64,000 bases of DNA from an uncultured bacterium (lineage in GTDB: Bacteria > Fermentibacterota > Fermentibacteria > Fermentibacterales > JCC-6). The position numbers and the translations under genes were made by a program. The number at the start of each line of letters is the position of its first letter. Position 1 is the first letter of the stretch. This document shows, piece after piece, positions 1 through 64,000 of the stretch. Below the pieces are notes generated by a model. The model worked only from the letters and a program-made list of their open reading frames with translations. It was not told where the DNA came from and did no database searches. The stretch spans positions 13,345 to 77,344 of the forward strand of contig CAYLRO010000003.1 of assembly GCA_964386635.1 (NCBI GenBank), written 5' to 3'.

Positions 1-3000
1 AGCGGTACATTCGACTTCGGTACACCTGTCACAGCAGACAATGGCATGCCTCTCCTGGATGGTACCGTGAACATTCAGGAACCGGGCCTTCCCATGTATC
101 CGGTGAAAACCATTTTCGTACCTGTTCCTGAAGATGTTGTGCCTGAACTTCAATTCACATCTGTCATGTCCAGGGGGTTCACTTCTGAAATTCCCAGAGC
201 AGGAATGCTTCAAGGCAGCGGACTGGAAGTTGTAGAGGTACCTGCAGAACCTGTTGACAGAAGGATGGAAACCGTTGAACTCACAGGAGTATTCCCTCTG
301 GCAGGAACCCAGGTTGCAGTTGTGGATATCCATCCGCTCACTGAGCAGGGCCTGGCAAGCTCAGTGACAGTCTCTCTTTCATGGGATGACAGATCGTCCG
401 GCATGAGAATTCCTGAAAACCACCTGCTTTATGGACTGGCTCAGGGGAATGTATACTGGCCCGGGAGTTCTGAAAGAGCCTCGAGTCCTTTCTGGGGTAA
501 GCCCTGGGCGAGAGTTTCAATCAGTGAAACAGGAGGATACAGACTGACATGCGATGAACTTGAGGCAGGCGGTTGCCCGGTTACAGGAGCACCGGTTCAA
601 ACCCTTGCTCTCTTCTCGGGACCTGGGACTCAGTTCGATAATGCTCCGGAGACGGAACATCAGCTTGAACCTGTGGCTGTTGTGGTGGAAGACAGCAATG
701 GAGACGGTTTTTTCAATGAAGACGATGCAGTTGTTTTCATTGCAGGCGGTCTGAACAGGTTTGAGTACAGAAACGGCGTTCTTGAATGGCTCTATCACCG
801 CTATGCAGATGACAGGGTCTACTGGCTTACCTGGGGTGGAGACAACGGCGAAAGGATGGATGCTGTTTCCGGCTCTCCTGACAGTTCCCCTTCATGGGGT
901 TCTTCAATCCCTCACATTGTGCACATGGAAGAGAGTGGAGTCTGGATGCCCGAGTGGGAAAGGAGAACCGGATGGTTCCAGGAAAAAGTCTCTTCCGGCG
1001 AACAGATCACAATTCCAATTGATGTTGACTACACTTCAGGGTTGTCTGAAGTAACTATTGTTTTTGCTGTAACAGAACCGTCTTCATATGAAATAAGCCT
1101 TCAGGGTTACGGTTCTGTCCAGCTAAGCGGTTCCGGTTCGGCTCAAGCAGTATTCAGTGATGTTGATCTCTCCGGTTTGAGTCAGCTGCAGGTGGGTTTT
1201 GATTCAGAGAATCCTGATGCGGATGTATACCTTGACTATGTGGAGTTAAGTTTTCCTGCAGATGCATCTGCTTCAGGAAGAAGGCTCTTCCCCGGAGGTC
1301 CCGCAGGCAGGTACACTTTCCAGATACAGGGCGGAATAAGTGCTGCCTTTGATACCAGTGATCTGATGAATCCGCTTGTTATAACCGGAGGCACACAGAG
1401 TTCCGGTGTGTATTCTTTTTCCTATACCCTGACAGATACAAGCTCAATCATGGTTCTGGGAGAAGACGACTGGCTGTCACCTGAGACAGTCGCCTCTTCA
1501 TCTCCAGGCAGACTGGTGGGAACAATATTTTCCGGAAACAGGCTTCTGGTTGTTCCTCCTGAGTTTACCAATGATGCCCTTGCTCTTGAATATCTGCTTG
1601 AAGAAATTGGCTATTCGGTTGTAACAGCAACCACTGAGGAGATATACGACGAATTTGGACAGGGAGTGAAAGACCCCGGGGCCATCAGATCTGCTGTAAG
1701 ATGGGGCATGGATTCCTGGTCAACCCCGCTGAGTACTGTGATTCTCTGCGGAGACGGCAACTATGATCCCATGGGATATTCAACAACCAGTCCCGACCTG
1801 GTTCCTGCCATGATATTCGTAGGCGGTTCTTCAAGTTATCCCGCATGGGCTGTTGAAGACTGGTTCTCTCAGGTACACGAAAACTCATATTTTCCGGAGA
1901 TTCCTGTTGCCAGGATACCTGCTGGAAATGCTGCAGCATTCGGAACAGTTTGTGCAAAGAGTGCATTGTACTATTCCGGCGAAACCGGAGGAAGCTGGAG
2001 CAGCAGAGCGGTGTTGTTCGCTGATGACGAGTGGGGGAAAGACGGAGCCTGGCAAGAAGGATATCATACCGAGCATCTTGAGGAAATCTGTTACGGCGAT
2101 CTTCCTGTTCACGCCACTCCGGAAAAATTTTACCTGATAGACTTTCCCTGGCCTCCAGGAACTACCCCACAGAGTGTTCACCCTGAAAAGCCCGACGCCA
2201 GGGCTGCTTTCCTTAACCTTTGGAACAGCGGGATGGGTCTTCTGGTCTTTCACGGTCATGGCTCTGCCAACCAGCTTGCTCACGAGAAGGTCCTCCTGGG
2301 GGATGATCCAGCAGCGATGGAAAACGGTTCCAGGCTTCCGCTGGTGATGTTCATGTCGTGTGATGTTTCAAGATTCTTCAATCCAGGGATTGACTGTATC
2401 GGAGAGAAGGTTGTGTACCATCCAGGTGGCGGTGCCATCGCATCCATCGGAGCAACGGGACCTACCGGCTCCGGTGGTAACTTAGCCTATTCTCAGGCGA
2501 TTCTGGGATATATCTTCAGCGAAGAAGACAGATCTATGGGATATGCTTTCTGGGCGGGAAAACTGGAGGCAGGAAGGTCAGGCAATTCCTCATACTATGT
2601 TTTTCTCGGAGTTCCCGACCTCCCTCTCATGATGTCTCAACATCTGGTACAGGTTGAAGTTGAGAATGACACCCTCTATTCAGGAGAGATCAATACGGTG
2701 TCAGGTTCGGGGGTTTCTCAGGACGGGCTTGCTCTGATTGAGATATCCGAATCTGATATACCATGGCAGTACACCATGATAGGTGGAGGAGTGATAGATT
2801 ACTTCAGGCAGGGTGGTACAGCATGGAGAGGGCGGGAGCCTCTCTCTCACGGCAGTTTCACTGCTGAATGCATGATCCCTGTCTCCAGTTCGGAAGGCTA
2901 CCTTGCCAGAGCAGATGCCGCTTCCGTTGTTGCTTCAGGTATTGAGTTCGGCGCTGATGCTCCGCTTGTCCTGGTTCAAGGCGATGCTCCCACTGATTTC

Positions 3001-3636
3001 CAGGGTCCTGAAATATCCATGTGGATCACCGGGCAGAAAGAGTCAACAGAACCTGTGATAACAGGTGAAGGGCAGCTGGAAGCAGAGCTTTCCGACCCCA
3101 GCGGTATCACATTCCTGGGCAGAACCGGAAAAACCATTCAACTGTTCGTGGATGACACTGAGTACGACCTTTCGGATTCATTCTCCTACAACACAGGATC
3201 AACTGAAACAGGTCAGCTGCAGTATACCATGTCCGGCCTGGCAGCAGGGCAGCACAGGCTGATCCTCAGGGCTCAGGACGGAGTTGGGAACCCTTCCTCC
3301 GATACGCTTTATATCACATCAACAGATGCCGCTGATGTTGCCATACAGCAGCATCTTGTCTATCCGAACCCGGGTACGGGAACAAGATGCTTCAGTTTCA
3401 ATGTTTCTTCTTCAGCTCAGGTTACAGTTTCAATATTCACCACAGCAGGCAGATGTATTCAGAGACTTTCACAGTACTGTAACCAGGGATACAACCAGAT
3501 CATCTGGGACGGGTTTGACGGTGATGGTGACATTCCTGCTTCCGGTGCTTACATTTACATGATCGAGGCACAGACGGAGAACGGCCTTTTCAGCCAGTCT
3601 TCAACTGTGACCGGAGTTCTGGCCACGGTTAACTGA
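1..3636 (+). CDS. Gingipain-like (peptidase C25 family) secreted protein with T9SS C-terminal sorting domain. Truncated at the 5' end by the window edge.
   Basis: The reading frame is open from position 1, and the first Met at 46 is not preceded by a signal peptide. The translation has the C25-type His/Cys motifs (LVFHGHGSAN ... MFMSCDVSRF). The C-terminal ~80 aa (VYPNPGTGTRC...VTVSIFTTAGRCIQ...GAYIYMIEAQTENG) look like a Por/T9SS sorting domain. The gene ends at a TGA stop. Confidence 0.6.
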   Translation, partial: SGTFDFGTPVTADNGMPLLDGTVNIQEPGLPMYPVKTIFVPVPEDVVPELQFTSVMSRGFTSEIPRAGMLQGSGLEVVEVPAEPVDRRMETVELTGVFPLAGTQVAVVDIHPLTEQGLASSVTVSLSWDDRSSGMRIPENHLLYGLAQGNVYWPGSSERASSPFWGKPWARVSISETGGYRLTCDELEAGGCPVTGAPVQTLALFSGPGTQFDNAPETEHQLEPVAVVVEDSNGDGFFNEDDAVVFIAGGLNRFEYRNGVLEWLYHRYADDRVYWLTWGGDNGERMDAVSGSPDSSPSWGSSIPHIVHMEESGVWMPEWERRTGWFQEKVSSGEQITIPIDVDYTSGLSEVTIVFAVTEPSSYEISLQGYGSVQLSGSGSAQAVFSDVDLSGLSQLQVGFDSENPDADVYLDYVELSFPADASASGRRLFPGGPAGRYTFQIQGGISAAFDTSDLMNPLVITGGTQSSGVYSFSYTLTDTSSIMVLGEDDWLSPETVASSSPGRLVGTIFSGNRLLVVPPEFTNDALALEYLLEEIGYSVVTATTEEIYDEFGQGVKDPGAIRSAVRWGMDSWSTPLSTVILCGDGNYDPMGYSTTSPDLVPAMIFVGGSSSYPAWAVEDWFSQVHENSYFPEIPVARIPAGNAAAFGTVCAKSALYYSGETGGSWSSRAVLFADDEWGKDGAWQEGYHTEHLEEICYGDLPVHATPEKFYLIDFPWPPGTTPQSVHPEKPDARAAFLNLWNSGMGLLVFHGHGSANQLAHEKVLLGDDPAAMENGSRLPLVMFMSCDVSRFFNPGIDCIGEKVVYHPGGGAIASIGATGPTGSGGNLAYSQAILGYIFSEEDRSMGYAFWAGKLEAGRSGNSSYYVFLGVPDLPLMMSQHLVQVEVENDTLYSGEINTVSGSGVSQDGLALIEISESDIPWQYTMIGGGVIDYFRQGGTAWRGREPLSHGSFTAECMIPVSSSEGYLARADAASVVASGIEFGADAPLVLVQGDAPTDFQGPEISMWITGQKESTEPVITGEGQLEAELSDPSGITFLGRTGKTIQLFVDDTEYDLSDSFSYNTGSTETGQLQYTMSGLAAGQHRLILRAQDGVGNPSSDTLYITSTDAADVAIQQHLVYPNPGTGTRCFSFNVSSSAQVTVSIFTTAGRCIQRLSQYCNQGYNQIIWDGFDGDGDIPASGAYIYMIEAQTENGLFSQSSTVTGVLATVN

Positions 3637-3661
3637 GCACATTCGCCCGGAGGGTGAGATA

Positions 3662-4801
3662 ATGGGCAGCGACAAGATCAGCTGGTTATGGACACAGGTT
3701 GAAGAAGCTCGAGCTTCAAGAGACACAGAAAAGGCAAGAGAAAGCCTTGAACGGCTTCTGGAAGACAGTTCTGTGAAAGGCACGCCGGATGAGAATCTGG
3801 CTGCTCTTGAAATATCCCGTCTGGACATGGAATCCGGCAGACTGAATGAAGCAGCAAAACGGCTGGCGAATTTCAAGTGGGCAGGCATACCCGGTCCTGC
3901 TGCCATGCTTCTTGGTGCTGATGTATTCATGAAACTGGACAGGTTCGAGATGTCACTTGACGCCCTTGAATCTTACCTGAAACAGTATCCCAGAGACATT
4001 GATGCACAGCGGAAGAAAGGTCTCATCCTTTTGATGCTTCACAGGGATCAGGAAGCCGAGAGGATTCTGCTTTCAGTTGCCCGTAGAGAGAAATACAGAG
4101 TTCCTTCAACACTGACATACCTGGCGCTTCTGGAAGCAAAGGCAAACAGGCTGGAGGAAAGCCTTCACCTTCTTCTGCAGGCCAGGGAGCTGGCCCCGTT
4201 TGATGAGAAGATCGAACACAGCCTGCTCCGGATCGAGGCCCTCAGGGTACAGATGAGACGAAGTGCAGTTGAGAGCACGAAGCTTCCCCTCGAGGATGTT
4301 GTTCCAGGAATGACAGCAGGGATGCTGGGGCTGCACGGTTATTCCCCCAATCGTGCTCGAATTGCCTCGGAGGCCTGGAAGAAATTCTGTGCTGTGAACA
4401 CTCCCGCTGGAAGAAAACCCGAGACCTGGGCAGCGGCTCTGGAGTATGCTGTTACAAGGGAGGGTCCTCATCATACACAGGAGCAGCTGGCAGCTGAGTA
4501 TGGTGTATCTGTGACTCAGCTGAGGGATCATTATCAGGTGATAAGGGATTCTGTTGATCTTCCATCAGCAAACCTTCTTGAAGAGGTTGCAGAAGAGGGT
4601 TCCGATCTTCTCCGGGAGGCCAGGAAAGAAGAGATAGCAGCAGTTCTGGCTGAACTGGGTTCAGAAAACGGCAAATTCCGCAGTGCAGCAGAAGCAGCTT
4701 CCTGGGTTTTCGAAAGAGTCTCTCCTGTAGACGACAAACAGCGACGGGAAATGGAAGAGTTTGTTGCATACATCTGGCGCAGAAAGAATTACGATACTTA
4801 A
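3662..4801 (+). CDS. Hypothetical TPR-like repeat protein with a possible C-terminal HTH-like segment
   Basis: The 379-aa ORF has the RBS GGAGGGTGAG about 6 nt upstream. The N-terminal half is helical-repeat-like. The C-terminal segment EQLAAEYGVSVTQLRDHY resembles a helix-turn-helix. No family was recognised. Confidence 0.5.
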   Translation: MGSDKISWLWTQVEEARASRDTEKARESLERLLEDSSVKGTPDENLAALEISRLDMESGRLNEAAKRLANFKWAGIPGPAAMLLGADVFMKLDRFEMSLDALESYLKQYPRDIDAQRKKGLILLMLHRDQEAERILLSVARREKYRVPSTLTYLALLEAKANRLEESLHLLLQARELAPFDEKIEHSLLRIEALRVQMRRSAVESTKLPLEDVVPGMTAGMLGLHGYSPNRARIASEAWKKFCAVNTPAGRKPETWAAALEYAVTREGPHHTQEQLAAEYGVSVTQLRDHYQVIRDSVDLPSANLLEEVAEEGSDLLREARKEEIAAVLAELGSENGKFRSAAEAASWVFERVSPVDDKQRREMEEFVAYIWRRKNYDT

Positions 4802-4949
4802 CCACCTGTCTCTTGTGAATTATTATATTAGCGCTGATTCTTTCAGGTGGATGCCACTGCTTGTTGAAGGTGGTAACATGTTCGCCTGAAAAGATTTACA
4901 GCATATTCTGCACACTGAAAGTATATCTAATTCAACGGAACGGGAAAAC

Positions 4950-7715
4950 ATGACCAGCAAGAAGTATGTGTATCACTTCGGCTCCACGGGAACCGATGGC
5001 GACCGAACGATGAAAGAACTACTGGGTGGCAAGGGTGCCAACCTTGCGGAAATGACCAGAATAGGAATGCCGGTTCCCCCGGGATTCACCATATCAACAG
5101 AAACATGCGACGCTTTCTACAAAGCCGGTTCAGTATGGCCCGAGGGTCTTGATGACCAGGTAAGAGCCGGTATTGAAAAACTGGAAAAGGAACTGGGCAA
5201 GAAGTTCGGCGACCCGGTTAATCCTCTTCTCGTTTCCGTAAGAAGCGGTGCAGCGGTATCCATGCCTGGAATGATGGACACTGTTCTTAACCTGGGTATC
5301 AATGACGACACCCTTAAAGCAGTGGCAGAGAAGAGTGGCAACGAGAGGTTCGCCTGGGATTCATACAGACGCTTCATGCAGATGTTCGGTGATGTTGTAA
5401 TGAATATTCCTCATAGCGATTTCGAGCATGCCCTGCAGAGTCTTAAGGACCAGAAGGGTGTTAAACTTGACACTGATCTTGGCGTGGAAGATCTGAAAGA
5501 ACTTGTGTCTCTTTACAGAGATATTTATCGCAAAGCAATAGGGGAAGATTTCCCTACTGATCCCTGGGTACAGCTGACAAAGGCAGTGAACGCCGTATTC
5601 AGCAGCTGGAACAACTCCAGGGCAATCAGATATCGCGAGCTTAACGAGATCAGGGGTCTCATAGGAACAGCCGTTAATGTTCAGGCAATGGTGTTCGGTA
5701 ACATGGGTGGAGAATCAGGCACAGGTGTCTGCTTCACAAGAGATCCGGCAACCGGCGAGAATGTCTTCTACGGCGAGTACCTGATGGATGCACAGGGAGA
5801 GGATGTCGTTGCCGGTATCCGTACCCCTCAGCCTATTGCCACCCTTGATGGACAGGATCCCGACTCTTATAGAAAACTTCTTGACCTTCGTGAGAAGCTT
5901 GAACTTCATTACCATGATATGCAGGATATCGAGTTCACAATCGAGGAAGGTGTTCTTTACCTTCTTCAGACAAGAACCGGTAAGAGGACTGTTTTTGCAG
6001 CTCTTAACATGGCTGTGGACATGCACGAAGAGGGCCTCATCAGCAAAGAAGAGGCTGTAATGAGAGTTCCCGCTCAGAGCTTTAATCAGCTTTTCGCTCC
6101 TATTCTGGGCAGTGAAAGCAAGGCTTCTGCCAGACTTCTTACAAAGGCCCTCAACGCATCTCCCGGTGGTGCCTGCGGCAAAGCCGTTTTCACTGCTGAA
6201 GCTGCAGAAGAGTGGGCTGCAAAAGGTGAGAGTGTTGTTCTTTGCAGACTTGAAACCAGCCCTGAGGATATTGGTGGAATGGCTGCGGCAAAAGGTATTC
6301 TCACAGCCCGTGGCGGCATGACAAGTCATGCAGCTGTTGTTGCCAGAGGAATGGGAGTACCCTGTGTTTCAGGTGCTGACGAGCTTCATATAGACAGCAC
6401 TCAGAGAATACTCAAGTGCGGCGATGTAACCATAACAGAGGGTGACATCATTGCCATCGACGGATTCACCGGACAGGTGTATGCCGGAGAGGTCAGTGTA
6501 AAACCCAGCGAGATCGTTCAGGTTCTCAGAGGAGAGATGAACGGCGAAGAAAGTTCCCTTTACACTAATTACGAGAAGCTTGTAGGCTGGGCTGACGAGA
6601 TCAGAAGACTTGATATCAGGACCAATGCTGATTCACCAAGAGACACAGAGATGGCTGTTCTCTTCGGGGCACAGGGCATAGGCCTCTGCAGAACAGAGCA
6701 CATGTTCTTCGAAGGTGACAGAATAGTTCCTTTCAGAAAGCTCATCCTGGTTGCTGATGAAGTGAAAAGGCTCAGGGAAAAAATAGAGGCAGGGGTGGAG
6801 GATACCGCTGCTCTTGAAGCTGAGCTCAGGGAACCTCTTGCATCATACAACGAAGCCATTGCCGAACTTCTTCCCCTTCAGCGGAATGATTTTGCAGGAA
6901 TCTACAGAGCGCTTAACGGGCGACCCTGTAATATCAGACTTCTTGACCCGCCTCTTCACGAGTTCCTGCCTCAGGACAACGACGGTCAGGAGGAGATGGC
7001 AGGTGTTATGGATGTGTCTCTTGAAGAGATAAAACTCAAGGTAGAATCTCTTCACGAGTTCAACCCCATGATGGGCCACAGAGGATGCCGTCTTGGTCTC
7101 ACCTATCCGGAAGTGGCTGATATGCAGGTGAGGGCCATTATGGAGGCTGCGATTGAGGTTGCAAACCAGGGAATCACCGTTCTTCCTGAAATAATGATTC
7201 CTCTGGTGGGCAATGTGAAAGAACTCGAGATTTCCAGAGAGAGAGCACAGAAGGTCATTGACGCAGTTCTTGCAGAGAACGGCAAAGCTGAAAACTTCAT
7301 CAACTACCATATCGGTACAATGATCGAGATACCCAGAGCTGCAGTGACAGCTGATGAGGTTGCCGGAGCTGCTGATTTCTTCAGTTTCGGAACAAATGAC
7401 CTTACACAGATGGGCTGCGGTTTCTCCAGAGACGATTCAGGAAAATTCCTGGATGACTATGTGAGAATGGGAGTGTACGAGAGAGATCCCTTTGCATCTC
7501 TGGATGTAAAAGGAATCGGCAGACTGGTGGAGATCGCTGTTAAGCTGGGTAGAGAAGCAAAGCCGGGACTTAAACTCGGTGTATGCGGTGAACACGGTGG
7601 AGATCCCAGTTCAATAAAATTCTTCAACGCAGTGGGGCTCGATTATGTGTCGTGCTCACCCTACAGGGTACCTGTTGCAAGGCTTGCAGCAGCTCAGGCG
7701 GTTCTTGAAGGATAA
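4950..7715 (+). CDS. ppdK: Pyruvate, phosphate dikinase
   Basis: The 921-aa ORF has a PPDK-like N-terminus (KYVYHFGSTGTDGDRTMKELLGGKGANLAEMTRIGMPVPPGFTIST) and a PEP-utilising phospho-His motif (GGMTSHAAVVARGMG), followed by a C-terminal PEP-binding TIM-barrel domain. Confidence 0.97.
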   Translation: MTSKKYVYHFGSTGTDGDRTMKELLGGKGANLAEMTRIGMPVPPGFTISTETCDAFYKAGSVWPEGLDDQVRAGIEKLEKELGKKFGDPVNPLLVSVRSGAAVSMPGMMDTVLNLGINDDTLKAVAEKSGNERFAWDSYRRFMQMFGDVVMNIPHSDFEHALQSLKDQKGVKLDTDLGVEDLKELVSLYRDIYRKAIGEDFPTDPWVQLTKAVNAVFSSWNNSRAIRYRELNEIRGLIGTAVNVQAMVFGNMGGESGTGVCFTRDPATGENVFYGEYLMDAQGEDVVAGIRTPQPIATLDGQDPDSYRKLLDLREKLELHYHDMQDIEFTIEEGVLYLLQTRTGKRTVFAALNMAVDMHEEGLISKEEAVMRVPAQSFNQLFAPILGSESKASARLLTKALNASPGGACGKAVFTAEAAEEWAAKGESVVLCRLETSPEDIGGMAAAKGILTARGGMTSHAAVVARGMGVPCVSGADELHIDSTQRILKCGDVTITEGDIIAIDGFTGQVYAGEVSVKPSEIVQVLRGEMNGEESSLYTNYEKLVGWADEIRRLDIRTNADSPRDTEMAVLFGAQGIGLCRTEHMFFEGDRIVPFRKLILVADEVKRLREKIEAGVEDTAALEAELREPLASYNEAIAELLPLQRNDFAGIYRALNGRPCNIRLLDPPLHEFLPQDNDGQEEMAGVMDVSLEEIKLKVESLHEFNPMMGHRGCRLGLTYPEVADMQVRAIMEAAIEVANQGITVLPEIMIPLVGNVKELEISRERAQKVIDAVLAENGKAENFINYHIGTMIEIPRAAVTADEVAGAADFFSFGTNDLTQMGCGFSRDDSGKFLDDYVRMGVYERDPFASLDVKGIGRLVEIAVKLGREAKPGLKLGVCGEHGGDPSSIKFFNAVGLDYVSCSPYRVPVARLAAAQAVLEG

Positions 7716-7738
7716 AGATTTAACCCGGGGCGGTTTCT

Positions 7739-10069
7739 GTGAAGAGGAATGATATACTTCTGGCACTGGGAAGCCCCGCTCTCCTGAAAACAATGGAAGA
7801 GGCCCTCCTTCGGGAGGGTCTCTCTGTTCAGACTGCCGGGAACGGTATTGATGCAGTTCTGACAGCTGTAAAGACCAGACCCAGGTGCGTTCTCTGCGGA
7901 CAGATACTGGCAGGTTTGGATGGCATTAAAGTGTGCCGCCTGCTAAGGTCGTTTAATTCAAGCAGAGAAATGCCGGTCATTGTGAGTATCCCTGACAGCA
8001 AACCGGAGATGCGCAGCAGGGCTCTCAGTGCAGGAGCTTCAGCAGTTGTGGATTACTCTACACCTGCAGGAGAGATTGCTCAGCTTGTCAGACTTCACAG
8101 CTCGGATTCCATCACTCAGCCTTCCTTTGCTGTATCCTCTTTTCCAAGGGACAGGATACTGCCTATGGCAGCAGACTGTATCGAGGAATCTCTGGAAACA
8201 ATTGAGACCGTGGTAAGACTGGCCGGTGAAATGAAGGGGATTTCTTCCATTGCTGAAGCCTGCAGAAAGATGTCTGCAGGTATCCTTGGAGGGCTTGGAT
8301 TTCAAAGAGTATGGATCGGCGTGTTAAACAGTTCCAGGTCTCGGATTGAAGCTGTTGCTTACAGGGGAAGGGGAGTGACTGGAGAAGCGATAAATCTTTC
8401 TGCCGCAGGGGGCAGGCTTCCTGCAGATATTGCTGTATCCAGTGGCTCTCAAGTTGTTTCCTGGGAATGTGATTCAGGGCTGACAGGTCTTGAGTGGGCA
8501 GGCAGCAGTTCCTTCATTGACACCCCTTTCAGCTCCGGGTATGGCATTGCAGGTCTTATCCGATGCGATAACGGACTTTCAAAAAAGAGAGCTTCTTCGG
8601 AGCAGTTGAGAAGCCTGGAAATGGCAGCTGATCTCCTTTCATCATTTGTAAGATATCTGGATTGTCAGGATCGTCTTGATGATGCCCTGGCGAATACCGG
8701 TAATCTTCTCTCAAGTCTTGATTCAGTAACAGTAACAGTTGATACGGATGGTTGGATCAGAGAGTTCAGCGGTGACTTTTCCCAGGTGCCGGGAATTACT
8801 GAACCCAGGCCCGGTACAAATCTTGAAGATTTTTTCAGAAGATTTCCTGAGGATGTTTCCGAGGATATTCTCAAAGGGGTAATTACTGAGAAGTGCAGTT
8901 TCCTCAAAAAGGGTGTTCGGCCGGAAAATGCTGAGGGCTATGTTGATATCCATTGTGTCCATGGGGGAGCTGCAGGAGCAAAACTGCTGTTGACTGACCG
9001 GTCCAGCCAGGGACTTCTTGCAGGAAGAGTGGAGGTGCTGGAATTCGAGACAGACACCATGGCTTCCCTTGCGGCAGATCTCACCTCAGAAGTAGACGTG
9101 GGAGAGATTTGCAGGATTATATCAAGAACGGTGGAGACCTTCTATTCCATTGAATCCATCGCAGTTCTTGCTCCGGAGACATCAGTATCATCTTTCATTC
9201 CTGAATCCATGGTGGTATATGCGGTTTCCGGATCAAAGTATCACAGTGGAGCTCTTCTGCCGGGAGCAACGGTGTTTCTTGGCAAACAGGGAGAAACCGG
9301 TGTACTGGGAGAAGCTGTGAGAAAGACCAGGATCACCAATGTTCCCGATGTCCTCCAGTGTGATTTCTACCTCAGCGGTCTTGCTGAAACAAGAAGTGAA
9401 CTGGCTGTTCCAATGATATGCCGGGGCAGGGTTGTAGGGGTTGTGGATATACAAAGCCCTGAAAGATACCGGTTTCAGGCAGACGATATCAGAAGGATGA
9501 ACAACATCACGGCTTTCGCTGCAGGTGCACTGGAGTCAGCTCTTCAGCAGACTGAACTGATCAACATGGCCAGGCGCGATCGTCTTACCGGTCTCCATAA
9601 CATGACCTTTTTCGAGGAGCGCTATCCTGAAGAATTCGAAAGAGCACTCAGGTACGAGTATTCGTTCTCTCTGATAATGATGGACATTGATGATTTCAAA
9701 ATGTACAACGATGCATTCGGTCATCCCATGGGCAATGTACTTCTTCAGAAAGTCACCAGGGCAATGGGTAAAGCTCTCAGGGATGTTGATATTCTGGTGA
9801 GGTATGGTGGAGAGGAATTCATCTGTGTTCTGCCGTTGACAGATAAGCAGATAGCTGTTGAAATTGCAGAGCGGATCCGCACAAAGGTAATGGAAGCAAA
9901 TGAAGAAATCCCCAATGCCGATTCACAGCCTGGAGGTTTTGTCAGCCTCAGTCTGGGGGTGGCAACTTTTCCCGTTGACTCAAGAGAGAAAGATGAGCTG
10001 GTGGAACTGGCTGATCAGAGGATGTACCGGGCCAAACGGTCAGGTAAGAACAAAGTATGTCACAGCTGA
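7739..10069 (+). CDS. Response-regulator receiver + GAF domains + GGDEF diguanylate cyclase
   Basis: The gene has a GTG start 23 nt after the ppdK stop. The N-terminal region is REC-like. The central region resembles GAF domains. The C-terminal region has the GGDEF-family motif RYGGEEF and flanking DGC motifs (DIDDFKMYNDAFGHPMGN). Confidence 0.85.
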   Translation: MKRNDILLALGSPALLKTMEEALLREGLSVQTAGNGIDAVLTAVKTRPRCVLCGQILAGLDGIKVCRLLRSFNSSREMPVIVSIPDSKPEMRSRALSAGASAVVDYSTPAGEIAQLVRLHSSDSITQPSFAVSSFPRDRILPMAADCIEESLETIETVVRLAGEMKGISSIAEACRKMSAGILGGLGFQRVWIGVLNSSRSRIEAVAYRGRGVTGEAINLSAAGGRLPADIAVSSGSQVVSWECDSGLTGLEWAGSSSFIDTPFSSGYGIAGLIRCDNGLSKKRASSEQLRSLEMAADLLSSFVRYLDCQDRLDDALANTGNLLSSLDSVTVTVDTDGWIREFSGDFSQVPGITEPRPGTNLEDFFRRFPEDVSEDILKGVITEKCSFLKKGVRPENAEGYVDIHCVHGGAAGAKLLLTDRSSQGLLAGRVEVLEFETDTMASLAADLTSEVDVGEICRIISRTVETFYSIESIAVLAPETSVSSFIPESMVVYAVSGSKYHSGALLPGATVFLGKQGETGVLGEAVRKTRITNVPDVLQCDFYLSGLAETRSELAVPMICRGRVVGVVDIQSPERYRFQADDIRRMNNITAFAAGALESALQQTELINMARRDRLTGLHNMTFFEERYPEEFERALRYEYSFSLIMMDIDDFKMYNDAFGHPMGNVLLQKVTRAMGKALRDVDILVRYGGEEFICVLPLTDKQIAVEIAERIRTKVMEANEEIPNADSQPGGFVSLSLGVATFPVDSREKDELVELADQRMYRAKRSGKNKVCHS

Positions 10070-11181
10070 GGATCACGAATATGTATGATGTGGTAATAGA
10101 GGATGGTTTTTCAGGATACTGCGTTGTGAAGCTGAAGAGAGTTCTTGCTCAAATGGTGGAACAGGCAGGCGGATGGCCTGACGGAACATCAGAGGGGGAC
10201 AGAGTTCTTCTTAAAGTAAATATGCTGGCAGCGAAGGATCCTTCCCGGGGAATAACAACTCACCCGGCAGTTGTTGCTGCCGTTGTTTTGCTTCTTCAGG
10301 ATAGAGGCTGTCTGGTTGAGATCGGCGACAGCCCCGGTGGAGCAGTTAAAGGCGTAAAACGCTACTGGGAGAAGTGCGGATTTCAACTTGCAGCGGATAT
10401 CACCGGTGCAGCCCTGGTGAGTTTTGAAGCATCAGGTTCCAGAAATGTTTCCATTCATGGAAGAGATTACGATGTTGCGTTGCCGGTTCTGGACCGTTAC
10501 CAATGCAGGATCAACCTTTCCAAATTCAAGACACATTCCTATACCAGAATGACTAATTCAGTAAAGAACGCATTCGGTATAGTTCCAGGTTTCGGCAAAG
10601 CCATGCTACATGCAAGAAGCCCGAGACCCAGAGACCTTGCAGTTAACATTGTGGATCTCTTTGAGATTGCGGATTTCGGTTTGAACATAACCGATGGAAT
10701 ACTCTGCATGGACGGCAGAGGTCCCAGCACAGACGGCAGAAGACGGCATGAAGGGTTTATGGCTGTTTCCAGGAACGGAGTTCAGCTGGACATGATTCTT
10801 TCCGAGATGGCGGGTCTTCCGTGGGAACAGCTTGATTCAAACCGTGAAGGTTTCAACCGGAATCTGGCAAAACCCTTTGACAGTATCAAAGTAAAAGGCA
10901 GCCATAATTTTGTGGAATATGACATACCGAAACCTTCCTATCTGAATCACATTCCCCGGTGGCTTGGTTCAGCGGCAAAGGCCTTATTGAGAATAGCCCC
11001 TGTCTCCAACAGCAAATGCACAGGTTGCGGTGTGTGTGCCAGAGCCTGTCCTGTAAGTGCCATTGAGATAAGAAAAGGGAAGGCGGTAATGAAGAAAGGC
11101 GTTTGTATCATGTGTTTATGCTGTCATGAGATGTGTCCCGAGAATGCCGTTGAAATAAAGCTTCCCCTGGGGCTGGGCTGA
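10057..11181 (+). CDS. DUF362-family protein with C-terminal 2x[4Fe-4S] ferredoxin domain
   Basis: The N-terminus resembles DUF362 (VLLKVNMLAAKDP...HPAVVAAVV...IGDSPGG). Two CxxCxxCxxxCP ferredoxin motifs are present (CTGCGVCARACP and CIMCLCCHEMCP). The start overlaps the upstream gene by 13 nt. Confidence 0.7.
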   Translation: MSQLRITNMYDVVIEDGFSGYCVVKLKRVLAQMVEQAGGWPDGTSEGDRVLLKVNMLAAKDPSRGITTHPAVVAAVVLLLQDRGCLVEIGDSPGGAVKGVKRYWEKCGFQLAADITGAALVSFEASGSRNVSIHGRDYDVALPVLDRYQCRINLSKFKTHSYTRMTNSVKNAFGIVPGFGKAMLHARSPRPRDLAVNIVDLFEIADFGLNITDGILCMDGRGPSTDGRRRHEGFMAVSRNGVQLDMILSEMAGLPWEQLDSNREGFNRNLAKPFDSIKVKGSHNFVEYDIPKPSYLNHIPRWLGSAAKALLRIAPVSNSKCTGCGVCARACPVSAIEIRKGKAVMKKGVCIMCLCCHEMCPENAVEIKLPLGLG

Positions 11182-11183
11182 TC

Positions 11184-12089
11184 ATGAAGCGCAGTATCAC
11201 ATTCTCCCACAGGGTAGAGTACTTCTTCACCAGAGCAGCAGCTTTCACGGTACAGATTTTGCCCCTTAGAGCAGCACTGTTCTTCGGCGGCTGCCTTGGA
11301 AGAACAGCCTGGTTTCTCGGAGTAAGAAGAAAAGTTGCAGGAATAAACATAAGAACAGCGTTTCCTGAGATAAGCATGAAAGAAGCAGACCGGATCGGCC
11401 GAGCTTCTTATGCCAACAGCGGGAGATTCATGGCTGAGTTCATCAGACAGGGGAGAATGGGCAGAGAGTATTTTGACAAGTACATAACCCTGGAGAAAAC
11501 CCCTGCTTTAGAGAAACTAATGAGTTATAGCGGTGGAGTAATGGCTCTGGGTTTTCATTTCGGCAACTGGGAGTACAATGGCGCCTGCAATGTTTTCCTG
11601 GGAAAAGAGACAACTTTTCTGGTGGGAGAACAGCACAACAGTCTTGTGGATGGTTACATCAACAGGCTGAGATCTGCTCTTGGCCCGGGACTGCTTACCA
11701 GAGACGCCTCCATGCGGGGAGTCATAAGAGTTGCCAGGAAAGGCGGAGTAGTCTGCTGGCTCAGTGATCAGGATGCAGGGAAAAACGGTCTGGTTGTTGA
11801 TTTCTTCGGGCTTCCGGCTTCAACTCCCAGAGGTGCCGCAGCATTTGCAGTGAAACTGAACATGCCGATTCTCTGCAGTGTGACCATAAGAGAGAACGGA
11901 CCATTCCAGAGACTGTGCCCGGTGGCTTTTCTTGAACCTGATCCGTGTCTGCCTAAACATGAGGCTGAAGTGGATATCACACAGCGTTACACAAAGGTGC
12001 TGGAAGATATTGTCAGGGAGTATCCGGAGCAGTACTGGTGGGCTCACAGAAGGTGGAAGACAACCACAGACATATACAGCAGCAGTTAG
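11184..12089 (+). CDS. Lipid A biosynthesis (LpxL/HtrB-type) lysophospholipid acyltransferase family protein
   Basis: The 301-aa ORF has an N-terminal TM helix and an overall pattern typical of the Lip_A_acyltrans family (AALFFGGCLGRTAWFLGVRRKVAGINIRTAFPE...). It starts 3 nt after the upstream stop. Confidence 0.6.
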   Translation: MKRSITFSHRVEYFFTRAAAFTVQILPLRAALFFGGCLGRTAWFLGVRRKVAGINIRTAFPEISMKEADRIGRASYANSGRFMAEFIRQGRMGREYFDKYITLEKTPALEKLMSYSGGVMALGFHFGNWEYNGACNVFLGKETTFLVGEQHNSLVDGYINRLRSALGPGLLTRDASMRGVIRVARKGGVVCWLSDQDAGKNGLVVDFFGLPASTPRGAAAFAVKLNMPILCSVTIRENGPFQRLCPVAFLEPDPCLPKHEAEVDITQRYTKVLEDIVREYPEQYWWAHRRWKTTTDIYSSS

Positions 12090-12163
12090 CGGCATTGTTC
12101 GTTTATGTATTTACAATTATACTTTTTCCGGAGTTTGAGCCTGTTAGTCAATCCTGACAGGGA

Positions 12164-12826
12164 GTGTTTCGCATGGTGCTGCACAGACCTCTTCCTGTAG
12201 AACCGGAGCGTGCCTTTATCCTTGGAGCCGGACGATTCGGCTCCGGCGCGGCAATACGGATTCACAGAAAATGGCCTGAGTGTCAGCTGCACATTGCAGA
12301 TGTCAAACTGGAGATCCCGGAGAACCTTCCCGGTTTTCATCACTCTTTTACAGACGGTATTGATCTTTTGAACAAGCATCTGCAAGGTTCCAGGCCTGAT
12401 GATCTGATTGTGCCGTGTATTCCGGTTCATGCGGCTTTCAACATGGTTCTCAGCCATTTTGGATTCTCCATACCTGTACCAATTCACCTTCTGGATGAAC
12501 TTCCCGGAGCAATTCCCGGAAGCGATGGATGCATGTACTGTTCTCTCAGTGATTTCCTCTGTTCTGCCGATTGCCCGGAGCCTGAGGGGTATTGTACGGT
12601 TACCGGGGAGAAGAGGGCAGATGCTCTGTATGATGTGATAAATAACCTTGATGAGAGTGCCTATCAGATTCTTGTTGTAAGATCGGCAACCCTGCTGCCA
12701 GGAGTGGGAGCCTTTTCTTCCGGTGTACTTTCCGACCTGCTTGACCGTGCAAGAAGCAGGAAAGGTAGATGCCTGATAGCAACAGCTTCCAGATGTCACG
12801 GAGTAATACACGGATTCACTCATTAG
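12164..12826 (+). CDS. Hypothetical protein, Rossmann-like GxGxxG N-terminus and a Cys-rich segment
   Basis: I chose this plus-strand ORF because the overlapping minus-strand ORF 12086..12880 has the Arg/Lys/Ser-rich antisense-type composition. The N-terminus reads FILGAGRFGSGAAIRI. A CMYCSLSDFLCSADCPEPEGYC cluster follows. No family was recognised. Confidence 0.4.
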   Translation: MFRMVLHRPLPVEPERAFILGAGRFGSGAAIRIHRKWPECQLHIADVKLEIPENLPGFHHSFTDGIDLLNKHLQGSRPDDLIVPCIPVHAAFNMVLSHFGFSIPVPIHLLDELPGAIPGSDGCMYCSLSDFLCSADCPEPEGYCTVTGEKRADALYDVINNLDESAYQILVVRSATLLPGVGAFSSGVLSDLLDRARSRKGRCLIATASRCHGVIHGFTH

Positions 12827-12835
12827 TTTTTTCTT

Positions 12836-12864
12836 ATTGACATCTCTCAGAAACCGGACTATTC
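12836..12864 (+). promoter_or_regulatory. Putative sigma70-type promoter (TTGACA-17 nt-TATTCT) upstream of the FG-GAP gene
   Basis: TTGACA lies at 12836-12841 and TATTCT at 12859-12864, separated by a 17-nt spacer. The GTG start is at 12909 with a GAGAAGGG RBS. This is a sequence pattern only. Confidence 0.3.
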
Positions 12865-12908
12865 TTCCGTGTGGTTTCATGAAATTATTATTGAGAAGGG
12901 AATGATCA

Positions 12909-14105
12909 GTGAAATTAACTCTGATTCTGGTTGTTATTGCAGTTGGAATGAGCCTGGCAGCGGCCCCTAACTATGATCCGTACTACCTGCTTCAGGAAGG
13001 CTCAACCACTATAGACTGCGGCTACTACGGGTCACCCTGTGTTACCGACTGGAACAATGACGGCATGAAAGATCTTGTACTTGGAATCTTTACCGGTGGT
13101 AACATCTGGTTCTATGCCAACGAGAACACCAATGAAGACCCTGTATTCAACTCACATACTGTCATGCAGGCTGACGGGGTGAACATCACCCTGCCGGCCA
13201 GTTGATGCACCGGTGCTACAAATCCGCAGGCTGCGGATTGGAACGGTGACGGCCTGGACGACATCATTGTTGGCGACAGGAATGGATACGTAACATGGTT
13301 CAGAAGAACCGGCTCAGGAGTCAATGACCTGACATCCGAAGGACATCTGTCCGATGGCAGCGGAATCATTGACGTAGGTACGAACTCTGCTCCGGTTGTG
13401 GTTGACTGGAACGAAGATGGGCTGCTTGACCTGCTTATCGGCAACGAGAACAGTGGTCAGGGCATCAGGCTCTACATCAACTCAGGAACTGCAACAACCC
13501 CGGAACTCACCACCTGGAACTACATCTACAGTGCAGGATCCAGTATCAACTGGAGCAGGTGCTGCCCTCAGGTATACGACATGAACGGTGACGGCAATAA
13601 GGATCTTATTCTCGGAGATGATCCCGGCAAGATCTATTATTACGAGAACCAGGACAGCAACGACTCTCCTGTGTTCAACGGTTATGAGAATGTGCAGTAC
13701 GGCAATGTGAATATTGATCTGTATTACGGTGCCAGATTCTCCGTAAGTGACTGGAATGAAGACGGACTCCCTGACATCATCGCAAGCGATTACAACGGCA
13801 ATGTGAACATGTTCATAGCCAACAGTGTTGGACTTGCTGAAGAGGCCTCAGGTATTGTTGAAGGCGGCTTCGGTATTGTGCCTGCAGTTAATCCTGCACA
13901 GGGAGCTTTCAGCGTACTCGTGATGAATTCGCAGAGTTCTTCCCAGCTCACTGTTTATGATTCAGCAGGCAGAAGCGTTGTTAACACCAGTTCCGCCCAG
14001 GAGCTTGTGATAATTGAGGCCGGATCTCTTCCAACAGGTGTTTACACCGTGGTTGCAAGGAACAATGGCAGAATGTCTTCCTGCAGAATGGTGCTGACAG
14101 ACTAA
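12909..14105 (+). pseudogene. FG-GAP/VCBS-repeat secreted protein with T9SS C-terminal domain, interrupted by a single in-frame TGA at 13203-13205. The two ORF fragments are 12909..13205 and 13398..14105.
   Basis: The signal peptide is MKLTLILVVIAVGMSLAAAP. Repeated FG-GAP units (DWNNDGMKDLVLG, DWNGDGLDDIIVGD, DWNEDGLLDLLIGNE, DMNGDGNKDLILGDD, DWNEDGLPDIIASD) continue in the same frame straight through the TGA and the following 190 nt. The C-terminal ~80 aa are T9SS C-terminal-domain-like. Confidence 0.6.
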
Positions 14106-14120
14106 AACCGACCTGTATCT

Positions 14121-14150
14121 AAGGGCGGCTTTTCAGCCGCCCTTTTTGTT
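14121..14150. terminator. Bidirectional intrinsic terminator between convergent genes
   Basis: A perfect 10-bp stem (AAGGGCGGCT / AGCCGCCCTT) encloses a 4-nt loop and is followed by TTTTTGTT on the plus strand. Confidence 0.6.
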
Positions 14151-15339
14151 ACTGGTGTAACAGACTGACCTGCCGTGTTTCTGAAGAATGGCTGGAGAAT
14201 GGTTCTCCGCAGTCAACAGTGTAAAGCTGCTGGTAACCCAGTTCCGGATCGTCCTCCCAGGCCAGGATACCCTGTTCAGATATGGAGAATTGCCAGCTCC
14301 ATCCTGTTTCCTGGAATACTTTGTGTCCAAGAAGGATGCCGTCAAGATCGTAGATGTCAAAGAGCGGTCTTTCGCTGGTTCCTCTCTGTACCCAGATAGT
14401 GCTGTAGGGGCCAATCGCCACTTTCTTAACCATATCTCTGTAGGGTTCCGGGTTGAACTCCTGCATTCCCTGGGCCCCCATCTGGTTGAAGAAGCCTTCC
14501 ATGTAAGCCTTTTCATCAGCTATTTCTTCCTCGGTCTTAGCCACAGGTTCCAAATCAATGATGATGGTCAGTGCTTCAGAGCCATCAGGATTGAATCCAA
14601 TTACAGTGTATTCTTCAGATTCACAGAGAGAGAGTAGAATTATTTCACTGCTACCACCTACTGTGAGTCCGAGAAGGAAATCATTGATCATGTCCGAGGT
14701 GCCGTTTGCTATCAGGTGAGCCATTGTGAACTCTGTTGAGTCGCCCCAGAGAACAGTGTCGTATTCCGCTGTATCGTAAGTGAATATTGCCAGTCTTCTG
14801 TAAAGAATGAAGCTCTGGTCATCACCCTCTGCAAAGTCAGGTTTGTAGGCTGCGAAGGTAGAGTCAGAGATTGCAATGCACTGAAGGGGAGGATTCTGAG
14901 TCCAGTGCTGTATCTCTTCCACATAGTTCAAAGAATCGTCGAACACAACAAAACCCTGTTTATTCATGTTGTTAACAAGAGTTTTTCCGTTCATCTGGAA
15001 AAACTCGAAGGAGGCCACTGAAAGTTCCCCTGGTCCGTCACCCTGCCTGGAAATCTGACGGATGTACTCACCATCAGGAGTGTATTCTTTCAGGCATGAT
15101 CTTCCGCTATCAAGGACAAGGATGTTTCCTGTGGGCTCATGGTACTCTGCATCACTGAGAATTCCGAAGGTGTTTGTGGAATCACCCAGTTCCTCACCGA
15201 TGGAGCAGAGAATCCTCAGGGTATCTGTCTGGATTGCACCAGTCGCTGGCAGTTCCGCGACAGGGGTTTCCTGTTCGCAGGCTGCAGTAAGAAGTATTGA
15301 AAGGGCAATAAGACTACAGAGAATGGTTTTCATCAGCAA
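14149..15339 (-). CDS. Hypothetical lipoprotein (beta-propeller-like)
   Basis: The signal peptide has a lipobox (MKTILCSLIALSILLTAAC). The rest is a 396-aa mostly beta-rich sequence. Confidence 0.6.
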   Translation of the reverse strand: MLMKTILCSLIALSILLTAACEQETPVAELPATGAIQTDTLRILCSIGEELGDSTNTFGILSDAEYHEPTGNILVLDSGRSCLKEYTPDGEYIRQISRQGDGPGELSVASFEFFQMNGKTLVNNMNKQGFVVFDDSLNYVEEIQHWTQNPPLQCIAISDSTFAAYKPDFAEGDDQSFILYRRLAIFTYDTAEYDTVLWGDSTEFTMAHLIANGTSDMINDFLLGLTVGGSSEIILLSLCESEEYTVIGFNPDGSEALTIIIDLEPVAKTEEEIADEKAYMEGFFNQMGAQGMQEFNPEPYRDMVKKVAIGPYSTIWVQRGTSERPLFDIYDLDGILLGHKVFQETGWSWQFSISEQGILAWEDDPELGYQQLYTVDCGEPFSSHSSETRQVSLLHQ

Positions 15340-15441
15340 CTCCCCTTAAATAGTGTATAAACAGTAATATCAGCAGTTTTCACAGAATGTCAAAAACAGA
15401 GTGAAATCAGTATATTGCTCTTTAGGCGAAAGGGGTTCCAG

Positions 15442-16413
15442 GTGAAGATTTCAGTGCTCGGATGCGGCAGATGGGGTGGTTTCCATCTCTGGTATGCTGC
15501 AAGACAGGGTTATGATGTTACCGGATGGGAACCTGCTTCCAGCATTCCTTTCCGCAAGCTTATGGAGAGCAGATCCAATGCATTTCTTGATCTGCCTTCT
15601 GAAGTTAAGCTAACCACAGATCTTTCTGAAACTCTCGATGCAGATCAGATTATAATTTCCGTTCCTGCCCAGCTGTTCAGACAGCTTGCACGGGAACTGG
15701 CCGGGTATGACCTGTCTGGAAAAGACCTGGTTCTCTGCATGAAGGGTATTGAAGTAACCACCGGAAGCAGGTTGTCGGAGGTTGCACTGCAGGAGGGCGT
15801 AAAGGTTCGTTCACTGAGTGCATGGGTCGGGCCGGGGCATCCCCAGGATTTCACTGCAGGGGTTCCCGGGTGCATGCTCATTGCGTCTGATGACGAGGCA
15901 GCATCAGTTCGAATAACTGAAAGAATGGGCTCTTCTCTTGTAAGAATGTACCGTTCTTCTGACCTTACAGGCTGTGAGATCGGCGCAGCTGCAAAGAATG
16001 TTGTGGGTATAGCAGCGGGAATGCTTGACGGCATGAACATGAGTGGTCTTAAAGGCGCCCTCATGGCCCGTGCTCCTCAGGAGGTGGCAAGGCTGGTTGA
16101 TTCCTGCGGCGGTGACTGGAGAAGCGTTTATGGGCTTTCTCATCTGGGAGACTATGAAGCAACATTGTTTTCCAGATACAGTCGGAACAGAGCATTCGGC
16201 GAATCACTGGTAAAAGGTGAAGCAGCAGAGGGTCTGGCAGAAGGGGTTCCAACTTCCCGGGCTATGCTGCAGCTGGCTGCAGCTACCGGCGTGGAACTTC
16301 CCATCACATTAATGGTACGAAACATTATAGATAAGAAAACGGATTTGAAAGCTGCCATAGGTCAGCTGTTCCTCCGACCCCAGAAGGAAGAATTCAGTGC
16401 TTCCCTTTCGTAG
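15442..16413 (+). CDS. gpsA: NAD(P)H-dependent glycerol-3-phosphate dehydrogenase
   Basis: The N-terminus VKISVLGCGRWGG carries a GxGxxG motif. GpsA-like central and C-terminal regions are present (CMKGIE, SDDEAASVRITE..., AAKNVVGIAAGM). I prefer the GTG at 15442 with an AAAGGGG RBS. The ORF track gives an upstream ATG at 15415. Confidence 0.8.
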   Translation: MKISVLGCGRWGGFHLWYAARQGYDVTGWEPASSIPFRKLMESRSNAFLDLPSEVKLTTDLSETLDADQIIISVPAQLFRQLARELAGYDLSGKDLVLCMKGIEVTTGSRLSEVALQEGVKVRSLSAWVGPGHPQDFTAGVPGCMLIASDDEAASVRITERMGSSLVRMYRSSDLTGCEIGAAAKNVVGIAAGMLDGMNMSGLKGALMARAPQEVARLVDSCGGDWRSVYGLSHLGDYEATLFSRYSRNRAFGESLVKGEAAEGLAEGVPTSRAMLQLAAATGVELPITLMVRNIIDKKTDLKAAIGQLFLRPQKEEFSASLS

Positions 16414-17533
16414 CTTTATCCTGATCACAGCGTTGTCTGCAGTACTGTTTTCCGCTGAAGCCAGTGAAGCCGGGTGCAGGTATTTCTGGGTAGTCAGGGA
16501 TGGGCTCACTTCACCTGAACAGGTGGATGAGCTTCTTGAAAGAGCACAGATCTCCGGTGCAAACGGTGTGATAGTGCAGGTGGTTGGAAGAGGAGAAGCA
16601 TATTACCGGTCGGAAGTTATTCCTCAGGCGGAGTTCACAGGTTTTGATGATCCTCTGGATTATCTGATCATGAGAGCAGGGCCTATGGGACTTGAGGTCC
16701 ATGCCTGGGTGAATGCATTTCTTGTGTGGTCTGCTCCCTGGGAACCGGAGTCGCCGGATCATGTATATCACTCTCACCCTGAGTGGTTCACTTCCCATCT
16801 GTCAGGCAGAAGCAGCAGATCGTACACACAGGAAGAAGCAGAAGCAGCGGGTCTTGTGGGTGCAACTCTCTCTCCGGCATATCCTGAAGTCAGGGAGTAC
16901 ATAGCAGAGATAGCAGCTGAAATAGCAGAGAAGTACAATGTTGCAGGTATACATCTCGACTACATCAGGTATCCCAATTCCTCATTTGGTTTTTCTCCAG
17001 GTGAAAAGGAACGGTTTTTTCTGGATACAGGTCTTTATGCAGATAATAATCCTGAAGAGTGGAGCAGCTGGAAGAGAGAACAGGTAACACAGACTGTTGA
17101 AACAGTGAGAGCGGTACTGAGGTGCACTGCTCCGGATGTTCTTCTATCCTGTGCGGTTATGGCAAACCCGCACTCTGCTGCAGAAGAGTTTTCATGCGAC
17201 TGGCGATACTGGCTTGAACAGGGTCTTGTTGATCTGGCATTTCCAATGGCCTACACTTCTGATCAGGCACGAGCTCTTGAGCTTGCTGAGGTAATAACAG
17301 CTGAGAATCCTGAGAAGGTGGTTTACGGAATCGGCGTGTGGAACCAGAGTGTTTCCAATGCTCTCCGAGGCGCTGAAAGAGCACTTGATCTTGGTGCAGC
17401 CGGTGTGTGTGTTTTCAGTCTGAATTCACTTCCTTCCGGAGGTGAGCAGCTTCTGAGAAGCAGCTGGGGTTCAGGATCAATGCCTGATCACGGCGTTTCT
17501 CCGGCAATGTTCAACAGGGTGGTGACAAGATGA
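16397..17533 (+). CDS. Secreted glycoside-hydrolase-like family 10 (GHL10/DUF187-type) protein
   Basis: The signal peptide is followed by YFWVVRDGLTSPEQVDELLERAQISGANGVIVQVVGRGEAYYRS, which is typical of YngK-like GHL10 proteins. The start overlaps the gpsA end by 17 nt. Confidence 0.55.
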   Translation: MLPFRSFILITALSAVLFSAEASEAGCRYFWVVRDGLTSPEQVDELLERAQISGANGVIVQVVGRGEAYYRSEVIPQAEFTGFDDPLDYLIMRAGPMGLEVHAWVNAFLVWSAPWEPESPDHVYHSHPEWFTSHLSGRSSRSYTQEEAEAAGLVGATLSPAYPEVREYIAEIAAEIAEKYNVAGIHLDYIRYPNSSFGFSPGEKERFFLDTGLYADNNPEEWSSWKREQVTQTVETVRAVLRCTAPDVLLSCAVMANPHSAAEEFSCDWRYWLEQGLVDLAFPMAYTSDQARALELAEVITAENPEKVVYGIGVWNQSVSNALRGAERALDLGAAGVCVFSLNSLPSGGEQLLRSSWGSGSMPDHGVSPAMFNRVVTR

Positions 17534-18291
17534 AACTTGCTGTTCTTGCAAGCGGCTCTTCAGGGAATGCTCTGGCAGTGGAGTATCAGGGACAGATGCT
17601 TTTCTTTGATGCAGGGCTGAGTGGCAAGCAGCACAATCTCAGACTTCAGGACTCCGGTCTTCCGGCAGCTGCTCCTGCAGGTCTTTTCATCAGTCACGAG
17701 CACGGTGATCATTCCAGATGCGCCGGTGTTCTTGCAAGAAAGTGGAAGATACCTGTATTCGGCACAGAGGGAACCCTGAACGGTTCAAAACTCCCTGCTC
17801 AGAAACTTCACGGGCTTGAGGTATTCAGGAATGGTGACACAGTTCAGGTAGGAGTTTTCACTGTAAAGCCCTGGCTGATATCCCACGATGCCCGAGATCC
17901 CAGCGGATTCACAGTGTCTGCCGGAGGAAGAAAACTGGGTATTGCAACGGACATGGGGGTTGCAGGACAGCTGGAGTCAAAGATGCTTGCGGGCTGCAAC
18001 GGACTGGTTCTGGAATTTAATCATGATATAGATATGCTTTGGAATGGTCCTTACCCCTGGCCGCTGAAACAGAGGATTGCTTCGGGAGAAGGACATCTTT
18101 CCAACGAATCTGCCGAAAAGGTTCTTGCAGGTCTGGTTCATGCAGACCTGGGATTTTGCGTGGCTGCACATCTCAGCCAGGAGAACAACACGGCAGACCT
18201 TGCTGTAGAAGCCTGTGAGAGGACTGCAGCAGGAAGATTCAGAGTTTTAGCAGGGAAGCCCTATCAGGCATTACCCTTTATTGAAGTATAG
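17530..18291 (+). CDS. MBL-fold metallo-hydrolase (YycJ/PhnP-like)
   Basis: The protein contains an HxHxDH motif (SHEHGDHSRCAG) and an N-terminus MKLAVLASGSSGNALAVEY typical of the beta-lactamase superfamily. It overlaps the upstream gene by 4 nt. Confidence 0.8.
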   Translation: MKLAVLASGSSGNALAVEYQGQMLFFDAGLSGKQHNLRLQDSGLPAAAPAGLFISHEHGDHSRCAGVLARKWKIPVFGTEGTLNGSKLPAQKLHGLEVFRNGDTVQVGVFTVKPWLISHDARDPSGFTVSAGGRKLGIATDMGVAGQLESKMLAGCNGLVLEFNHDIDMLWNGPYPWPLKQRIASGEGHLSNESAEKVLAGLVHADLGFCVAAHLSQENNTADLAVEACERTAAGRFRVLAGKPYQALPFIEV

Positions 18292-18299
18292 GAGGCATC

Positions 18300-18827
18300 T
18301 TGTTTAGAACTGTTATTCTGGCAGCTGCCCTGACCTCTCTAGCAGTGGCAGGTACAATTGACTTTGTGGTTGAAGGGGCAGGTATTACACCTATAGGCGG
18401 TTGGGGAACTAACCTCAGTAATGGCCTTGCAGGCGGGGTTCAGGCAAACTGGCTGTTCTCCACCAGATTCAGAGCAGGGCTGGGAATTGAGGGGGCCACC
18501 TACGGTGACGGCTTTGACGGTAATGCTTCGTTCTCCCAGCTCAAGCCAATGGGCATTTTGTCCCTCTACCTGCGCCCTCATGGAAGAACATTCAATCCGG
18601 GACTTGTAGCTGCTTTCGGATACTGCAGAAGCAGACTTTCTTCCGGAGAAGGAATTGATCCAGCAAGCTGGGATCCATTCTGGAGAGCAGGTCTCAGGTG
18701 GAATTTCAGTCTTGGGTCTCCATGGCGGGCCGGACTGGGTTTTGACCTGGAAAGCGTGGCTGCTTCAGATAAGAGCGGAGATGCTTTCAGATTCACCTTC
18801 GGAGTATCCAGGGAGGTTCAGCTGTGA
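18300..18827 (+). CDS. Small outer-membrane beta-barrel-like protein (hypothetical)
   Basis: The protein has a signal peptide, Gly- and aromatic-rich alternating segments, and is 175 aa long. Confidence 0.45.
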   Translation: MFRTVILAAALTSLAVAGTIDFVVEGAGITPIGGWGTNLSNGLAGGVQANWLFSTRFRAGLGIEGATYGDGFDGNASFSQLKPMGILSLYLRPHGRTFNPGLVAAFGYCRSRLSSGEGIDPASWDPFWRAGLRWNFSLGSPWRAGLGFDLESVAASDKSGDAFRFTFGVSREVQL

Positions 18828-19477
18828 AAAAGATCATTCTGATCACGGCTTCAGCAGTGCTTGCTGTTTTTGCCGCCTGCGACAGTAATCCGCTTTATTT
18901 AAGGCTTGCTTCTGATTACTATCCGGTATCACCGGCTGGAGCAACCTGGGAGTATTCCATCCAGGGTGGTGGAAGCAGGATAGTAACTGTAGTGGACCAG
19001 ACCATTGTTGGAGAGAGGCCATGCTGGAGGCTGCAGTCCGGAGCGGATTACAGTTACTACATCAATGATGAGGGAAAACTTGAAAAATTCGAGGATCACA
19101 CTGTTCTATTCAACGGGTATGAGATACCTATTTATCAGGGTTGGATCACTTTGCTGAAGTGGCCCCTTGCTGATGGAATGACAAGAAGGGATTCTATTGG
19201 AGCACAGACTGTAAGCCAGGGAGTTACCCTGAGCCACACCTGGATAAGGAACCAGACTGTAACAGGGCCTGAAGTATCTCCTGACGGCAGCTGGGCGGAA
19301 TGTTACAGGATTCATCAGGAAGAGACAACAGTAAACTGGATACAGACTGCAGGTTTCGATCCGGAAACAACGGTTACCACCCGGAACATCTGGCTGGCTC
19401 CTGATGTGGGTACTGTGGCGGTGGAATCCCCTGACAGTGTGCTTACACTGACCTCGTTCACAGGCGGAGAGGAGTAG
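18824..19477 (+). CDS. Hypothetical lipoprotein
   Basis: The lipobox signal is MKKIILITASAVLAVFAAC. The gene is coupled to the upstream gene by a 4-nt overlap. Confidence 0.55.
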   Translation: MKKIILITASAVLAVFAACDSNPLYLRLASDYYPVSPAGATWEYSIQGGGSRIVTVVDQTIVGERPCWRLQSGADYSYYINDEGKLEKFEDHTVLFNGYEIPIYQGWITLLKWPLADGMTRRDSIGAQTVSQGVTLSHTWIRNQTVTGPEVSPDGSWAECYRIHQEETTVNWIQTAGFDPETTVTTRNIWLAPDVGTVAVESPDSVLTLTSFTGGEE

Positions 19478-19480
19478 AGT

Positions 19481-20809
19481 TTGACCCTTCCGCTTATTTT
19501 CAGTGTTTCGTTTATCCTGGTTTACATCTACATAGCGTTCGGGAGTCGTTTCAGAGGTACAGTTGTCTGGGTGGTTGCCGCGCTTGCAGTTGCAGTGGCA
19601 TCGATTTCCGGGCTGCATGTGGAGCTGGGGACACTTTTCCATATGGTGAACTGGAATGTTCTTCTGATCTTTTCCGGAATACTTTTCACTGCAGAGGTGC
19701 TGATAGATGCCGGGGTGCCGGCTCATCTTGCAGGAAGAATAATATCAATGAGCCGGAACTACGGATGGGCAGCGATGCTGATCTGCGGGTTATCCAGCGT
19801 TATCTCCATTTTTGTGGAGAATGTGGCAACAGTGATGATTGTTGCTCCTATTGCCCTTGAGGTAAGCAGGCGTCACAAGGCAAATCCCATCGTACTTCTC
19901 ATTGGAATTGCCATTGCAAGCAATCTGCAGGGTACAGGAACCCTGGTCGGTGATCCGCCGTCAATGATACTTGCTGCCAGTGAGAATATGAGCTTCAACG
20001 ACTTCTTCTTCATGAACGGCAAACCGGGAATATTCTGGGCTGTTCAGCTTGGCGCTGTTGCCAGCTTCTTTGTTCTTTATCACTTTCTGGGCAGGGACAG
20101 AGGCAGTGTGCCTAAAGTTCCTGTTCCTCCTGTGGCAAGCTGGATACCTGCGTGGATTCTTTCAGGTGTCATCGCCGGTCTGGCTATAATCAGTTTCATA
20201 AATCCGGGAGTACATCTTACTGCAGGGCTTCTCTGCATGACCGGTGGACTTGTCTCTCTTGTCTGGTATGCCTTTTTCAGGCGGAGGTACGGATACAAGT
20301 ATGATAATTGTGTAGACAGAAAAACCAGAAATGTAATAAAGTCATTCGATCTGGACACTCTTTTTCTTCTTGCAGGGATATTCTTCATGGTTGCCGCTCT
20401 TGACCATTACGGGGTAATGGCCCAGGCAGGCAGTTTTCTTGCAGGTATTGCAGGTGGAGAACCCCTTGCGGCTTACCTGATAATTGTAACAGGAGCACTT
20501 ATTTTCAGCGCATTCGTGGACAATGTTCCATTCGTTACAGCCATGATTCCTGTGACTCATGCACTTGCACAGTCCATGGGACATGGACCCGGTGAGCATC
20601 TGTATCTCACATTCGGCCTGCTGATAGGAAGCTGTCTCGGGGGCAATATTTCTCCAGTTGGAGCTGCTGCCAACATCATTTCAGTTTCCATACTCAGGAA
20701 GAACGGTTACAATGTTTCCTTCTGGCAGTTTGTGAAGATAGGTCTTCCATTTACACTGGTGGCCACAGTTGCAGGAGCTGCGTTCATCTGGTTTGTGTGG
20801 CATCCATGA
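19481..20809 (+). CDS. ArsB/NhaD-superfamily anion permease (citrate-transporter-like)
   Basis: The gene has a TTG start. It encodes a 442-aa polytopic membrane protein with the repeated-hairpin pattern typical of the ArsB/NhaD/SLC13-like fold (LLIFSGILFTAEVLIDAGVP...VENVATVMIVAPIALEV). Confidence 0.65.
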   Translation: MTLPLIFSVSFILVYIYIAFGSRFRGTVVWVVAALAVAVASISGLHVELGTLFHMVNWNVLLIFSGILFTAEVLIDAGVPAHLAGRIISMSRNYGWAAMLICGLSSVISIFVENVATVMIVAPIALEVSRRHKANPIVLLIGIAIASNLQGTGTLVGDPPSMILAASENMSFNDFFFMNGKPGIFWAVQLGAVASFFVLYHFLGRDRGSVPKVPVPPVASWIPAWILSGVIAGLAIISFINPGVHLTAGLLCMTGGLVSLVWYAFFRRRYGYKYDNCVDRKTRNVIKSFDLDTLFLLAGIFFMVAALDHYGVMAQAGSFLAGIAGGEPLAAYLIIVTGALIFSAFVDNVPFVTAMIPVTHALAQSMGHGPGEHLYLTFGLLIGSCLGGNISPVGAAANIISVSILRKNGYNVSFWQFVKIGLPFTLVATVAGAAFIWFVWHP

Positions 20810-21801
20810 GAGAACTTGTTTTTAAATTTGGAAAACGGGAAATCGGATCACGTATCAGCTTCATGGACAGAGTTGAAGAAATAGAACCTGCAGCAGATAT
20901 GGTTATAACAGATTCAAGAGTGGATGACCTGTTCCGATCGAAGCTTTCCCTGCGGGGAAAAGTACTGAGAATACCCGGCGGTGAGATCAGCAAAACACCG
21001 GAGACTCTGAACTCTATCTGGCGTGAGATGGCTGCTGCAGGGCTGAGGCGAGATTCCGTTGTCTGTGTGATCGGAGGAGGGACCGTGTGCGATATCGGTG
21101 CCTTTGCAGTTTCAACATGGAAAAGGGGAATGAAGCTGATACTTGTGCCGACTACACTTCTCTGTATGGTGGATGCCTGTCTTGGCGGCAAGACAGCAGT
21201 GAATATTGACAGTGAGAAGAATCAGGCCGGCACATTTCATCCTGCGGAAGAGATACTGGTATGCAGCGGATTCCTTGAGACCCTTCCTGCCGGCGAAATG
21301 CTGAATGGTATATCAGAAGCGTTGAAAACCGCTGTGATAGGTAACAGAGTGATAGTCGATCTTCTGAAAGAAAAAAATTACAAAAAAGTTGTTGAAGAGT
21401 GTCTGAAGATAAAGGGCGGGATTGTTACCCGTGATCTCGAAGAGTCCGGCGAGAGAAGGCTTTTGAATCTCGGGCACACCATGGGACACTGCATAGAAGC
21501 TGCCAGTGAATTCAGAATACCACACGGGCAGGCAGTGGCAATGGGTATCCCGATTGCTGCCCGGATGGGCGGAAACGATCTGTTCGCAGAGGAGTTTGTT
21601 TCAACAGCAGAAGAACTCGGGCTGGATACCGGTATACCGGGAGATGTTTTCATAGAAGATATCCTTTCTCACCTGGGTTCAGACAAGAAAACTTCTGCAT
21701 CCGGCAGAACATGGATAATTCCAGGCGGCTGGGAGAATTGCAGCCAGGTTTTCATGACGAGAGATACAGAAGAAGAACTTCTCAGGCGGTTATGGCTATA
21801 G
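20797..21801 (+). CDS. aroB: 3-dehydroquinate synthase family protein (AroB-like sugar-phosphate cyclase)
   Basis: DHQS motifs are present: GGGTVCDIGAFAVST, VPTTLLCMVDACLGGKTAVNID, KNQAGTFHPA, NLGHTMGHCIEA and IPHGQAVAMGIP. No other aro genes are nearby, so a DHQS-like cyclase with a different role cannot be excluded. Confidence 0.75.
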   Translation: MASMRELVFKFGKREIGSRISFMDRVEEIEPAADMVITDSRVDDLFRSKLSLRGKVLRIPGGEISKTPETLNSIWREMAAAGLRRDSVVCVIGGGTVCDIGAFAVSTWKRGMKLILVPTTLLCMVDACLGGKTAVNIDSEKNQAGTFHPAEEILVCSGFLETLPAGEMLNGISEALKTAVIGNRVIVDLLKEKNYKKVVEECLKIKGGIVTRDLEESGERRLLNLGHTMGHCIEAASEFRIPHGQAVAMGIPIAARMGGNDLFAEEFVSTAEELGLDTGIPGDVFIEDILSHLGSDKKTSASGRTWIIPGGWENCSQVFMTRDTEEELLRRLWL

Positions 21802-22511
21802 GTAGAACTGAAAGCGGATCTTTCTGGGATCACCTGGAGGAATTCAGGAAGAGGCTTTTCTCAGTTGTGCTTGTTGTAGCTGTTTTTTCAGCTGTTGCAT
21901 TTTTCTTCAGCAGAAAAATGACGGAACTGGTAACTGATACGGCACCATGTACTCTTTCAGCACTGGCTCCAGCAGAGGCTGTTACCGCAAATCTGAAAAT
22001 AGCTGTTACAGCAGGGATCATTGCTGCGTCCCCGGTTATTCTCTTCCAGATCTGGAAGTTCATAGCACCGGGACTGTACCGGCGAGAGCGCAGATCCGTT
22101 ATTACTGTCAGCGCAGCAGGTGCTCTGCTTTTTGTTTCAGGAGCAGCATTTGCATGGTTTATCATGAGAGAACCGGCACTGCTGCTTTTTAAAAGCTTTG
22201 AAACCGGTAACATCACCGGACACTGGAGCGTTTCCAGTTATATTGATTTTATCGGAACGTTTCTGCTTGTGTTTGGAGCGGCCTTCCAGCTTCCGCTTGC
22301 AGTGATGTTTCTTGTTAAAACCGGTGTTATTGAACCAGGAAGTCTGGCAGGTTACAGGCGGCACATTCTGGTTGGGCTGCTTATCCTTTCCGCAATTCTG
22401 ACTCCACCTGATCCGCTTACACAGATAATGCTTACACTGCCTCTGTACATTCTCTTTGAGGGGAGTCTGCTGATAGCCCGGATCTCATATAGAAAGGGAA
22501 GAAAGAAGTGA
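21792..22511 (+). CDS. tatC: Twin-arginine translocase subunit TatC
   Basis: The protein reads MAIGRTESGSFWDHLEEFRKRLFSVVLVVAV... with 6 TM segments. I chose the ATG at 21792, which overlaps the aroB end. The ORF track's 21711 start would add about 27 unlikely residues. Confidence 0.8.
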   Translation: MAIGRTESGSFWDHLEEFRKRLFSVVLVVAVFSAVAFFFSRKMTELVTDTAPCTLSALAPAEAVTANLKIAVTAGIIAASPVILFQIWKFIAPGLYRRERRSVITVSAAGALLFVSGAAFAWFIMREPALLLFKSFETGNITGHWSVSSYIDFIGTFLLVFGAAFQLPLAVMFLVKTGVIEPGSLAGYRRHILVGLLILSAILTPPDPLTQIMLTLPLYILFEGSLLIARISYRKGRKK

Positions 22512-23902
22512 GAGATAAAGCTTCAACCGGAATGATACATGCAGTAATTATTCTTATCTTCACCGGTATTGTTGTCTGGTCATTTGCTCCGGTACTGACC
22601 ACTTTCTTCGGTCCTCAGAGTTTCATTACTTTTTTAAATCCCCTGAAAGCGGAAACCCCCTATTTTCAGTATTTGAGAGATGGATGGAGCTGGCAGAACG
22701 ATCAGGGCACTCTTGTTGGCTTTTTCAGACCCCTGGCAAGCACTCTGTACATGCTTGAATATCCGCTGTTCGGTATCCAGCCAATGGGCTACAAACTGGT
22801 AAGTTTCTTTCTGCACCTTCTAAGCTCGCTGCTGATCGGCTTAACGGTATTCAGTATCTCCGGCAGGAGAGTTGCCGGACTTGCTGCAGGCATGCTTTTT
22901 GCAGTTCACCCCGGCTCTCTCTGGGCTGTGGGGCTGATATCCACAAGGCCGGACATACTGGCAGCGGTCTTTTCAATTCTGGCCTTCAGAAGCACCTTCT
23001 CCTTGAGCAGATTCAAAGGATTCGATCTGAAGAAGGCTCTTCTTCCGGCTCTCTTTACTCTTCTGGCGCTTCTTGCCAAGGAACTTGGAGTGGCAAACCT
23101 GTTTGCACTGCCTGTTCTGTTTTTCCTGTGGCCGGGCAAAGAGACAAACAGGAAGAATGGCCTGATTCTTATACTTTCACTGGCAGTGGTTGCCCTGATC
23201 TATTTCACCGGACGTTTTCTAATATTCGGAGGAGTGGGAGGATATGATAGTACAGCATCGCTGAACGCTGTTTTAAGATGGATTCCGGTGATTGTTCTTC
23301 AGGTATCTGGAGCTGCATACCTCTCAGGGGCAGCTAAGGTTGCTCTTCTTTCTGTGGAGATACTGCTGCTGGGAGTCTTCCTGTACAGGAAACGCAGCCA
23401 GGGCGTAAGAATGCTTGCTGCAGGGATTCTGATTACCGGTATCTACAGTTTTCAGTCAATACTGTCGTATCCTGAACCTCATTACGTATACGCGCCTGCG
23501 ATGTTTTCCACTCTGTTCATTGTCTGTTTAGCAAGTTTTGCAGGACTGACAGAAGGCAGGATGAGGTTACCCTCTGCTGTTCTGCTCATAACAATTCTTG
23601 CAGGTTCAGTAGTTACATTGAGGAAGGATGGTGCGCTGTTTAATCTCATTGCTGCACCGCCCCAGCGGATCTATGCAGGACTCTCAGCCCTGACGGATGA
23701 GCTGATGGAAACAGCGCCTGAAGAGTGTCTGATCCTGCTTACCGGATCCGATATCCCTGAGCAAAGGGAGATGAAAAATGCTCCAATCTACCTGGCTTAT
23801 CTCTATTCAGGCAGTTGCAGGTTCAGTCTTACCTTTGAGCCTGTTCCCTCTGGAATCCCAGTGATAATGTGGGACGGAACAGAGGCTGTGCTGCTCAGAT
23901 AG
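22508..23902 (+). CDS. Polytopic membrane protein, probable GT-C-fold glycosyltransferase
   Basis: The 464-aa protein has about 11 predicted TM helices and a large loop after TM1. It resembles ArnT/PMT/DUF2723-type proteins. Confidence 0.45.
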   Translation: MRDKASTGMIHAVIILIFTGIVVWSFAPVLTTFFGPQSFITFLNPLKAETPYFQYLRDGWSWQNDQGTLVGFFRPLASTLYMLEYPLFGIQPMGYKLVSFFLHLLSSLLIGLTVFSISGRRVAGLAAGMLFAVHPGSLWAVGLISTRPDILAAVFSILAFRSTFSLSRFKGFDLKKALLPALFTLLALLAKELGVANLFALPVLFFLWPGKETNRKNGLILILSLAVVALIYFTGRFLIFGGVGGYDSTASLNAVLRWIPVIVLQVSGAAYLSGAAKVALLSVEILLLGVFLYRKRSQGVRMLAAGILITGIYSFQSILSYPEPHYVYAPAMFSTLFIVCLASFAGLTEGRMRLPSAVLLITILAGSVVTLRKDGALFNLIAAPPQRIYAGLSALTDELMETAPEECLILLTGSDIPEQREMKNAPIYLAYLYSGSCRFSLTFEPVPSGIPVIMWDGTEAVLLR

Positions 23903-24800
23903 ACTTTTCTGCAGAGTAAACTGCCATGTCTCTGATGGTTTCAGGGAAAGACTTTACAGGTTGCCATCCGGTGGTTTCAGCAAGAAGCCGTTTGTCAGAG
24001 TATATGCACTCAATATCACCGATAGTTCCGGGAGCTTCATCCCAGGGAAAATCTGTATTCAGGGTTTTTTGCAGAGCAGTAAGAACATCAATCCCCTTGA
24101 TCGGAACTCCGTTACCCACATTCAGTATAAGGGGCAGAGTGGTTCCGGCAGCAGCCAGAGCTGCTATGGCTGCTGCAGCATCCCGTACATCCACAAGATC
24201 CCGGGAAGTACTCAGCGGCCCGGTTTTCAAGGGTGGGTTCAGTCGTCCAGTCTTTATCCGGATCAGTTTCTCAAGCAGAGAAGCAACCATCATAGCAGCC
24301 GGTTGACCAGGTCCGAAAAGATTGAAGAGCCTTGCTGCAGTGAATGCCATCTCTGCTCTGCCGGCAAGTTCACAAGCTATTTTTTCCTTTTCCAGAATGC
24401 TCCTGCCATAGTCAGTTACAGGAACAGTTGTGTGCTTTTCTGAAACCATTCCAGAAGGGTGCAGAGGTTTGCCGTAAACAGCGCAGGAACTTGCCATTAT
24501 AAACCTTAGGCAGTTATTCTGAAGGGCTGTCAACAGGTTGCCTGTACCGGTAATGTTTACTCTCTTCATATCCTCAACGGAACCTCGAATACCTGCCAGA
24601 TGAACCGTAACATCCCAGTATCTTCCTGAGAGTGAATTCTTTACCTGCATACTGTCCGAAAGGTCACACTGGAGAAACTCGAAGCAGTTGTTCACCGGTG
24701 ATACGGTATCCAGGGATGTTACAGAGAAACCTGAAGCTGCAAGAGCACAGGTTACACGTTTTCCCAGAAAACCTGATGAACCTGTGACAAGGGCTTTCAT
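23895..24800 (-). CDS. NAD-dependent epimerase/dehydratase (SDR family)
   Basis: The protein reads MKALVTGSSGFLGKRV... with a Rossmann fold. I chose the ATG at 24800, immediately after the upstream stop. The ORF track extends the ORF to 24887. Confidence 0.8.
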   Translation of the reverse strand: MKALVTGSSGFLGKRVTCALAASGFSVTSLDTVSPVNNCFEFLQCDLSDSMQVKNSLSGRYWDVTVHLAGIRGSVEDMKRVNITGTGNLLTALQNNCLRFIMASSCAVYGKPLHPSGMVSEKHTTVPVTDYGRSILEKEKIACELAGRAEMAFTAARLFNLFGPGQPAAMMVASLLEKLIRIKTGRLNPPLKTGPLSTSRDLVDVRDAAAAIAALAAAGTTLPLILNVGNGVPIKGIDVLTALQKTLNTDFPWDEAPGTIGDIECIYSDKRLLAETTGWQPVKSFPETIRDMAVYSAEKSI

Positions 24801-24801
24801 G

Positions 24802-25530
24802 CTAATCAATGTTCCTGAGGTAGAGAGAACTGTCTCTGCCGAATTCTTCCTGAGCAGTTGCATAGTCATCCGGGTTACCGATATCAAGCCATCTTGCCGT
24901 GGACATCTGACATTCTACAGTTTCCCCGGCCTTTATCAGACTGGTCACAAGCTCAGGGAAGTCCATTGCACAATTCTCGGGGATGTATTCCAGAGCTTTC
25001 CTGGAATAAGCATATATGCCCATGCTTACGTCATGATCGTAAACGGGTTTTTCAAGATAATTTGTAACCCTGCAACCGGTATGCTGAACAACACCAAGCT
25101 GCATCTTCACCCTCTTGCTGTGCATGCTGATGGTAAGCGCAGCATTTGAGTTCACATGGCCCAGATAAAGCTCTTCGAAGTTCAGAGTGGTGAAAAGATC
25201 TCCATTCAGTACAAGGAAATTATCAGGAAGATCCGGAATCAGCCTCAAAGGAGCTGCAGTTCCCAGAGGAGTGCTTTCTTTGATCCATGAGAACTTTATT
25301 CCTCTGTTCCGCAGTGGATGTTTGTGGAAGTAAGCTTCCAGCAGCTCTGCAAGGTATCCTGTGGAGAAAACAAGCTCGTTGAAACCTGCGGAGGCAAGCT
25401 GTCTTACAAGAATTTCCACAACCGGGTACTGTCCAAGGGGAACGAGAGGTTTGGGAAAAACTGCAGTGTACGGGGCCAGCCTTGTGCCTTTTCCGCCAGC
25501 CAGTATTACTGCCACTCGTCTTTCTTTCAT
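24802..25530 (-). CDS. Sugar-phosphate nucleotidyltransferase (glucose-1-phosphate cytidylyl/thymidylyltransferase-like)
   Basis: The N-terminus VAVILAGGKGTRLAPYTAVFPKPLVPLG is the NTP_transferase signature. Confidence 0.8.
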   Translation of the reverse strand: MKERRVAVILAGGKGTRLAPYTAVFPKPLVPLGQYPVVEILVRQLASAGFNELVFSTGYLAELLEAYFHKHPLRNRGIKFSWIKESTPLGTAAPLRLIPDLPDNFLVLNGDLFTTLNFEELYLGHVNSNAALTISMHSKRVKMQLGVVQHTGCRVTNYLEKPVYDHDVSMGIYAYSRKALEYIPENCAMDFPELVTSLIKAGETVECQMSTARWLDIGNPDDYATAQEEFGRDSSLYLRNID

Positions 25531-26507
25531 ATACGATACTCTCCGGGTCTGTAAAGTGAGGGGTGAGATCTTATCCAGTCAGCAGTGGTAGAAAGACCTT
25601 CAGCCAGTTTAACCTGAGGCTGCCAGCCTGTCAGTTTCCGTGCAAGTTCATATGAAGCCAGAAGTCTGTTAACCTCGCTTTCAGGCGGTCGTTTTCTCTG
25701 TGGAACGGAAGTATGTATGTCGATATCATCTCTGCCTGCAATACGCACAGCCAGTTCAGCCAGTTTGCCGATGGAAATTTCCTCTCCTGTTCCGAACTGA
25801 ACCGTTTGGCCCACAGCGGCAGGTGAATCTGCAAGGGCAATAAATCCTGCAGCGGTATCGTCTACAAAAGTGAAATCCCGTCTTGGCTCAGGAGATCCGA
25901 TTTCCACCCTGTCTGTAAAAAGAGCCTGAGCGAGAATTGTGGGGATAATGGCTCTTTGTGATTGTCCCGGTCCGTAGGTGTTGAATGGCCGGCAGATAAC
26001 CACAGGAAGTTCAAAGGTGGCATGATAGCTTAAAGCCAGTTGGTCGGCACCGGTTTTTGAGGCAGCATACGGGGATTGTGCATTAAGAGAATGCTTTTCT
26101 GTGATGGGTACTTCTCTGGCTGAACCGTAAACCTCACTGGTGGAGGTGATGATAACTTTGGCTCCGGTTTCCCTGGCGGCATTAAGAACATTCAGAGTTC
26201 CTCCGATGTTTACTGACACAACATCTGAAGGGCATGCGTATGAGTAGGGAATACCTATCAGGGCGGCAAGGTGGAAAACAGTATCGCAACCGGCGATTGC
26301 TTTCTTAAGCATCTCAGGCTCCCTGATGTCTCCGAAAAATAGAGTTACAGATTTCCTGACAGACTCGGGAAGCAGCTGGATAAGGCCGGCTGATGCAGTT
26401 GATGTATATCTCAGATAGCAGTTTACTTCGATACCGGCCTGAACAAGAGAGTTAACCAGACGGTGACCTATGAATCCGCCTGCACCGGTGACTAATACCT
26501 TTTTCAA
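25527..26507 (-). CDS. NDP-sugar 4,6-dehydratase/epimerase (SDR family)
   Basis: The protein starts KKVLVTGAGGFIGHRLV and has YxxxK SDR chemistry. A likely TTG start at 26507 (MKKVLVTG) avoids a 62-nt overlap with the upstream GT2 gene. The ORF track begins at 26624. Confidence 0.75.
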   Translation of the reverse strand: MKKVLVTGAGGFIGHRLVNSLVQAGIEVNCYLRYTSTASAGLIQLLPESVRKSVTLFFGDIREPEMLKKAIAGCDTVFHLAALIGIPYSYACPSDVVSVNIGGTLNVLNAARETGAKVIITSTSEVYGSAREVPITEKHSLNAQSPYAASKTGADQLALSYHATFELPVVICRPFNTYGPGQSQRAIIPTILAQALFTDRVEIGSPEPRRDFTFVDDTAAGFIALADSPAAVGQTVQFGTGEEISIGKLAELAVRIAGRDDIDIHTSVPQRKRPPESEVNRLLASYELARKLTGWQPQVKLAEGLSTTADWIRSHPSLYRPGEYRI

Positions 26508-26562
26508 AATGACCTGCCTTCTGCTCGAATGATATCCATGAACATAATAGCAGGAAGTTTTA

Positions 26563-27285
26563 TCAGCGACCCGGAAGAAGTCTTCTGAAGAAGTAGACAA
26601 GCATTTCCCAGAGCATGTTGACAATTACGGATGGCCTGTCCAGAGTGGATTTCCCTGATGTCCTGGGAGTGTACTCAAAACCTGTTTCACAGATAAATGT
26701 GCCTGTGCGGCGGATTTCCGCTATTAGTTCTGCATCGTAGAAGCATCCGTTTGCCCTGAGTCTCAACTGCTTGATAAGATTTCTGGATACAACTTTCATT
26801 GAGAAATTCACATCCCGGACATTCAATCTGAAGAAGAACTGAACCAGGCCGTTGTAGACATTACTGAAAAGCTTTCTTTTAAAGCTTTCCCTGGGTCCGA
26901 TCCTGTATCCTATAACAGCTTTGTGATCTTCAATCAGCGGAATTATATCTCTTATCTTTTCCACATCAAAAGGCTCATCCCCGTCAATGTACATTATCCG
27001 GTCCATGGTGCAATTGGCGAATCCCAGACGGATTGCACTGCCCAGACCTTCCCTGCTTATCTGGTGAATAACCCTTACCCATGGCCTGGAAACAGCAAGA
27101 GCGTCAGCTATCTCAGCGGTTTTGTCGGTGCTTCCGCTTTCAATGATCAGTATTTCGAAATCTTCGAAATTTTCCCTGAGGACTTCAGTTAGTGAAGATA
27201 CGGCACCTGCAACAACGTTTTCCTCATTGTAAACCGGGATCACTACAGAGATTGTGGTGGTGCTTCTGATGTTCTCCTCTGGCAT
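26563..27285 (-). CDS. GT2 glycosyltransferase (polyprenol-phosphate sugar synthase, Dpm1/ArnC-like)
   Basis: The motifs VVIPVYNEE, ESGSTDKTAEIA and YIDGD are present. The 240-aa length is typical of polyisoprenyl-phosphate glycosyltransferases. Confidence 0.75.
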   Translation of the reverse strand: MPEENIRSTTTISVVIPVYNEENVVAGAVSSLTEVLRENFEDFEILIIESGSTDKTAEIADALAVSRPWVRVIHQISREGLGSAIRLGFANCTMDRIMYIDGDEPFDVEKIRDIIPLIEDHKAVIGYRIGPRESFKRKLFSNVYNGLVQFFFRLNVRDVNFSMKVVSRNLIKQLRLRANGCFYDAELIAEIRRTGTFICETGFEYTPRTSGKSTLDRPSVIVNMLWEMLVYFFRRLLPGR

Positions 27286-27386
27286 TAAAGGACCCCTTGT
27301 AAGTTCGGGAAATGAGAATCAGTTAATCGGGACACAGGTGATGTCAGGCTGATGCAAGCAAGAATACCCGGAATTGTGGTTCTCTG

Positions 27387-29807
27387 TCAATGTGATACTT
27401 CATGGTTGTACTGCTCTGTTATCTGCCGGTGAAGTCTGATGTTCAGGAAAGAGTTCCTCAACTCAGGGTCATCAATATTGTCGGCTTCCTTCATAAGAGA
27501 GGTGAATGAATCCCTGAGGAGGGTTTTTCTCTTCAGAAGCAATTTCTTCCGATTGGTTGCAGAAGGGATCTCAGCAATTTTCCCGTAGAGTTTTGACAAC
27601 CCAAAAAGTGTTTTAGTGAGATTGTTTACTTCAGGCACAGCGTGATTTTCCACTTCCCTGGCCTGTTCAAGTGCTGCAGCGATGTTCTCAGGTCCGGTTC
27701 CTTCTTCAAGAATAACAGAGGCAAGGTCCAGCCGTGCAGTTACCGTTCTGGTTTCTGCACCGATCCCCTCAAGGCTGGAAACAGCTTCCAGGAGACGTTC
27801 CCTGGCTTCTTCTGTGCTGCCGGAGTTCATGAGGGAATGACCAATAAGGGCAAGATTCTCACCTACTCCCTCAATGTCCTCGATTTCCCTGCTTATGGAC
27901 AGGGCTTCTCTGTAGAGAGGAAGTGCTTCTTCGTGCAATTGTTTCTCGCTGAGTATATCAGCCAGATTTGTCTTCACTATGCTTTCCGTATATCTGTCTC
28001 CGATTTCCACGGCAATCTTCAGAGCATTGCTGTATTGCTCACGGGCTTTTGTGAACTGACCGATATACCTGTGCATGTTGCCGGCACCAACCAGGGTTCT
28101 GCACTGCCCCTGCCTGTTCCCCATTCTGATATTCAGTTCCAGTGCCTTTTCTGTATGCTCCAGTGAAACCTGAAATCTGCCCATGTTTCGAGTGACTATA
28201 CCCAGATTCATGTGCATGTTTGCCTGCCCCCCGGGGTCGCCCAGGCGGTTGAAAAGATTAAGTGAGCTGGTGTAGTACTCCAGTGCACCGGTGTTGTCGC
28301 CCATTGACCAGTGTGTAAGCCCCATGTTGCACAATATATTGGCTTTCAGGTGCCCCATTGCGAACACTCCGGGAACATTCAGCGCTTTCTCCATGTATTC
28401 AAGTGCGCTTTCGTATTTTCCTGTGGTGCAGTCGATAAGGCCCAGATTTGCAAGTGCCTTGGCCTCTTCTGAAAGATCATTGAGTGTTCTGCCAAGCATG
28501 AGACATCGGTGAAAGGCGCTTCTGGCACCCTTGAAGTCGGACTGTCTCCACTTAATGTTTCCCATAGCACTCAGGGCCAGGAGAAGGTTTTTACGGTGGC
28601 AGTTATCTCTGGCTGTTTCATACACCTGGGTGAATTCGTTCTCTGCAAGCTGAAGATTTCCTGAATCACTGTAGGTGTAACCGAGAAGAAGTCTTGCCTG
28701 TATCAGTGCATTGTCCTGTTTCAGAGCCTGTTCAAGCAGAGTTCTTGTTTTCTCAGAGTCCCTGATGTTCTGCCGGTTTTCGTAAAGGTTCTTAGCCTGC
28801 AGGTAGAGGGTGTAGGCTTGTGAAGGACCGGAACTGTCTTCCGGAATACTGGTGCTTAAGGCGGGGTCCACACCCATGATCTTAAGAAGGCTGTCTGCCA
28901 GTTTTCCTTTTATGGAAGGGAGTTCGAACCAGCTGTCAGTCCAATTGTCAGCCCATGCAAGCCTTTTCTGGTGAAGATCGTGCAGCTCAACCGAGAGCTG
29001 GAACATTTCCTCTTTTCTCCACAGTGATCCCCTGACGATGAAGCGCACATTGAGCCTTTCGGCGATTTCCGGTCCGGCATTCACCACCTGTCTGATCTTT
29101 ATTACATCACTGAGAGGGGTTACCACAATCCCTCCTGCAGAAGCCAGATCGGAAACAAGGTCGGAAGTTATTCCGTAGGCATAAAAGTCGTCTCCGCCGT
29201 TCCCCAGGTTCTCCAGAGGAAGCACTGCCACTGAGGGTATCTTCTCTTTCAGTGTAACCACACCGTCTGACACGGCTTTCCCGGCGGAAGTGAAGGGAAG
29301 AGGATGTCTGGATGAGCCCTTCAGATTGTAAAGGTTAACAAGCCTGCCAAGCCCCTTTAGCTTACTCAGTCCCAGGTTATGGGCGGCGGGTTTTCTCCCG
29401 GCCCCGCAGTTCCGGAGAAGTTCGCCTGAAATGCATACTCCACCGGGAGGAGCCAGGTTTTCAAGTCTTGATGCTACATTCACCGTGTCTCCGAGAACAT
29501 CTCCCGGCTGTAGCAGAACATTGCCCCAGTGTATCCCCACACGGAGTCTGAAAGGTTTTTCCGACAGTCTGCTCTGAAGTTCCCCTGCGCAGCGGATTGC
29601 AGACCGGGGCAGGATGAAAGTAGAGAGGGTGCCGTCGCCCATCTCCTTTATAAGTGAACCGTTGTGTTTTTTCAGAAGCGGCGACAGCGTATCCCGGAGG
29701 ATGGAGATCATTCTGAGAGCTTCCTCCTCGTTTTGCTCCATGAAGGAAGTGAATCCCACGATATCGGTGAACATTACAGCAAGTTTTTTTCGAGAATCCG
29801 GGCTCAA
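27387..29807 (-). CDS. Class III adenylate/guanylate cyclase with C-terminal TPR repeats
   Basis: The N-terminal CHD-like domain has motifs such as MFTDIVGFTSFME, EMGDGTLSTF, LRVGIHWGNV and GDTVNVASRLE. The remaining ~500 aa are TPR-like repeats. Confidence 0.8.
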   Translation of the reverse strand: MSPDSRKKLAVMFTDIVGFTSFMEQNEEEALRMISILRDTLSPLLKKHNGSLIKEMGDGTLSTFILPRSAIRCAGELQSRLSEKPFRLRVGIHWGNVLLQPGDVLGDTVNVASRLENLAPPGGVCISGELLRNCGAGRKPAAHNLGLSKLKGLGRLVNLYNLKGSSRHPLPFTSAGKAVSDGVVTLKEKIPSVAVLPLENLGNGGDDFYAYGITSDLVSDLASAGGIVVTPLSDVIKIRQVVNAGPEIAERLNVRFIVRGSLWRKEEMFQLSVELHDLHQKRLAWADNWTDSWFELPSIKGKLADSLLKIMGVDPALSTSIPEDSSGPSQAYTLYLQAKNLYENRQNIRDSEKTRTLLEQALKQDNALIQARLLLGYTYSDSGNLQLAENEFTQVYETARDNCHRKNLLLALSAMGNIKWRQSDFKGARSAFHRCLMLGRTLNDLSEEAKALANLGLIDCTTGKYESALEYMEKALNVPGVFAMGHLKANILCNMGLTHWSMGDNTGALEYYTSSLNLFNRLGDPGGQANMHMNLGIVTRNMGRFQVSLEHTEKALELNIRMGNRQGQCRTLVGAGNMHRYIGQFTKAREQYSNALKIAVEIGDRYTESIVKTNLADILSEKQLHEEALPLYREALSISREIEDIEGVGENLALIGHSLMNSGSTEEARERLLEAVSSLEGIGAETRTVTARLDLASVILEEGTGPENIAAALEQAREVENHAVPEVNNLTKTLFGLSKLYGKIAEIPSATNRKKLLLKRKTLLRDSFTSLMKEADNIDDPELRNSFLNIRLHRQITEQYNHEVSH

Positions 29808-29899
29808 TAAAAATTCCTTATCGGTAAGAGTGAAGTCAGTGCTGAAAGGTAAGATAGTGAAAAGATGAAACCCGGGGAAAAGGGGGGCCTGAGTGTCCT

Positions 29900-29928
29900 T
29901 TGACAGCTAAACACATGTTTACTATTTT
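29900..29928 (+). promoter_or_regulatory. Putative sigma70 promoter (TTGACA-17-TATTTT) with embedded palindrome AAACACATGTTT, a candidate LexA/SOS operator, upstream of the small-ORF/dinB operon
   Basis: TTGACA lies at 29900-29905 and TATTTT at 29923-29928. AAAC-N4-GTTT at 29909-29920 resembles the Cheo-type GAAC-N4-GTTC SOS box. Confidence 0.3.
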
Positions 29929-29952
29929 TGGATTGAAGGAGAGAGGTGAGCC

Positions 29953-30204
29953 TTGCAGGAGCTGGGAGAGAGAATAGAGATGATCTGCCACTTTTCAGGG
30001 GGCAATGTGATCCCGTGCAGGTTTCGCTGGCAGAACAGGGTTTATCATGTTGTGAGAGTCTCATCCTCCTGGGAGAGCAGAAGAGGAACGGTTAAGTTCT
30101 TTCACTTTGTTGTAAGAACCTCTGCAGACGATGTTTACGAGATACACTTCAATACAGAAACTATGGGGTGGATACTGGATTGCGAGTACTCTCATGGAGC
30201 CTGA
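29953..30204 (+). CDS. Small hypothetical protein (74-83 aa) translationally coupled to dinB
   Basis: The start is either TTG at 29953 or ATG at 29980, and both have purine-rich RBSs. The stop TGA overlaps the dinB ATG region by 11 nt. It is a beta-rich sequence (RFRWQNRVYHVVRV...KFFHFVVRTSADDVYEIHF). Confidence 0.45.
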   Translation: MQELGERIEMICHFSGGNVIPCRFRWQNRVYHVVRVSSSWESRRGTVKFFHFVVRTSADDVYEIHFNTETMGWILDCEYSHGA

Positions 30205-31348
30205 CAGAAGGATACTGCATGTGGACATGGATGCTTTCTTTGCTTCTGTAGAGCTTCTGGGCCGGGAGGAACTGAGAGGAAAGCCGGTAATAGTAGGGGG
30301 AGACCCGGGCTTCCGGTCTGTGGTTACATCCTGCACATACCAGGCCAGAAAGTACGGTGTTCATGCAGGCATGCCCATGACCAGGGCCCTGAACCTGGTC
30401 CCTGATGCGGTGGTTCTTTCAGGAAGCTTTGCCCGCTACAGAACATACAGCCACAGGGTTCTCGAGGTTCTCCTGAGTTTTACTCCCAGGATGCACGCAA
30501 CAAGCATTGATGAAGCCTTTCTTGATCTTTCCGGAACAAGAGGTTCCATGCTTGAGAAGGGAAAGAAGATACAGCAGGCAGTGTTCAATGCAACCGACCT
30601 TTGGTGTACAGTGGGATGCGGTCCCAACAGGCTTCTGGCCAAGATGGCTTCCAACCTGTACAAGCCCCGGGGAGTGGGCCTTCTCATGCCGGATGACATG
30701 GTTGATCTTCCTGCAGGAGCCATCTGGGGAATCGGTCCGAAGACAGCAGAGAAACTGAGCATGTATGGAATTGATACCATCGGAAAACTCAGAACCCTGT
30801 CCCGCTCAACAATCAGATCAATACTGGGGGTACACGGAGAAGATCTCTACAGGTACGCAAGGGGGATCGATGACAGACCGGTGAAACTCTTCGGCCACAG
30901 GGAGCCTCCAAAATCCATGGGACACGAGCACACCTTTACCAGGGATGTTTCAGAACCTGCTGAATACATGCCTGCACTGGCCATGGTCTGTCAGAAAACC
31001 GGATGCAGGGCCAGGGAAGGAGGATGGCAGGGCGGTGTGGTAACGCTGAAGTACCGTCTCCGCAACATGAAGAGAATTACCAGAAGAAAGATACTGACTT
31101 CACCTACCAACCAGGACCAGACCATACTGAAAGCAGCAGGTGAGATGGCAGAAACCTGGATAAATGAACCCATCCGTCTCATAGGAGTGTCTATAAGCGA
31201 ACTTGTACCCCTGGAGAACGCCCAGCTCAGTTTTTTCCCTGAAGGAACAACCGCACTTAACAATGTTGCTGACAGGGTGAGGAAAAGATACGGAGACAGG
31301 GCAATGGTCAGCGGAAGAGCTCTGGAATACATACAGGGAAAAGGATGA
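30194..31348 (+). CDS. dinB: DNA polymerase IV (Y-family)
   Basis: The N-terminus is Y-family-like (MEPDRRILHVDMDAFFASVE). Little-finger domain motifs are present. I chose the internal ATG at 30194. The ORF track begins at 30131. Confidence 0.9.
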   Translation: MEPDRRILHVDMDAFFASVELLGREELRGKPVIVGGDPGFRSVVTSCTYQARKYGVHAGMPMTRALNLVPDAVVLSGSFARYRTYSHRVLEVLLSFTPRMHATSIDEAFLDLSGTRGSMLEKGKKIQQAVFNATDLWCTVGCGPNRLLAKMASNLYKPRGVGLLMPDDMVDLPAGAIWGIGPKTAEKLSMYGIDTIGKLRTLSRSTIRSILGVHGEDLYRYARGIDDRPVKLFGHREPPKSMGHEHTFTRDVSEPAEYMPALAMVCQKTGCRAREGGWQGGVVTLKYRLRNMKRITRRKILTSPTNQDQTILKAAGEMAETWINEPIRLIGVSISELVPLENAQLSFFPEGTTALNNVADRVRKRYGDRAMVSGRALEYIQGKG

Positions 31349-32181
31349 CAATGGACCTGTTCAGCTCCCAGGTGCAGAAAAGAGTTCTCCAAGGTGGAGC
31401 CAGGCTTTTTCTGGGAACATCCGGATACAGTTTCCCGGACTGGAAAGGGGTGTTTTATCCCAGGCGCATTGCCGGGAAGGACTGGCTCCGGTATTACGCC
31501 CTGCAGTTCAATTCAGTTGAGATCAACTCCACTTACTACAGGCTGCTCTCTGAAAATGCCACGGCAAAAATGGCGGAATCCGTGCCTGATGGATTCTCTT
31601 TTACTGTGAAGCTGCATTCATCAATGACCCACTCCAGAGATGCAGGAAAAGAAGAGTGGAAGAAGTTTCACAGAATGATCGGGCCATTGAGAAAAACCAG
31701 CAGAATGGGGATGGTCCTTGCCCAGTTCCCATGGTCTTTTCCTCTGGAGGAGAGATCATTCCAGTGGCTTGAGCAGCTGGCCTGCAATCTGAACGGTATC
31801 GATACAGCGATAGAGTTCCGACATGCAAAATGGTACTCCCGTGAAACTCTGGAAAGGGTATGGGAAATGGGATTCGTCCCTGTTTCTCCAGATATGCCCG
31901 GCCTGAAAAATCTGCCTGCTTCAGGCCCGTTGTTTCCTGGAGAGAATATCTACATAAGGCTGCACGGGAGGAATTCTGAGAAGTGGTGGGGGAACACTCA
32001 GGAGAGGTATGACTATCTCTACAATGAGAGTGAGCTGAATTTCTGGGCGGAAAAACTGGGCAGCCTTTCAGAAGAGGTGAAGAACTGCTATGTTTTTTTC
32101 AACAACTGCCACATGGGTAAAGCTGCCCTGAATGCAAAAGACATGGAAAGACTCCTCCAGGGAGTCACGGAGGCTGATTAA
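31345..32181 (+). CDS. DUF72 (YecE-like) family protein
   Basis: The N-terminus LFLGTSGYSFPDWKGVFYP...YYALQFNSVEINSTYYRL is the DUF72 signature. The ATGA overlap with the dinB stop indicates coupling. Confidence 0.8.
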   Translation: MTMDLFSSQVQKRVLQGGARLFLGTSGYSFPDWKGVFYPRRIAGKDWLRYYALQFNSVEINSTYYRLLSENATAKMAESVPDGFSFTVKLHSSMTHSRDAGKEEWKKFHRMIGPLRKTSRMGMVLAQFPWSFPLEERSFQWLEQLACNLNGIDTAIEFRHAKWYSRETLERVWEMGFVPVSPDMPGLKNLPASGPLFPGENIYIRLHGRNSEKWWGNTQERYDYLYNESELNFWAEKLGSLSEEVKNCYVFFNNCHMGKAALNAKDMERLLQGVTEAD

Positions 32182-33116
32182 TGAGAAGAGTACTTTATTC
32201 ATTTCCAATACTGATGTTCCTTGCCGGCTGCGGAGGAACAGGTGTGTCGATCAACAGCGAGTTCCCTGCATTCTATTTTCAGGACATCACCACCGGGGCG
32301 ATTCCAACTTCCTGCTGTTTCCTGGGAGGAAACGGGGATGTCCTTGCAGGAGCAGGCACATCCCTTTATTTCGTTGACAGTGACGACGGCTATGTAAGAG
32401 CCGAGGTTTCCCTGGGGGTCCCGATAACCGATGTGGAAGGCTCACCGGAAGGCGGGTACGGGCTGGCACTTTCAGGAGACATACTTTTCGTTGTATCAAA
32501 TGACATATACACAGTGCATTCTCAGATACCGCTTTCCCATTATGGCAGTTTCATTATTCCCAGGCCGTATTCCACATCGATCTTCGTTCTCTGTGCCGAT
32601 GGTACACTTGTGAAGATAGAAACAGTGGGCTGGACAATTACGAAATCAGGCCAGACAGATGCAACTGATCCAGTGGCAGCAGTTATGGGAACAAGTGGCG
32701 ATTACATCTTTGCAGCAGACAGTGATGGAACGGTTTACAAGATATCAACTTCAGACTTTTCAACAGTTGCACAGACAACTGTTGATGGCGGGGTGAACGG
32801 AATGTGTTCAACACCGCTGGGCGAGGTTTTTGTTTCTCCAGAGGGAGAAAGCCAGGTATGGGCCATCGACTGCGGAACCGGCCAGCACTCCAGGTCATTT
32901 GATCTTCCCGGTGAACCAACTGCTCTTGCCTGTACAGGCAGCGGAAAGTACCTCTATGCAACATTGCCGGAACAGGGGTTTGCAGTGGTGAATGTGGCGG
33001 ACAACACAACTGAAGCGATTATCGGAAGTTACGGAGATCCTTCGGACATGGCAATCAACACACAGACTACCAGAGCCGCTCTCTGCTGTATCGACCTGTA
33101 TATACTGCAGAACTAG
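32181..33116 (+). CDS. Hypothetical lipoprotein (beta-propeller-like repeats)
   Basis: The lipobox is MRRVLYSFPILMFLAGCGG. The rest is a repeated beta-rich sequence. Confidence 0.55.
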   Translation: MRRVLYSFPILMFLAGCGGTGVSINSEFPAFYFQDITTGAIPTSCCFLGGNGDVLAGAGTSLYFVDSDDGYVRAEVSLGVPITDVEGSPEGGYGLALSGDILFVVSNDIYTVHSQIPLSHYGSFIIPRPYSTSIFVLCADGTLVKIETVGWTITKSGQTDATDPVAAVMGTSGDYIFAADSDGTVYKISTSDFSTVAQTTVDGGVNGMCSTPLGEVFVSPEGESQVWAIDCGTGQHSRSFDLPGEPTALACTGSGKYLYATLPEQGFAVVNVADNTTEAIIGSYGDPSDMAINTQTTRAALCCIDLYILQN

Positions 33117-33883
33117 AGGAGAATGCTCAGATAGCCCTGCCAGAGAGATTCGCCGAAGAACAGTGATATCAATGCTCCCAGTGCCATGAACGGGCCGAAG
33201 GGTATGGGAACACTCTTTTTCCTTTTTCGGAACACCATAAGTGCTCCGCCCACCACTGCTCCAGTTATAAAAGCTGCAAAGAAAGCAATCACAGTGTGCC
33301 CCGGTCCCAGAAATGCTCCCGTACACGCTGCCAGTTTCACGTCACCCCAGCCCATACCACCCTGGAACTCGTCCTCTTCATCTTCGAATCCTTCCGGAGC
33401 TTCAGTTCGTATCTTCTGCTGTTTCAGATAGATCGATGCTCCTGTTCGAATAAGAAGGAAGAAGAGAAATCCTCCGGCTGCGCCTATGAGGGAACTGCGA
33501 ATACCGATACCCCCTGGAAGCAGTGAGAGACCGATGCCTGCCACAGCTCCTCCGATGCTCACCTCGTCCAGAACGATGAACTGCTCGGTATCAGTTCTTA
33601 CCACCACAACCATAAGTGAAATCAGAACGGCATAAGTTATGAAAACCAGGGAATAACCTGTGTGCACCGCTGCCAGGAAGAAGAGAACACCTGTAACAAA
33701 CTCTGTTACCGGATAACGGGCTGATATGTGCATCCCGCAGTTCCTGCACCTGCCTCTGAGAAAGAGATAGCTGAGAACAGGGATGTTGTCTTTCGGCTCT
33801 ATTTCCTTTTTGCATCCAGGACATGCACTGGGTGGTGAGATAATGGACTTCCCAAGGGGAACCCGCCAGCTTACTACATTCAA
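33113..33883 (-). CDS. pilD: Prepilin (type IV leader) peptidase, A24 family. The 5' end is probably upstream of the annotated TTG, near 33946.
   Basis: The protein has (F)LNVVSWRVP, then the zinc domain CPGCKKEI...RGRCRNCG, then TM helices with catalytic Asp-containing regions. The conserved TM1 (SIDSIFGIFAGLLGLCIGSF) is encoded in frame at 33884-33946 but no ATG/GTG/TTG precedes it. Confidence 0.75.
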   Translation of the reverse strand: MNVVSWRVPLGKSIISPPSACPGCKKEIEPKDNIPVLSYLFLRGRCRNCGMHISARYPVTEFVTGVLFFLAAVHTGYSLVFITYAVLISLMVVVVRTDTEQFIVLDEVSIGGAVAGIGLSLLPGGIGIRSSLIGAAGGFLFFLLIRTGASIYLKQQKIRTEAPEGFEDEEDEFQGGMGWGDVKLAACTGAFLGPGHTVIAFFAAFITGAVVGGALMVFRKRKKSVPIPFGPFMALGALISLFFGESLWQGYLSILL

Positions 33884-33974
33884 AAAACTGCCGATGCACA
33901 GGCCCAGAAGCCCGGCAAAGATGCCGAAGATACTGTCAATAGATATGTTGCCGACCTGCCGTTTCTGTTAATAC

Positions 33975-34004
33975 TTGCCACTTTCTCTACTCAAAGAGTA
34001 TAAT
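33975..34004 (+). promoter_or_regulatory. Putative sigma70 promoter (TTGCCA-18-TATAAT) for the porin-like gene
   Basis: TTGCCA lies at 33975-33980 and a perfect TATAAT at 33999-34004. The start codon at 34067 has an AAAGGGGTG RBS. Confidence 0.35.
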
Positions 34005-34066
34005 TCCGCTTGACACTGACCGGAAGGTACAGAAACACCGGTCGAAAAACCAAAAGGGGTGTATTA

Positions 34067-35119
34067 ATGAAAAAGGCTATCGCGATTCTTGCAGTTCTTG
34101 CTTGCTTTGCATTTGCAGGTGAAGTGCTCAGTGGCGGTTCCGATATGATCAAATTCAAGGGTTACGCAACTTTCCGCTGGACAATGTTCGGTGAGGAAGA
34201 CTACAACCCTGGTTCAACAATGAGCACCTACAGCTACATCCAGTGGTGCCCCAGGCTCAATGAGTATGTTGACGGAGCAATCTCCGCAACAGTTACAACT
34301 CCAGGTGATGCTGATATCAGGGTTGACTGTGCAAACCTTAACCTCCACTTCACCGAGAACTTCACCCTTACAGGTGGACAGTTCAAGGTTCCCTTCGGTT
34401 ATGCTTACACACGTTCCGGCGGCAGCATGTACTTTGGTGACAGATCTGCTCTCGTTGACGGTAACAATTTTGACGATTTTGACGATTTTGGCGGCAAAGA
34501 CATATCTACAATGCTTACAGCAGAGTTCGCTCCTGTAACTGTTGATCTTGCTCTTTCCAACGGTAATGGTATGAACGCTTCCGCTGACGACCAGGACATG
34601 AACAAGCAGTTCACTGCAAGAGTTGTTGCAGATCCTACAGACTGGCTCGAAATCGGTGGTTCAGTTGCTATGATCGGTTATGCAGATCAGGATTCCACAG
34701 AAGTTTTGGACGAATCCTGGAATGCTACCGGCATGGACTTCTTTGCAGTTGCCAACTATCCTGTATCTCCCACAGGCGACCTTGTGTTTGTGGGCGAGTA
34801 CATGATGCTCGGTGCCCAGGATAATTACGATGATGCGGAAGACGGTTCAAGAATGAGCGTTATGGCCGGATACGATGTTGATCTTGACGGCGACGTTTTT
34901 CTTGCCATCATGCCTGCACTTCGTTACGACATGGTTACACCTATTGATGTTACCGGCGAAGCAGTGGACAATGGCATCAGCCGTATCGACTTCTGCCTGA
35001 ACATTGATCTCTTCAGCCAGTACAACACACTTCAGATCGGTGCCCGTAACTACGGCTCCGAGAATGAGAATGTTGATGGACATACTGACATGTATGCCAA
35101 CTGGAGAATGAACTTCTAA
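34067..35119 (+). CDS. Outer-membrane beta-barrel porin-like protein
   Basis: The signal peptide is MKKAIAILAVLACFAFAGEV. Amphipathic beta-strand segments alternate through the sequence, and the C-terminus ends in Phe (...ANWRMNF). The ORF track's 34010 start precedes the RBS and signal peptide. Confidence 0.6.
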   Translation: MKKAIAILAVLACFAFAGEVLSGGSDMIKFKGYATFRWTMFGEEDYNPGSTMSTYSYIQWCPRLNEYVDGAISATVTTPGDADIRVDCANLNLHFTENFTLTGGQFKVPFGYAYTRSGGSMYFGDRSALVDGNNFDDFDDFGGKDISTMLTAEFAPVTVDLALSNGNGMNASADDQDMNKQFTARVVADPTDWLEIGGSVAMIGYADQDSTEVLDESWNATGMDFFAVANYPVSPTGDLVFVGEYMMLGAQDNYDDAEDGSRMSVMAGYDVDLDGDVFLAIMPALRYDMVTPIDVTGEAVDNGISRIDFCLNIDLFSQYNTLQIGARNYGSENENVDGHTDMYANWRMNF

Positions 35120-35138
35120 AGAAGTTATTCAATAAAAC

Positions 35139-35172
35139 AGCCGGCCTCCTTCACAGGGGGCCGGTTTTTTTG
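35139..35172 (+). terminator. Intrinsic terminator after the porin gene
   Basis: The stem AGCCGGCC...GGCCGGTT is followed by a T7 run (35165-35171). Confidence 0.55.
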
Positions 35173-35255
35173 TGGCTCCAGTTTCCCCGTTTCCTTATTC
35201 TGCTTATAATGTCTCTGTATACGCAGATACTTATTTTTTATCAGGGAGGGATGAT

Positions 35256-36401
35256 ATGCCGGAAGAGAATGTTGTACCAGAGGGAACAGCTCCTGAGGAA
35301 GTTGTGCCCGAAGCAGCCCAGACGGAGGCGGAACAGCCTGAAGAACCTGCTTCAACAGCACAGACACACAACAGAGAGCTTGGCTGCCAGAACTGCGGTG
35401 CACCGCTTGAGTACATGGAGGGCGAGAGTGTAATAACCTGCCCCTACTGCGGTACTACAACCATGCTTGCAGGCTATGACAACATCGTAAAGATTGACAG
35501 CCATTCCATGCTTCCCATGAATGTTAACGAGAATGATGCCATCAGTGCCCTGCTCACATGGCTTTCAAAGGGATTCCACCGGTCGAAGAAGAATATTCAG
35601 ACTGCCAAAGTCGAGTCCATCAGGGGGCTCATGCTGCCGTACTGGATAGTGAAGAGCAATGCTTCCACTGCATGGCGGGGGAAGAAAAAGAGAACAAGAA
35701 CTGTGGGAACCGGTGACAAGAAGAAGACCGAGACCTGGTGGGAGCCTGTAAGCGGCAGATTCAGCGAGGACTACACCTGGCCTGAGTACGCCCGTGAAGA
35801 CCCTGATGAATTCTGGGGCGTTGAGAACATCAAGCCCGGGAAAAAGTCTCTCTTTCCAGACTGGGGCAAATTCTGGCTCAGATTCGGAGGAGGCAGGGAA
35901 AGCCCGAACCGGAACCTTCTTGACGGACAGCTGCCTTTTGACATTCAGGAAGTCAAGAAGTGCGGTATGGCTGATAACATGGTTAACGGTCAGATAACTC
36001 AGGAAAGAGCAGAGTCCAATGCAAAGGGCAACATAAAGGAACATCAGGCTAAGAAGGCTGACAAAAAAGCGGATGTTCTTTCAGACGTGGACACAGTTGT
36101 TAATGTTAACAAGGTTGATCTTGTGTACGTCCCGATGTGGGAGATGAAGTACAGCCTGAACGGTAAAAGCTACAATGCCCTTGTAGACGGCACAAAGAAG
36201 GAAGTTCTTTCAGCTGAGTATCCTGTGAGTACAAAGGCCCGAGTAACAATATTCGATATCTTCCTGGGCATACCTGCTATCATCGCAGGAGCAATCGGTT
36301 TTGCCGGAGACGGATCCAAAGTTGCAACAATAATCTTCTTCGTCCTTCTGGTTCTGATGCTTGCATACAGCCTTCTCAAAGGTCTTTCCGGAAAGAGTTG
36401 A
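35256..36401 (+). CDS. Hypothetical tail-anchored protein with N-terminal acidic/Pro-rich segment and zinc ribbon
   Basis: The ATG at 35256 has a GGGAGGG RBS 5 nt upstream. The ORF track's 35172 start lies inside the terminator. The zinc ribbon is CQNCGAPLEYMEGESVITCPYCG. A Lys-rich central region is followed by a single C-terminal TM helix (IFLGIPAIIAGAIGFAG...FFVLLVLMLAY). Confidence 0.6.
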   Translation: MPEENVVPEGTAPEEVVPEAAQTEAEQPEEPASTAQTHNRELGCQNCGAPLEYMEGESVITCPYCGTTTMLAGYDNIVKIDSHSMLPMNVNENDAISALLTWLSKGFHRSKKNIQTAKVESIRGLMLPYWIVKSNASTAWRGKKKRTRTVGTGDKKKTETWWEPVSGRFSEDYTWPEYAREDPDEFWGVENIKPGKKSLFPDWGKFWLRFGGGRESPNRNLLDGQLPFDIQEVKKCGMADNMVNGQITQERAESNAKGNIKEHQAKKADKKADVLSDVDTVVNVNKVDLVYVPMWEMKYSLNGKSYNALVDGTKKEVLSAEYPVSTKARVTIFDIFLGIPAIIAGAIGFAGDGSKVATIIFFVLLVLMLAYSLLKGLSGKS

Positions 36402-36805
36402 TGACTGACATTCCTGAAGCTGCCCTCTCGTGGACCTGGCTCCGGGCTGGAGGTCCCGGAGGGCAGCACCAGAACAAAACAGAGACAGCAGTTCAGTTGA
36501 GGTACAGCATACCCCTGGGAGAATTGAACCGGGAAACAGCTGAAAGACTAAGGCGACTGGCAGGAAGCAGATTGAACTCTGCTGACGAGATAATCATTGA
36601 ATGCCGCGAACACCGAAGCAGAGAAATGAACAGGCGGGTTGCCCTTGAAAAACTGGAGCTTCTTATTGAGGAAGCTGAGAAACGGGACATACCCAGAAAG
36701 AAGACTCGTCCAACAAGAGCATCATCTGCCAGGAGAGTTAAATTGAAAAAAGAGAATTCCCAGAGAAAGAAATTGAGAAGAAAACCTGAGGTTCATGATG
36801 ACTGA
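36398..36805 (+). CDS. arfB: Alternative ribosome-rescue factor ArfB (peptidyl-tRNA hydrolase, RF-like GGQ protein)
   Basis: The GGQ motif is GGPGGQHQNKTETAVQLRY. The 135-aa protein has a basic C-terminal tail. An ATGA overlap links it to the upstream gene. Confidence 0.85.
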   Translation: MMTDIPEAALSWTWLRAGGPGGQHQNKTETAVQLRYSIPLGELNRETAERLRRLAGSRLNSADEIIIECREHRSREMNRRVALEKLELLIEEAEKRDIPRKKTRPTRASSARRVKLKKENSQRKKLRRKPEVHDD

Positions 36806-38255
36806 CCGTGTAAAACTGCTTGTTCTCACAATAGTTTCTCTTGGTACAAGGCTGTTCATGCTGGGAGGAAAAAGCCTGTGGATAGACGAGTGTCTGGCCT
36901 GGGGTGCGACGCGGATGGGCTGGATGGAGATGTTCAGATCTGTTGCTTCAGGAACACCCCATCCTCCGGTTGCTTTCGCTCTGATAAAGCTGTCTGCAAT
37001 TATTGCAGGTGACGGCGAATTCGGCCTCAGATTCCTTATTGCTGTTTTCACTGCGTCTGCTGTTGTTCCTTTGTACAGGCTGGCTGCCAGAAGAACCACT
37101 GCTCGCGGAGGTTTCTATGCCGGTCTTCTCTGGGCTCTCTCACCGTTTGCTGTTTCCCTGGGGCAGGAATGCTGGGTTTATGGAATAAATGCAGCCCTCT
37201 CTTTCTGGTTTGCCGATGTTGCCGATCTGGCATGGAGGGGATCCCGGAAGGCTTATATAACAGCATTCATTCTTGGTATTGCGGGTATTCTCACACAGCA
37301 TATTTTTGTTATTACCGTTGCAGCTTCAGCTGTACTCTATTTTTCAATTGACGCCGGGAAGAGGATCTCGATACTGAAATTTATAACAGTTCCTCTCTTT
37401 CTTGCTGCAGCATACCTGCCTGTGTACCTGTATTTCTCTTCTCAGTTTGCTGCAAGAACAGAGAGACTCGTATCTGCAGGTTTTTATGCCGGCACATTCA
37501 GACTGTTTTCAACCAGGCCATTATCAGAATTGTTCAGGGTATTTGCAGGGGGACTGTTGCCTGAGATATCGCAGAATATCCTGGAAAGACCCAGAATGTT
37601 TACTGCGTATTTAGTTAATGCGGCAGCTGTTATCTTCATGGGAATTGTTCCGCTTTTCCGCTTCAAAAAATGGAACATGCCTGGTCTCAGATTCCTCTGG
37701 ATTATCCTTCTTCTTCCATTTCTGCTCTTTATAAATGACGATCCAACCATCAGACATCTGTCTCTGATCTGGCTTGTCATCTCCATTTCATCAGCTGCTG
37801 TTTTTTCCAGATACAGATACTCTGGACCTGCAGCAGCAGTCTTTATGCTGATTGCTCTGGTTCCTTACTACAGAATGGATGTTTTTCCGTATCACAGAAG
37901 TAACTGGCATCAAGGAGTGGAAACCATAGAAGCAATGGCTGCTCCAGGTGACGGTGTTGTTATTTTCGGGGGAAAGTCAACTGCTTTTGCCTGGGAATTC
38001 TATTCTGAGACCGGCATGGACTATTTTGCTCCTGGCGGAGAAACTCCATTTGCCGTTGACAGTGAGAGAAGCAGAGTGAACAGGGTTGCTTTTATGGACA
38101 GTGTTTTTGCAACAAGAGAGAATCGACGAATTTGGGTTCTGATAGACGTGTGGGGTTCTCCTGAAATGGAAAGCATAAAGGGGGACAGGACCGTGTCGTT
38201 CTCTTCACAGGCTGGAGATCACATGCTGATGATACTTCTGGAAGGAAAGCACTAA
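36795..38255 (+). CDS. GT-C glycosyltransferase, ArnT/PMT (GT39/GT83)-like
   Basis: The first extracytoplasmic loop has a DE motif (LWIDECLAWG). The 486-aa protein has about 11 TM helices and a C-terminal soluble domain. Confidence 0.65.
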   Translation: MMTDRVKLLVLTIVSLGTRLFMLGGKSLWIDECLAWGATRMGWMEMFRSVASGTPHPPVAFALIKLSAIIAGDGEFGLRFLIAVFTASAVVPLYRLAARRTTARGGFYAGLLWALSPFAVSLGQECWVYGINAALSFWFADVADLAWRGSRKAYITAFILGIAGILTQHIFVITVAASAVLYFSIDAGKRISILKFITVPLFLAAAYLPVYLYFSSQFAARTERLVSAGFYAGTFRLFSTRPLSELFRVFAGGLLPEISQNILERPRMFTAYLVNAAAVIFMGIVPLFRFKKWNMPGLRFLWIILLLPFLLFINDDPTIRHLSLIWLVISISSAAVFSRYRYSGPAAAVFMLIALVPYYRMDVFPYHRSNWHQGVETIEAMAAPGDGVVIFGGKSTAFAWEFYSETGMDYFAPGGETPFAVDSERSRVNRVAFMDSVFATRENRRIWVLIDVWGSPEMESIKGDRTVSFSSQAGDHMLMILLEGKH

Positions 38256-38353
38256 TCGCAACATGTTGTTGCAAATTTGCCATTCGGTATGTCATTTGAT
38301 TAGCTTTCAACATCACATTTATAAAGAAGACATCCAGTGAGAGGGGGATTGGC

Positions 38354-41350
38354 TTGAAGCTATCCGTAACCGCAGTTACAAGACCGGTTGCCGTAACGGT
38401 TATCTCCATCGTAGCTGCCGTTCTCGGGGCAATAGCAGTTTTACAGATGCCTGTAGACCTGTTACCCTCCGTTGAATACCCCAGAATTACCATTGAAACA
38501 AGATATCCTTCATCCAGCCCATACGAGGTCGAGAGGCTTGTTACTGATCCTCTTGAAGAGGCGCTGGCAGGTGTCAGGGGTCTGCGCTCCTATTCTTCCA
38601 GATCCTACGGAGACATGAGCCGGATCACCCTTGAGTTCGACTGGGGTGCCAATATGGACTACACCCGGCTTGAGGTTAGAGAGAAACTGGATGTTGCCAG
38701 CTGGTCTCTTCCTGATGCCGCAGATCGTCCTACCATTGTTGATTACGACCCCTCCTCCAGACCGTTCATGGAGATCCTGCTTACAATGGACGGCGGATGG
38801 ACTGATATCAGTGACTTTTCAAGACGGGTGATCGCCACCCGTATCGAGCAGGTTGACGGAGTTGCCGCATGCGAGATAGACGGTGAAGCGGAGCCTGCAG
38901 TTTATGTTCGTCTTCGCGACGGGGTTATTGAAGAACTGGGAATTGACCCTGCATCAATAGCCGCTGCTCTCAGTGGAGCCAATGCAGTTTCTCCAGGAGG
39001 CCAGGTCCGTGATGGAGAGAAGGAATACTTCCTCTCGCTTCAGGGCGAGTTCGAGTCTCTGGATGATGTCCGCAACACAGTTGTGGCTTCACTTGATGGA
39101 ACCCCTCTGCTTCTGGATGCAATCGCTGATGTATACATTTCAGAAAAACCGCCATCTGAATGGGCAAGCTACAATGGGGAGAGGGCCATTATCCTGAGGA
39201 TCAGGAAGATGGCTGAGTCGAATACAGTTGAAGTGGCAGGCCTTGTTAAGGATGTGGTTGAGGAGCTGAATCTTGCCAATGTTAATGTTCAGCTGCAGGT
39301 GATTCAGAACGATGCGGAATTCATAGAGGAATCCATTGGCGGGGTTGTTGAGGCACTTATTCTGGGTGCCTTCCTTGCATTCGGTGTTCTCTTCTTCTTT
39401 TTGAGAGACTGGAAGAGTCCACTGGTTCTTGGATTATCACTTCCCCTGAGCATTGCCCTTGCACTGTTCTTCCTCTATCTGGCCGGTGTAACAGTGAATA
39501 TCATGTCCCTTGGCGGACTGGCTCTGGGCACAGGTCTTCTTGTTGACAACGCCGTGGTGGTTCTTGAAGCGATCTATCGCAGGAGAGAACTGGGAGACAG
39601 CAGGAGAGATGCAGCTACCAGGGGAACAGCCGAGGTGGGACCTGCCATTGTTGCCAGCACTCTGACCACGATCATTGTGTTTTTCCCGGTGGTTTACATG
39701 GAGGGCATAACCAGTCAGCTTTTCAGGGATCAGGCTCTGGCAGTGGGTTCTGCTCTGCTGGCCAGTCTTCTTGTTGCAGTGACGGTGATACCTGCGCTTG
39801 CTGCCAGAATAGGCAGAACACAGAACTCTAAGGACGTAACTTCCGGATTGAAAGCCCGTTATGGTCGTAGCATGGAGAGAATTCTGGGAAGAAGAAAAAG
39901 GGTTCTTGCTTTTACTCTGCTGATCACTGTTCTGGCTTTTTTCGGTGCATCGAAACTTCCGATGCAGCTGCTTCCTGATACTCCTGCTGATCAGCTTGAA
40001 ATGACTTTCAGTGCCCCTGAAGGCACTTCCATGGAACAACTTGTGGATCTTTCCTCAATGTTGAGCGAGCTTGCAGATCTGTCAGGCAGCCTGTGGACAA
40101 GCGGCAGAGTCGGCGTCCGGGCAGAGGAGGGCGTTGATGCTCTTTCAGTTGCTGAGTTTTCAACACCGTCTCAGGCAGCGAACGCCATATTGCCCATCAG
40201 AGATGCATGGAGTGATGCCTTCAGTTTCCCCCTTCAGGTTGGTCCAAGAGGAACTCTCCTGGGAGAAATACTCGGCGGCGGAAGCGGTTTCACCATATAC
40301 CTTGAGGGCGAGAGCATTGAGACTGATCTTCAGGCAGCTCAGGCTGTTGCTGAACTGTCCCATTCAAGAATAGACAATGTCATAAGCGCTGATGTTAACT
40401 TTCTCCCCGGCAAGCCTGAGATAGTTGTAAGACCCGACGGCGAGCTTCTTAATCTTCTCGGTATTACAGCCGATGATGTTGCTGATTACCTGGAGAGCCT
40501 TTCAAGGGGCATTGTGGCTACTACTTATTACCGGCAGGATGAGAAGGTCGATGTAATGCTTCTTGCAGGAAGCGGTGAAGGTATTTCCGTGGATTCCCTG
40601 TTCCAGAGATCTGTTGGTATTGCCGGGACACTTATCCAGGTGGACAGGATTGTGGAAACATTCATTCGTCAGACTCCGGGGTTCATCGAGCATTATCAGG
40701 GTAACAGAGCTGTAGGAGTTAGTATACAGAGCAGCGGCACCAACATGGCCGGTATTTCAGAGGAGATAACCGCCCTTGCTGATTCAGCCCTTGCAGGAGA
40801 GCCGGTGAAGCTGAGAACAGGAGCCGAAATAGAGGAAATGGACAGAACCACCTCAAGCCTTATTCTGGCTGCCATTCTGGCTATAGCTCTTGTTTATGTT
40901 CTTCTGGCAGTACAGTTTGAATCATTTATTGAGCCTTTCATTATCATGATTACAGTGCCTCTGGGGATTATCGGCGTTGTTCTCGGCCTGACACTGTTCG
41001 GCCAGAGCTGGAATGCTTTGTCCGGGATCGGTCTTGTAATTCTCTCGGGAATTGTTGTTAACGACGGTATTCTGCTTGTTGAGCGGATAACCCAGCTCAG
41101 AAAGCAGGGTCTGCCTGTTAGACAGGCTGTTATTGATGCAGGCAGGGACAGATTCAGACCTGTTCTCATGACTACGGTCACAACCATCTTAGGCCTTCTT
41201 CCCATGGCTGTTGGTCTTGGAGAAGGTGCATCGCTGAGGCAGCCGCTGGCTATTGCTGTGATCTCAGGAATTACGGTGGCAACTCTGCTTACCCTTGTGG
41301 TGGTTCCGGTTCTCTATGCAGTACTTGTGGGAGATAAGGTTACGCGATGA
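38354..41350 (+). CDS. RND efflux transporter permease subunit (AcrB/MdtB-like)
   Basis: The 998-aa protein has 12 TM segments and two large periplasmic loops. The TTG start has a GAGGGGG RBS. Confidence 0.9.
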   Translation: MKLSVTAVTRPVAVTVISIVAAVLGAIAVLQMPVDLLPSVEYPRITIETRYPSSSPYEVERLVTDPLEEALAGVRGLRSYSSRSYGDMSRITLEFDWGANMDYTRLEVREKLDVASWSLPDAADRPTIVDYDPSSRPFMEILLTMDGGWTDISDFSRRVIATRIEQVDGVAACEIDGEAEPAVYVRLRDGVIEELGIDPASIAAALSGANAVSPGGQVRDGEKEYFLSLQGEFESLDDVRNTVVASLDGTPLLLDAIADVYISEKPPSEWASYNGERAIILRIRKMAESNTVEVAGLVKDVVEELNLANVNVQLQVIQNDAEFIEESIGGVVEALILGAFLAFGVLFFFLRDWKSPLVLGLSLPLSIALALFFLYLAGVTVNIMSLGGLALGTGLLVDNAVVVLEAIYRRRELGDSRRDAATRGTAEVGPAIVASTLTTIIVFFPVVYMEGITSQLFRDQALAVGSALLASLLVAVTVIPALAARIGRTQNSKDVTSGLKARYGRSMERILGRRKRVLAFTLLITVLAFFGASKLPMQLLPDTPADQLEMTFSAPEGTSMEQLVDLSSMLSELADLSGSLWTSGRVGVRAEEGVDALSVAEFSTPSQAANAILPIRDAWSDAFSFPLQVGPRGTLLGEILGGGSGFTIYLEGESIETDLQAAQAVAELSHSRIDNVISADVNFLPGKPEIVVRPDGELLNLLGITADDVADYLESLSRGIVATTYYRQDEKVDVMLLAGSGEGISVDSLFQRSVGIAGTLIQVDRIVETFIRQTPGFIEHYQGNRAVGVSIQSSGTNMAGISEEITALADSALAGEPVKLRTGAEIEEMDRTTSSLILAAILAIALVYVLLAVQFESFIEPFIIMITVPLGIIGVVLGLTLFGQSWNALSGIGLVILSGIVVNDGILLVERITQLRKQGLPVRQAVIDAGRDRFRPVLMTTVTTILGLLPMAVGLGEGASLRQPLAIAVISGITVATLLTLVVVPVLYAVLVGDKVTR

Positions 41351-44300
41351 TAGACAAGCTGCTTAAAAGACCTCGTGGAACGGCTATAATCTACATCGCA
41401 CTTCTTGGTCTGGCTGCAGTTAGCCTTTTCAGGATACCTATTGAGGGATCTCCTGATACAACCCTCCCGGAGCTTAATGTCACCACAGGGTGGTACGGTG
41501 CTGATCCCGAGGCTGTATGCGAACAGCTTACCCGACCTATAGAGGAGGCTGCAAGGCAACTGAGAGATGTTCGGGAGGTGTCATCCCGGTCCAGCGAGGG
41601 AAGAAGCGTTGTTACGGTTTCCTTTGATCAGGGAGCCGATATGGATGTTGCTTCCATGGAACTCACCGAGAGAATTTCCATGATAAGGGATGACCTGCCC
41701 GGCAATGCCGGGGCCAGTACGGTTACACAGGCCATTCCAAGGGAAATGGAGAGTGAGGGATTTCTTATCTATGCCATCACAGGAGCAGAGAAATCCATTC
41801 TGAAGAATCTTGCAGAAGACGTTGTTGTTCCGGCACTTGAACGGATAGACGGTGTCAGTTCGGTGATTGTTGAAGGGCTGGGCAGCGAAGAGGTGCTGAT
41901 TGATGTTGATATGGAGGCCCTGCGGTCTCTTGATCTCACTCTTGCCCAGGTTGTTTACTCCATACAGAACGGTATCGTGGACAGGAATGTGGGTGTTGCC
42001 ACTGATACTACAGGTCTGCAGGCTGTTCTCAGAGTTTCCACGGTCCCTATGTCGCTCTGGGAGATGGAACAGCTTGTTGTAAAGCAGACCGGCACTGATT
42101 TCGTAACCCTGGATGATATCTCCCACGGCATCTATCAGAGCTATTCAGATAACTCGGGAGTGATATTCAGGTACAACGGTCTTGACCAGATCACAATGGA
42201 GCTTGACAGATCACCCGGGTCGAATGCTGTTCGGGTTGCGGCAGTGGTACGGGAAGAGGTTCAGAGAATTCAGGCAGGCTTACCTCAAGAAGTAGAGCTT
42301 AATCTGATCGAAGATGGAACCGAAGCCATAACTGACGACCTCAGCGCTCTTTCCTGGAGGGCTCTTGTCTCTCTGGGGCTTATCATGCTGATCCTTCTTA
42401 TCCTCAACCCCAGCCCGTTGACCACTCCTCTTATACTCAGCTCCATTTTATTCAGCAGCGCCCTGGCTGTAACAGCAGTTTTTCTTGCAGGCTACAGCAT
42501 CAATGTTCTAACACTCAGCGCCCTTGCCATTGCATTCGGTCTGCTTGTAGACGGAGCAGTTGTTGTTATGGAGGCAATCGCCTTCAGGCGGAGACAGGGG
42601 ATGAGTGCCCTTGAAGCAGCCGGAGTTGGTGCCAGAGAAGTTGCCATGCCGGTTCTTGGAGGAATTCTCACCACCCTTGTTGCCTTTGTACCCCTTCTGG
42701 CAAGCGAGGGGGTTCTCAGGATCTATTACAGACCCTTTGCTTTTACAGTTGCTGCAACACTTCTCGCTTCATACGCAGTCTGCCTTACATTCGTTCCCTC
42801 CATTGCAGGTCACTGGAGCAAGGGAAACTGGTACAGAAAAAGGAAATGGGATCAAACCCTGAGCCGACTGGTCTCCATTCTTCACCACAGACCCTGGATA
42901 CCTGTTACTGTTACTTTTCTTCTCATTGCAGGTTCTGTGTATGTGCTGCTGACCAAAGTGGAGCATGGTCAAACCTGGAATTTCGGAGGTGACAGGGATT
43001 ACCTGTATGTATCCTACGCTTTTCCTCCTGGAACTCCCCAGGAGATAGCGGATGATGTAGCCAGCGGGTTTGAAGATATAATGGTCTCCAAGGACGGAGT
43101 TCTTTCCACAAGAACCACTGTCTACGGCGAGTCCGGCGTTATCTACTGTCAGTTTGACACAGACGCTCTGCGTAATGGAACAGCACTGCAGACCGAATCA
43201 GAGGTTATAGCACTGGCTACCACTGTTGGAGGTGTCAGAAGGATATATGCTGGAGGTATCAGTCCGGAAGGGTACTGGCGAAGCACTGCCAGTGCCGGGA
43301 TGATGCAGACTGTGGAACTCAGAGGATTCGATTACGAGGGTTTGAAAACACTTGCTGTGAATCTGCAGACTCTTCTCCAGCGTCATCCGAGAGTTGAGGA
43401 AGTGGACATTAACTGGAATGCCAGATCCGTGGACAGAGAGCAGCTTGCAATTGTGTTTGACCGTATCGAGCTGGCTGACCTGGGCATCAATCCTTTCCAG
43501 CTTGTAATGGCCCTGACGTACAACATGGCTGGTGGATACGGTGCACAGGTGAGGATTGCTGATGAAACCACCGATCTCTCTTTCAGACTTGAGGGGCAGA
43601 AAGATCCTGAACTGAGTGAAATACTGGATAGCAGAATAGTCACCAGGGATGGTTTTACAAGACTTGGCGACATCATCGATATTGACACTGTGGGAGTTCA
43701 GGGAACGGTTATCCGTGAAGACGGAGAATACGTAAGAACTGTGGCTTACTCCTTTATGGGAGCGGAAAGAATGGCTGCGAGATTCAGGCATTCCCTCCTG
43801 ACAAGTCTTGAGCTTCCTTCAGGGTACAGAGTTTACGAGGACACAACATTCCTCCCTGATTGGCTTGAGGAAGAAGAAGGTATGGACATGAACCTTCTTG
43901 TGGGACTTGCAATACTCGCTGTATTTGCAGTTACAGCCATTGTGTTTGAAAGTTTTAAAGCACCGCTGTATGTCCTGGCGGTTATACCCATGGCCCTTGT
44001 TGGGGTGGCGGCAGGATTCTGGCTGTTTGACAGGATATTCAGCCCTGAGGCTTACGTTGGAAGCGTGTTTCTGGTGGGTATAGCGGTAAACAATTCAATA
44101 TTACTCATAGACAGTTTTGAAAAAAAGAACAAAACAGGAATGGATTTGCGCAAGGCGGTTGATCTTGTTGTAGAGGAAAGGCTCAGACCTATTCTTCAGA
44201 CTACGGCTACAACGGTTCTGGGGCTTCTTCCACTGGTTCTATGGCCTATCTCAAGCCAGGATCTCTGGGGAACGCTCTCCTTTACAGTTGTCTGCGGAAT

Positions 44301-44391
44301 GGTTGTCTCAACTCCGCTTGTGCTCATTACCCTGCCTGCTTTGATCCAGATCACTTCCCGGAGGAGGAAAAAACATGTTCCGGAGAATTAG
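41347..44391 (+). CDS. RND efflux transporter permease subunit (second paralogue, MdtC-like)
   Basis: The 1014-aa protein has the same architecture as the first permease. Its start overlaps the upstream stop (ATGA). Confidence 0.9.
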   Translation: MIDKLLKRPRGTAIIYIALLGLAAVSLFRIPIEGSPDTTLPELNVTTGWYGADPEAVCEQLTRPIEEAARQLRDVREVSSRSSEGRSVVTVSFDQGADMDVASMELTERISMIRDDLPGNAGASTVTQAIPREMESEGFLIYAITGAEKSILKNLAEDVVVPALERIDGVSSVIVEGLGSEEVLIDVDMEALRSLDLTLAQVVYSIQNGIVDRNVGVATDTTGLQAVLRVSTVPMSLWEMEQLVVKQTGTDFVTLDDISHGIYQSYSDNSGVIFRYNGLDQITMELDRSPGSNAVRVAAVVREEVQRIQAGLPQEVELNLIEDGTEAITDDLSALSWRALVSLGLIMLILLILNPSPLTTPLILSSILFSSALAVTAVFLAGYSINVLTLSALAIAFGLLVDGAVVVMEAIAFRRRQGMSALEAAGVGAREVAMPVLGGILTTLVAFVPLLASEGVLRIYYRPFAFTVAATLLASYAVCLTFVPSIAGHWSKGNWYRKRKWDQTLSRLVSILHHRPWIPVTVTFLLIAGSVYVLLTKVEHGQTWNFGGDRDYLYVSYAFPPGTPQEIADDVASGFEDIMVSKDGVLSTRTTVYGESGVIYCQFDTDALRNGTALQTESEVIALATTVGGVRRIYAGGISPEGYWRSTASAGMMQTVELRGFDYEGLKTLAVNLQTLLQRHPRVEEVDINWNARSVDREQLAIVFDRIELADLGINPFQLVMALTYNMAGGYGAQVRIADETTDLSFRLEGQKDPELSEILDSRIVTRDGFTRLGDIIDIDTVGVQGTVIREDGEYVRTVAYSFMGAERMAARFRHSLLTSLELPSGYRVYEDTTFLPDWLEEEEGMDMNLLVGLAILAVFAVTAIVFESFKAPLYVLAVIPMALVGVAAGFWLFDRIFSPEAYVGSVFLVGIAVNNSILLIDSFEKKNKTGMDLRKAVDLVVEERLRPILQTTATTVLGLLPLVLWPISSQDLWGTLSFTVVCGMVVSTPLVLITLPALIQITSRRRKKHVPEN

Positions 44392-45415
44392 TTTCTTTCC
44401 AGTGGTCGTTTTTGGTATTCTTCTCGCGGCTGGATGCGGCCAGGAGGAAGAATTAGAGAGGGAAACTCTTGAACCCTCTCCTCTTCCGGTATCAGCTTCT
44501 GTTGCTTCCACTGATGTTCTGTATGAGGTGATAAGCGCTACCGGCAGGGTTTCAAGCAGGAGAACCCAGACCCTCACAGCCCAGATTCAGGGCCAGGTGG
44601 TTCAGGCACCGGAGTATGAAGGCGAGGAGTATTCTGAAGGTCAGGTGATCTTCCGGGTGGCAAGCGGACAGCATGCTTCAAACCTTTCTGCTGCAAGCAG
44701 CGAGTACAGGAATGCTCAGGCCATCTATCAGTTTGAAATTGATAACTACAGGGGTGATGTGACGGATGAGGTCCGCAGTATGCTCAGACAGACTACCGGA
44801 CTGGAATCTGCATCTGCAAACCTGTCAAGTGCAAGAACCCAGTACGGGAACAGCGCAGTATCCGCAGGATTCAACGGAGTTATTTCACAGGTTACAGCTC
44901 TTGAGGGGATGACTGTCTATCCCGGTTCCCCGCTGGGAACGCTTGTAGACCCATGGAGTCTTCAGGTGGAGGTTGATCTGGATGAAAGGCAGCTGGCCAG
45001 ATGCTCAGCAGGTCTGAAGGCGTTTGTAACGGTTCCATCCCTGAATGATACAGTGCTTGTGGGTGAGGTCAGATCGGTTTCCCCGGTGATTGACCCGGGC
45101 TTCCGTTCAGGTGCGGTGGTTGTAACAGTTCCTCATGTGCCAGGTCTCCGTCCCGGAGCCACAGCAAGAACTGAAATTGTCTTTGCAGAGCATCAGGGTG
45201 CCCTGGTGATCCCTGAACAGGCTGTGCTGGTCAGAGATGATCGACCGATGGTTTTTGCCGTTGTTGATGGGCATGCGGACTGGCGTTATGTGACCCTTGG
45301 CCCGGCAGGAAGAGGAATAGTCGAAATTCTGGACGGTGTGGCAGAGGGCGAGACCGTGATTACAAGCGGCCATTACTCACTTGCCCACGATGCTCCGGTA
45401 GCAGTTGTGAACTGA
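44375..45415 (+). CDS. RND efflux periplasmic adaptor (membrane fusion protein, HlyD family) lipoprotein
   Basis: The lipobox is MFRRISFFPVVVFGILLAAGC. Coiled-coil and beta-barrel/lipoyl-like segments typical of membrane fusion proteins follow. Confidence 0.8.
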   Translation: MFRRISFFPVVVFGILLAAGCGQEEELERETLEPSPLPVSASVASTDVLYEVISATGRVSSRRTQTLTAQIQGQVVQAPEYEGEEYSEGQVIFRVASGQHASNLSAASSEYRNAQAIYQFEIDNYRGDVTDEVRSMLRQTTGLESASANLSSARTQYGNSAVSAGFNGVISQVTALEGMTVYPGSPLGTLVDPWSLQVEVDLDERQLARCSAGLKAFVTVPSLNDTVLVGEVRSVSPVIDPGFRSGAVVVTVPHVPGLRPGATARTEIVFAEHQGALVIPEQAVLVRDDRPMVFAVVDGHADWRYVTLGPAGRGIVEILDGVAEGETVITSGHYSLAHDAPVAVVN

Positions 45416-45486
45416 TTCCTGTTTTCCTGAAATAGCCAACACATACCCACCTTTTCAGCTGGAATGATAGAGGTTATCTTGTCCGA

Positions 45487-48400
45487 ATGAAGAACGACAA
45501 AAAGTCAATTCCTGAGGGCAAGTTCGCACCGGAAGACTGGGAGTATCTTCTTCTTCAGATGGTAAATGACAGAAGCGGAGTGGATTTCGGAATGTACCGG
45601 ATGCCTACTTTCCGCAGGCGTTATCTGAAAAGAATGAAACTCATCGGTGCCGGTGATCTGCGCAGTTTCGTCAAAATGCTTGAAGACGACCCTTCTCAAC
45701 TGGATAATCTTGTAAAAGATCTTCTCATAGGAGTGACCTCCTTTTTTCGTGATCAACCGGCTTTCAGGGTTTTCAGGGATTCTGCTGTAAAACAGCTGTT
45801 TAAAAGAACTGACAATGCAAACATAAGGTGCTGGGTTGCAGGGTGTTCAAATGGTATGGAAGCTTACTCAATAGCCATCCTCATGCAATCTGCTTCTGAG
45901 AAACTCGGAGGCAGCTACACCATTTTTGCTACAGATGTAAGCAGACCGGCAATAGTGGAAGCTTCTAAAGGCATATACACTTCCGAACAGTATGAGACCG
46001 TACCGGCTGAGTACAGGAAGTATTTCTCTGAATCAGGGAACAGTTTCAAGATTAAAAGGGAAATCAGAGCCAACATGGTCTTCAGTCACCACGATATTCT
46101 TTCAGATCCGCCTTTTGCCAATATGGATATCGTAAGTTGCAGAAACATGATGATCTATCTGAAGCAGAAGGCTCAGGATGTTGTGCTGGGCAGACTCAAT
46201 TACAGCCTGTCTGTTGGAGGTTTCCTTTTCCTGGGAAGCGGGGAAACTCCAGGCAGGCATAATGAGAACCTTGAAACGGTAGATTCCAGATGGCGTATTT
46301 TCAGAAAAACCTCTGAAACGGTGATCTCCGTGGAGATGTTTCCCTTTGAGAAGCAGCAGGATGACGCGTTCTCTGTTTTTGGTGTAACAGACGGGCTGAG
46401 AGAGAACGAGGATGAGCTCAGAGTCAGGAGCAGAACATTCACATCCTGTCTTGAGGAAAGATTTTTCCCTGACTGTGTTTTCATTGATGAGGATTATCGT
46501 ATTCTTTTTATCCACGGTGACATGAATGCTTACCTTTCCATTCCTTCAGGTATTCCAGGGGGAAGTCTGCTGCAGATGCTGCCGGGACAGCTGAAATCCG
46601 CCATAAGAGCTGGAGTGCGGAGAGCGAAGGGCAGATTCAGACGAATTCAGTGTGACACCGGCAGCGAAACAACAATTTATGTAAGCTGCATCTCTCCGCT
46701 TGAGATGAGCGGCGTCTTTCTCATTGAATTTATCAGAAGTGATCCGGATACCGGTGAAAGCATTGCCAGGATAGAATGTTCAGAGTCTGATATCTCAATC
46801 CTTGAAGAACAGATAGCTTTGCTTGAAAGCGATCTTGCAACAACCAGGCGTGAGTTGAGAAGCAGATCCGGAGAACTTCAGGCATCCAATGAAGAGCTGC
46901 AGACCTCAAATGAAGAAATAAGAAGTGCCAACGAAGAGCTGATTTCGTCCAACGAGGAGCTGCTTGCTTCAAACGAAGAGCTGCAGAAAGTGAATCGACA
47001 GCTTACAGTTATCTCAGACGACATGAAGAACCTTCATAAAAGCATGGATGTGGGATCACTCTTCCTGGACAACGATTTCAGGATCAGGCGTTTCAATCCA
47101 ATGGTTTCAAGGTTTTTTAAAATAACCAGGAGAGATATCGGACGCAGCATTACTGACTTCAACACAATGATCGAGAGAAGCTCTCTCGAAACACTTCTGG
47201 AGACAGTAAGGAACGTTTCCTCCTCCGGGGATGCAATAGAGATATCTCTCACAACCGAAATACCCGGTTTCTGGCTGGCAAAGGTATCACCGTACAGATC
47301 TTCTGAGGGCGTTGTTCAGGGAACGGTGATAACATTTGTAGATGTTACCGTTCTCAGGGAGGGTGAGCTCTCACTTGCCAGAAGCGAGAGGAAGTTCAGA
47401 GGACTGTTCAACGGTTTTCCCATGGGAGCTCTTCTTGTTTCTCACGAGGAAGGTTCGGAAACCTTTGAGATACTTGATAGAAACCCTGCATTCCAGCTTC
47501 TCTGCGCCAGGAGCGCAGACCTTAGCTCAAACAGGGATTTTGCAAGAGGAATTGTGCAGGAAACAGCACTATTCGAGTTTACACACCTGAACAGGGATTA
47601 CCGTTGCCAGGTTTTTAAAACAGCTGACTTTGCCCAGTCTCTCTGCGTAACAGTGAGAGATGTTTCAGAAATGAACAGAGCTGCAGATGAAAAGGCGAAG
47701 CTGGAGAAGCGACTTCACGAGGCACAACTGCTTGCAGGTATGGGCCTCTGGGAGTACAACAGAACAGAAAGAACGCTGCGGTTGTCAGAGGAAGCGGCAG
47801 AACTGTTCGGTATGGATTCCGGGGGACCGCTGCCACTGGAGGAGTTCAACAGTCGGATCAATGACTTTAAAGAATTCTTAGCCAGTACAAGAGAATCTCT
47901 TAAGAAAACAGGTACCTATTCAGGAACAGTGTCAGGTCTGGATATGGGTACTACCGGAAGACGATACTTCAAAGTGAGTTGCTATATCCTGACTGAGGAC
48001 AAGGGAAATACTGTGTACGGGTATGCTCTTGATGTCACCTCCGAGGTTCTGGGTGAAAGAATTCTTAAACAGGCCAATGAGAAACTCGCAGAAACCCAGC
48101 GGATCGCCCGAATCGGGCTTATTGAAATGGAATGGAACAGCAGCTGCACCATGCATAGAGAAAGATTTTCCTCCTCAGCCATTCAGGTTCTTAAGCTGAA
48201 GGAAGGAGATCAGGCGGATATTTTCTCAAGTTGTATGGAGGAGGATCTTGCCTTCTCAGTGGTGCAGAAACTCAGAAAATGTGCCTGTGGAGATCAGCAG
48301 CTTTCTCTGGATATTCCCATGAAGAACGGGGAAGGAGAGAATGTTTTCATTCAGATAATTGCAAGGCTGAAGGAAACAGAGGAGGATAGAAAGGTTCTCA

Positions 48401-49536
48401 CTCTGGTAATAATGGACATAACACGAAGACACCAGCTGGAGAACGAGCTGAAACATTCTGAGAAGCTCAGATCTGTTGGAGAGCTTGCAGGTGGAATCGC
48501 CCACGATTTCAACAATCAGCTTATGGGTATTGTGGGATTCGCCGAGTGTCTTCGTCAGGAGGGCACTTCTCCTGAGGGTCTTGAGTATGTAAAGGGAATT
48601 CTGGGTTCAGCGGAGAGAGCCGGTGCTCTTGTCAGGCAGCTTCTGGCTTTCAGCAGGAAGGGTCTTTCACACATAGCCCCGTTTGACCTTCATCACCAGA
48701 TAGATGAGGTCATTACTCTTCTCAAACGAAGCATTGATCGAAGAGTCGAGATCAGAAGAGATTTCCGAGCCTCAAATGCCATGATTCTGGGTGATGCCTC
48801 CGAGATGAACAATGCCATTCTCAATCTGGCTCTTAATGCCAGAGATGCAATTAACGGAAGCGGTGAGATGATTTTTTATACCGGTGACAGGCAGGACGGC
48901 TATATGGAGTTTTCACTGACTGATACCGGTAAAGGCATGACGCCTGACTTGATGGCAAAGGTCTTTGAACCTTTTTTTACCACCAAGACGCTGGGCAATG
49001 GAACGGGCATGGGGCTGCCAGCTGTATACGGCACTGTTGAAGCCCACAATGGAACGATTGACATGACTTCCACTCCCGGTGAGGGAACCAGAGTTACTAT
49101 CTCTCTTCCTGTAACAACCCGCAAAGCTCATGAAAACGATTTGGAGTTGATCACTGACAATATCCCAATGGAAGGGAAAGTTCTTCTGGTTGATGATGAG
49201 GAGATTGTCAGATCAGTTCTCTCTAAACTTGTGGAATCTCTGGGATTTGAAGTAGTCACTGCATCAGATGGTGTTCAGGCAGTTGATATTTTCAGGGAGC
49301 ACAGAAACTCCATTAAGCTTGTTCTCATGGATATGACCATGCCCAGAAAGAACGGAATGGATGCCTTCATTGAAATGAGAGCAATGGATCCTTATGTCAA
49401 AGTGATAATACTTTCCGGTCACAGTGCTGAAAGCACTTCCAACGAAATGATCGGCCTTGGGGTTTGCAAAGTTCTTCAGAAACCCGTTATGCTGTCAGTT
49501 CTTTCCGATGCCATCAGAGAAACCGCGTTCAGCTGA
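45487..49536 (+). CDS. Multidomain hybrid sensor: CheR-type methyltransferase + PAS domains + histidine kinase + receiver
   Basis: The N-terminus is CheR-like (FFRDQPAFRVF...CWVAGCSNGMEAYSIAILM). Heptad repeats of the form SNEELQT/SNEEIRS/ANEELIS/SNEELLA/SNEELQK follow. PAS-like segments, HisKA (AGGIAHDFNNQL), HATPase_c, and a C-terminal REC domain (LLVDDEEIVR...LVLMDMTMP) complete the protein. Confidence 0.85.
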   Translation: MKNDKKSIPEGKFAPEDWEYLLLQMVNDRSGVDFGMYRMPTFRRRYLKRMKLIGAGDLRSFVKMLEDDPSQLDNLVKDLLIGVTSFFRDQPAFRVFRDSAVKQLFKRTDNANIRCWVAGCSNGMEAYSIAILMQSASEKLGGSYTIFATDVSRPAIVEASKGIYTSEQYETVPAEYRKYFSESGNSFKIKREIRANMVFSHHDILSDPPFANMDIVSCRNMMIYLKQKAQDVVLGRLNYSLSVGGFLFLGSGETPGRHNENLETVDSRWRIFRKTSETVISVEMFPFEKQQDDAFSVFGVTDGLRENEDELRVRSRTFTSCLEERFFPDCVFIDEDYRILFIHGDMNAYLSIPSGIPGGSLLQMLPGQLKSAIRAGVRRAKGRFRRIQCDTGSETTIYVSCISPLEMSGVFLIEFIRSDPDTGESIARIECSESDISILEEQIALLESDLATTRRELRSRSGELQASNEELQTSNEEIRSANEELISSNEELLASNEELQKVNRQLTVISDDMKNLHKSMDVGSLFLDNDFRIRRFNPMVSRFFKITRRDIGRSITDFNTMIERSSLETLLETVRNVSSSGDAIEISLTTEIPGFWLAKVSPYRSSEGVVQGTVITFVDVTVLREGELSLARSERKFRGLFNGFPMGALLVSHEEGSETFEILDRNPAFQLLCARSADLSSNRDFARGIVQETALFEFTHLNRDYRCQVFKTADFAQSLCVTVRDVSEMNRAADEKAKLEKRLHEAQLLAGMGLWEYNRTERTLRLSEEAAELFGMDSGGPLPLEEFNSRINDFKEFLASTRESLKKTGTYSGTVSGLDMGTTGRRYFKVSCYILTEDKGNTVYGYALDVTSEVLGERILKQANEKLAETQRIARIGLIEMEWNSSCTMHRERFSSSAIQVLKLKEGDQADIFSSCMEEDLAFSVVQKLRKCACGDQQLSLDIPMKNGEGENVFIQIIARLKETEEDRKVLTLVIMDITRRHQLENELKHSEKLRSVGELAGGIAHDFNNQLMGIVGFAECLRQEGTSPEGLEYVKGILGSAERAGALVRQLLAFSRKGLSHIAPFDLHHQIDEVITLLKRSIDRRVEIRRDFRASNAMILGDASEMNNAILNLALNARDAINGSGEMIFYTGDRQDGYMEFSLTDTGKGMTPDLMAKVFEPFFTTKTLGNGTGMGLPAVYGTVEAHNGTIDMTSTPGEGTRVTISLPVTTRKAHENDLELITDNIPMEGKVLLVDDEEIVRSVLSKLVESLGFEVVTASDGVQAVDIFREHRNSIKLVLMDMTMPRKNGMDAFIEMRAMDPYVKVIILSGHSAESTSNEMIGLGVCKVLQKPVMLSVLSDAIRETAFS

Positions 49537-50619
49537 TCAGATAACCAGCTTTTCGGTGTACTTGTTATTCATCAGTCTTATGAGAGCTGAGTAACTGATC
49601 TTGAATCTCATGAAATCTCCCACATTCAGATTGGAGTCGGCGCTTCCAACGTTGAGAACTGTGAGATCGCTGCTTGCTCCTGCAATTTCATACTCACTGT
49701 TTACCGGGGTGAGCCCTGCTATGTTGGTGTCCAGCTCTCCTATAGTAACAACTGCCCTGTAGCCCCTTTCACCAGGTGCATACTGCTTCTGTTCACCGGG
49801 AGAGTTTGAGTTGAAGGGCTGGAGTTCATCGTGTATCTCGCCGGTGGGAGCCAGATTCTTCTTTTTTATCTCAACAACTCCAGCTTCCAGAATGAATCCG
49901 TCATCACGGAGTCCTGCAAGGATCCCGCCATTTATAAGGTCGTTACCCAGAAGGATGGATTCACCTATCCTGAAGTGGTTAACCTGTCTGGGCACCAGAC
50001 CCTGAATGAGGAAGGGGAGGCTTGCGCTGGACCCTGCGGATAACAGCGGTATCTTCCTGTTGAATTTCAGCTCGAGAAGTTCCTTGTAAAGAACCAGCTG
50101 CATAAGCTGGTCCATTCCCGGTACAGTTCCCGAGAGGCAGCCCAGGTTGGTTCCAATTCCTATGATCTTGATGTTATTGAGATTAAAAACGTCATTGTAC
50201 ATCTCAACAAGTGTACCGGGAAGAATGCCCTCGCGAAGGTCTCCAAGTTCTATCATAAGGAGAATCCCGTGCTTGACTCCTGCTTTCTCGGCTACCTTGT
50301 TTATCTCCTTCACTGTTCCCAGTTCTGTGTTCAGAGATACGTCAGAGTACCTGACTACATCATTGAGCTCATCCGGATGAGGAGGTTTCAGGTACCATCT
50401 CTCAGCTTCCACGCCGGATTTTGATATTGCTATCAGGTTTTCCAGTCTGGAGTCGGCAATTGATTTAATGCCTCCATCCACCAGGCTCTTAACCGCTTCT
50501 GTATGACCGCAGAGAGCTTTTACAACCACTGTAAGCGAGCTGTCGTGCATTCCGATAAGTCTTTTTATGTAGCCGAAGTTGTGAAGAATGGCCTCTGTGT
50601 TTATCAGAAGTCTATTCAT
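49537..50619 (-). CDS. Alanine-racemase-N-terminal-domain (PLP, fold type III) protein, predicted amino-acid racemase
   Basis: The N-terminus INTEAILHNFGYIKRL...VVKALCGHTEAV resembles the alanine racemase PLP-Lys region. Confidence 0.55.
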   Translation of the reverse strand: MNRLLINTEAILHNFGYIKRLIGMHDSSLTVVVKALCGHTEAVKSLVDGGIKSIADSRLENLIAISKSGVEAERWYLKPPHPDELNDVVRYSDVSLNTELGTVKEINKVAEKAGVKHGILLMIELGDLREGILPGTLVEMYNDVFNLNNIKIIGIGTNLGCLSGTVPGMDQLMQLVLYKELLELKFNRKIPLLSAGSSASLPFLIQGLVPRQVNHFRIGESILLGNDLINGGILAGLRDDGFILEAGVVEIKKKNLAPTGEIHDELQPFNSNSPGEQKQYAPGERGYRAVVTIGELDTNIAGLTPVNSEYEIAGASSDLTVLNVGSADSNLNVGDFMRFKISYSALIRLMNNKYTEKLVI

Positions 50620-51079
50620 TGGAGTACCTCATGTCAGCGTATTTGGACTTGAAGCCCATACGCTGGTAAAGGTGTTTTGCCGGATTATCGTATTCCACAT
50701 GGAGTTTCACATCTCCATTGCACAGTTTCAGTGCTTTTTTCAGCAACTTTGTTCCTGTTCCCCTGCCCCGTCTGTTGCTGTCAACAGCAATGTACAGAAG
50801 AAGATTCTCCGGCACATAACCGGACATGTTGGTTTTCAGCATTACAAGAATTCCTGCAATTTCATTTTCTTCCATGGCAGCAAGGATGAATCCTCCACGG
50901 TTTCCGCTTCTGTCCATTGCGTAGTTTATGCCGCTTAGTATGTCAGGGATGGTATCCTCGAACGGAATAAGCATCTCATGGAGTTTTTCTGCGAAATCAT
51001 CCGGTGTTGCAATCTTCTCAAGTTCTGTAACGGAGTTTATGGTCTCGATCGATATCATCGTATACACGTCCTTCTGCAT
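50612..51079 (-). CDS. GNAT family N-acetyltransferase
   Basis: The protein has an acetyl-CoA-binding motif (NRRGRGTGTKLLKKALK) and is 155 aa long. It overlaps the downstream gene by 8 nt. Confidence 0.8.
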   Translation of the reverse strand: MQKDVYTMISIETINSVTELEKIATPDDFAEKLHEMLIPFEDTIPDILSGINYAMDRSGNRGGFILAAMEENEIAGILVMLKTNMSGYVPENLLLYIAVDSNRRGRGTGTKLLKKALKLCNGDVKLHVEYDNPAKHLYQRMGFKSKYADMRYSNE

Positions 51080-51094
51080 TCATTTGTAAGCCGT

Positions 51095-51122
51095 AATATA
51101 TTAGTCTATTACGATAAGTCAA
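51095..51122 (-). promoter_or_regulatory. Putative sigma70 promoter for the GNAT-racemase operon (minus strand TTGACT-16-TATATT) within an AT-rich island
   Basis: On the minus strand, TTGACT is the reverse complement of 51117-51122 and TATATT the reverse complement of 51095-51100. The ATG lies 15 nt downstream. Confidence 0.3.
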
Positions 51123-51251
51123 CAGAATAAGTAATATATGTAATTATATAACAGAAGAAAATAAAAATTCTTTACATAATGTTGTCAATTATATTATAAT
51201 GATATACTACACGCTTAAGTGTATTTATTATCCAGATAGTATAGTCTGATA

Positions 51252-51926
51252 TCAGCCATTAGTAAGCATGTCTGCTACAGCTTTGATATGATGGGAAGGC
51301 GTAACCACATAAACAGTGTCCGCTTCTTCCAGTTCAGTGTCTCCTCTGGGAACAACGAATGCTTCAGTGCCTACTCTGTAAATCCCTGCAAGGATTGCTT
51401 CCCGAGGGAAATTCCTTCGTCCGGCCAGCTGGGTTACGGTTTTTCCCACAGCCCAGGCTTTGTGATCCACAACCACCGCGTACATCTCTGCAGCTCCTCC
51501 GGCCAGGCTCATAACTCTCTTTACCCGCGGCTGTTCAATTTCGGTCATGACCTGGTTTATAAGAAGGTCTGCCACTCTCAACACACTGCTTACACCGCTT
51601 AGTTTGTATGCATCGGCGTATCCGGGATTCCGCATTCTGGCAAGTATTCTCTTCACACCCATACTCCTGGCAATAATCGCCGACGCAATGTTGTCTGCAT
51701 CACTTCGCATAAGGCATACAAGAACATCAGCTTTTCTGATTCCCGCATCTTCAAGTATCTCCAGATGTGTGGCGTTGCCGTTCACAGATTCAATGCCTGT
51801 TTCCGAGTAAAGCATTCTGCACACATCGTGGTCCTTGTCGATCACAACAACGTCGTGCCGATTACCCATAAGCTGAGAGGAAACTTTTCTGCCTACTGTT
51901 CCTGCACCTGCCACAATGATGAACAT
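51252..51926 (-). CDS. trkA: Trk/Ktr potassium uptake NAD-binding subunit
   Basis: The N-terminus MFIIVAGAGTVGRKV is a Rossmann motif. Two RCK-like halves are present in the 224-aa protein. Confidence 0.85.
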   Translation of the reverse strand: MFIIVAGAGTVGRKVSSQLMGNRHDVVVIDKDHDVCRMLYSETGIESVNGNATHLEILEDAGIRKADVLVCLMRSDADNIASAIIARSMGVKRILARMRNPGYADAYKLSGVSSVLRVADLLINQVMTEIEQPRVKRVMSLAGGAAEMYAVVVDHKAWAVGKTVTQLAGRRNFPREAILAGIYRVGTEAFVVPRGDTELEEADTVYVVTPSHHIKAVADMLTNG

Positions 51927-51928
51927 TT

Positions 51929-53392
51929 TTACCTCCAGGCCTTTCTACTGAAGAGAAGCATAAGTGGAAGGATCTCCAGTCTTCCTGCCAGCATACCGGC
52001 AATGTAAGTTATTTTTACTCCCCAGTGCAGTTCCATCAACTGATCCTGAGTCATGAAACAGGGGCCTATGTTACCAAGAGCGCTGAACATACCGCTTGCT
52101 GCTGTGATTGCATCCATTTCCGGAGCAAGGAGGGAAGTGATCAGGGTGCCTGCTGCAAGAAAGATCAGCCAGAGGAAGAGAATGGTAACAATTCTTCCAA
52201 GTTCGCTCCTTCCCAGAAGTGTTCCCTGGAATCTTGTACCGGTAATGGCCCGGTCAGCTCTGAAGATCTTTTTTACCTCATTTGAGGCAACCTTGATAAG
52301 GATTGATATCCGCAGTACCTTGAATCCGCCTGCCGTGGACCCTGCACATCCCCCTATCACCATCATTATAAGAAACATCTGCCTGGCAGCCGGTCCGAAA
52401 AAAGGGCTGTACAGGTTTTCTGTTCCGAAACCGGTTGTTGTTGTAATGGATGCAACCTGAAACAGATCCTTCCTGAAAATGCTTTCTATTGAACCTGCCT
52501 GAATCCTTCCGGTAATTAGCTGCTCTGCAAAGATCACCACTACAAATCCAGCAATAAGAAACCACCAGAGTTTGACCTCGGATCCGTTCCACAAAGGCTT
52601 TAACCCTCTGGATTGAAACACCCTGTAATGAACAAGAAAACTGGTGCCTCCGGCAATCATACCTGCTGCAATGATGTACTCAATAAGTATGAAGTTTCCC
52701 GTTCCAGTTGCTGCGTACCAGCCTATCGAGCTGTCATGAGGGCTGAAGCCGCCTGTGGCTATAGTTGTCATTCCGTGATTGATGCTGTCGAAGAGACTCA
52801 TCCCGGACAGGTTCAGCCCCAGCGCTACAGCAGCTGTTAACAAAAAATAAATAGACCATAATACCTTTACAGTGTGGACAAGTCCCGGAACAGGCCTTCC
52901 TGAAGATATCTTGTGACTCTCGGCCACCATGAGTCTGTGAGCGCCGGGAACCTGGGATGCCACAGCCAGAAAGAATGTGAGGATACCCAGGCCTCCAACC
53001 CACTCGGTGATGCTTCGCCAGAGGATGATTGACCAGGGCATACTGTCCAGGCCATTGAACATGGTAATACCTGTTGTGGTAAAACCGCTCATTGTCTCGA
53101 AAAAACAGTCCAACCATCCGTATCCGGTTACAAGAAAAAAAGGAATTGCTCCTGCCAGGGAGATGACAACCCAGGAAAAAGTGCAGATAAGCATTGCCTG
53201 TGCATTTGATGGCGGTCGTTTGTCCCGAAGGAAATACAGCAGCAAACCGACAACTGTTGATCCAACTGCTGTGAAAAAAAACGGGCCAATGCACTGGTAT
53301 TCATGCTTTAGCATGGCCAGTGCCAGTGGAAACAGCAGTATTGGTCCCAGAATAAGGAGAATTCTCCCGATGAATCCAGTTATAATTCTCAT
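51929..53392 (-). CDS. trkH: Trk/Ktr potassium transporter membrane subunit
   Basis: The 487-aa polytopic protein has TrkH/KtrB-type pore-loop repeats with Gly residues. Confidence 0.85.
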   Translation of the reverse strand: MRIITGFIGRILLILGPILLFPLALAMLKHEYQCIGPFFFTAVGSTVVGLLLYFLRDKRPPSNAQAMLICTFSWVVISLAGAIPFFLVTGYGWLDCFFETMSGFTTTGITMFNGLDSMPWSIILWRSITEWVGGLGILTFFLAVASQVPGAHRLMVAESHKISSGRPVPGLVHTVKVLWSIYFLLTAAVALGLNLSGMSLFDSINHGMTTIATGGFSPHDSSIGWYAATGTGNFILIEYIIAAGMIAGGTSFLVHYRVFQSRGLKPLWNGSEVKLWWFLIAGFVVVIFAEQLITGRIQAGSIESIFRKDLFQVASITTTTGFGTENLYSPFFGPAARQMFLIMMVIGGCAGSTAGGFKVLRISILIKVASNEVKKIFRADRAITGTRFQGTLLGRSELGRIVTILFLWLIFLAAGTLITSLLAPEMDAITAASGMFSALGNIGPCFMTQDQLMELHWGVKITYIAGMLAGRLEILPLMLLFSRKAWR

Positions 53393-53487
53393 GCCCTGTT
53401 ATGCAAAATGCGCAAAAAAAAAGAAAGTGTAACATTTCATCCATTAGCTCTGTCCTTTTTCTGTAAACAAACAGAAAGGAATAAGAA

Positions 53488-53886
53488 ATGGGCAGTCTGA
53501 TACCAATCGTGGCCATCACTTCATCCATAGGCATCCCGGCAGTTGTGATAATCATTCTTGTGTACCTCAGTCACAGGAAGAAGCTCGCAAGAATTGATCT
53601 GATCGAGAAGGCTTTGAAAACCGATACTCCTCCCGATGTTCTTGAACAGCTTATTCAGACCATCAATGAAGACGAACGGAAAAAATCAGCACCGCCGAAG
53701 GAAAGGAATCTTATTCATGCTACACTACTGCTGGCTCTTGGAATAAGTTTCTTTGCTCTGAGATTCATCCTTGGCGGAACAGACGTGCAGGGACTTCTTG
53801 CCACAGGAGCCATTCTTTTCATGCTGGGTCTTGCAAAGCTGGTGATTGCATTCCTGATTATCGGAAAAACCTCTGAGAAGCCGTGA
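53488..53886 (+). CDS. Small hypothetical membrane protein upstream of ECF sigma
   Basis: The protein has an N-terminal TM helix, a charged linker, and two C-terminal TM helices. It overlaps the sigma gene by 4 nt. Confidence 0.5.
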   Translation: MGSLIPIVAITSSIGIPAVVIIILVYLSHRKKLARIDLIEKALKTDTPPDVLEQLIQTINEDERKKSAPPKERNLIHATLLLALGISFFALRFILGGTDVQGLLATGAILFMLGLAKLVIAFLIIGKTSEKP

Positions 53887-54431
53887 GAGAAGAAGACGGT
53901 AAGCTTGTGGAAGCAGCAATGAAAGGTAACCGTGACGCCTATGGTATGCTGGTGAGGAACTATACGGGTTTCGTATACAGTATGGCCTATAGAATGACCG
54001 GGGATCACCACCACGCTGAGGATATCTGCCAGGACGTGTTTCTTAAAGGATGGCTGAAGTTGAGCAACTTGAAGGAATTAAAGGCATTTCCCGGATGGAT
54101 ATCTACTATAGCAAGACGAACCTGCCTGAATGCCATGGAGAAGAAGAACCGCAAAATGGAACTGGGAGAGGAGGAGGCAGTGCTTGTGAACCTTAATCCC
54201 ACAATGCCCTCCTCCTGGGACCAGTCAAGGTGTATCCTGGAAAAAGCCATTGCCAAACTTGCCCCGCAGGAAAGGGAACTGATTACCCTTTGCTATTTCC
54301 AGGAATTGAATTCAGCTGAGGTTGCTGAGGTGATGGGTATTCCTCCTGGAACTATCAGGGTTTATCTTCACAGAGCAAGATTGAAACTGAAAGACCTGCT
54401 GGAGGGGAGTAAAGATGAACTCCTGGGGTAA
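53883..54431 (+). CDS. ECF-type sigma-70 family RNA polymerase sigma factor
   Basis: Region 2 is FVYSMAYRMTGDHHHAEDICQDVFLKGW. Region 4 HTH is ELITLCYFQELNSAEVAEVMGIPPGTIRVYLHRAR. Confidence 0.9.
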   Translation: MREEDGKLVEAAMKGNRDAYGMLVRNYTGFVYSMAYRMTGDHHHAEDICQDVFLKGWLKLSNLKELKAFPGWISTIARRTCLNAMEKKNRKMELGEEEAVLVNLNPTMPSSWDQSRCILEKAIAKLAPQERELITLCYFQELNSAEVAEVMGIPPGTIRVYLHRARLKLKDLLEGSKDELLG

Positions 54432-54789
54432 TGACAAACTTGAGAAGCGCATTGATGAACTGCTTTCATCCAGTGTGTGTACAGGAGCAGAACCATCGGG
54501 TTTCAGAGTAAGTCTGATTCCGCTGCGGCCTGCATTCCCATGGTATAAAGTCGCCTATGTTCTTATTGCAGCAGTAGTGCTGGGTTTCTTCATGGTTCAG
54601 TGGTTCCAGATGCAGAAACTGGAGACAGGCAACTACGATTCAATATTTACAGCGGAATCAGTATCCGGCCTTTTCTCAGGAATAAATTCCAGTGAACTGG
54701 TTTCCATTGTGGCTATTGTAATAGGTCTTGGCGGCACACTTGTAGCTTTTCTCTCTGAAAGAAACAGGGTCTTGCACCGTATGCTATAA
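54415..54789 (+). CDS. Putative membrane-anchored anti-sigma factor (hypothetical)
   Basis: The assignment rests on position immediately downstream of the ECF sigma gene with a 17-nt overlap, and on the TM helices. It is an inference from position. Confidence 0.45.
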   Translation: MNSWGNDKLEKRIDELLSSSVCTGAEPSGFRVSLIPLRPAFPWYKVAYVLIAAVVLGFFMVQWFQMQKLETGNYDSIFTAESVSGLFSGINSSELVSIVAIVIGLGGTLVAFLSERNRVLHRML

Positions 54790-54833
54790 TTGCATACACA
54801 GCATTTGAAACCAAGTTTCAACAGGGAGTATCT

Positions 54834-56861
54834 ATGAAAAAATTCCTTATAATCCTGCCGTTTGTTCTGCTTGCAGCCTGCGGTGGGGAGAACAACCCAT
54901 CCACAGCCACCAGGGAAGCCGATGTGCCCTTTCTGGAGCCTGATCATGTGAGTTCTGAGAACGCGGAAAGGCTTATTCCCAGAGATGTTCTTTTCGGTAA
55001 TCCGGAGAAGATGGGTCCACAGCTCTCTCCAGACGGTTCTCTGATAGCTTTTATTGCACCGGCAGAGAATGTTCTTAATCTGTGGGTGATGAACCGTGAT
55101 ATGACAGAAGAAAGGCAACTTACCTTCGATAGCAACAGAGGAGTCACAAACTACTTCTGGGCAGAGAATGGAGAGCACATCCTGTACATGCAGGATGAAG
55201 CCGGCGAGGAAAATACACACGTTTACAGGCTTGATGCAGCAACTGGTGATGTTGTTGATCTGACACCGTTTGAGGATGTAAAAGCTTATGTCAGCGCTAC
55301 TGACAAAGATCAACCCAACACTGTACTCATCGAAACAAACGAACAGAATGCAATGTTCTTCGATGTTTACAGCTGTGATCTTCAAACTGGCGAACTTACC
55401 ATGATCGCTGACAATCCCGGCACGGATGAGTTCGGTAACATGGTTCTGGGATTCATGCCGGACGAAGACATGAACATCAGAATGTATTACACGATTAATC
55501 CTGAAACGGGATGGATAACCATTTACCACCGCTGGGATGCAGATTCTCCCTGGGAGGAACTTCAGACATTCTCTTCCGATGAAGAATGGGGTCCTAGAAG
55601 ATTTACAGATGATGGAAGAGGGTTGTACCTCACTTCCAATCTTCAGTCTGACCTTACCGGCTTCTACTACATGGACCTTGAAACACGTGAACAGGTTCAT
55701 ATCATCTCGGACAGTCTGGCGGATGTGGGAAGTGTGGCGTTTGATCCTCATACAGGTGATCCCAGGGCAGTAAGTTTCAACTACCTGCGGAGAAGAAGAG
55801 AGATACTTGATGATTCTATCAGGGAAGATGTTGAATTCCTCGAAGAGTTTCATGAAGGGGACTTTGGCACAGCTTCCAGTGACAATGCCGACAGCACATG
55901 GGTCATTGTCTACTTCACTGTAGACAATCCCGCAGTGTACTTCCTCTATGACAGAACAGACGGCTCAATGACTGAGATGTTCACAGCAATTCCTGCACTG
56001 GAGAACTACCAGCTTGCAGAAGTTCAGCCTGTGGAGATCATGTCCCGCGACGGAATGATTCTTCCCAGTTATCTCACAATGCCTGAAGCGGAATTCTACG
56101 GTGAAGGTCCTTATCCCACAATTATGTATGTGCATGGAGGCCCCTGGGCCAGGGATTACTACGGTTACGAGCCTTTTGCTCAGCTCTTCGCCAACAGAGG
56201 TTTTGCTGTTCTTCAGGTTAATTTCAGGGGATCCACCGGTTTTGGAAAAGCATTTGTTACCGCTGCCAACAAGCAGTGGGGACAGAATATGCAGAACGAT
56301 ATCACCGACGGTGTGAACTGGGCTGTAGAAAACGGTGTGGCAGATCCTGATAGAGTCGTTATCCTGGGAGGCTCCTACGGAGGTTATGCAACACTTGCAG
56401 GAGCTGCATTTACACCTGAGCTCTACTGTGCTGCAGTGGACTTTTTCGGCCCTTCCAACCTGATCACATTCATGGAAACAGTGCCGCCATACTGGCGTCC
56501 TCTAATGGCAATGATGAACATTCGTGTGGGCAATCCGGAGGAAGAGGCTGATGCAGCAATGCTTGAGCAGTATTCACCTCTTAACTTCCCTGAAAACATC
56601 ACAATGCCCATGTTTATTGTTCAGGGTGAAAACGACCCCAGAGTGGTAAAAGCCGAGAGTGATCAGATGGTTGAAGCTCTCAGGGGAATAGGCACGGAAG
56701 TTCTCTATGTGGTTTACGGCGACGAGGGTCACGGTTTTGCCCATGAGGAAAATCGTCTGGACTTTGCAGGCAGGGTTGAGGAATTCCTCTACCTTAATGT
56801 TCCCGGTGTTGAGTGCGAACTGTTTGAATCCGTTGAGGGGTCTACAGTAAGAATAGAATAG
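54834..56861 (+). CDS. S9 family serine peptidase (prolyl oligopeptidase/dipeptidyl aminopeptidase-like) lipoprotein
   Basis: The lipobox is MKKFLIILPFVLLAAC. An N-terminal beta-propeller region precedes a C-terminal alpha/beta hydrolase with the nucleophile motif ILGGSYGGYAT and later His-containing segments. Confidence 0.85.
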   Translation: MKKFLIILPFVLLAACGGENNPSTATREADVPFLEPDHVSSENAERLIPRDVLFGNPEKMGPQLSPDGSLIAFIAPAENVLNLWVMNRDMTEERQLTFDSNRGVTNYFWAENGEHILYMQDEAGEENTHVYRLDAATGDVVDLTPFEDVKAYVSATDKDQPNTVLIETNEQNAMFFDVYSCDLQTGELTMIADNPGTDEFGNMVLGFMPDEDMNIRMYYTINPETGWITIYHRWDADSPWEELQTFSSDEEWGPRRFTDDGRGLYLTSNLQSDLTGFYYMDLETREQVHIISDSLADVGSVAFDPHTGDPRAVSFNYLRRRREILDDSIREDVEFLEEFHEGDFGTASSDNADSTWVIVYFTVDNPAVYFLYDRTDGSMTEMFTAIPALENYQLAEVQPVEIMSRDGMILPSYLTMPEAEFYGEGPYPTIMYVHGGPWARDYYGYEPFAQLFANRGFAVLQVNFRGSTGFGKAFVTAANKQWGQNMQNDITDGVNWAVENGVADPDRVVILGGSYGGYATLAGAAFTPELYCAAVDFFGPSNLITFMETVPPYWRPLMAMMNIRVGNPEEEADAAMLEQYSPLNFPENITMPMFIVQGENDPRVVKAESDQMVEALRGIGTEVLYVVYGDEGHGFAHEENRLDFAGRVEEFLYLNVPGVECELFESVEGSTVRIE

Positions 56862-56873
56862 AGCAGTTAATTG

Positions 56874-56910
56874 CAAAGGGGCCGGGCTCGATGCCCGGCC
56901 CCTTTGCTTT
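56874..56910. terminator. Bidirectional intrinsic terminator between convergent genes
   Basis: A perfect 14-bp stem (CAAAGGGGCCGGGC / GCCCGGCCCCTTTG) encloses a 5-nt loop and is followed by CTTTC. Confidence 0.6.
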
Positions 56911-56919
56911 CAAACTTAT

Positions 56920-57492
56920 CTAGAACGTACTTTTTATGGATGCCCAGGTGCTTCTGGTGAGTGCGGCACCGTGGTCATAAAGCCCGAACATGCCATCGTA
57001 ACTTACAGTGGACCAGACACCGGCGTTCAGCTGCATCATATTCGGCGGGAAAGCTGGATCAGATACAAGCCATCCTGCAGGCTGAGGTGGATTCTGAACG
57101 CTCATTGCCAGCCAGTAATCACCAGCAGGCAAGGTGGGGAATGTTTCGGTCTGGTATGCAGCAGGCACCGTTTCTCCCCAGAAATGGGTACCCATAGCGC
57201 CACCGTTGTCCTCGTAAATGTCAACAGCAATGTCGAAGGGGTGGCTGGCATCAGTAAAGATTGTCCAGAAAGTGATGCTTCTGACTTCAGCAGATGCAGA
57301 TACTGTAAAGTTATCAGCACCTCCATATGTGGGACTGTTTACATTGATGGCATTTGTTACATTGGCGAAAACACAGGGTTGCTGGTAGATAGCACCGTCA
57401 GCAGGGGGTTGAGGTTCGTAGATCTCACCGGTGCCGGTGTGTCCGAAGTTTGCACCGGCCAGAGCCAATGAAACCATCGCAAGGGCTGACAA
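56920..57492 (-). CDS. Small secreted hypothetical protein
   Basis: The 190-aa protein has a signal peptide (MSALAMVSLALAGANF) and is rich in Gly, Pro and aromatic residues. No family was recognised. Confidence 0.5.
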   Translation of the reverse strand: MSALAMVSLALAGANFGHTGTGEIYEPQPPADGAIYQQPCVFANVTNAINVNSPTYGGADNFTVSASAEVRSITFWTIFTDASHPFDIAVDIYEDNGGAMGTHFWGETVPAAYQTETFPTLPAGDYWLAMSVQNPPQPAGWLVSDPAFPPNMMQLNAGVWSTVSYDGMFGLYDHGAALTRSTWASIKSTF

Positions 57493-57584
57493 GATAGTTC
57501 TCGTATTTCACCTTTAATAATTTGAGGTGCTTATTGATAATCTCCAAGATATTTGCCCATCTCAATGAGTACAGGGCATGAAGG

Positions 57585-59090
57585 TTATCCCAGCTTGAAG
57601 AAAGCCTTTACTCTGGCCAGCAGATCATCTTTCTGCTTGTCTCTGGTTTTCAGTTCTATTCGTTTTTTCTGTTTTGAGGCAGTTACTCTGGTCAGTTCCA
57701 TTTCCTGCTGTCGTTTTTTCAGCATTTCAGTCAGAGGTTCCACAAGGGCCGGATTGTTTTCAAGAACAATCTGAAGTCCTTCCTTTTTCACCACAACCAC
57801 CTGGGTTTCCTCAAGTGCGGAAACCGTGGCTGATCTGGGCTCACCAGTGAGAAGACTCATCTCTCCAAAGAACCTGCCGGGGCCAAGGGTTGCCAGGGGA
57901 ACCGGATCGTTCTTGCCTGTTCTCAGAGTGACTTCAACAGAACCGGTTCTTATTATGTACAGGCTGTCTGCAATATCACCCTGCCGGACCATGGACTCGC
58001 CTCTTGTGTACCTGAGTATGGATGACCTTTCAGCAAGAAGATTTATGTCGTTGTCGCCAAGTGGTTTGAAAAGGTCTACTCGTTTAAGTTCCCGGAGGAT
58101 ATCGTCGCGAAGCTCGGCACGGAGCCTGTCTTCGTGATCAGGGGTAACAGTATGGAGATATACATCTCTGATAGGGAAGGGAATTCCCATGCCTGCACGC
58201 TGGAGACAGTACCAGATTCTGGACCTTACAGCGTCGCAGATGTGGGGTTCTCGGGAGAAATCCGTTATCCAGAATCTGACATCATAGCTTATGGAGCTGC
58301 TGCTGAAGTCCAGAAGGAAAACTGAGGGAGACGGTTTTGCGCTGATCCCGCTGGTATCGGAAACAGAACTCAGTAGAACCTGCTTCACTCTTTCAGGAGG
58401 GTGTGCATAAGCTACACCAACGGTAATGTGAGCAAGATGAAGCTTGGTGGGCTGGCTGTAATTTGTGACAACAGTTTTTGATACTGTGGCGTTAGGTATT
58501 GACAGAAGATCATTGTCACGTGTTCTTACAGTAAGAACGCGCCAGTTCATCTCTTCAATTGCACCCTCTATCCCGTTTATTTCAACCCAGTCCTCCATCT
58601 CGTAGGGTCTTTCCAGCTGAAGAGCAAGCCCTGCAAATACATTGCCAAGTATATCCTGCAGGGAGAGACCTATTACAGCAGAGAGAACTGTTGATGTTAC
58701 CAGGAAGGCTGTAAGCTGCACATCGAACAGCGTGTTGAGAAGAACAACTGCAAGGGTGGCCATGATGATGAAGTTGAGAACATCAATAACAAGCCTGGGG
58801 ATGGGAAGCTCCATCTGTTTCCTGGCAAGATGTTCCCAGAGCAGAAGAGTGAGGAACTGAAGCACCGTGTTGGCTGCCATCATTATAGCAAGGGCAAGAA
58901 GCACCTTCACAGCTATCAGGTCAGGGGCTACTCCCACCATTATCAGAGCAAGGTAGACTCCCATGGAAGAACCTGTGGCAATAACCCAGATCTTCAGCCT
59001 GCTTTGACCGTCATGCTTTTTAAGAACCCAGAGCATCAGTCCAACTGTAAGCCCAAGGAAAACAGCCTCAAAGAAGTGTGTCCAGTTCAA
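57585..59090 (-). CDS. MscS-family mechanosensitive channel with C-terminal cyclic-nucleotide-binding domain
   Basis: The N-terminal TM helices and MscS beta-domain are followed by a cNMP-binding domain (GDIADSLYIIRTGSVEV...FFGEMSLLTGEPRSATVSA). Confidence 0.8.
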   Translation of the reverse strand: MNWTHFFEAVFLGLTVGLMLWVLKKHDGQSRLKIWVIATGSSMGVYLALIMVGVAPDLIAVKVLLALAIMMAANTVLQFLTLLLWEHLARKQMELPIPRLVIDVLNFIIMATLAVVLLNTLFDVQLTAFLVTSTVLSAVIGLSLQDILGNVFAGLALQLERPYEMEDWVEINGIEGAIEEMNWRVLTVRTRDNDLLSIPNATVSKTVVTNYSQPTKLHLAHITVGVAYAHPPERVKQVLLSSVSDTSGISAKPSPSVFLLDFSSSSISYDVRFWITDFSREPHICDAVRSRIWYCLQRAGMGIPFPIRDVYLHTVTPDHEDRLRAELRDDILRELKRVDLFKPLGDNDINLLAERSSILRYTRGESMVRQGDIADSLYIIRTGSVEVTLRTGKNDPVPLATLGPGRFFGEMSLLTGEPRSATVSALEETQVVVVKKEGLQIVLENNPALVEPLTEMLKKRQQEMELTRVTASKQKKRIELKTRDKQKDDLLARVKAFFKLG

Positions 59091-59130
59091 TACCTAACCC
59101 TCCCTTCAGGACAATTATAACAATAAGCAT

Positions 59131-61611
59131 CTATCTGAGCAGGGTAAACATGAGAGGTTCACCGGTTGAGCTTGAAACAACGGAATAAACTCCGCTGGGA
59201 AGACTGCTGCAGTTAATCAGGCATGTTTCTTCAGGTTGAATTGAAGTGTTTCTCTCAAGGACTGTTCTTCCGCTGATGTCATACACGGTTATTCTGCCGG
59301 AAAAAGCTGTACTTCCCTGAAGAACTGACAGGCTTAATGTGTTCTGAACCGGATTGGAGAGTATCTGCAGTCCTGCATTATTTGCGCTGTTCTCTCCCTG
59401 AATGCCCTCCGGGGTTTCACAGTAGATGTTCCAGTCAGTTCCCCCGGTTCCTGCCCAGTAGACTCTTCCACCTGATGACACCGGGTTCCATACAGGCCCT
59501 GTGGAACTGACAGACTGGAATGGTTCAGACCAGCTGTTTCCAGTAAGTACAGATGCCCAGCCGGTGGCACTGGTTCTTCCCAGCTGCCAGTAAACCATGG
59601 TTTCCCCGGTTGAACCCGGGCAGATAACCGGGCTGACAATGTGAGATGCTGAATTCTCCAGAACATTCTGTTCAGGCAGCCACTGTGAGCCATCCCATAT
59701 TCTGGCCGTCACTGATGAGGTTATTCCATCAGACTGCCAGACAGCTGTGAGATTTCCGTTTACAAGTGCTATATGAGGAGAGTGGCAGAACATGCCGGAA
59801 GAAATTTCAACCGGTGCGGAAAAACCGTTCTCGTCTCCTGCTGACCACATGATCGAGCTGCCTGTGGAGGAGTTTTTTACCCACACAGCATGGAGATCAC
59901 CCTGAGGGCCTCCGGAAACAGCGGGAGCGGTGGCCCATGTACCATTTTCACTCACCTGTACGGAAAAGGAAGCGCCCTCAAGGGTTTTCAGCATTATCCT
60001 TCCCCCTGTGCTTTCCCAGTCCTGCCAGGCAAGCCACATCCTGTCAGTGCAGGCAAGATCCGGAGATACCTGATATCCTTCCTGAGGTGCTGCAGTTGTC
60101 ACATTTGCAAAAGGTATTCCGTGGGCTGTTTTTATCCTGTAAGAGTATGTGGCGTATTCGAAATCACTCCATGCAAGCCACGGCTCTCCGGAGTTGTCGA
60201 AACACACTGAAACACTGCTGTCCCAGTACTCGTCTGCATCAACTATGTAAACCTGGCTCCAGCTGTCTCCGTTCTCATCATGGAATCTGGCTGCCACATC
60301 AAGTCTGCCGTTCTCTCCTGTAAGCCACGCTACGGCTGTAACTCCGTTATAGCTGTCTGCGTCTGGGAAACAGTCCGAGTGTGAACTTGTTGAAACTGCG
60401 AATCCATCAGTATTCTCTGAAATCCGGTGAACTCCTGAGCTTGTGGCCATGGCGGACATGGGTTTAAGAGTAGGGTCACCCAGAAGGGCATTTCCGTAAA
60501 ACCATGCTTTTTCATCTGCACTGAAACCACCGGAAGCTTCATACTCCCACCAGTCTCTGAAGGCTTCTCCGAAGCAGGAGCCGGAACCTATCGGATTGTA
60601 GAACTGTTCGAAATCAAGCATTGAACCTGTTTTTGCAGCACCTGATATGAGAAGACCGGTATCCGTACCGAAAAGATACCAGTTGCCCAGGCACCCGGAT
60701 TCCACCCATCTTGCATTGGAGCAGGAGAAAAGCTGGAGAAAGGCTGTGTTAGGGTTTACCTGAGCTATCTCAGGAGCCATTACTGTGCCAGCCATACCGG
60801 AAGGAGTTTTGAATGTGTGTCCCCATGGGCAGGAGTGCGCCATAAGGTGAACGAACTCGTAGCCCTCTCCCAGTCTTGTGAGATAGTTGGCTGCAGTTGT
60901 TTCAACCGGTGAATTTACCACAGTGACATTGGAGGATCCGTAGATGCTGTTCAACCCGCAGTCGGTGTAACCGCTCCAGTCATCATCTATGAATGCAAGT
61001 GCTCTTGCAGGAGGAGCCATTGAGCCTGTTCTGTAAAGGTGATTCTTTTCAAGATATTGCGACAGCATTAGAATTTCGGAGCCGAACTCTGCTGCGTGTG
61101 CATCGATCCTGCCAATCCATATCTCAGGTGCAACATCTCCGGTATGGGAATCGAAGAGACCGTCTGCGTCTGCGTCTCCCCATACACCGTCGAGATCCAT
61201 CAGGTAGAGTTCGCATGGGAATTCCTCAACAGCCCAGTAGTCTTCCTCATACCAGGCGCAGGGTAGAAACCCGATAAGTATTGCACCATCAAGGTCAGGT
61301 TCCGACTGCAGCAGTGTTCGAATAGACGAGGCTGTTCCTCCGGACATGACCTGAATGGAAGTGTTCCAGCCTTCGGCCTGCAGATCTGAGCTGAGCTGTG
61401 AGATCTGGGATGACAGCTGGTCGTTAACGCCCTCTGCAACCAGTATCAGCACAGTGTTTCCGTCAGAACAGAATGAAGTTCTGCGGGAAATTTCTTCAAA
61501 AGAGGCGCTGTGGCTCTCAAGAGGTGAAATCTCAACACTCTGCCTGCTGAGATTTTCAATACCTCCAGGTACCAGTGCGCTGATAAGCGAGAGAATAACA
61601 GGAAGAATCAT
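59131..61611 (-). CDS. Secreted C25-like (gingipain-family) protein with T9SS C-terminal sorting domain
   Basis: The protein has a signal peptide. Putative His and Cys motifs are EFVHLMAHSCPWGHT and LQLFSCSNARW. The C-terminal ~80 aa (ITVYDISGRTVLERN...LPSGVYSVVSSSTGEPLMFTLLR) are T9SS C-terminal-domain-like. Confidence 0.55.
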   Translation of the reverse strand: MILPVILSLISALVPGGIENLSRQSVEISPLESHSASFEEISRRTSFCSDGNTVLILVAEGVNDQLSSQISQLSSDLQAEGWNTSIQVMSGGTASSIRTLLQSEPDLDGAILIGFLPCAWYEEDYWAVEEFPCELYLMDLDGVWGDADADGLFDSHTGDVAPEIWIGRIDAHAAEFGSEILMLSQYLEKNHLYRTGSMAPPARALAFIDDDWSGYTDCGLNSIYGSSNVTVVNSPVETTAANYLTRLGEGYEFVHLMAHSCPWGHTFKTPSGMAGTVMAPEIAQVNPNTAFLQLFSCSNARWVESGCLGNWYLFGTDTGLLISGAAKTGSMLDFEQFYNPIGSGSCFGEAFRDWWEYEASGGFSADEKAWFYGNALLGDPTLKPMSAMATSSGVHRISENTDGFAVSTSSHSDCFPDADSYNGVTAVAWLTGENGRLDVAARFHDENGDSWSQVYIVDADEYWDSSVSVCFDNSGEPWLAWSDFEYATYSYRIKTAHGIPFANVTTAAPQEGYQVSPDLACTDRMWLAWQDWESTGGRIMLKTLEGASFSVQVSENGTWATAPAVSGGPQGDLHAVWVKNSSTGSSIMWSAGDENGFSAPVEISSGMFCHSPHIALVNGNLTAVWQSDGITSSVTARIWDGSQWLPEQNVLENSASHIVSPVICPGSTGETMVYWQLGRTSATGWASVLTGNSWSEPFQSVSSTGPVWNPVSSGGRVYWAGTGGTDWNIYCETPEGIQGENSANNAGLQILSNPVQNTLSLSVLQGSTAFSGRITVYDISGRTVLERNTSIQPEETCLINCSSLPSGVYSVVSSSTGEPLMFTLLR

Positions 61612-61675
61612 ACGGATAACCTCCAGGGTACTGTTTCAGGCGCGGGATGTCTCAATATACCAAACGCCGGTTAAA

Positions 61676-63217
61676 TCAGTTACCGGAAATAACCACCGCT
61701 GAAACAGAAATACCCCCTTGTGTGAATACCGTGTCGCTGTTGAATGGCTGCCAGCCTTCCACTATGATGCAGTCCACTTCGAATGCCTCTGCCATTCTCT
61801 CCGCCTCGGGAGATGGCCAGCTGTTCAGTATCATCGCAGTGTGAGAGTAATCCCGGGGAAGAATCAGGCTGTAACCGTTAACAGATGGAGTGAAATGCTG
61901 CACCGAGCCTGTCAGTCTCAGCGCTTCTGTTTCCCATGAGGTGTTGTCTGTTGCAAGAGGCAGGTAGATGACCTTCTCGAATTCCATTTCTGCCAGCCAG
62001 TCATGTACCGGCTGACTGTCAACAGGTATTGTTTCATAAGGTTTGTGGTAAACTCCTGCTGCAGCTGCCAGAACACCCAGAATAACAAGAAGAGTGTTCT
62101 TCGACAGTATTTTTCCAGCCAGGATTCCCATGGGGAACAGGGCGAATATGGCAGCCCCCAGCGGTGATGTTACAGCAGAAGCCCCTGGCAGCCCGGTGAA
62201 CAAGGTGAATGGGCCGGGGCAGATCTCGTTTCCAAAAAGAACAAGTGAGGGTCCCGGACTGAGAACGGCAAAAACCAGAGAACAGAGAAGCAGATACCTG
62301 TCCATCCGGTTCACCCTGCCTCTGAACATGAACCAGATCAGACCTGCCGCAGTTGCAAGCCCCGGCCAGAATGCAGCTTCAGATGAAACATGAACTGATC
62401 TCATCCAGCCCAGGAGGACACTGGTTTTCCAGGGGGCCAGGAATGCTGCAATATCAATTGTTGCAGGGGCATCTGCCAACGGAGAAACCGCTCTTCTCAA
62501 GTGGTCGAGAATGAAAGGTATGCCCAGAGCATTGCCGGCGACCCAGAATCCCAGGAATCCGGGGACTCTTCTCCGGGTTTCCTTCTGGAGAATAAAGGGC
62601 AGCAGAAGAAACAGAGCGATGTTCAAAAAGAACCAGTGATTTGCTGAAGCCGGAGCCTGAGCAAAAATACAGAGAAGAATCGGCCATCCGGATGACTTTT
62701 CCCTTACAAAACGCAGAGAGAAATAGATGGCCAGAATGGAAAGACCCACAGAGAACAGCTGCAGATGGCTGATCTGTGACTGGAACCAGGGAAGAAGCAC
62801 CACTGAAATTCCCGCATAAAGTGCTGCTGTGGCTGATCCGTCCGTTTCAATTGTCAGCAGAGCTACTGAGTAGCCTGCAATGGATAGAAAAAGTACCAGA
62901 AGCAGGTTGTGAATAAGGAACTGATTCAGGCTGAATACCTTCAGCAGAGCTGCAGGAACGCTTTGTGTCAGAAGCCTGTCATTCAGGCTGCCAGCATGGG
63001 AGAAACCTGAGAATATTGGCAGATGAAGAGGGTTTTCTCCTGCAGAAACAGCATGAATGTTCCACTGGATAAGCCAGCTGTTGAAAAGGGTGTCCGAATG
63101 ATCGTATGGCTGGGAACTTGTGCCCAGTGGCCAGAGAGCAAAGATGGAGAAAGCAATGAAAAGAGGAATCGCAAAAGCTGCATTTCGCACACCTTTGCGA
63201 TTCCTCCTGCTGTTCAA
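61676..63217 (-). CDS. Polytopic membrane protein, possible GT-C-like glycosyltransferase (hypothetical)
   Basis: The 513-aa protein has more than 10 TM helices. It starts 5 nt after the proS stop. No family was recognised. Confidence 0.4.
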   Translation of the reverse strand: MNSRRNRKGVRNAAFAIPLFIAFSIFALWPLGTSSQPYDHSDTLFNSWLIQWNIHAVSAGENPLHLPIFSGFSHAGSLNDRLLTQSVPAALLKVFSLNQFLIHNLLLVLFLSIAGYSVALLTIETDGSATAALYAGISVVLLPWFQSQISHLQLFSVGLSILAIYFSLRFVREKSSGWPILLCIFAQAPASANHWFFLNIALFLLLPFILQKETRRRVPGFLGFWVAGNALGIPFILDHLRRAVSPLADAPATIDIAAFLAPWKTSVLLGWMRSVHVSSEAAFWPGLATAAGLIWFMFRGRVNRMDRYLLLCSLVFAVLSPGPSLVLFGNEICPGPFTLFTGLPGASAVTSPLGAAIFALFPMGILAGKILSKNTLLVILGVLAAAAGVYHKPYETIPVDSQPVHDWLAEMEFEKVIYLPLATDNTSWETEALRLTGSVQHFTPSVNGYSLILPRDYSHTAMILNSWPSPEAERMAEAFEVDCIIVEGWQPFNSDTVFTQGGISVSAVVISGN

Positions 63218-63221
63218 TTTA

Positions 63222-64000
63222 TCAGTAGGATCTGGCTATGATTGCCGTGGTGTCTGTTTCAACCCCGGTGAGGAAGCACCTGCCGGTACCTTCTCTCTGT
63301 TCCAGAGGAAGACAGCGGACTGTGGCTTTGGTCTCTTCCTGGATCTTTGCTTCATCATCGCCTGATCCATTCCACCAGACCCTGTAGAATCCCGGCTGCT
63401 CCGGAAGCAGCTTCTTGAATTCCTCATAGGTCTCAACATCGTATGTATGGCTCTTCCGGAAGTCCATTGCCGCCTGAAGCATCTCAGCCTGGATCCTGTC
63501 CAGTACATTGGAGACGCTGTCAGCGATGCCTTCCATAGAGATAGTGAACTTGCCTTCACGGCCGGGCTTGTTCCTGGCGCTTGCCATTACATGACCTTCT
63601 GCAAGGTCTCTGGGGCCCAGCTCAAGTCTGAGAGGCACTCCTCGAACTTCCCAGTGGTTAAACTTGAAGCCAGGGCTCATGCCATCCCGGTCATCTACGA
63701 GAACGCGAATACCGGCAGCTTTCAATTCTGCTGCAAGTTTCTCTGCAGCTTCCATTACAGCTGTTTTCTCGTCATCCTTTTTTGCAATAGGAATGATGAC
63801 TGTCTGCACCGGAGCCAACCTGGGAGGTAGCTTCAAACCATGTTCGTCACCGTGAACCATTATCACAGCGCCAACCAGCCTGGTTGTTACTCCCCAGCTT
63901 GTCTGATGAACCAGCAGTCTCTGGTTGTCCTTGTCAAGAAATTTTGTGTCGAAGGCCTTTGCGAAGTTGGTCCCCAGATAGTGACTTGTTCCACCCTGCA
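63222..64000 (-). CDS. proS: Prolyl-tRNA synthetase (archaeal/eukaryotic-type ProRS), 3' part. The gene continues beyond the window.
   Basis: The window-end frame reads QGGTSHYLGTNFAKAFDTKF...HQTSWGVTTRLVGAVIMVHGDEHGLKLPPRLAPVQTVIIP, which are class II motifs, an anticodon-binding domain, and a ProRS C-terminal Zn domain. The frame is open to position 64000. Confidence 0.85.
   Translation of the reverse strand, partial: QGGTSHYLGTNFAKAFDTKFLDKDNQRLLVHQTSWGVTTRLVGAVIMVHGDEHGLKLPPRLAPVQTVIIPIAKKDDEKTAVMEAAEKLAAELKAAGIRVLVDDRDGMSPGFKFNHWEVRGVPLRLELGPRDLAEGHVMASARNKPGREGKFTISMEGIADSVSNVLDRIQAEMLQAAMDFRKSHTYDVETYEEFKKLLPEQPGFYRVWWNGSGDDEAKIQEETKATVRCLPLEQREGTGRCFLTGVETDTTAIIARSY

Follow-up and report, generated by a model that had tools for sequence, protein, structure and literature searches.

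The gene at 12909..14105 on the forward strand of the window, which is the whole 64,000-nucleotide stretch analysed here, very probably encodes one exported selenoprotein of 398 residues, in which an in-frame UGA at codon 99 is predicted to be decoded as selenocysteine (Sec) via a SECIS hairpin. The original prediction had called Sec insertion the most speculative of four options for this TGA (13203-13205). The orthologous TGA-Cys sites, the pattern of selection and the hairpin reverse that ranking and, judged from sequence comparison, Sec insertion is strongly supported because the TGA is conserved, the vicinal Cys is invariant and the hairpin both fits the bacterial SECIS (bSECIS) model and covaries. 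Translation from the GTG at 12909 would yield the signal peptide first. The hairpin at 13221-13239 (loop A-GGC-U) would serve as the SECIS and recruit SelB-GTP-Sec-tRNA(Sec) at UGA-99, Sec would be inserted in place of termination and the ribosome would proceed to the TAA at 14103. The product, an approximately five-bladed FG-GAP beta-propeller followed by a type IX secretion system (T9SS) C-terminal sorting domain, would cross the inner membrane and then reach the cell surface or the medium through the type IX system. Sec-99 and Cys-100 would be located in the loop leading to the innermost strand of blade 2, and the most probable role of this U-C pair is that of a redox couple forming a vicinal selenenylsulfide, or of a binding site for soft metals or metalloids.

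Reading frame and protein architecture

The following features were assigned to the gene and its 3' flank.

12909..14105, forward strand: predicted selenoprotein gene with GTG start, 398 codons including UGA-99 read as Sec, and TAA stop at 14103-14105
12909..12965, forward strand: predicted signal peptide, MKLTLILVVIAVGMSLAAA (by inspection: hydrophobic core and small-residue A-A-A motif)
12999..13823, forward strand: five FG-GAP/VCBS repeats of a predicted beta-propeller (PF13517, PF01839, D-x-N-x-D-G motifs)
13047, 13236, 13404, 13578 and 13749, forward strand: starts of the D-x-N-x-D-G motifs, from the translation
13203..13205, forward strand: in-frame UGA, predicted Sec codon (residue 99), in the same alignment column in 49 of 51 read-through proteins
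13206..13208, forward strand: invariant Cys-100, vicinal to Sec in G-U-C-x-G (family alignment)
13210..13252, forward strand: candidate lower stem flanking the hairpin, ACCG (13209-13212 region) with the GAC-GGN region (RNAfold)
13221..13239, forward strand: SECIS-like hairpin, 8-bp stem AAUCCGCA/UGCGGAUU with apical loop GGC at 13229-13231
13890..14093, forward strand: C-terminal T9SS type A sorting domain, residues 328-395 (TIGR04183, PF18962)
14121..14152, forward strand: terminator-like GC hairpin and T-run 3' of the gene (consensus scan; 10 pairs, 7 of them G-C)

Translation of the frame 12909..14105 identified the TGA at codon 99 as its sole in-frame stop, and no other stops or frameshifts were found in the gene, which agrees with its earlier description as an FG-GAP gene intact except for this codon. 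As had also been proposed, the codon directly after the TGA is a Cys codon (TGC, 13206-13208) and the frame continues into a further repeat, staying open through '...CTGATNPQAADWNGDGLDDIIVGD...DWNEDGLLDLLIG'. The codon at 13398, earlier read as an internal ATG for Met, is indeed internal, but it is a GTG and encodes Val. Gene callers report two ORFs, of 98 aa and 235 aa, in place of the gene, and the public records of family genes are split or truncated as well, with fragments of approximately 98 aa and 235-296 aa; the read-through orthologues are full-length proteins of 386-445 aa. The earlier view that TGA is a real stop in the neighbouring genes is borne out by its use at the end of 16 of the 36 long ORFs in the window. 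It is the commonest stop there and several TGA-Cys orthologues also use TGA as their own true stop, which shows that the genetic code has not been reassigned. No other convincing case of TGA read-through emerged when the window was scanned for candidates. The terminator-like hairpin at 14121..14152 is common to the gene and to the convergent gene at 14149..15339 on the reverse strand.

The product is assigned to the FG-GAP/VCBS repeat beta-propellers, as predicted from Pfam matches of the window protein (PF13517, 8.5e-23; PF01839, 2.3e-8) and from an AF2 model of the Sec-less paralogue P0026 (pLDDT 89.9). This model contains approximately 20 strands in residues 21-304 and a beta-sandwich at residues 321-401, and its Foldseek matches are FG-GAP-type propellers (integrin alpha, ITFG2, BBS, PorZ). 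Foldseek searches against the PDB returned generic propellers only and no informative structural match. The blade count of about five was derived from the repeats and strands and not from coordinates. The sorting domain scored above the cut-offs of both models (TIGR04183, 33.1 bits against 23; PF18962, 28 bits against 27) and, together with the predicted leader, identifies the product as a predicted type A cargo of type IX secretion. A comparable hydrophobic leader is present at or near the start of almost all read-through orthologues, and the same contig carries other genes with T9SS tails and C25 peptidase genes. The signal peptide is found only in the part upstream of the TGA and the sorting domain only downstream. 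Clustering of the neighbouring ORFs across 49 loci did not reveal a conserved partner gene. The second-largest of these clusters consists of antisense ORFs of the FG-GAP gene itself.

Conservation of the UGA-Cys site and the downstream hairpin

The same in-frame TGA-Cys was found at 50 further orthologous or paralogous sites in genome contigs (51 with the window), whose labels include Fermentibacterota, Fibrobacterota, WOR-3, Zixibacteria, Planctomycetota, Victivallales and Sumerlaeota. All loci of the set L001-L036, and many more distant ones, have a single in-frame TGA at this position with Cys as the next residue, and genomes with tandem or multiple paralogues carry a TGA in each copy. A pattern scan of metagenomes added 61 TGA-Cys sites, all in frame and 56 of them distinct. 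The comparison of orthologues at the TGA, which had been suggested as a check, thus returned TGA and no sense codon, and it is the read-through frame that is conserved among relatives and not the truncation. In the family alignment, Cys stands next to Sec and Gly at position +3 in all 51 proteins; G-U-C-x-G is invariant in the family and the other Cys residues vary. The order of the pair is reversed (C-U) in two of the 51 aligned read-through proteins, and variants of the family from Victivallales read G-C-U-G. The residues that follow the TGA, C-T-G-A-T-N-P-Q, are the most conserved of the whole protein. A Cys-Cys pair in repeat 4 (SRCCPQV) had been placed at the position equivalent to the TGA-Cys pair. 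When both repeats were compared relative to their common P-Q-x-x-D strand, this equivalence held only roughly, as the Sec repeat has five extra residues (TGATN).

The hairpin at 13221-13239 is a conserved and covarying structure that is under selection at the RNA level and fits the bSECIS model. Its coordinates and 8-bp stem are those reported originally; the sequence reads AATCCGCA-GGC-TGCGGATT, starting 15 nt after the TGA and with the apical loop 23 nt after it. The consensus bSECIS model is that of Zhang and Gladyshev as summarised in PMC13188914, and its rules comprise a loop of 3-9 nt, a stem of 4-16 bp, a G in the first two loop positions, a spacing of 16-37 nt and an MFE of -7.5 kcal/mol or lower (PMC13188914, Fig. 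2A). Application of a bacterial SECIS model around the TGA had been proposed as a further check, and the window hairpin fits the published constraints, agreeing with the rules of the model by its loop of 3 nt (GGC), stem of 8 bp, spacing of 23 nt and energy of -9.2 kcal/mol. RNAfold placed the hairpin after the TGA at all 51 genome-contig sites, 30 of which passed a strict version of the rules that accepts perfect stems only. The stem positions pair in 89.2% of cases over the 51 sites, compared with 25-41% in slid controls, 21 double-sided changes were counted and the observed covariation score was matched by none of 500 shuffles. Covariation was judged by explicit pair counting since RNAalifold returned no consensus structure for the 51-sequence alignment. 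In the window alone, the single-sequence folding energy of the hairpin is not significant (z = -0.73), and a hairpin obeying the bSECIS rules stands behind 48 of the 2736 TGA triplets, which gives a chance rate of approximately 1.8%. The significance of the hairpin therefore derives from conservation and covariation across relatives and not from the window by itself. A search of Rfam around the TGA site gave no match at the gathering threshold or at E <= 10.

The central pair of the stem is AU at 41 sites, GC at six, CG at three and UA at one, and is unpaired at none. It couples the synonymous third base of a Pro codon with an amino-acid-changing base three codons further on. This Pro codon is the rare CCA in 41 of 50 sites (82%, against a background of 11%), and the Asp codon of the hairpin is GAT in 76% of cases against a background of 39%. 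A lower stem around the hairpin is possible and compatible with the data, without being established: three pairs of the candidate are 75-100% pairable, solely by one-sided or wobble changes, no compensatory changes were found among the relatives and both of its sides encode conserved residues.

Sec machinery and alternative readings of the UGA codon

Searches for selA, selB, selD and tRNA-Sec in the window, in approximately 150 loci and in approximately 6 kb past the left end of the window found none of them, and these small genome fragments are uninformative on this point. ARAGORN detected no tRNA-Sec in the window and the loci, Pfam searches of the window genes and flanks detected no Sec machinery, and the sole tblastn match to E. 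coli SelA, SelB and SelD queries was a GTPase in an unrelated locus. An AIRS-domain gene adjoining the Sec-less orthologue P0005 appeared SelD-like at first and was identified as ThiL.

If the TGA were a recent nonsense mutation, the gene would be dead and would give a 98-residue fragment or nothing at all. The two ORFs reported by gene callers and the Sec machinery not being seen in the fragments covered would suit such a pseudogene, but more than 100 diverged genes, drawn from many phyla and including several paralogues per genome, have the TGA at this codon, and identities of 30-68% among the loci exclude copies of a single contaminant. Values of dN/dS are well below 1 on either side of the TGA (0.03-0.37 before it, 0.07-0.40 after it), the strain SNPs of the gene comprise 18 synonymous and no non-synonymous changes, and further stops or frameshifts do not occur. 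A pseudogene is excluded because TGA-Cys has been kept at the 50 and 61 further sites with purifying selection on both sides, and this reading is extremely improbable. A sequencing or assembly error, with a true sense codon such as TGG or TGC, would draw only on the prior that single-base errors arise in metagenome assemblies. Four independently assembled metagenome samples, whose sequences differ at other points of the gene, nevertheless agree at every base of the region 13150-13260, and the TGA is also conserved in unrelated assemblies of other projects. As the strain SNPs are, in addition, exclusively synonymous, an error is excluded as well at the level of sequence and is practically inconceivable.

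Two further readings accept the TGA as genuine. The UGA could be recoded without selenium, either by hairpin-stimulated near-cognate read-through (Trp, Cys or Arg) or through a tRNA-Cys bearing the anticodon UCA, which would insert Cys in a SelB- and SECIS-dependent manner, as has been described for some bacteria. Such recoding would account equally well for a UGA that is conserved, translated and followed by a structure, and neither a Sec/Cys homologue pair nor, in the fragments searched, Sec machinery was found. Recoding of this kind is nevertheless unlikely. The hairpin has SelB-type bSECIS geometry and a G-G/U loop, and the UGA lies beside an invariant Cys in G-U-C-x-G (G-C-U-G in Victivallales), a typical redox or metal motif of Sec. 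An ordinary residue at this position should have led to replacement of the TGA by a sense codon many times across phyla; genes that have lost the TGA encode Glu, Gly, Ala or Asp there, not Trp or Cys. Alternatively, the UGA could be a true stop and the downstream part a second product, made by re-initiation or from an independent gene. Many database entries do begin at the M/V-DWNGDG codon just past the site, and TGATG holds an ATG that overlaps the stop, but this ATG is out of frame and opens an ORF of 13 codons, while the first in-frame start in the window lies 65 codons past the TGA. The upstream part comprises the signal peptide and approximately 1.3 propeller blades, and the downstream part lacks a signal peptide but carries a T9SS sorting domain, which needs prior export. 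The stretch C-T-G-A-T-N-P-Q between the TGA and the supposed starts contains the most conserved residues of the protein. Two separate products are very improbable. Insertion of Sec at UGA-99 into a single protein is the preferred reading in what follows.

Comparison with known selenoproteins and Sec-less relatives

The family comprises predicted FG-GAP propeller selenoproteins that are absent from current catalogues. Table 1 of a 2026 review (PMC13188914) lists 119 prokaryotic selenoprotein families and has no FG-GAP, VCBS, T9SS or G-U-C-x-G entry; full-text searches of the literature gave no match to such a propeller selenoprotein, and no selenoprotein model of NCBIfam release 20.0 matched the window protein, for which only the T9SS tail was above cut-off. 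A sub-threshold NCBIfam match was to an XAC2610-related domain. The chances are about even that the loci belong to a hitherto uncatalogued family spanning several phyla and made up of exported or surface beta-propeller selenoproteins with an invariant G-U-C-x-G and without Cys-for-Sec forms. The missing Cys-for-Sec forms would explain why the family was overlooked by pipelines that rely on Sec/Cys pairs, and point to a blind spot of SECIS-independent selenoprotein searches. Their absence would further mean that the extracellular chemistry involved is one for which cysteine is no substitute, for instance selenenylsulfide redox at the surface or the capture of soft metals or metalloids in sulfidic, anoxic habitats. 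If Sec insertion is correct, a widespread family would be added to the catalogue of about 119, the systematic mis-annotation as split or truncated records would be corrected, and Sec would be found on a secreted FG-GAP propeller, a fold different from the thioredoxin-like ones that prevail among known selenoproteins. It would also point to selenium dependence in little-known anaerobic phyla (Fermentibacterota, WOR-3, Zixibacteria, Phycisphaerae), sometimes with several paralogues per genome. The hairpin, with its pairing-preserving amino-acid changes, makes an uncomplicated benchmark for models of the bacterial SECIS.

Bacterial selenoprotein genes, with E. coli fdhF as the prototype, combine an in-frame UGA with a downstream SECIS hairpin (PMC13188914). 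The window gene shares with them the in-frame UGA, the coding-region stem-loop directly downstream with its 3-nt G-G loop, the spacing, stem length and energy given above, and the Cys beside Sec. It differs from the fdhF type in that the host protein is outside the known families and its hairpin has no sequence relationship to the fdhF hairpin. Adjacent Sec and Cys residues are also found in the CopZ-family (2Fe-2S)-binding protein (GxUC, CU), MerB-like SaoL (CU), HgcA (CU), MbdU (CU) and KCU-star (PMC13188914, Table 1). By analogy, the pair suggests bidentate binding of soft metals or organometals, or a selenenylsulfide. These proteins have other folds and belong to other families, whereas the window protein is a predicted beta-propeller with a secretion tail, and none of their NCBIfam models matches it.

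Mammalian thioredoxin reductase carries a C-terminal Gly-Cys-Sec-Gly redox centre. Both proteins have a vicinal Cys/Sec pair between glycines, with an exact G-C-U-G in the Victivallales variants and G-U-C-x-G in the main family. In contrast to the reductase, the motif of the window protein is internal in a propeller loop, and the protein has no flavoprotein domain and no obvious extracellular electron donor. It does not represent a GCUG centre of the thioredoxin reductase type, and the likeness appears to be chemical, an analogy without homology; a reversible eight-membered selenenylsulfide ring is plausible for the U-C or C-U pair of the family on the same analogy. Selenoproteins active outside the cytoplasm do exist, including the FCYXU-type TonB-dependent receptor, the GSU2204/MtrB-type outer-membrane protein, the ExtKL cytochrome and DsbA/DsbG-like proteins (PMC13188914; PMC12013277). 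These cell-envelope proteins include neither FG-GAP propellers nor T9SS cargo, and they carry other motifs (CxxU, UxxC).

Ordinary FG-GAP/VCBS T9SS cargo proteins, exemplified by the paralogue P0026 and the orthologues P0002 and P0005, share the architecture of the window protein with 44-52% identity over the full length. They lack the UGA and have E-T, E-F or A-W in place of the U-C pair. The residue at the Sec position is Glu in P0026 and P0002, Ala in P0005 and L046, Asp in P0117 and Gly in L047 and L051. A clear Cys at this position was seen in no homologue within a limited sampling of distant homologues, which is unusual for selenoproteins, and a protein search with the N-terminal part alone gave 11 candidates with no Cys homologue among them. 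L047 and L051 read C-L-G-C from the conserved Cys, and a shift by one residue would put the first Cys at the Sec position. The hairpin is still present in P0026, a recent Sec-less paralogue, and has been lost from more diverged ones: in P0005 and P0002 the peptide NPQVADW is retained, but its codons are unable to form the hairpin. Other small hairpins are present in P0117 and L051.

The in-frame TGA and its conservation

The TGA-containing FG-GAP gene is a real feature of the window, a predicted selenoprotein gene. The elements concerned are:

12909..14105 (+): predicted exported FG-GAP propeller gene, GTG at 12909 to TAA at 14103-14105, 398 codons
13203-13205: TGA, codon 99, the sole in-frame stop, directly followed by TGC (Cys)
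13221-13239: perfect 8-bp hairpin, AATCCGCA-GGC-TGCGGATT
14121..14152: strong terminator-like hairpin, 10 pairs (7 G-C), plus T-run

Translation of the 12909 frame confirmed the one in-frame TGA noted originally and the Cys codon after it. TGA is also, as proposed, a genuine stop here, terminating 16 of the 36 long window ORFs. The codon at 13398, described as an internal ATG (Met), is internal but is GTG (Val). The assignment as a type IX secretion system (T9SS) cargo with FG-GAP repeats was supported by Pfam (FG-GAP_3, FG-GAP and Por_Secre_tail) and by the NCBIfam T9SS sorting domain (above cut-off), and a typical signal peptide is predicted at the N-terminus, as in orthologues. Upstream of the TGA there is a signal peptide but no sorting domain, and downstream the reverse, so both halves must belong to one polypeptide. 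A confident AlphaFold model (pLDDT 89.9) of P0026, a paralogue lacking selenocysteine (Sec), contains approximately 20 strands, a number that fits five blades, and a C-terminal beta-sandwich; the structures similar to it are FG-GAP-type propellers of a generic kind (integrin alpha, ITFG2, BBS proteins, PorZ). The terminator-like hairpin is located between this gene and the convergent gene 14149..15339 (-) and may be bidirectional.

Independent assemblies of four metagenome samples (L081-L084) contain the locus, and the identity of region 13150-13260 in all four virtually excludes a sequencing or assembly error. Elsewhere in the gene, all 18 variable positions among these assemblies are synonymous. 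A protein search yielded 480 homologues, mostly 278-296 aa long with approximately 72% query coverage and annotated from M/V-DWNGDG immediately past the TGA site, which suggests that a conserved stop had cut off the gene callers; the NCBI records annotate truncated products. The DNA of 36 out of 36 related loci (L001-L036; 30-68% identity to the query; labelled Ca. Sabulitectum, Fermentibacteraceae, Aegiribacteria, Hyd24-12, Fibrobacterota, Chitinivibrionales, WOR-3 and Zixibacteria) has, at the same place, one in-frame TGA with Cys as the next codon; the consensus is ...LP(S/Y)G-[TGA]-C-T-G-A-T-N-P-Q-V-V-D-W-N-G-D-G. In more distant loci, labelled Planctomycetota, Victivallales and Sumerlaeota, the sequence is G-[TGA]-C-(V/I/Q)-G-A-Y-P-Q. 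With the window counted, 51 such sites were found in genome contigs, and a pattern scan of metagenome contigs added 61 sites on 60 contigs (56 distinct), all 61 in frame inside FG-GAP ORFs; the TGA is thus kept in relatives. A nonsense mutation or pseudogene, also considered originally, is virtually excluded by this sharing, by the synonymous variation and by low dN/dS on both sides of the TGA (0.03-0.37 upstream, 0.07-0.40 downstream). Several orthologues end in a second TGA as the real terminator and therefore the code is not reassigned. Several genomes have the gene twice, with a TGA in either copy; tandem duplication is frequent in the family, and one tandem pair includes a Sec-less copy:

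L006, 3223 and 4699: tandem Sec copies
L011, 3247 and 4458: tandem Sec copies
L013, 1948 and 3196: tandem Sec copies
L010, 3020 and 4441: Sec copy and Sec-less copy (P0026)

TGA-carrying FG-GAP loci also occur in MAGs labelled Desulfuromonas/Desulfuromonadaceae (L015, L022); by sequence they belong with the Fermentibacteria-type family, and mis-binning or horizontal transfer may explain the labels.

The hairpin downstream of the TGA

The predicted 8-bp hairpin was found after all 51 genome-contig sites, that of the window included. In their alignment (A2), the helix cells are paired in 89.2% of cases versus 25-41% with slid partners, double-sided changes occur in 21 cells, and no shuffle reached the observed covariation score. 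The central pair (A-U 41, G-C 6, C-G 3, U-A 1, unpaired 0) joins the synonymous third base of a Pro codon (CCA/CCG/CCU) to the second base of the codon three positions on (GUG Val, GCG Ala or GAG Glu), so that the stem is kept at the cost of an amino-acid change. The Pro codon is CCA at 41 of 50 sites, even though CCA is the rarest Pro codon of the same genes (11%), and the Asp codon is GAT at 76% of sites versus a 39% background. The Sec-less orthologues P0005 and P0002 serve as a negative control: their NPQVADW peptide is identical, but its codons (AAT/AAC-CCA-CAA-GTT-GCA-GAC-TGG) make the stem impossible.

The published bacterial SECIS model specifies a 3-9 nt loop with G in its first two positions, a 4-16 bp stem, 16-37 nt spacing and an MFE <= -7.5 kcal/mol (PMC13188914). 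The window hairpin (loop GGC, 8 bp, 23 nt, -9.2 kcal/mol) fits all of these constraints, as do 1.8% of all window TGA triplets by chance; 21 of the 51 sites narrowly missed the energy cut-off in a scan that counted perfect stems only. Single-sequence folding of the window hairpin gave a z-score of -0.73, RNAalifold returned no consensus structure for the site alignment, and no support was found for a possible lower stem flanking the hairpin. Other small hairpins are present at the site in Sec-less P0117 and in L051.

The predicted U-C motif and its variants

Within the G-U-C-x-G motif (U, Sec), the Sec position, the next Cys and the Gly two residues on are invariant throughout the family alignment, the reversed Victivallales pair aside; the remaining cysteines, among them the repeat 4 C-C, occur in only one third to one half of members. 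This C-C had been proposed as equivalent to TGA-Cys, but the correspondence is rough rather than exact because five additional residues (TGATN) precede the P-Q-x-x-D strand in the Sec repeat, a strand that both repeats have. The Victivallales MAGs L041 (approximately 3196) and L042 (approximately 3202) encode proteins of about 1300 aa with a reversed R-G-C-[TGA]-G-S in the N-terminal FG-GAP domain. Their G-C-U-G matches the redox centre of mammalian thioredoxin reductase, a likeness that for the window motif is chemical.

No unambiguous Cys-for-Sec homologue was found among the homologues examined. Pirellulales L047 and L051 lack the TGA and read S-G-C-L-G-C-F-P-R, a CxxC beginning at the conserved Cys, and Sec-less L046 (Phycisphaerae) has G-G-A-C-M-G in the same loop, which suggests that two thiols may stand in for the Sec-Cys pair. 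Other Sec-less forms carry Glu, Ala or Asp where Sec would be. In P0026, GAA-ACC (Glu-Thr) replaces TGA-TGY while the hairpin sequence is retained; from its sequence, this copy looks like a very recent Sec loss. An in-frame TGA-Cys in FG-GAP context in the Verrucomicrobiales MAG L078 (2507; KHW-[TGA]-CGTVSPQFADLNGDG) departs from G-U-C-x-G and may represent another variant.

Recoding mechanism and genomic context

Conservation, covariation, selection and protein architecture make Sec insertion, one of several explanations originally offered, the best explanation. The hairpin would act as a SECIS through which SelB directs Sec insertion at codon 99; export of the 398-residue product and its handling by the T9SS would follow. 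A minor alternative is recoding of UGA without selenium, such as Cys insertion by a tRNA with a UCA anticodon. No selA, selB, selC or selD was found in the window or in the relatives' loci, which cover only short stretches of each genome; an AIRS-domain gene directly upstream of P0005 (L148 535-1476) was rejected as SelD, being the thiamine-phosphate kinase ThiL (TIGR01379, 200 bits). Following Sec insertion, the vicinal Sec-Cys pair would sit in the loop leading to the inner strand of blade 2. Propellers usually bind ligands at the face bearing such loops, and the pair probably either works as a selenenylsulfide redox couple or binds a soft metal.

The mechanism appears to be conventional bacterial recoding and the family new. 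The 119 prokaryotic selenoprotein families of a May 2026 review include no FG-GAP, VCBS or T9SS entry (PMC13188914), no selenoprotein model of NCBIfam release 20.0 matched the window protein, FG-GAP, VCBS, propeller and repeat proteins are unmentioned in the deep-Sep and BSepDB papers, and a full-text search combining FG-GAP/VCBS/T9SS with selenocysteine/selenoprotein returned nothing relevant. The nearest parallels are metal-binding selenoproteins with CU/UC motifs already in the catalogue, selenoproteins of the envelope (for example the FCYXU TonB receptor) and, in chemical terms, the thioredoxin reductase GCUG centre of mammals. For specialists, the value would lie in a secreted family that is widespread, has a fold other than thioredoxin's and lacks a Cys counterpart.

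No conserved neighbouring gene was found across the FG-GAP loci. An AF_1314_C gene (Pfam; 12164..12826 (+); conserved end ...CHGVIHGFTH) lies upstream in the window and in L001, L004 and L005, a synteny restricted to the close lineage. The same contig encodes two large gingipain-like proteins (Peptidase_C25) and a further protein, of 826 aa, that ends in a T9SS sorting tail, which indicates several T9SS cargos in this organism:

Window 46..3636 (+) and 59131..61611 (-): Peptidase_C25 / T9SS-tail genes
L145 1863-5564 and 6298-9975: Peptidase_C25 / T9SS-tail genes

Pfam (E <= 0.001) gave nothing for the sizeable window ORFs 22508..23902, 35172..36401, 61676..63217, 18300..18827 and 18824..19477. 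The long ORF 54633..55853 (-), without a Pfam match, overlaps a Peptidase_S9 family gene (54834..56861 (+)) and is probably spurious.

Follow-up and report, generated by a model that had tools for sequence, protein, structure and literature searches.

ImuB-C is the conserved domain that ends ImuB, and it was defined as a family by Aravind, Anand and Iyer (2013; PMC3765255), who found that the solo ImuB-C gene is combined most frequently with dinB. The family was re-analysed in 2019 (PMC6511836) and again in 2026 (PMC12926913). In the most recent work, ImuB-C is described as a beta-barrel that is unlike the SH3 barrel of UmuD'/YqjX and lacks close PDB relatives; models place it in contact with DnaE2 and ImuA, and complexes containing PolY and ImuB-C are backed by AlphaFold models (PMC12926913). 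Operons of the order lexA-imuB-C-polY with an active polymerase were described by Timinskas and Venclovas (2019; PMC6511836), according to whom polymerases paired with ImuB-C are expected to bear a RecA-NT-like motif (DUF4113). Geobacter's lexA-imuB-C-polY operon is damage-induced and forms a single transcription unit (reported in PMC6511836). In Deinococcus deserti, the 80-residue protein Deide_1p01890 has been named ImuB-C (PMC8072749); its gene and that of a Y-family polymerase-like protein overlap within an SOS-controlled operon, the Y-family protein ImuY is predicted to be inactive, and synthesis is carried out by DnaE2 (PMC8072749). None of the papers that we consulted describes biochemical work on a standalone ImuB-C protein.

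The locus described here lies in a 64-kb stretch of DNA that was analysed as a whole (the window) and belongs to the Fermentibacteria, which are known solely from metagenome-assembled genomes and were outside the complete-genome sets of the earlier studies (PMC3765255; PMC6511836). It contains a small ORF that directly precedes a Pol IV-type dinB gene (Table 1). A sequence-only reading of the DNA had proposed that this ORF encodes a small beta-rich accessory factor, possibly UmuD- or YolD-like and possibly undescribed. By its sequence profile and gene context, the ORF encodes a standalone ImuB-C (DUF6504) protein. It is thus a member of a family defined as early as 2013 (PMC3765255) rather than an undescribed partner, and it stands in the commonest context of that family, not in a new kind of system.

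Table 1. Features of the imuB-C-dinB locus, in coordinates of the window.
Feature	Position	Strand	Description
Sigma-70-type promoter	29900..29928	+	Predicted; -35 TTGACA 29900-29905, 17-nt spacer, -10 TATTTT 29923-29928
Palindrome TAAAC-ACAT-GTTTA	29908..29921		Candidate LexA (SOS) box of GAAC-N4-GTTC type, in the promoter spacer
Purine run AAGGAGAGAGGTGA	29936..29949	+	Shine-Dalgarno-like; precedes the TTG; direct sequence reading
imuB-C	29953..30204	+	Likely TTG start, 83 codons, TGA 30202-30204; assigned to standalone ImuB-C/DUF6504, predicted all-beta
imuB-C stop/dinB start overlap	30194..30204	+	11 nt; TGA 30202-30204, ATG 30194-30196
dinB	30194..31348	+	Pol IV-type Y-family polymerase, 384 aa
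QLSFF	31223..31237	+	Candidate beta-clamp-binding pentapeptide, DinB tail aa 344-348
ALNNVADRVRKRYGDRAMVSG	31253..31315	+	Candidate RecA-NT-like motif, DinB tail aa 354-374
DUF72 gene	31345..32181	+	Pfam DUF72, E 6.5e-58; ATGA overlap with dinB stop 31345-31348
Predicted lipoprotein gene	32181..33116	+	311 aa; ATG overlaps DUF72 stop, TAATG 32179-32183

Spurious ORFs of about 83 codons are numerous in the same region, and the length of the ORF alone is little evidence that it is a gene. Among 5.8 billion proteins, a word-indexed search picked out nine homologues with 62-89% identity, two of which have a source name related to Fermentibacteria; the loci found later are all from Candidatus Fermentibacteria. 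A scan covering one genome per species recovered 43 genome loci, with protein identities of 51-90%, all in Fermentibacteria (Sabulitectum, Aegiribacteria, and Fermentibacter). Alignment of ten close orthologues of the small protein showed 31 invariant columns. Constraint at the codon level, which the sequence-only reading had named as a check on its proposal, is pronounced: in codon alignments of the window gene against its nearest relatives, pN was 0.05-0.09 and pS 0.61-0.92, with synonymous sites saturated in these comparisons. The dN/dS ratio was 0.02-0.06 against the nearest relatives where dS could be estimated, and its median was 0.24 over all pairs with 0.05 < dS < 2. Because the ORF is conserved, is under purifying selection and encodes a protein with a confident predicted fold, it is a real gene, conserved and held by purifying selection.

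Two candidate starts had been put forward, each with a purine-rich ribosome-binding site. Both codons exist, and a purine-rich run does precede the TTG, with GGAGGTG-like runs at the equivalent position in orthologous loci, but the second, an ATG at 29980 that would give a protein of 74 aa, nine residues shorter, is not a likely start. The ten-sequence alignment shows no variation at residues E6 and E9, both upstream of this ATG, and the two are part of an N-terminal motif, E-x-I-x-E-P-I-x-V, that is common to the wider family (150-sequence alignment). Back-projection of codons placed a TTG, GTG, or ATG at the position homologous to the start in 33 of 46 sequences; in the remaining 13 the projected position falls at least one codon inside the gene. 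Because the nine residues before the ATG are conserved and start codons occur in 33/46 sequences, translation likely begins at the TTG.

The assignment to a family was made at several levels. The window protein matches Pfam DUF6504 (PF20114) with an E-value of 9.4e-5 and 23.1 bits, slightly below the gathering score of 24.2 bits, and this is its sole Pfam match; precomputed PF20114 matches are present in five of the nine database homologues. When a profile of the orthologues was searched exhaustively with HMMER against 1.84 billion cluster representatives, 564 proteins passed E <= 1e-3, of which 94 reached E <= 1e-10. All of the top-scoring 150 have lengths of 68-139 aa, and the family is therefore one of small standalone proteins. 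Of 150 sequences that were aligned and scanned, 87 match DUF6504 at E <= 1e-3, and DUF6504 is the only family to turn up repeatedly. The only invariant column in their alignment is W73, near the C-terminus, and the family consensus P-x-R-F-x-W-x-x-R-x-Y includes the conserved basic residues R23 and R29, both invariant among the orthologues. There is no catalytic residue pattern in the small protein, and the terminal tryptophan and basic residues fit the published description of ImuB-C (PMC3765255). The single-sequence DUF6504 score being borderline, membership of the family draws on profile-level evidence together with gene context. Searches of the window protein against NCBIfam, the PHROGs phage families, and the PADLOC defence families gave no match. 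A cluster look-up showed that family members are named merely 'hypothetical protein', and no mention of DUF6504 was found in the literature search.

A further comparison was made with reference ImuB-C and ImuB proteins. Deide_1p01890 is labelled 'DUF6504 family protein' in RefSeq, and its gene sits on a plasmid between the Y-family gene and dnaE; on several further Deinococcus plasmids the same label is found next to the Y-family gene. Deide_1p01890 itself matches DUF6504 at 30 bits, above the cut-off. The profile of 150 family members aligned to it in hhalign with a probability of 90% and an E-value of 1.7e-6, over residues 19-79 of the window protein, a span that includes the P-x-R..W..R.Y motif and the terminal tryptophan. 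With ImuY as the query, matches were limited to Deinococcus and Thermus, and a tblastn search of plasmids with DinB gave matches dominated by UmuC and DinB. A route through DnaE2 led to two canonical ImuB proteins encoded in imuA-imuB-dnaE2 cassettes. The ImuB of Agrobacterium has a weak, sub-threshold match to DUF6504 at aa 428-498 of 503 (E 0.0044), and the family profile falls on its aa 414-476 with a similarly weak hhalign E-value of 0.0079; for the ImuB of Burkholderia the best alignment, at aa 441-488 of 492, was non-significant. In both proteins the position, at the extreme C-terminus, is the expected one. Single-sequence links to full-length ImuB are thus weak (E 0.004-0.26), similar to the values at which the original ImuB-C link was reported (E 1e-3 to 1e-5; PMC3765255).

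The sigma-70-type promoter upstream of the gene is the only promoter-like site within positions 29600-32400, and its spacer holds the palindrome listed in Table 1. In all 48 Fermentibacteria loci with upstream DNA, TTGAC and a -10-like yAT lie at the same distance from each other, and the loci share the layout TTGAC-N3-T[A/G]AAC-N4-GTT[T/C]A-C-yAT. Among 43 distinct orthologous promoters there is no change in the palindrome's arm bases AAC and GT, while its three central bases and the positions adjoining the -35 do vary; farther upstream the sequence has diverged. The box is a perfect GTGAAC-N4-GTTCAC in several orthologous loci. In Firmicutes, Actinobacteria, and Gallionellales the LexA motif is GAAC-N4-GTTC (PMC4951493), and the same kind of box, TAAACAAATGTTCA, is found about 43 nt upstream of lexA in a distant lexA-imuB-C-polY locus (L049). 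Within the 64-kb window the palindrome has no other perfect copy. Allowing up to one mismatch, there are three copies where 0.79 would be expected, which is not an enrichment beyond chance, and the two one-mismatch copies, which lie inside long ORFs, are taken as chance occurrences. Searches of the window and of the flanking DNA fetched for the Fermentibacteria loci found neither lexA nor recA, genes through which the operator might have been tied to a LexA regulon in this phylum. The conservation and placement of the palindrome suggest that the operon is under LexA (SOS) repression, and the conserved promoter and operator together predict a LexA box for the Fermentibacteria phylum.

The pairing of the small gene with dinB, whose conservation across related genomes was a proposed check, holds throughout the phylum. 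In tblastn searches, a DinB orthologue was found directly downstream of the small gene in 45/45 Fermentibacteria loci with enough downstream DNA; three further loci, interrupted by a contig end, were left out of this count. Because the upstream neighbours vary between lineages (a cyclase-TPR gene here, a glycosyltransferase gene or an unknown 465-aa gene elsewhere), the conserved unit is the gene pair itself. Eight more distant family members, with 23-38% identity to the window protein, were then placed in their genomic contexts. Two lie in lexA-X-polY operons and four directly upstream of polY, with an overlap of 1-14 nt or a gap of 4 nt, so that pairing with a Y-family polymerase is repeated in six of the eight independent contexts. 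Of the other two, one follows lexA with no polymerase gene and one sits between cinA and an acetyltransferase gene. Because some members thus adjoin no polymerase gene, binding to a polymerase may not be the sole role of the ImuB-C family.

The reading that draws these observations together, and that we hold with good though not complete confidence, is that a standalone ImuB-C protein is co-made with DinB from a LexA-controlled operon and acts as an accessory to the polymerase. LexA would most likely hold the operon off until DNA is damaged. After induction, the small protein and DinB would be made together, and ribosomes ending translation of imuB-C would be in place to initiate at the dinB ATG within the overlap. 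ImuB-C is most likely a non-catalytic subunit that would bind the Pol IV-type DinB; RecA would probably join the two, and ImuB-C would regulate translesion synthesis or target it. The main alternative follows the proposal of 2013, in which ImuB-C would act on DNA, either sensing damage or serving as a recruiting factor, co-expressed with DinB and not a stoichiometric subunit of it. Conserved basic and aromatic residues in a protein with no catalytic pattern would suit such a role, as would the two polymerase-free contexts just described and the links to Ku/ligase and SplB systems in the literature. Against this, near-universal adjacency to polY and frequent overlap with it fit a physical partnership better, and in ImuB the domain is fused to a polymerase-like module, with a modelled interface to DnaE2 and ImuA. 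We therefore consider the sensor reading unlikely.

DinB has the Pfam domains IMS (E 4.4e-44), IMS_C (E 1.7e-22), and IMS_HHH_1, and scores 267.8 bits against the NCBIfam Pol IV equivalog PRK02406, for which the cut-off is 256. DinB and its orthologues retain both catalytic motifs, DMDAFF (aa 11-16) and SIDEAF (aa 104-109), so that DinB is apparently catalytically active. The C-terminal tail of the protein is conserved phylum-wide. Almost all of the orthologues that align there have a pentapeptide of the form Q-[LMFQ]-x-[FLMI]-[FYMIP], and the beta-clamp-binding consensus is QL[SD]LF, so we infer that QLSFF is a clamp-binding motif. Farther along the tail, ALNNVADRVRKRYGDRAMVSG is strongly conserved in orthologues. 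In hhalign it fell in register with residues 6-26 of D. deserti RecA, a non-significant alignment (E/P 0.01-0.06). Pfam DUF4113 was undetected in the tail of the window DinB, and it gave weak, sub-threshold matches in the PolY tails of two of the distant loci (L049 and L054).

An alternative in which the true partner of ImuB-C is a DnaE2-type polymerase encoded elsewhere, the linkage to dinB being secondary, takes its force from the published models. [quoted passage not shown] Neither in the window nor at the Fermentibacteria loci that were fetched does a dnaE2 gene adjoin the pair, and DinB keeps its catalytic residues, in which case the published scheme needs no DnaE2 (PMC6511836). A DnaE2 partner is accordingly very unlikely, and DinB remains the partner that we favour for the small protein.

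The sequence-only reading had described the protein as rich in beta structure, and the AlphaFold2 model agrees, with six beta-strands, no helix, a pLDDT of 91, and a pTM of 0.80, from an input alignment of ten sequences only. The predicted chain is structured from residue 2 onward, with no free N-terminal arm. A profile of the family found no relative in the PDB by sequence, the sole match being a lectin at E 0.097, and the model likewise appears to be without a close PDB relative, which agrees with the published description of ImuB-C. The comparison with UmuD, YolD, and SH3-like folds that had been suggested came out against such a relationship: when the model was searched against PDB folds, neither UmuD/LexA structures nor SH3-like folds were among the matches listed. 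Two specific identities were rejected. For UmuD, there was no Peptidase_S24 match at E <= 1 and no UmuD/LexA fold among the matches listed; for YolD/YqjX, there was no YolD match at E <= 1, no SH3-like fold was listed, and the model has no N-terminal arm. The functional analogy that had been drawn with UmuD and YolD is nonetheless a reasonable one, given the conserved gene pair and the role assigned to the family in the literature; it is the kinship that does not stand. A divergent UmuD/YolD homologue, acting as an SH3-like or S24-type subunit that holds the polymerase in the way UmuD' binds UmuC, would explain the small size, the richness in beta structure, and the gene's place just ahead of one for a Y-family polymerase. 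An SH3-like barrel for ImuB-C was at one time raised as a speculation by Aravind et al. (PMC3765255), but the Pfam and PDB fold searches gave no such match, and we judge homology of this kind highly improbable.

The 11-nt overlap between the imuB-C TGA and the dinB ATG is present as had been claimed (sequence reading). The same overlap occurs in the closest (Sabulitectum-type) loci, and in more distant Fermentibacteria about 10-150 nt lie between the two genes; the overlap is a local feature and adjacency the general one. No Shine-Dalgarno-like run lies directly upstream of the dinB ATG (sequence reading), which fits termination-reinitiation coupling, and the overlap is the likely site at which such translational coupling would occur. 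That the ORF is a mere leader or coupling ORF driving dinB expression, its peptide functionless, would account for this overlap and for the missing Shine-Dalgarno run, but is scarcely credible for a protein whose amino acids are under strong purifying selection, with invariant columns and a confident predicted fold, whose family has hundreds of representatives in many lineages, some away from polymerase genes, and which is conserved in distant Fermentibacteria despite the gaps.

Set against the described systems, the small protein most closely resembles the standalone ImuB-C of the Geobacter sulfurreducens GSU0042 type (PMC3765255; PMC6511836), a relationship inferred from operon type, the family profile, and the D. 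deserti reference protein. In both, an all-beta protein of about 80 aa matches DUF6504, has an invariant C-terminal tryptophan and conserved basic residues, and is encoded directly upstream of an apparently active Pol IV-type gene, with a LexA-type candidate operator. Unlike the GSU0042 type, the Fermentibacteria operon has no lexA and carries the operator alone, and DUF72 and lipoprotein genes are appended to it. The D. deserti ImuB-C is homologous and of similar size, both proteins match DUF6504, and both genes overlap one of the Y family in an operon with known or, in the window, proposed SOS control; there, however, the gene order is reversed, with imuB-C after the Y-family gene, whereas in the window imuB-C comes first, DinB keeps its catalytic residues, and no dnaE2 is adjacent. 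According to the literature, the domain that ends ImuB in the ImuA-ImuB-DnaE2 mutasome belongs to the same domain superfamily. There it forms one chain with an inactive polymerase-like protein, and models have it touching DnaE2 and ImuA; the window protein, in contrast, is separate and stands beside an apparently active polymerase. UmuD'/UmuC (Pol V) and the YolD/YqjX proteins with UvrX/YqjW offer a looser parallel, in that each places a small beta-rich protein beside a Y-family gene; SOS control and a presumed regulatory-subunit role are features of those systems that the window locus would share. The searches found nothing in sequence or fold to relate UmuD' or YolD to the window protein, which lacks both the S24 autoprotease and the N-terminal arm. 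The partner here is moreover DinB-type and not UmuC-type as in UmuD'/UmuC.

The additions made here are modest: an example found across a phylum with no lexA in the operon, a conserved operator, and an appended DUF72 gene. The locus brings the imuB-C-dinB module into a lineage known solely through metagenomes, and it gives the function-linked name ImuB-C to a 'hypothetical protein' conserved across Fermentibacteria. A compact two-gene system with an active-looking polymerase would also be a convenient model for the study of standalone ImuB-C. One could go further and propose that ImuB-C is an obligate regulatory subunit that makes an otherwise ordinary, active DinB into a RecA-dependent, SOS-gated mutasome, with the DUF72 protein as a further component. 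This extension is speculative and we think it rather doubtful; if true, it would describe a Pol V-like machine assembled from unrelated parts.

The genes that follow dinB continue the same arrangement. The DUF72 gene, which overlaps the dinB stop, is probably in the same operon, and DUF72 is found downstream of dinB in most Fermentibacteria loci. The predicted lipoprotein gene is the last of four co-oriented genes chained by stop/start overlaps. Searches of its product against PHROGs and PADLOC gave no informative family match, and Rfam identified no RNA family anywhere in the window. DUF72 also follows polY in an unrelated locus (L058), in which the imuB-C, polY, and DUF72 genes overlap and the proteins are merely 27-41% identical. 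In most Fermentibacteria loci, an orthologue of the lipoprotein gene comes after DUF72.

Most Fermentibacteria loci carry a DUF72 gene downstream of dinB, and in a distant lineage (L058, DUF72 at 5032-5868) imuB-C, polY, DUF72 and LMWPc form a chain of overlapping genes in which DinB and DUF72 are 35% and 41% identical, respectively, to their counterparts in the window. The recurrence of DUF72 at this place in most Fermentibacteria loci, together with the overlapping chain in so distant a lineage, hints at a functional tie of DUF72 to translesion synthesis. An orthologue of the lipoprotein-type protein encoded next in the window follows DUF72 in most Fermentibacteria loci as well (27-74% identity); this protein has no informative family match, the one match being a weak PADLOC hit to HEAT-ARM (E 0.0014).

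Genes around imuB-C and dinB in the window
Feature	Coordinates	Strand	Remarks
DUF72 gene	31345-32181	+	Start overlaps dinB stop (ATGA)
Gene for 311-aa protein, lipoprotein-type signal (…FLAGCGG…)	32181-33116	+	ATG overlaps DUF72 stop (TAATG)
806-aa protein, adenylate/guanylate cyclase domain at the N-terminus plus numerous TPR repeats	27387-29807	-	Divergent
256-aa membrane protein, Cys-rich N-terminus	33113-33883	-	Convergent; 4-nt overlap with lipoprotein gene end

Linkage to a polymerase is not constant across the DUF6504 family, as shown by the member in Litorilinea sp. (Chloroflexota; L052, 4001-4270), which has cinA on one side, a GNAT acetyltransferase gene on the other and no Y-family polymerase in its vicinity. 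In candidate division Zixibacteria (loci L050 and L051), the gene after lexA belongs to DUF6504, and no polymerase gene accompanies the two. The spacer that separates TTGACA from TATAAT in the lexA promoter of this lineage (L050, 3100-3218) holds a perfect palindrome, CTGCAC-TAAT-GTGCAG, which differs from that of Fermentibacteria. The lineage thus appears to rely on a different LexA box, with the promoter-embedded layout unchanged.

Among the close relatives, P0002 shares 86% identity with the window protein and bears the NCBI source label 'Gemmatimonadaceae bacterium 4484_173'. Fermentibacteria genomes are the source of every other close relative, and the taxonomic label of the MAG behind P0002 is therefore probably wrong.

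No Rfam family reached its gathering score anywhere in the 64 kb of the window (1-64000). The upstream neighbour in the window is the cyclase-TPR gene; among the Fermentibacteria loci examined, the more distant ones lack it at that place. The Cys-rich N-terminus of the 256-aa membrane protein and the synteny of its gene with the A24 peptidase genes of L001 and L003 suggest that it is a prepilin peptidase.

Follow-up and report, generated by a model that had tools for sequence, protein, structure and literature searches.

The gene described here occupies positions 35256 to 36401 on the plus strand of the window, by which we mean the whole 64-kb stretch of DNA that was analyzed, and it encodes a 381-amino-acid protein with a zinc ribbon, an α/β domain and a C-terminal transmembrane (TM) hairpin. 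The open reading frame reported in the initial annotation is indeed present, and direct reading of the sequence places a Shine-Dalgarno element, GGGAGG (35244–35249, plus strand), 6 nt 5′ of its ATG at 35256. That start codon is backed by homologues beginning MPEE or MQEE, and the 78 near-full-length homologues found at E ≤ 1e-75 put the gene far beyond chance. We refer to it as YdjG-like, in view of the sequence relationships described below.

Upstream of this gene lie the prepilin peptidase PilD (33113–33883, minus strand) and a porin-like gene (34010–35119, plus strand), the latter being followed on its 3′ side by an intrinsic terminator (35139–35166, plus strand). With a 12-bp stem that includes 8 G-C pairs and is succeeded by a T-run, this terminator is the best terminator-like site across 33800–45600, and it marks the 5′ boundary of the YdjG-like/arfB unit. 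In the 3′ direction, the YdjG-like gene adjoins arfB (36401–36805, plus strand), for the 134-residue alternative ribosome-rescue peptidyl-tRNA hydrolase, and arfB adjoins a gene for a PMT_2/GT39-like membrane glycosyltransferase (36795–38255, plus strand; PF13231, E 2e-09, 38.3 bits against a cut-off of 26.1). Because the glycosyltransferase ATG at 36795 overlaps the stop end of arfB by 11 nt, the unit that begins after the terminator contains at least three genes, with the glycosyltransferase as its third. Two tandem AcrB-type RND transporter genes and an HlyD-type membrane-fusion gene (38354–45415, plus strand) complete the local context.

The initial annotation had recognized the gene downstream as arfB, and its product is, judged by sequence, a bona fide ArfB: it scores 124.3 bits against the NCBIfam equivalog model NF006718 (cut-off 100) and 1.5e-19 against the Pfam RF-1 model (PF00472), carries a GGQ motif at residues 20–22, and ends in the basic C-terminal tail KKTRPTRASSARRVKLKKENSQRKKLRRK. 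The TGA stop codon of the YdjG-like gene (36399–36401) and the ATG of arfB (36401–36403) have 1 nt in common, so that the junction reads TGATG (36399–36403, plus strand). The overlap claimed earlier is therefore real, although it had been given as ATGA at 36398–36401, where the sequence is TTGA. A T(G/A)ATG junction is kept in 13 of 13 cases, namely the window and all 12 loci of the Sabulitectum clade, to which the arrangement belongs. This architecture is compatible with translational coupling of the two genes, as had been proposed, but is not proof of a common function. Nevertheless, the strictness with which the overlap is kept leaves room for a functional link with arfB that is specific to this clade.

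The domain organization of the 381-aa protein was established from alignments, hydropathy and an AlphaFold (AF2) model. Residues 1–39 (35256–35372, plus strand) form the acidic, proline-rich segment noted previously; it is variable and modelled as disordered (pLDDT <50), its alignment columns consist mostly of gaps, and some homologues lack it. The C4 zinc ribbon that follows (35385–35450, plus strand) has the form C44xxC47-N14-C62xxC65, and its four cysteines are invariant throughout the superfamily in all three alignments; the ribbon itself was thus correctly identified at the outset, while the N17 spacing then assigned to it is in fact N14. Against the Pfam zinc-ribbon models it gave sub-threshold matches only. 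Residues 68–325 (35457–36230, plus strand) constitute an α/β core built of two helix-plus-long-β-hairpin modules, with the motifs LPYW at 127–130 and VPMW at 292–295. An internal duplication of the two modules was considered and rejected as unsupported by sequence (hhalign E 0.17), the aligned segment being the LPYW/VPMW motif.

Two of the earlier structural proposals have to be revised. The stretch WRGKKKRTRTVGTGDKKKTETWWEP, which had been taken for a separate lysine-rich soluble domain, is the distal end of a two-stranded β-hairpin of about 30 residues within the single α/β domain; in the model the strands span residues 118–150 and 157–178, and the Lys/Arg/Thr-rich tip of this first long hairpin comprises residues 138–165 (35667–35750, plus strand). 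Likewise, the protein ends not in a single tail-anchoring helix, but in a membrane hairpin of two hydrophobic helices (36243–36383, plus strand), located at about residues 330–350 and 355–376 by the hydropathy scan and at 326–348 and 355–378 by AF2. Most family members have one or two C-terminal TM segments, and their combination with one or more zinc ribbons recurs across the family. In addition, residues from about 194 to 224 (PGKKSLFPDWGKFWLRFGGG...NLLDG; 35835–35927, plus strand) form an insertion specific to a Fermentibacterota/Myxococcota clade, within which it is conserved; in hhalign it is gapped relative to the broad-family profile.

The initial annotation recognized no family for this protein, and in public records it is labelled hypothetical or, wrongly, "LSD1 zinc finger", "RpoP" or "PriA-like". 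Scans of the 381-aa sequence with Pfam, NCBIfam and PADLOC returned sub-threshold zinc-ribbon matches only, and the literature yielded nothing on a zinc-ribbon tail-anchored family or on Fermentibacteria with a zinc ribbon. The family is nonetheless recognizable. SPFH (Band_7_1) genes beside its distant members provided a lead to ydjGHI, and the sequence of Bacillus subtilis YdjG was taken from a B. subtilis-type pspA-ydjGHI locus (L071) identified by means of four published primer sequences. YdjG, since renamed SamG, is one of the membrane proteins encoded by pspA-ydjGHI (samGHI), an envelope-stress operon under σW control. Compared with the profile of the clade, it gives an hhalign match of 98.9% and E 1.4e-17 over about 255 columns, with YdjG residues 42–312 aligned to residues 30–326 of the query; compared with the broad family, it gives E 3.3e-39, and the clade profile in turn matches the broad family at E 7e-70. 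Even the direct comparison of YdjG with the window protein is significant (BLASTP, E 3e-15; tblastn, 4.8e-12). By these sequence comparisons, the 381-aa protein is a remote homologue of YdjG/SamG. Because the identity between the two is low, at 26% over 125 aa, the relationship is one of family membership and not of orthology.

The likeness covers nearly the whole soluble part and the start of the membrane segment, and the order of elements is common to both proteins: a ribbon, a helix, an IPFW (YdjG) or LPYW strand with a long hairpin, a second helix, an LPVW (YdjG) or VPMW strand with its hairpin, and the C-terminal TM region. There are also clear differences. YdjG has two ribbons, whereas the 381-aa protein has one, which aligns with the second YdjG ribbon (C55–C77); the position of the first is occupied in the hhalign alignment by residues 1–39, such that the disordered acidic tail replaces it. 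Furthermore, YdjG has one TM helix where the 381-aa protein has two, and the insertion at 194–224 gives the latter some 30 extra residues. At 50% identity the family as a whole falls into 4,182 clusters. It lacks a Pfam model, and the members so far named belong to Fermentibacterota, Myxococcota, Planctomycetes, Silvanigrellales and Firmicutes.

The AF2 model of the core (pLDDT 87) best matches YpeB/PepSY and cystatin-like folds, and on this model the core belongs to a YpeB-related, NTF2/cystatin-like fold class. This agrees with the independent description by Ravi et al. 2024 (PMC11237479), who divide YdjG into a pair of zinc ribbons, an NTF2-like domain related to YpeB, and a TM segment. The structural matches are weak, extending over only about 65–80 residues, which corresponds to one module, and the hairpins of the 381-aa protein are far longer than those of the YpeB/YpmB PepSY or cystatin/NTF2-like folds. 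Moreover, PepSY domains are usually extracytoplasmic, whereas the domain described here has no export signal. The similarity to PepSY is structural only, as Pfam PF03413 finds no match in the protein at E ≤ 1. A sequence search of the PDB with the family profile gave nothing significant, Foldseek comparison of the full-length model with the PDB gave no match at E ≤ 0.001, and the YdjG-like family has no solved structure.

The top Foldseek matches were in fact β-pore-forming toxins in their pore state, a reflection of the very long hairpins, and together with the presence of a TM hairpin they could suggest a membrane effector, pore-forming or acting in abortive infection, in which the long β-hairpins come together as a barrel. 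Such a role is extremely unlikely. The toxin matches are non-significant artefacts of hairpin length (E ≥ 0.066, TM-score about 0.1), the hairpins are charged and not amphipathic, and the PADLOC result amounts to zinc-ribbon noise (TniQ, E 0.011). The gene is, furthermore, single at its locus in all 60 species representatives examined, and the identity of its product tracks taxonomy.

[quoted passage not shown] Genes for these partners were sought by tblastn with B. subtilis PspA, YdjH and YdjI and two other SPFH queries. These queries found no SPFH, TPM (YdjH-like) or PspA gene in the 64-kb window or in any Fermentibacterota locus, so that the partners by which YdjG is defined are locally missing; where B. 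subtilis has pspA, ydjH (TPM) and ydjI (Band_7_1) near ydjG, the window has arfB and the PMT_2 glycosyltransferase downstream instead. Matches to the partner queries arose only in loci L067 and L068 and in four Myxococcota loci. Band_7_1 genes directly adjoin the family member in L067 and L068, and lie about 3.4 kb away in the four Myxococcota loci.

The neighbourhood of the gene was surveyed in 60 species-level relatives, with counts taken from tblastn and HMM coordinates. An arfB gene lies directly 3′ only in the Sabulitectum clade, in 12 loci whose YdjG-like proteins are at least 71% identical, and a crude gene clustering likewise places the PMT_2 glycosyltransferase in the arfB-containing clade only. 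With the RF-1 HMM, no RF-1 domain was detected within 6 kb in 40 of the 51 loci that have downstream sequence, where the YdjG-like gene stands either between a porin and RND pump genes or among unrelated neighbours. None of the 10 loci sampled from other phyla has an RF-1 domain or arfB either. The nearest relatives of this ArfB outside the clade are at most 51% identical, and those that are named are proteobacterial. Since adjacency to arfB is limited to one narrow lineage, nothing ties the 381-aa protein to ribosome rescue.

These observations bear on the suggestion in the initial annotation that the gene pair might represent a ribosome-associated or translation-quality-control module. On one such reading, the Sabulitectum protein would be a true functional partner of ArfB, a tethered factor that brings either ArfB or stalled ribosomes to the membrane, for instance for the rescue of translation that stalls in the course of co-translational membrane insertion. 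Membrane tethering of ribosomes has a precedent in the tail-anchored ribosome-binding proteins YqjD, ElaB and YgaM of E. coli, which are small and cytoplasm-facing, have a C-terminal membrane anchor, and exemplify the type of mechanism that was envisaged; the resemblance is one of analogy only. The invariant junction, a pair that is always co-oriented behind a terminator, and a zinc ribbon and strongly basic hairpin arm that could bind RNA are all consistent with this proposal. However, while the mean net charge of the arm is +4.4 in the clade, it averages +1.9 across the wider family, with extremes of −6 and +5, which rules out a conserved basic arm as evidence of RNA binding. In addition, the adjacency is confined to one shallow clade, an unrelated glycosyltransferase belongs to the same operon, and YdjG, the closest characterized relative, acts in envelope stress and not in translation. 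ArfB (YaeJ), for its part, is a single-component rescue factor for which no conserved neighbours other than a pseudouridine synthase have been reported (PMC6514570), and the YdjG-like neighbour stands beside it in a single clade. Partnership with ArfB is accordingly unlikely; homologues usually lie apart from arfB, in a family that is partly characterized and whose known role in envelope stress is unrelated, and the evidence favours the fallback offered in the same annotation, that of an unrelated operon partner.

It is also conceivable, though rather less likely still, that the YdjG-like family is a general sub-membrane docking platform with lineage-specific soluble clients. In Firmicutes these would be the SPFH protein and PspA, in Planctomycetes a paralogous partner, and in Sabulitectum ArfB, whose gene is joined to that of the platform by the conserved stop/start overlap. 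Were this the case, ArfB would be tethered at the membrane and would rescue ribosomes stalled during membrane-protein insertion.

A different set of neighbours recurs more broadly within the phylum. Of the 60 loci, 23 have a porin gene immediately 5′ of the YdjG-like gene and another 7 have one at a distance of up to about 3 kb, and an AcrB-type RND gene lies directly 3′ of the YdjG-like gene in 7 other Fermentibacterota loci and near it in several more. Taken together with the membrane glycosyltransferase in the operon of the window, this could indicate that the protein belongs, in an accessory or regulatory capacity, to the envelope machinery encoded next to it, namely the porin and the RND efflux pump, as a phylum-specific use of the YdjG-like scaffold. 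Yet a strong terminator separates the porin gene from the YdjG-like gene, many Aegiribacteria loci have unrelated genes on either side (cyclophilin, a response regulator with a histidine kinase, CotH kinase), and homologues outside Fermentibacterota show no RND or porin link. The pattern fits inherited gene order inside one phylum, and we regard such a role as improbable.

In Myxococcota, a gene of the sigma-70 family lies immediately upstream in four of five loci, and the ribbon of YdjG matches the TFIIB-type Pfam model Zn_Ribbon_TF; Popp et al. (10.1101/2021.02.15.431232) raised the possibility of a DNA-binding, regulatory role for this ribbon. By extension, the 381-aa protein might be held at the membrane as a regulator that binds nucleic acid through its zinc ribbon, or as a factor of the anti-sigma kind. 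This is very unlikely, as its own ribbon falls under every Pfam threshold, it has no helix-turn-helix or other DNA-binding domain, and no sigma factor adjoins the gene in the Fermentibacterota loci. Furthermore, the extended gene order is common to the four Myxococcota loci, which may therefore represent a single observation.

Considering the sequence relationships, predicted topology and gene order together, we think it probable that the 381-aa protein is a divergent, single-ribbon, YdjG/SamG-like adaptor that is tethered to the membrane and faces the cytoplasm, and that the placement of arfB beside it is a lineage-specific operon arrangement. We infer the cytoplasmic orientation from the lack of a signal peptide, the cytoplasmic type of the ribbon, and the Lys/Arg residues flanking the TM hairpin. 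The protein would thus present an N-terminal C4 zinc ribbon in the cytoplasm and, behind it, an α/β platform of the YpeB/PepSY type bearing long β-hairpins, while the C-terminal helical hairpin would attach it to the cytoplasmic membrane from the inside. The example of B. subtilis YdjG suggests that it most likely serves as an adaptor, one that would recruit or organize some partner, soluble or membrane-bound, just beneath the membrane, and would probably do so in the maintenance of the envelope. In the Sabulitectum lineage, the arfB and PMT_2 glycosyltransferase genes separate the YdjG-like gene from the RND pump genes that adjoin it in other Fermentibacterota, and they were probably inserted there in this one lineage; the one-base stop/start overlap would couple the expression of arfB to that of its YdjG-like neighbour.

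For ribosome rescue, the outcome is mainly negative, in that the link with arfB is shallow and lineage-specific and defines no new rescue module. The practical gain is an annotation, that of a YdjG/SamG-type membrane anchor, for a protein hitherto filed as hypothetical or mislabelled. The family is, moreover, far larger than the Psp operon of Firmicutes implies. Since most of its members are without SPFH, TPM or PspA partners, the anchoring of the SPFH-PspA complex to the membrane by YdjG may be a particular instance of an adaptor function that is wider.

The gene of interest occupies 35256-36401 on the plus strand and encodes a 381-aa protein. A GGGAGG Shine-Dalgarno motif can be read 6 nt 5' of the ATG at 35256, and this start codon is further backed by the homologues, which begin with MPEE or MQEE. 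Upstream, a strong intrinsic terminator (35139-35166) ends a porin-like gene (34010-35119), the product of which scored 20.6 bits against Pfam Porin_O_P, where the threshold is 20.9. As described in the initial annotation, the N-terminus of the protein (residues 1-39) is acidic and proline-rich; it is also variable, and disordered in the model. The zinc ribbon proposed there is likewise present, with Cys44, Cys47, Cys62, and Cys65 as its four cysteines, albeit with a spacing of N14 rather than N17. There follow a β-rich soluble region and a hydrophobic C-terminus, where the supposed single transmembrane helix proves to be two hydrophobic helices (approximately residues 330-350 and 355-376) that form a hairpin.

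The AlphaFold2 model of the full-length protein is confident (pLDDT 81, pTM 0.72), and that of the core alone is better (pLDDT 87, pTM 0.82). The core is predicted to comprise two modules, in each of which a helix leads into a very long β-hairpin that opens with a hydrophobic-Pro-aromatic-Trp motif (LPYW, residues 127-130; VPMW, residues 292-295). The lysine-rich stretch, previously taken for a soluble domain, is not a separate domain, but rather the tip of a long two-stranded β-hairpin. A Foldseek search of the PDB with the model of the protein gave no significant match.

A first protein search recovered 78 near-full-length relatives of 41-81% identity, none of which has a Pfam domain. The named ones belong to Candidatus Fermentibacterota (Sabulitectum, Aegiribacteria, Fermentibacter, and 'Hyd24-12'), and several relatives carry misleading names, 'LSD1 zinc finger' and 'RpoP' among them. 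When 1.84 billion cluster representatives were searched with a profile, the yield was 4,182 proteins at E <= 1e-3, including 1,281 at E <= 1e-10, which share a common plan of one or two N-terminal CxxC-N14-CxxC ribbons and one or two C-terminal transmembrane segments. The Fermentibacterota profile aligns with a profile of 40 diverse members at an hhalign E of 7e-70. Named members of this broad family, from Silvanigrella, Fluviispira, Pigmentibacter, many Pirellulales, and Myxococcota, are all annotated as hypothetical. Certain members of approximately 490 aa, among them P0135 (Pfam E 3e-09) and P0204, possess an Arrestin_N-like N-terminal domain ahead of the zinc ribbon.

Band_7_1 SPFH genes immediately precede distant family members in two unrelated metagenome contigs (L068:3942-6161, with a 4-nt gap; L067:2635-6107), an arrangement reminiscent of the pspA-ydjGHI operon of B. 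subtilis. The SPFH link thus reaches past the Bacillus operon, here with no adjoining pspA. Zinc ribbons are present at the C-terminus of one of these SPFH proteins, and a GYF domain in the other. A metagenome contig bearing a pspA-ydjGHI locus was found via the published ydjG forward primer; it encodes the C-terminus of PspA, YdjG, the TPM-domain protein YdjH, and YdjI (Band_7_1 and a zinc ribbon), and its products match the other published primer sequences and Pfam. The initial annotation recognized no family, yet the window protein is homologous to YdjG: hhalign aligned YdjG residues 42-312 with positions 30-326 of the Fermentibacterota profile (98.9%, E 1.4e-17), YdjG matched the broad family at E 3.3e-39, and BLASTP matched it to the window protein itself at E 3e-15 (26% identity over 125 aa).

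In B. subtilis, YdjG interacts with YdjH in two-hybrid assays, both being integral to the membrane; each is needed if PspA and YdjI, the latter a soluble SPFH protein, are to form membrane foci, and cells lacking either one are misshapen under alkaline stress (PMC8581546). In a 2026 preprint, where the proteins are renamed SamGHI, SamG and SamH are viewed as a membrane complex that senses stress and is kept in check by SamI (10.64898/2026.02.06.704340). While B. subtilis YdjG shares its operon with pspA, the TPM gene ydjH, and the SPFH gene ydjI, tblastn detected no SPFH, TPM, or PspA gene in any Fermentibacterota locus or anywhere in the 64-kb window. The window protein is of the YdjG/SamG kind, as a divergent variant without these partners nearby.

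Identification of the downstream ORF (36401-36805) as arfB was borne out by NCBIfam NF006718 (124.3 bits, cut-off 100), Pfam RF-1 (1.5e-19), a GGQ at residues 20-22, and a basic tail. Directly ahead of the long helix 249-271 of the YdjG-like protein lies an NGQ motif (residues 244-246; 35985-35993), invariant in 43 of 43 aligned Fermentibacterota and Myxococcota proteins. In YdjG it aligns with no conserved residues, and it probably represents a structural or binding feature specific to the clade; the likeness to the GGQ of the adjoining ArfB is most likely coincidental. The two genes do overlap as claimed, by one base, although the junction is TGATG (stop 36399-36401, ATG 36401-36403) rather than ATGA. 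A PMT_2/GT39-like glycosyltransferase gene, which starts at 36795, overlaps arfB in its turn, so that the transcription unit comprises at least three genes.

Sixty loci from species-representative genomes were screened with tblastn and an ArfB HMM. The same gene pair does recur in related genomes: arfB lies directly 3' in the twelve loci of the Sabulitectum clade (L001-L012; 71-78% identity to the window protein), and the T(G/A)ATG junction is present in the window and all twelve. It lies there in these loci alone, and no RF-1 domain occurs within approximately 6 kb in 40 of the 51 loci whose downstream sequence extends for 420 nt or more, nor in any of ten loci sampled from other phyla. ArfB relatives outside the clade reach at most 51% identity, and the named ones are proteobacterial. 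In Ca. Sabulitectum silens (L003, MJAN01000001.1), the sole named species in the clade, arfB is split between two reading frames (6912-7510; HMM matches 6912-7301 and 7088-7510), which could reflect a frameshift, an assembly error, or a pseudogene. The initial observation is for the most part correct, but the proposal of a new ribosome-associated module is not upheld. A functional link to ArfB confined to this clade is conceivable, given the strictly conserved overlap and a hairpin arm that is basic here (net charge +4.4); yet across the family arm charge lies anywhere between -6 and +5, and nothing else connects the family to translation. ArfB itself, a single-component system, is reported to have no conserved neighbourhood except for a pseudouridine synthase (Burroughs and Aravind, PMC6514570). 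Most simply, the one-base overlap couples expression without implying a shared function.

The porin-like gene is the most widely conserved neighbour within the phylum, standing directly upstream in 23 of the 60 loci. AcrB-type RND genes lie directly 3' in seven Fermentibacterota loci, and in the window past arfB and the glycosyltransferase gene, which is restricted to the arfB-containing clade. The arrangement is most simply explained if, in one lineage, arfB and the glycosyltransferase gene were placed between the YdjG-like and RND genes. That the protein acts together with the porin or the RND pump would be consistent with synteny inside the phylum, but the terminator and the variable contexts contradict it; other Fermentibacterota flanks hold unrelated genes, such as cyclophilin, response regulator and histidine kinase, or CotH kinase. 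The window's RND region (38354-45415) holds two tandem AcrB-type genes overlapping by 4 nt (41347-41350), then a HlyD-type membrane-fusion gene; no outer-membrane factor gene was seen in that stretch. Also in the window, 45487-49536 encodes a 1,349-aa hybrid with CheR methyltransferase, PAS, HisKA/HATPase, and receiver domains, and 27387-29807 (minus strand) a protein of approximately 805 aa in which an N-terminal adenylate/guanylate cyclase domain precedes long TPR and MalT-like repeats.

Elsewhere, Myxococcota relatives (42-45% identity) have a Band_7_1 gene approximately 3.4 kb away. A same-strand sigma-70-family gene (regions 1.2, 2, and 4) stands immediately upstream in four of five Myxococcota loci (L053-L056, approximately 5000-6000). 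In six Planctomycete-type loci (L063, 6001-7913; L065, L066, L069, L070, and L074), a second gene of 312-330 aa directly follows, overlapping by 4 nt in five and separated by 14 nt in L069; that of L063 is a paralogue of the YdjG-like family (hhalign E 7.8e-30). Such tandem pairs suggest hetero-oligomers in Planctomycetes.

By homology and shared architecture with YdjG, the window protein would be a membrane-tethered adaptor facing the cytoplasm, with the zinc ribbon and the rigid α/β platform as its likely binding surfaces. The cytoplasmic orientation is suggested by the lack of an export signal, the zinc ribbon, and the Lys/Arg residues flanking the transmembrane hairpin. There is little support for a regulator or anti-sigma role, or for one in pore formation or defence. 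The more interesting by-product is the YdjG/SamG-like family itself, which is large and has neither a Pfam model nor a solved structure.
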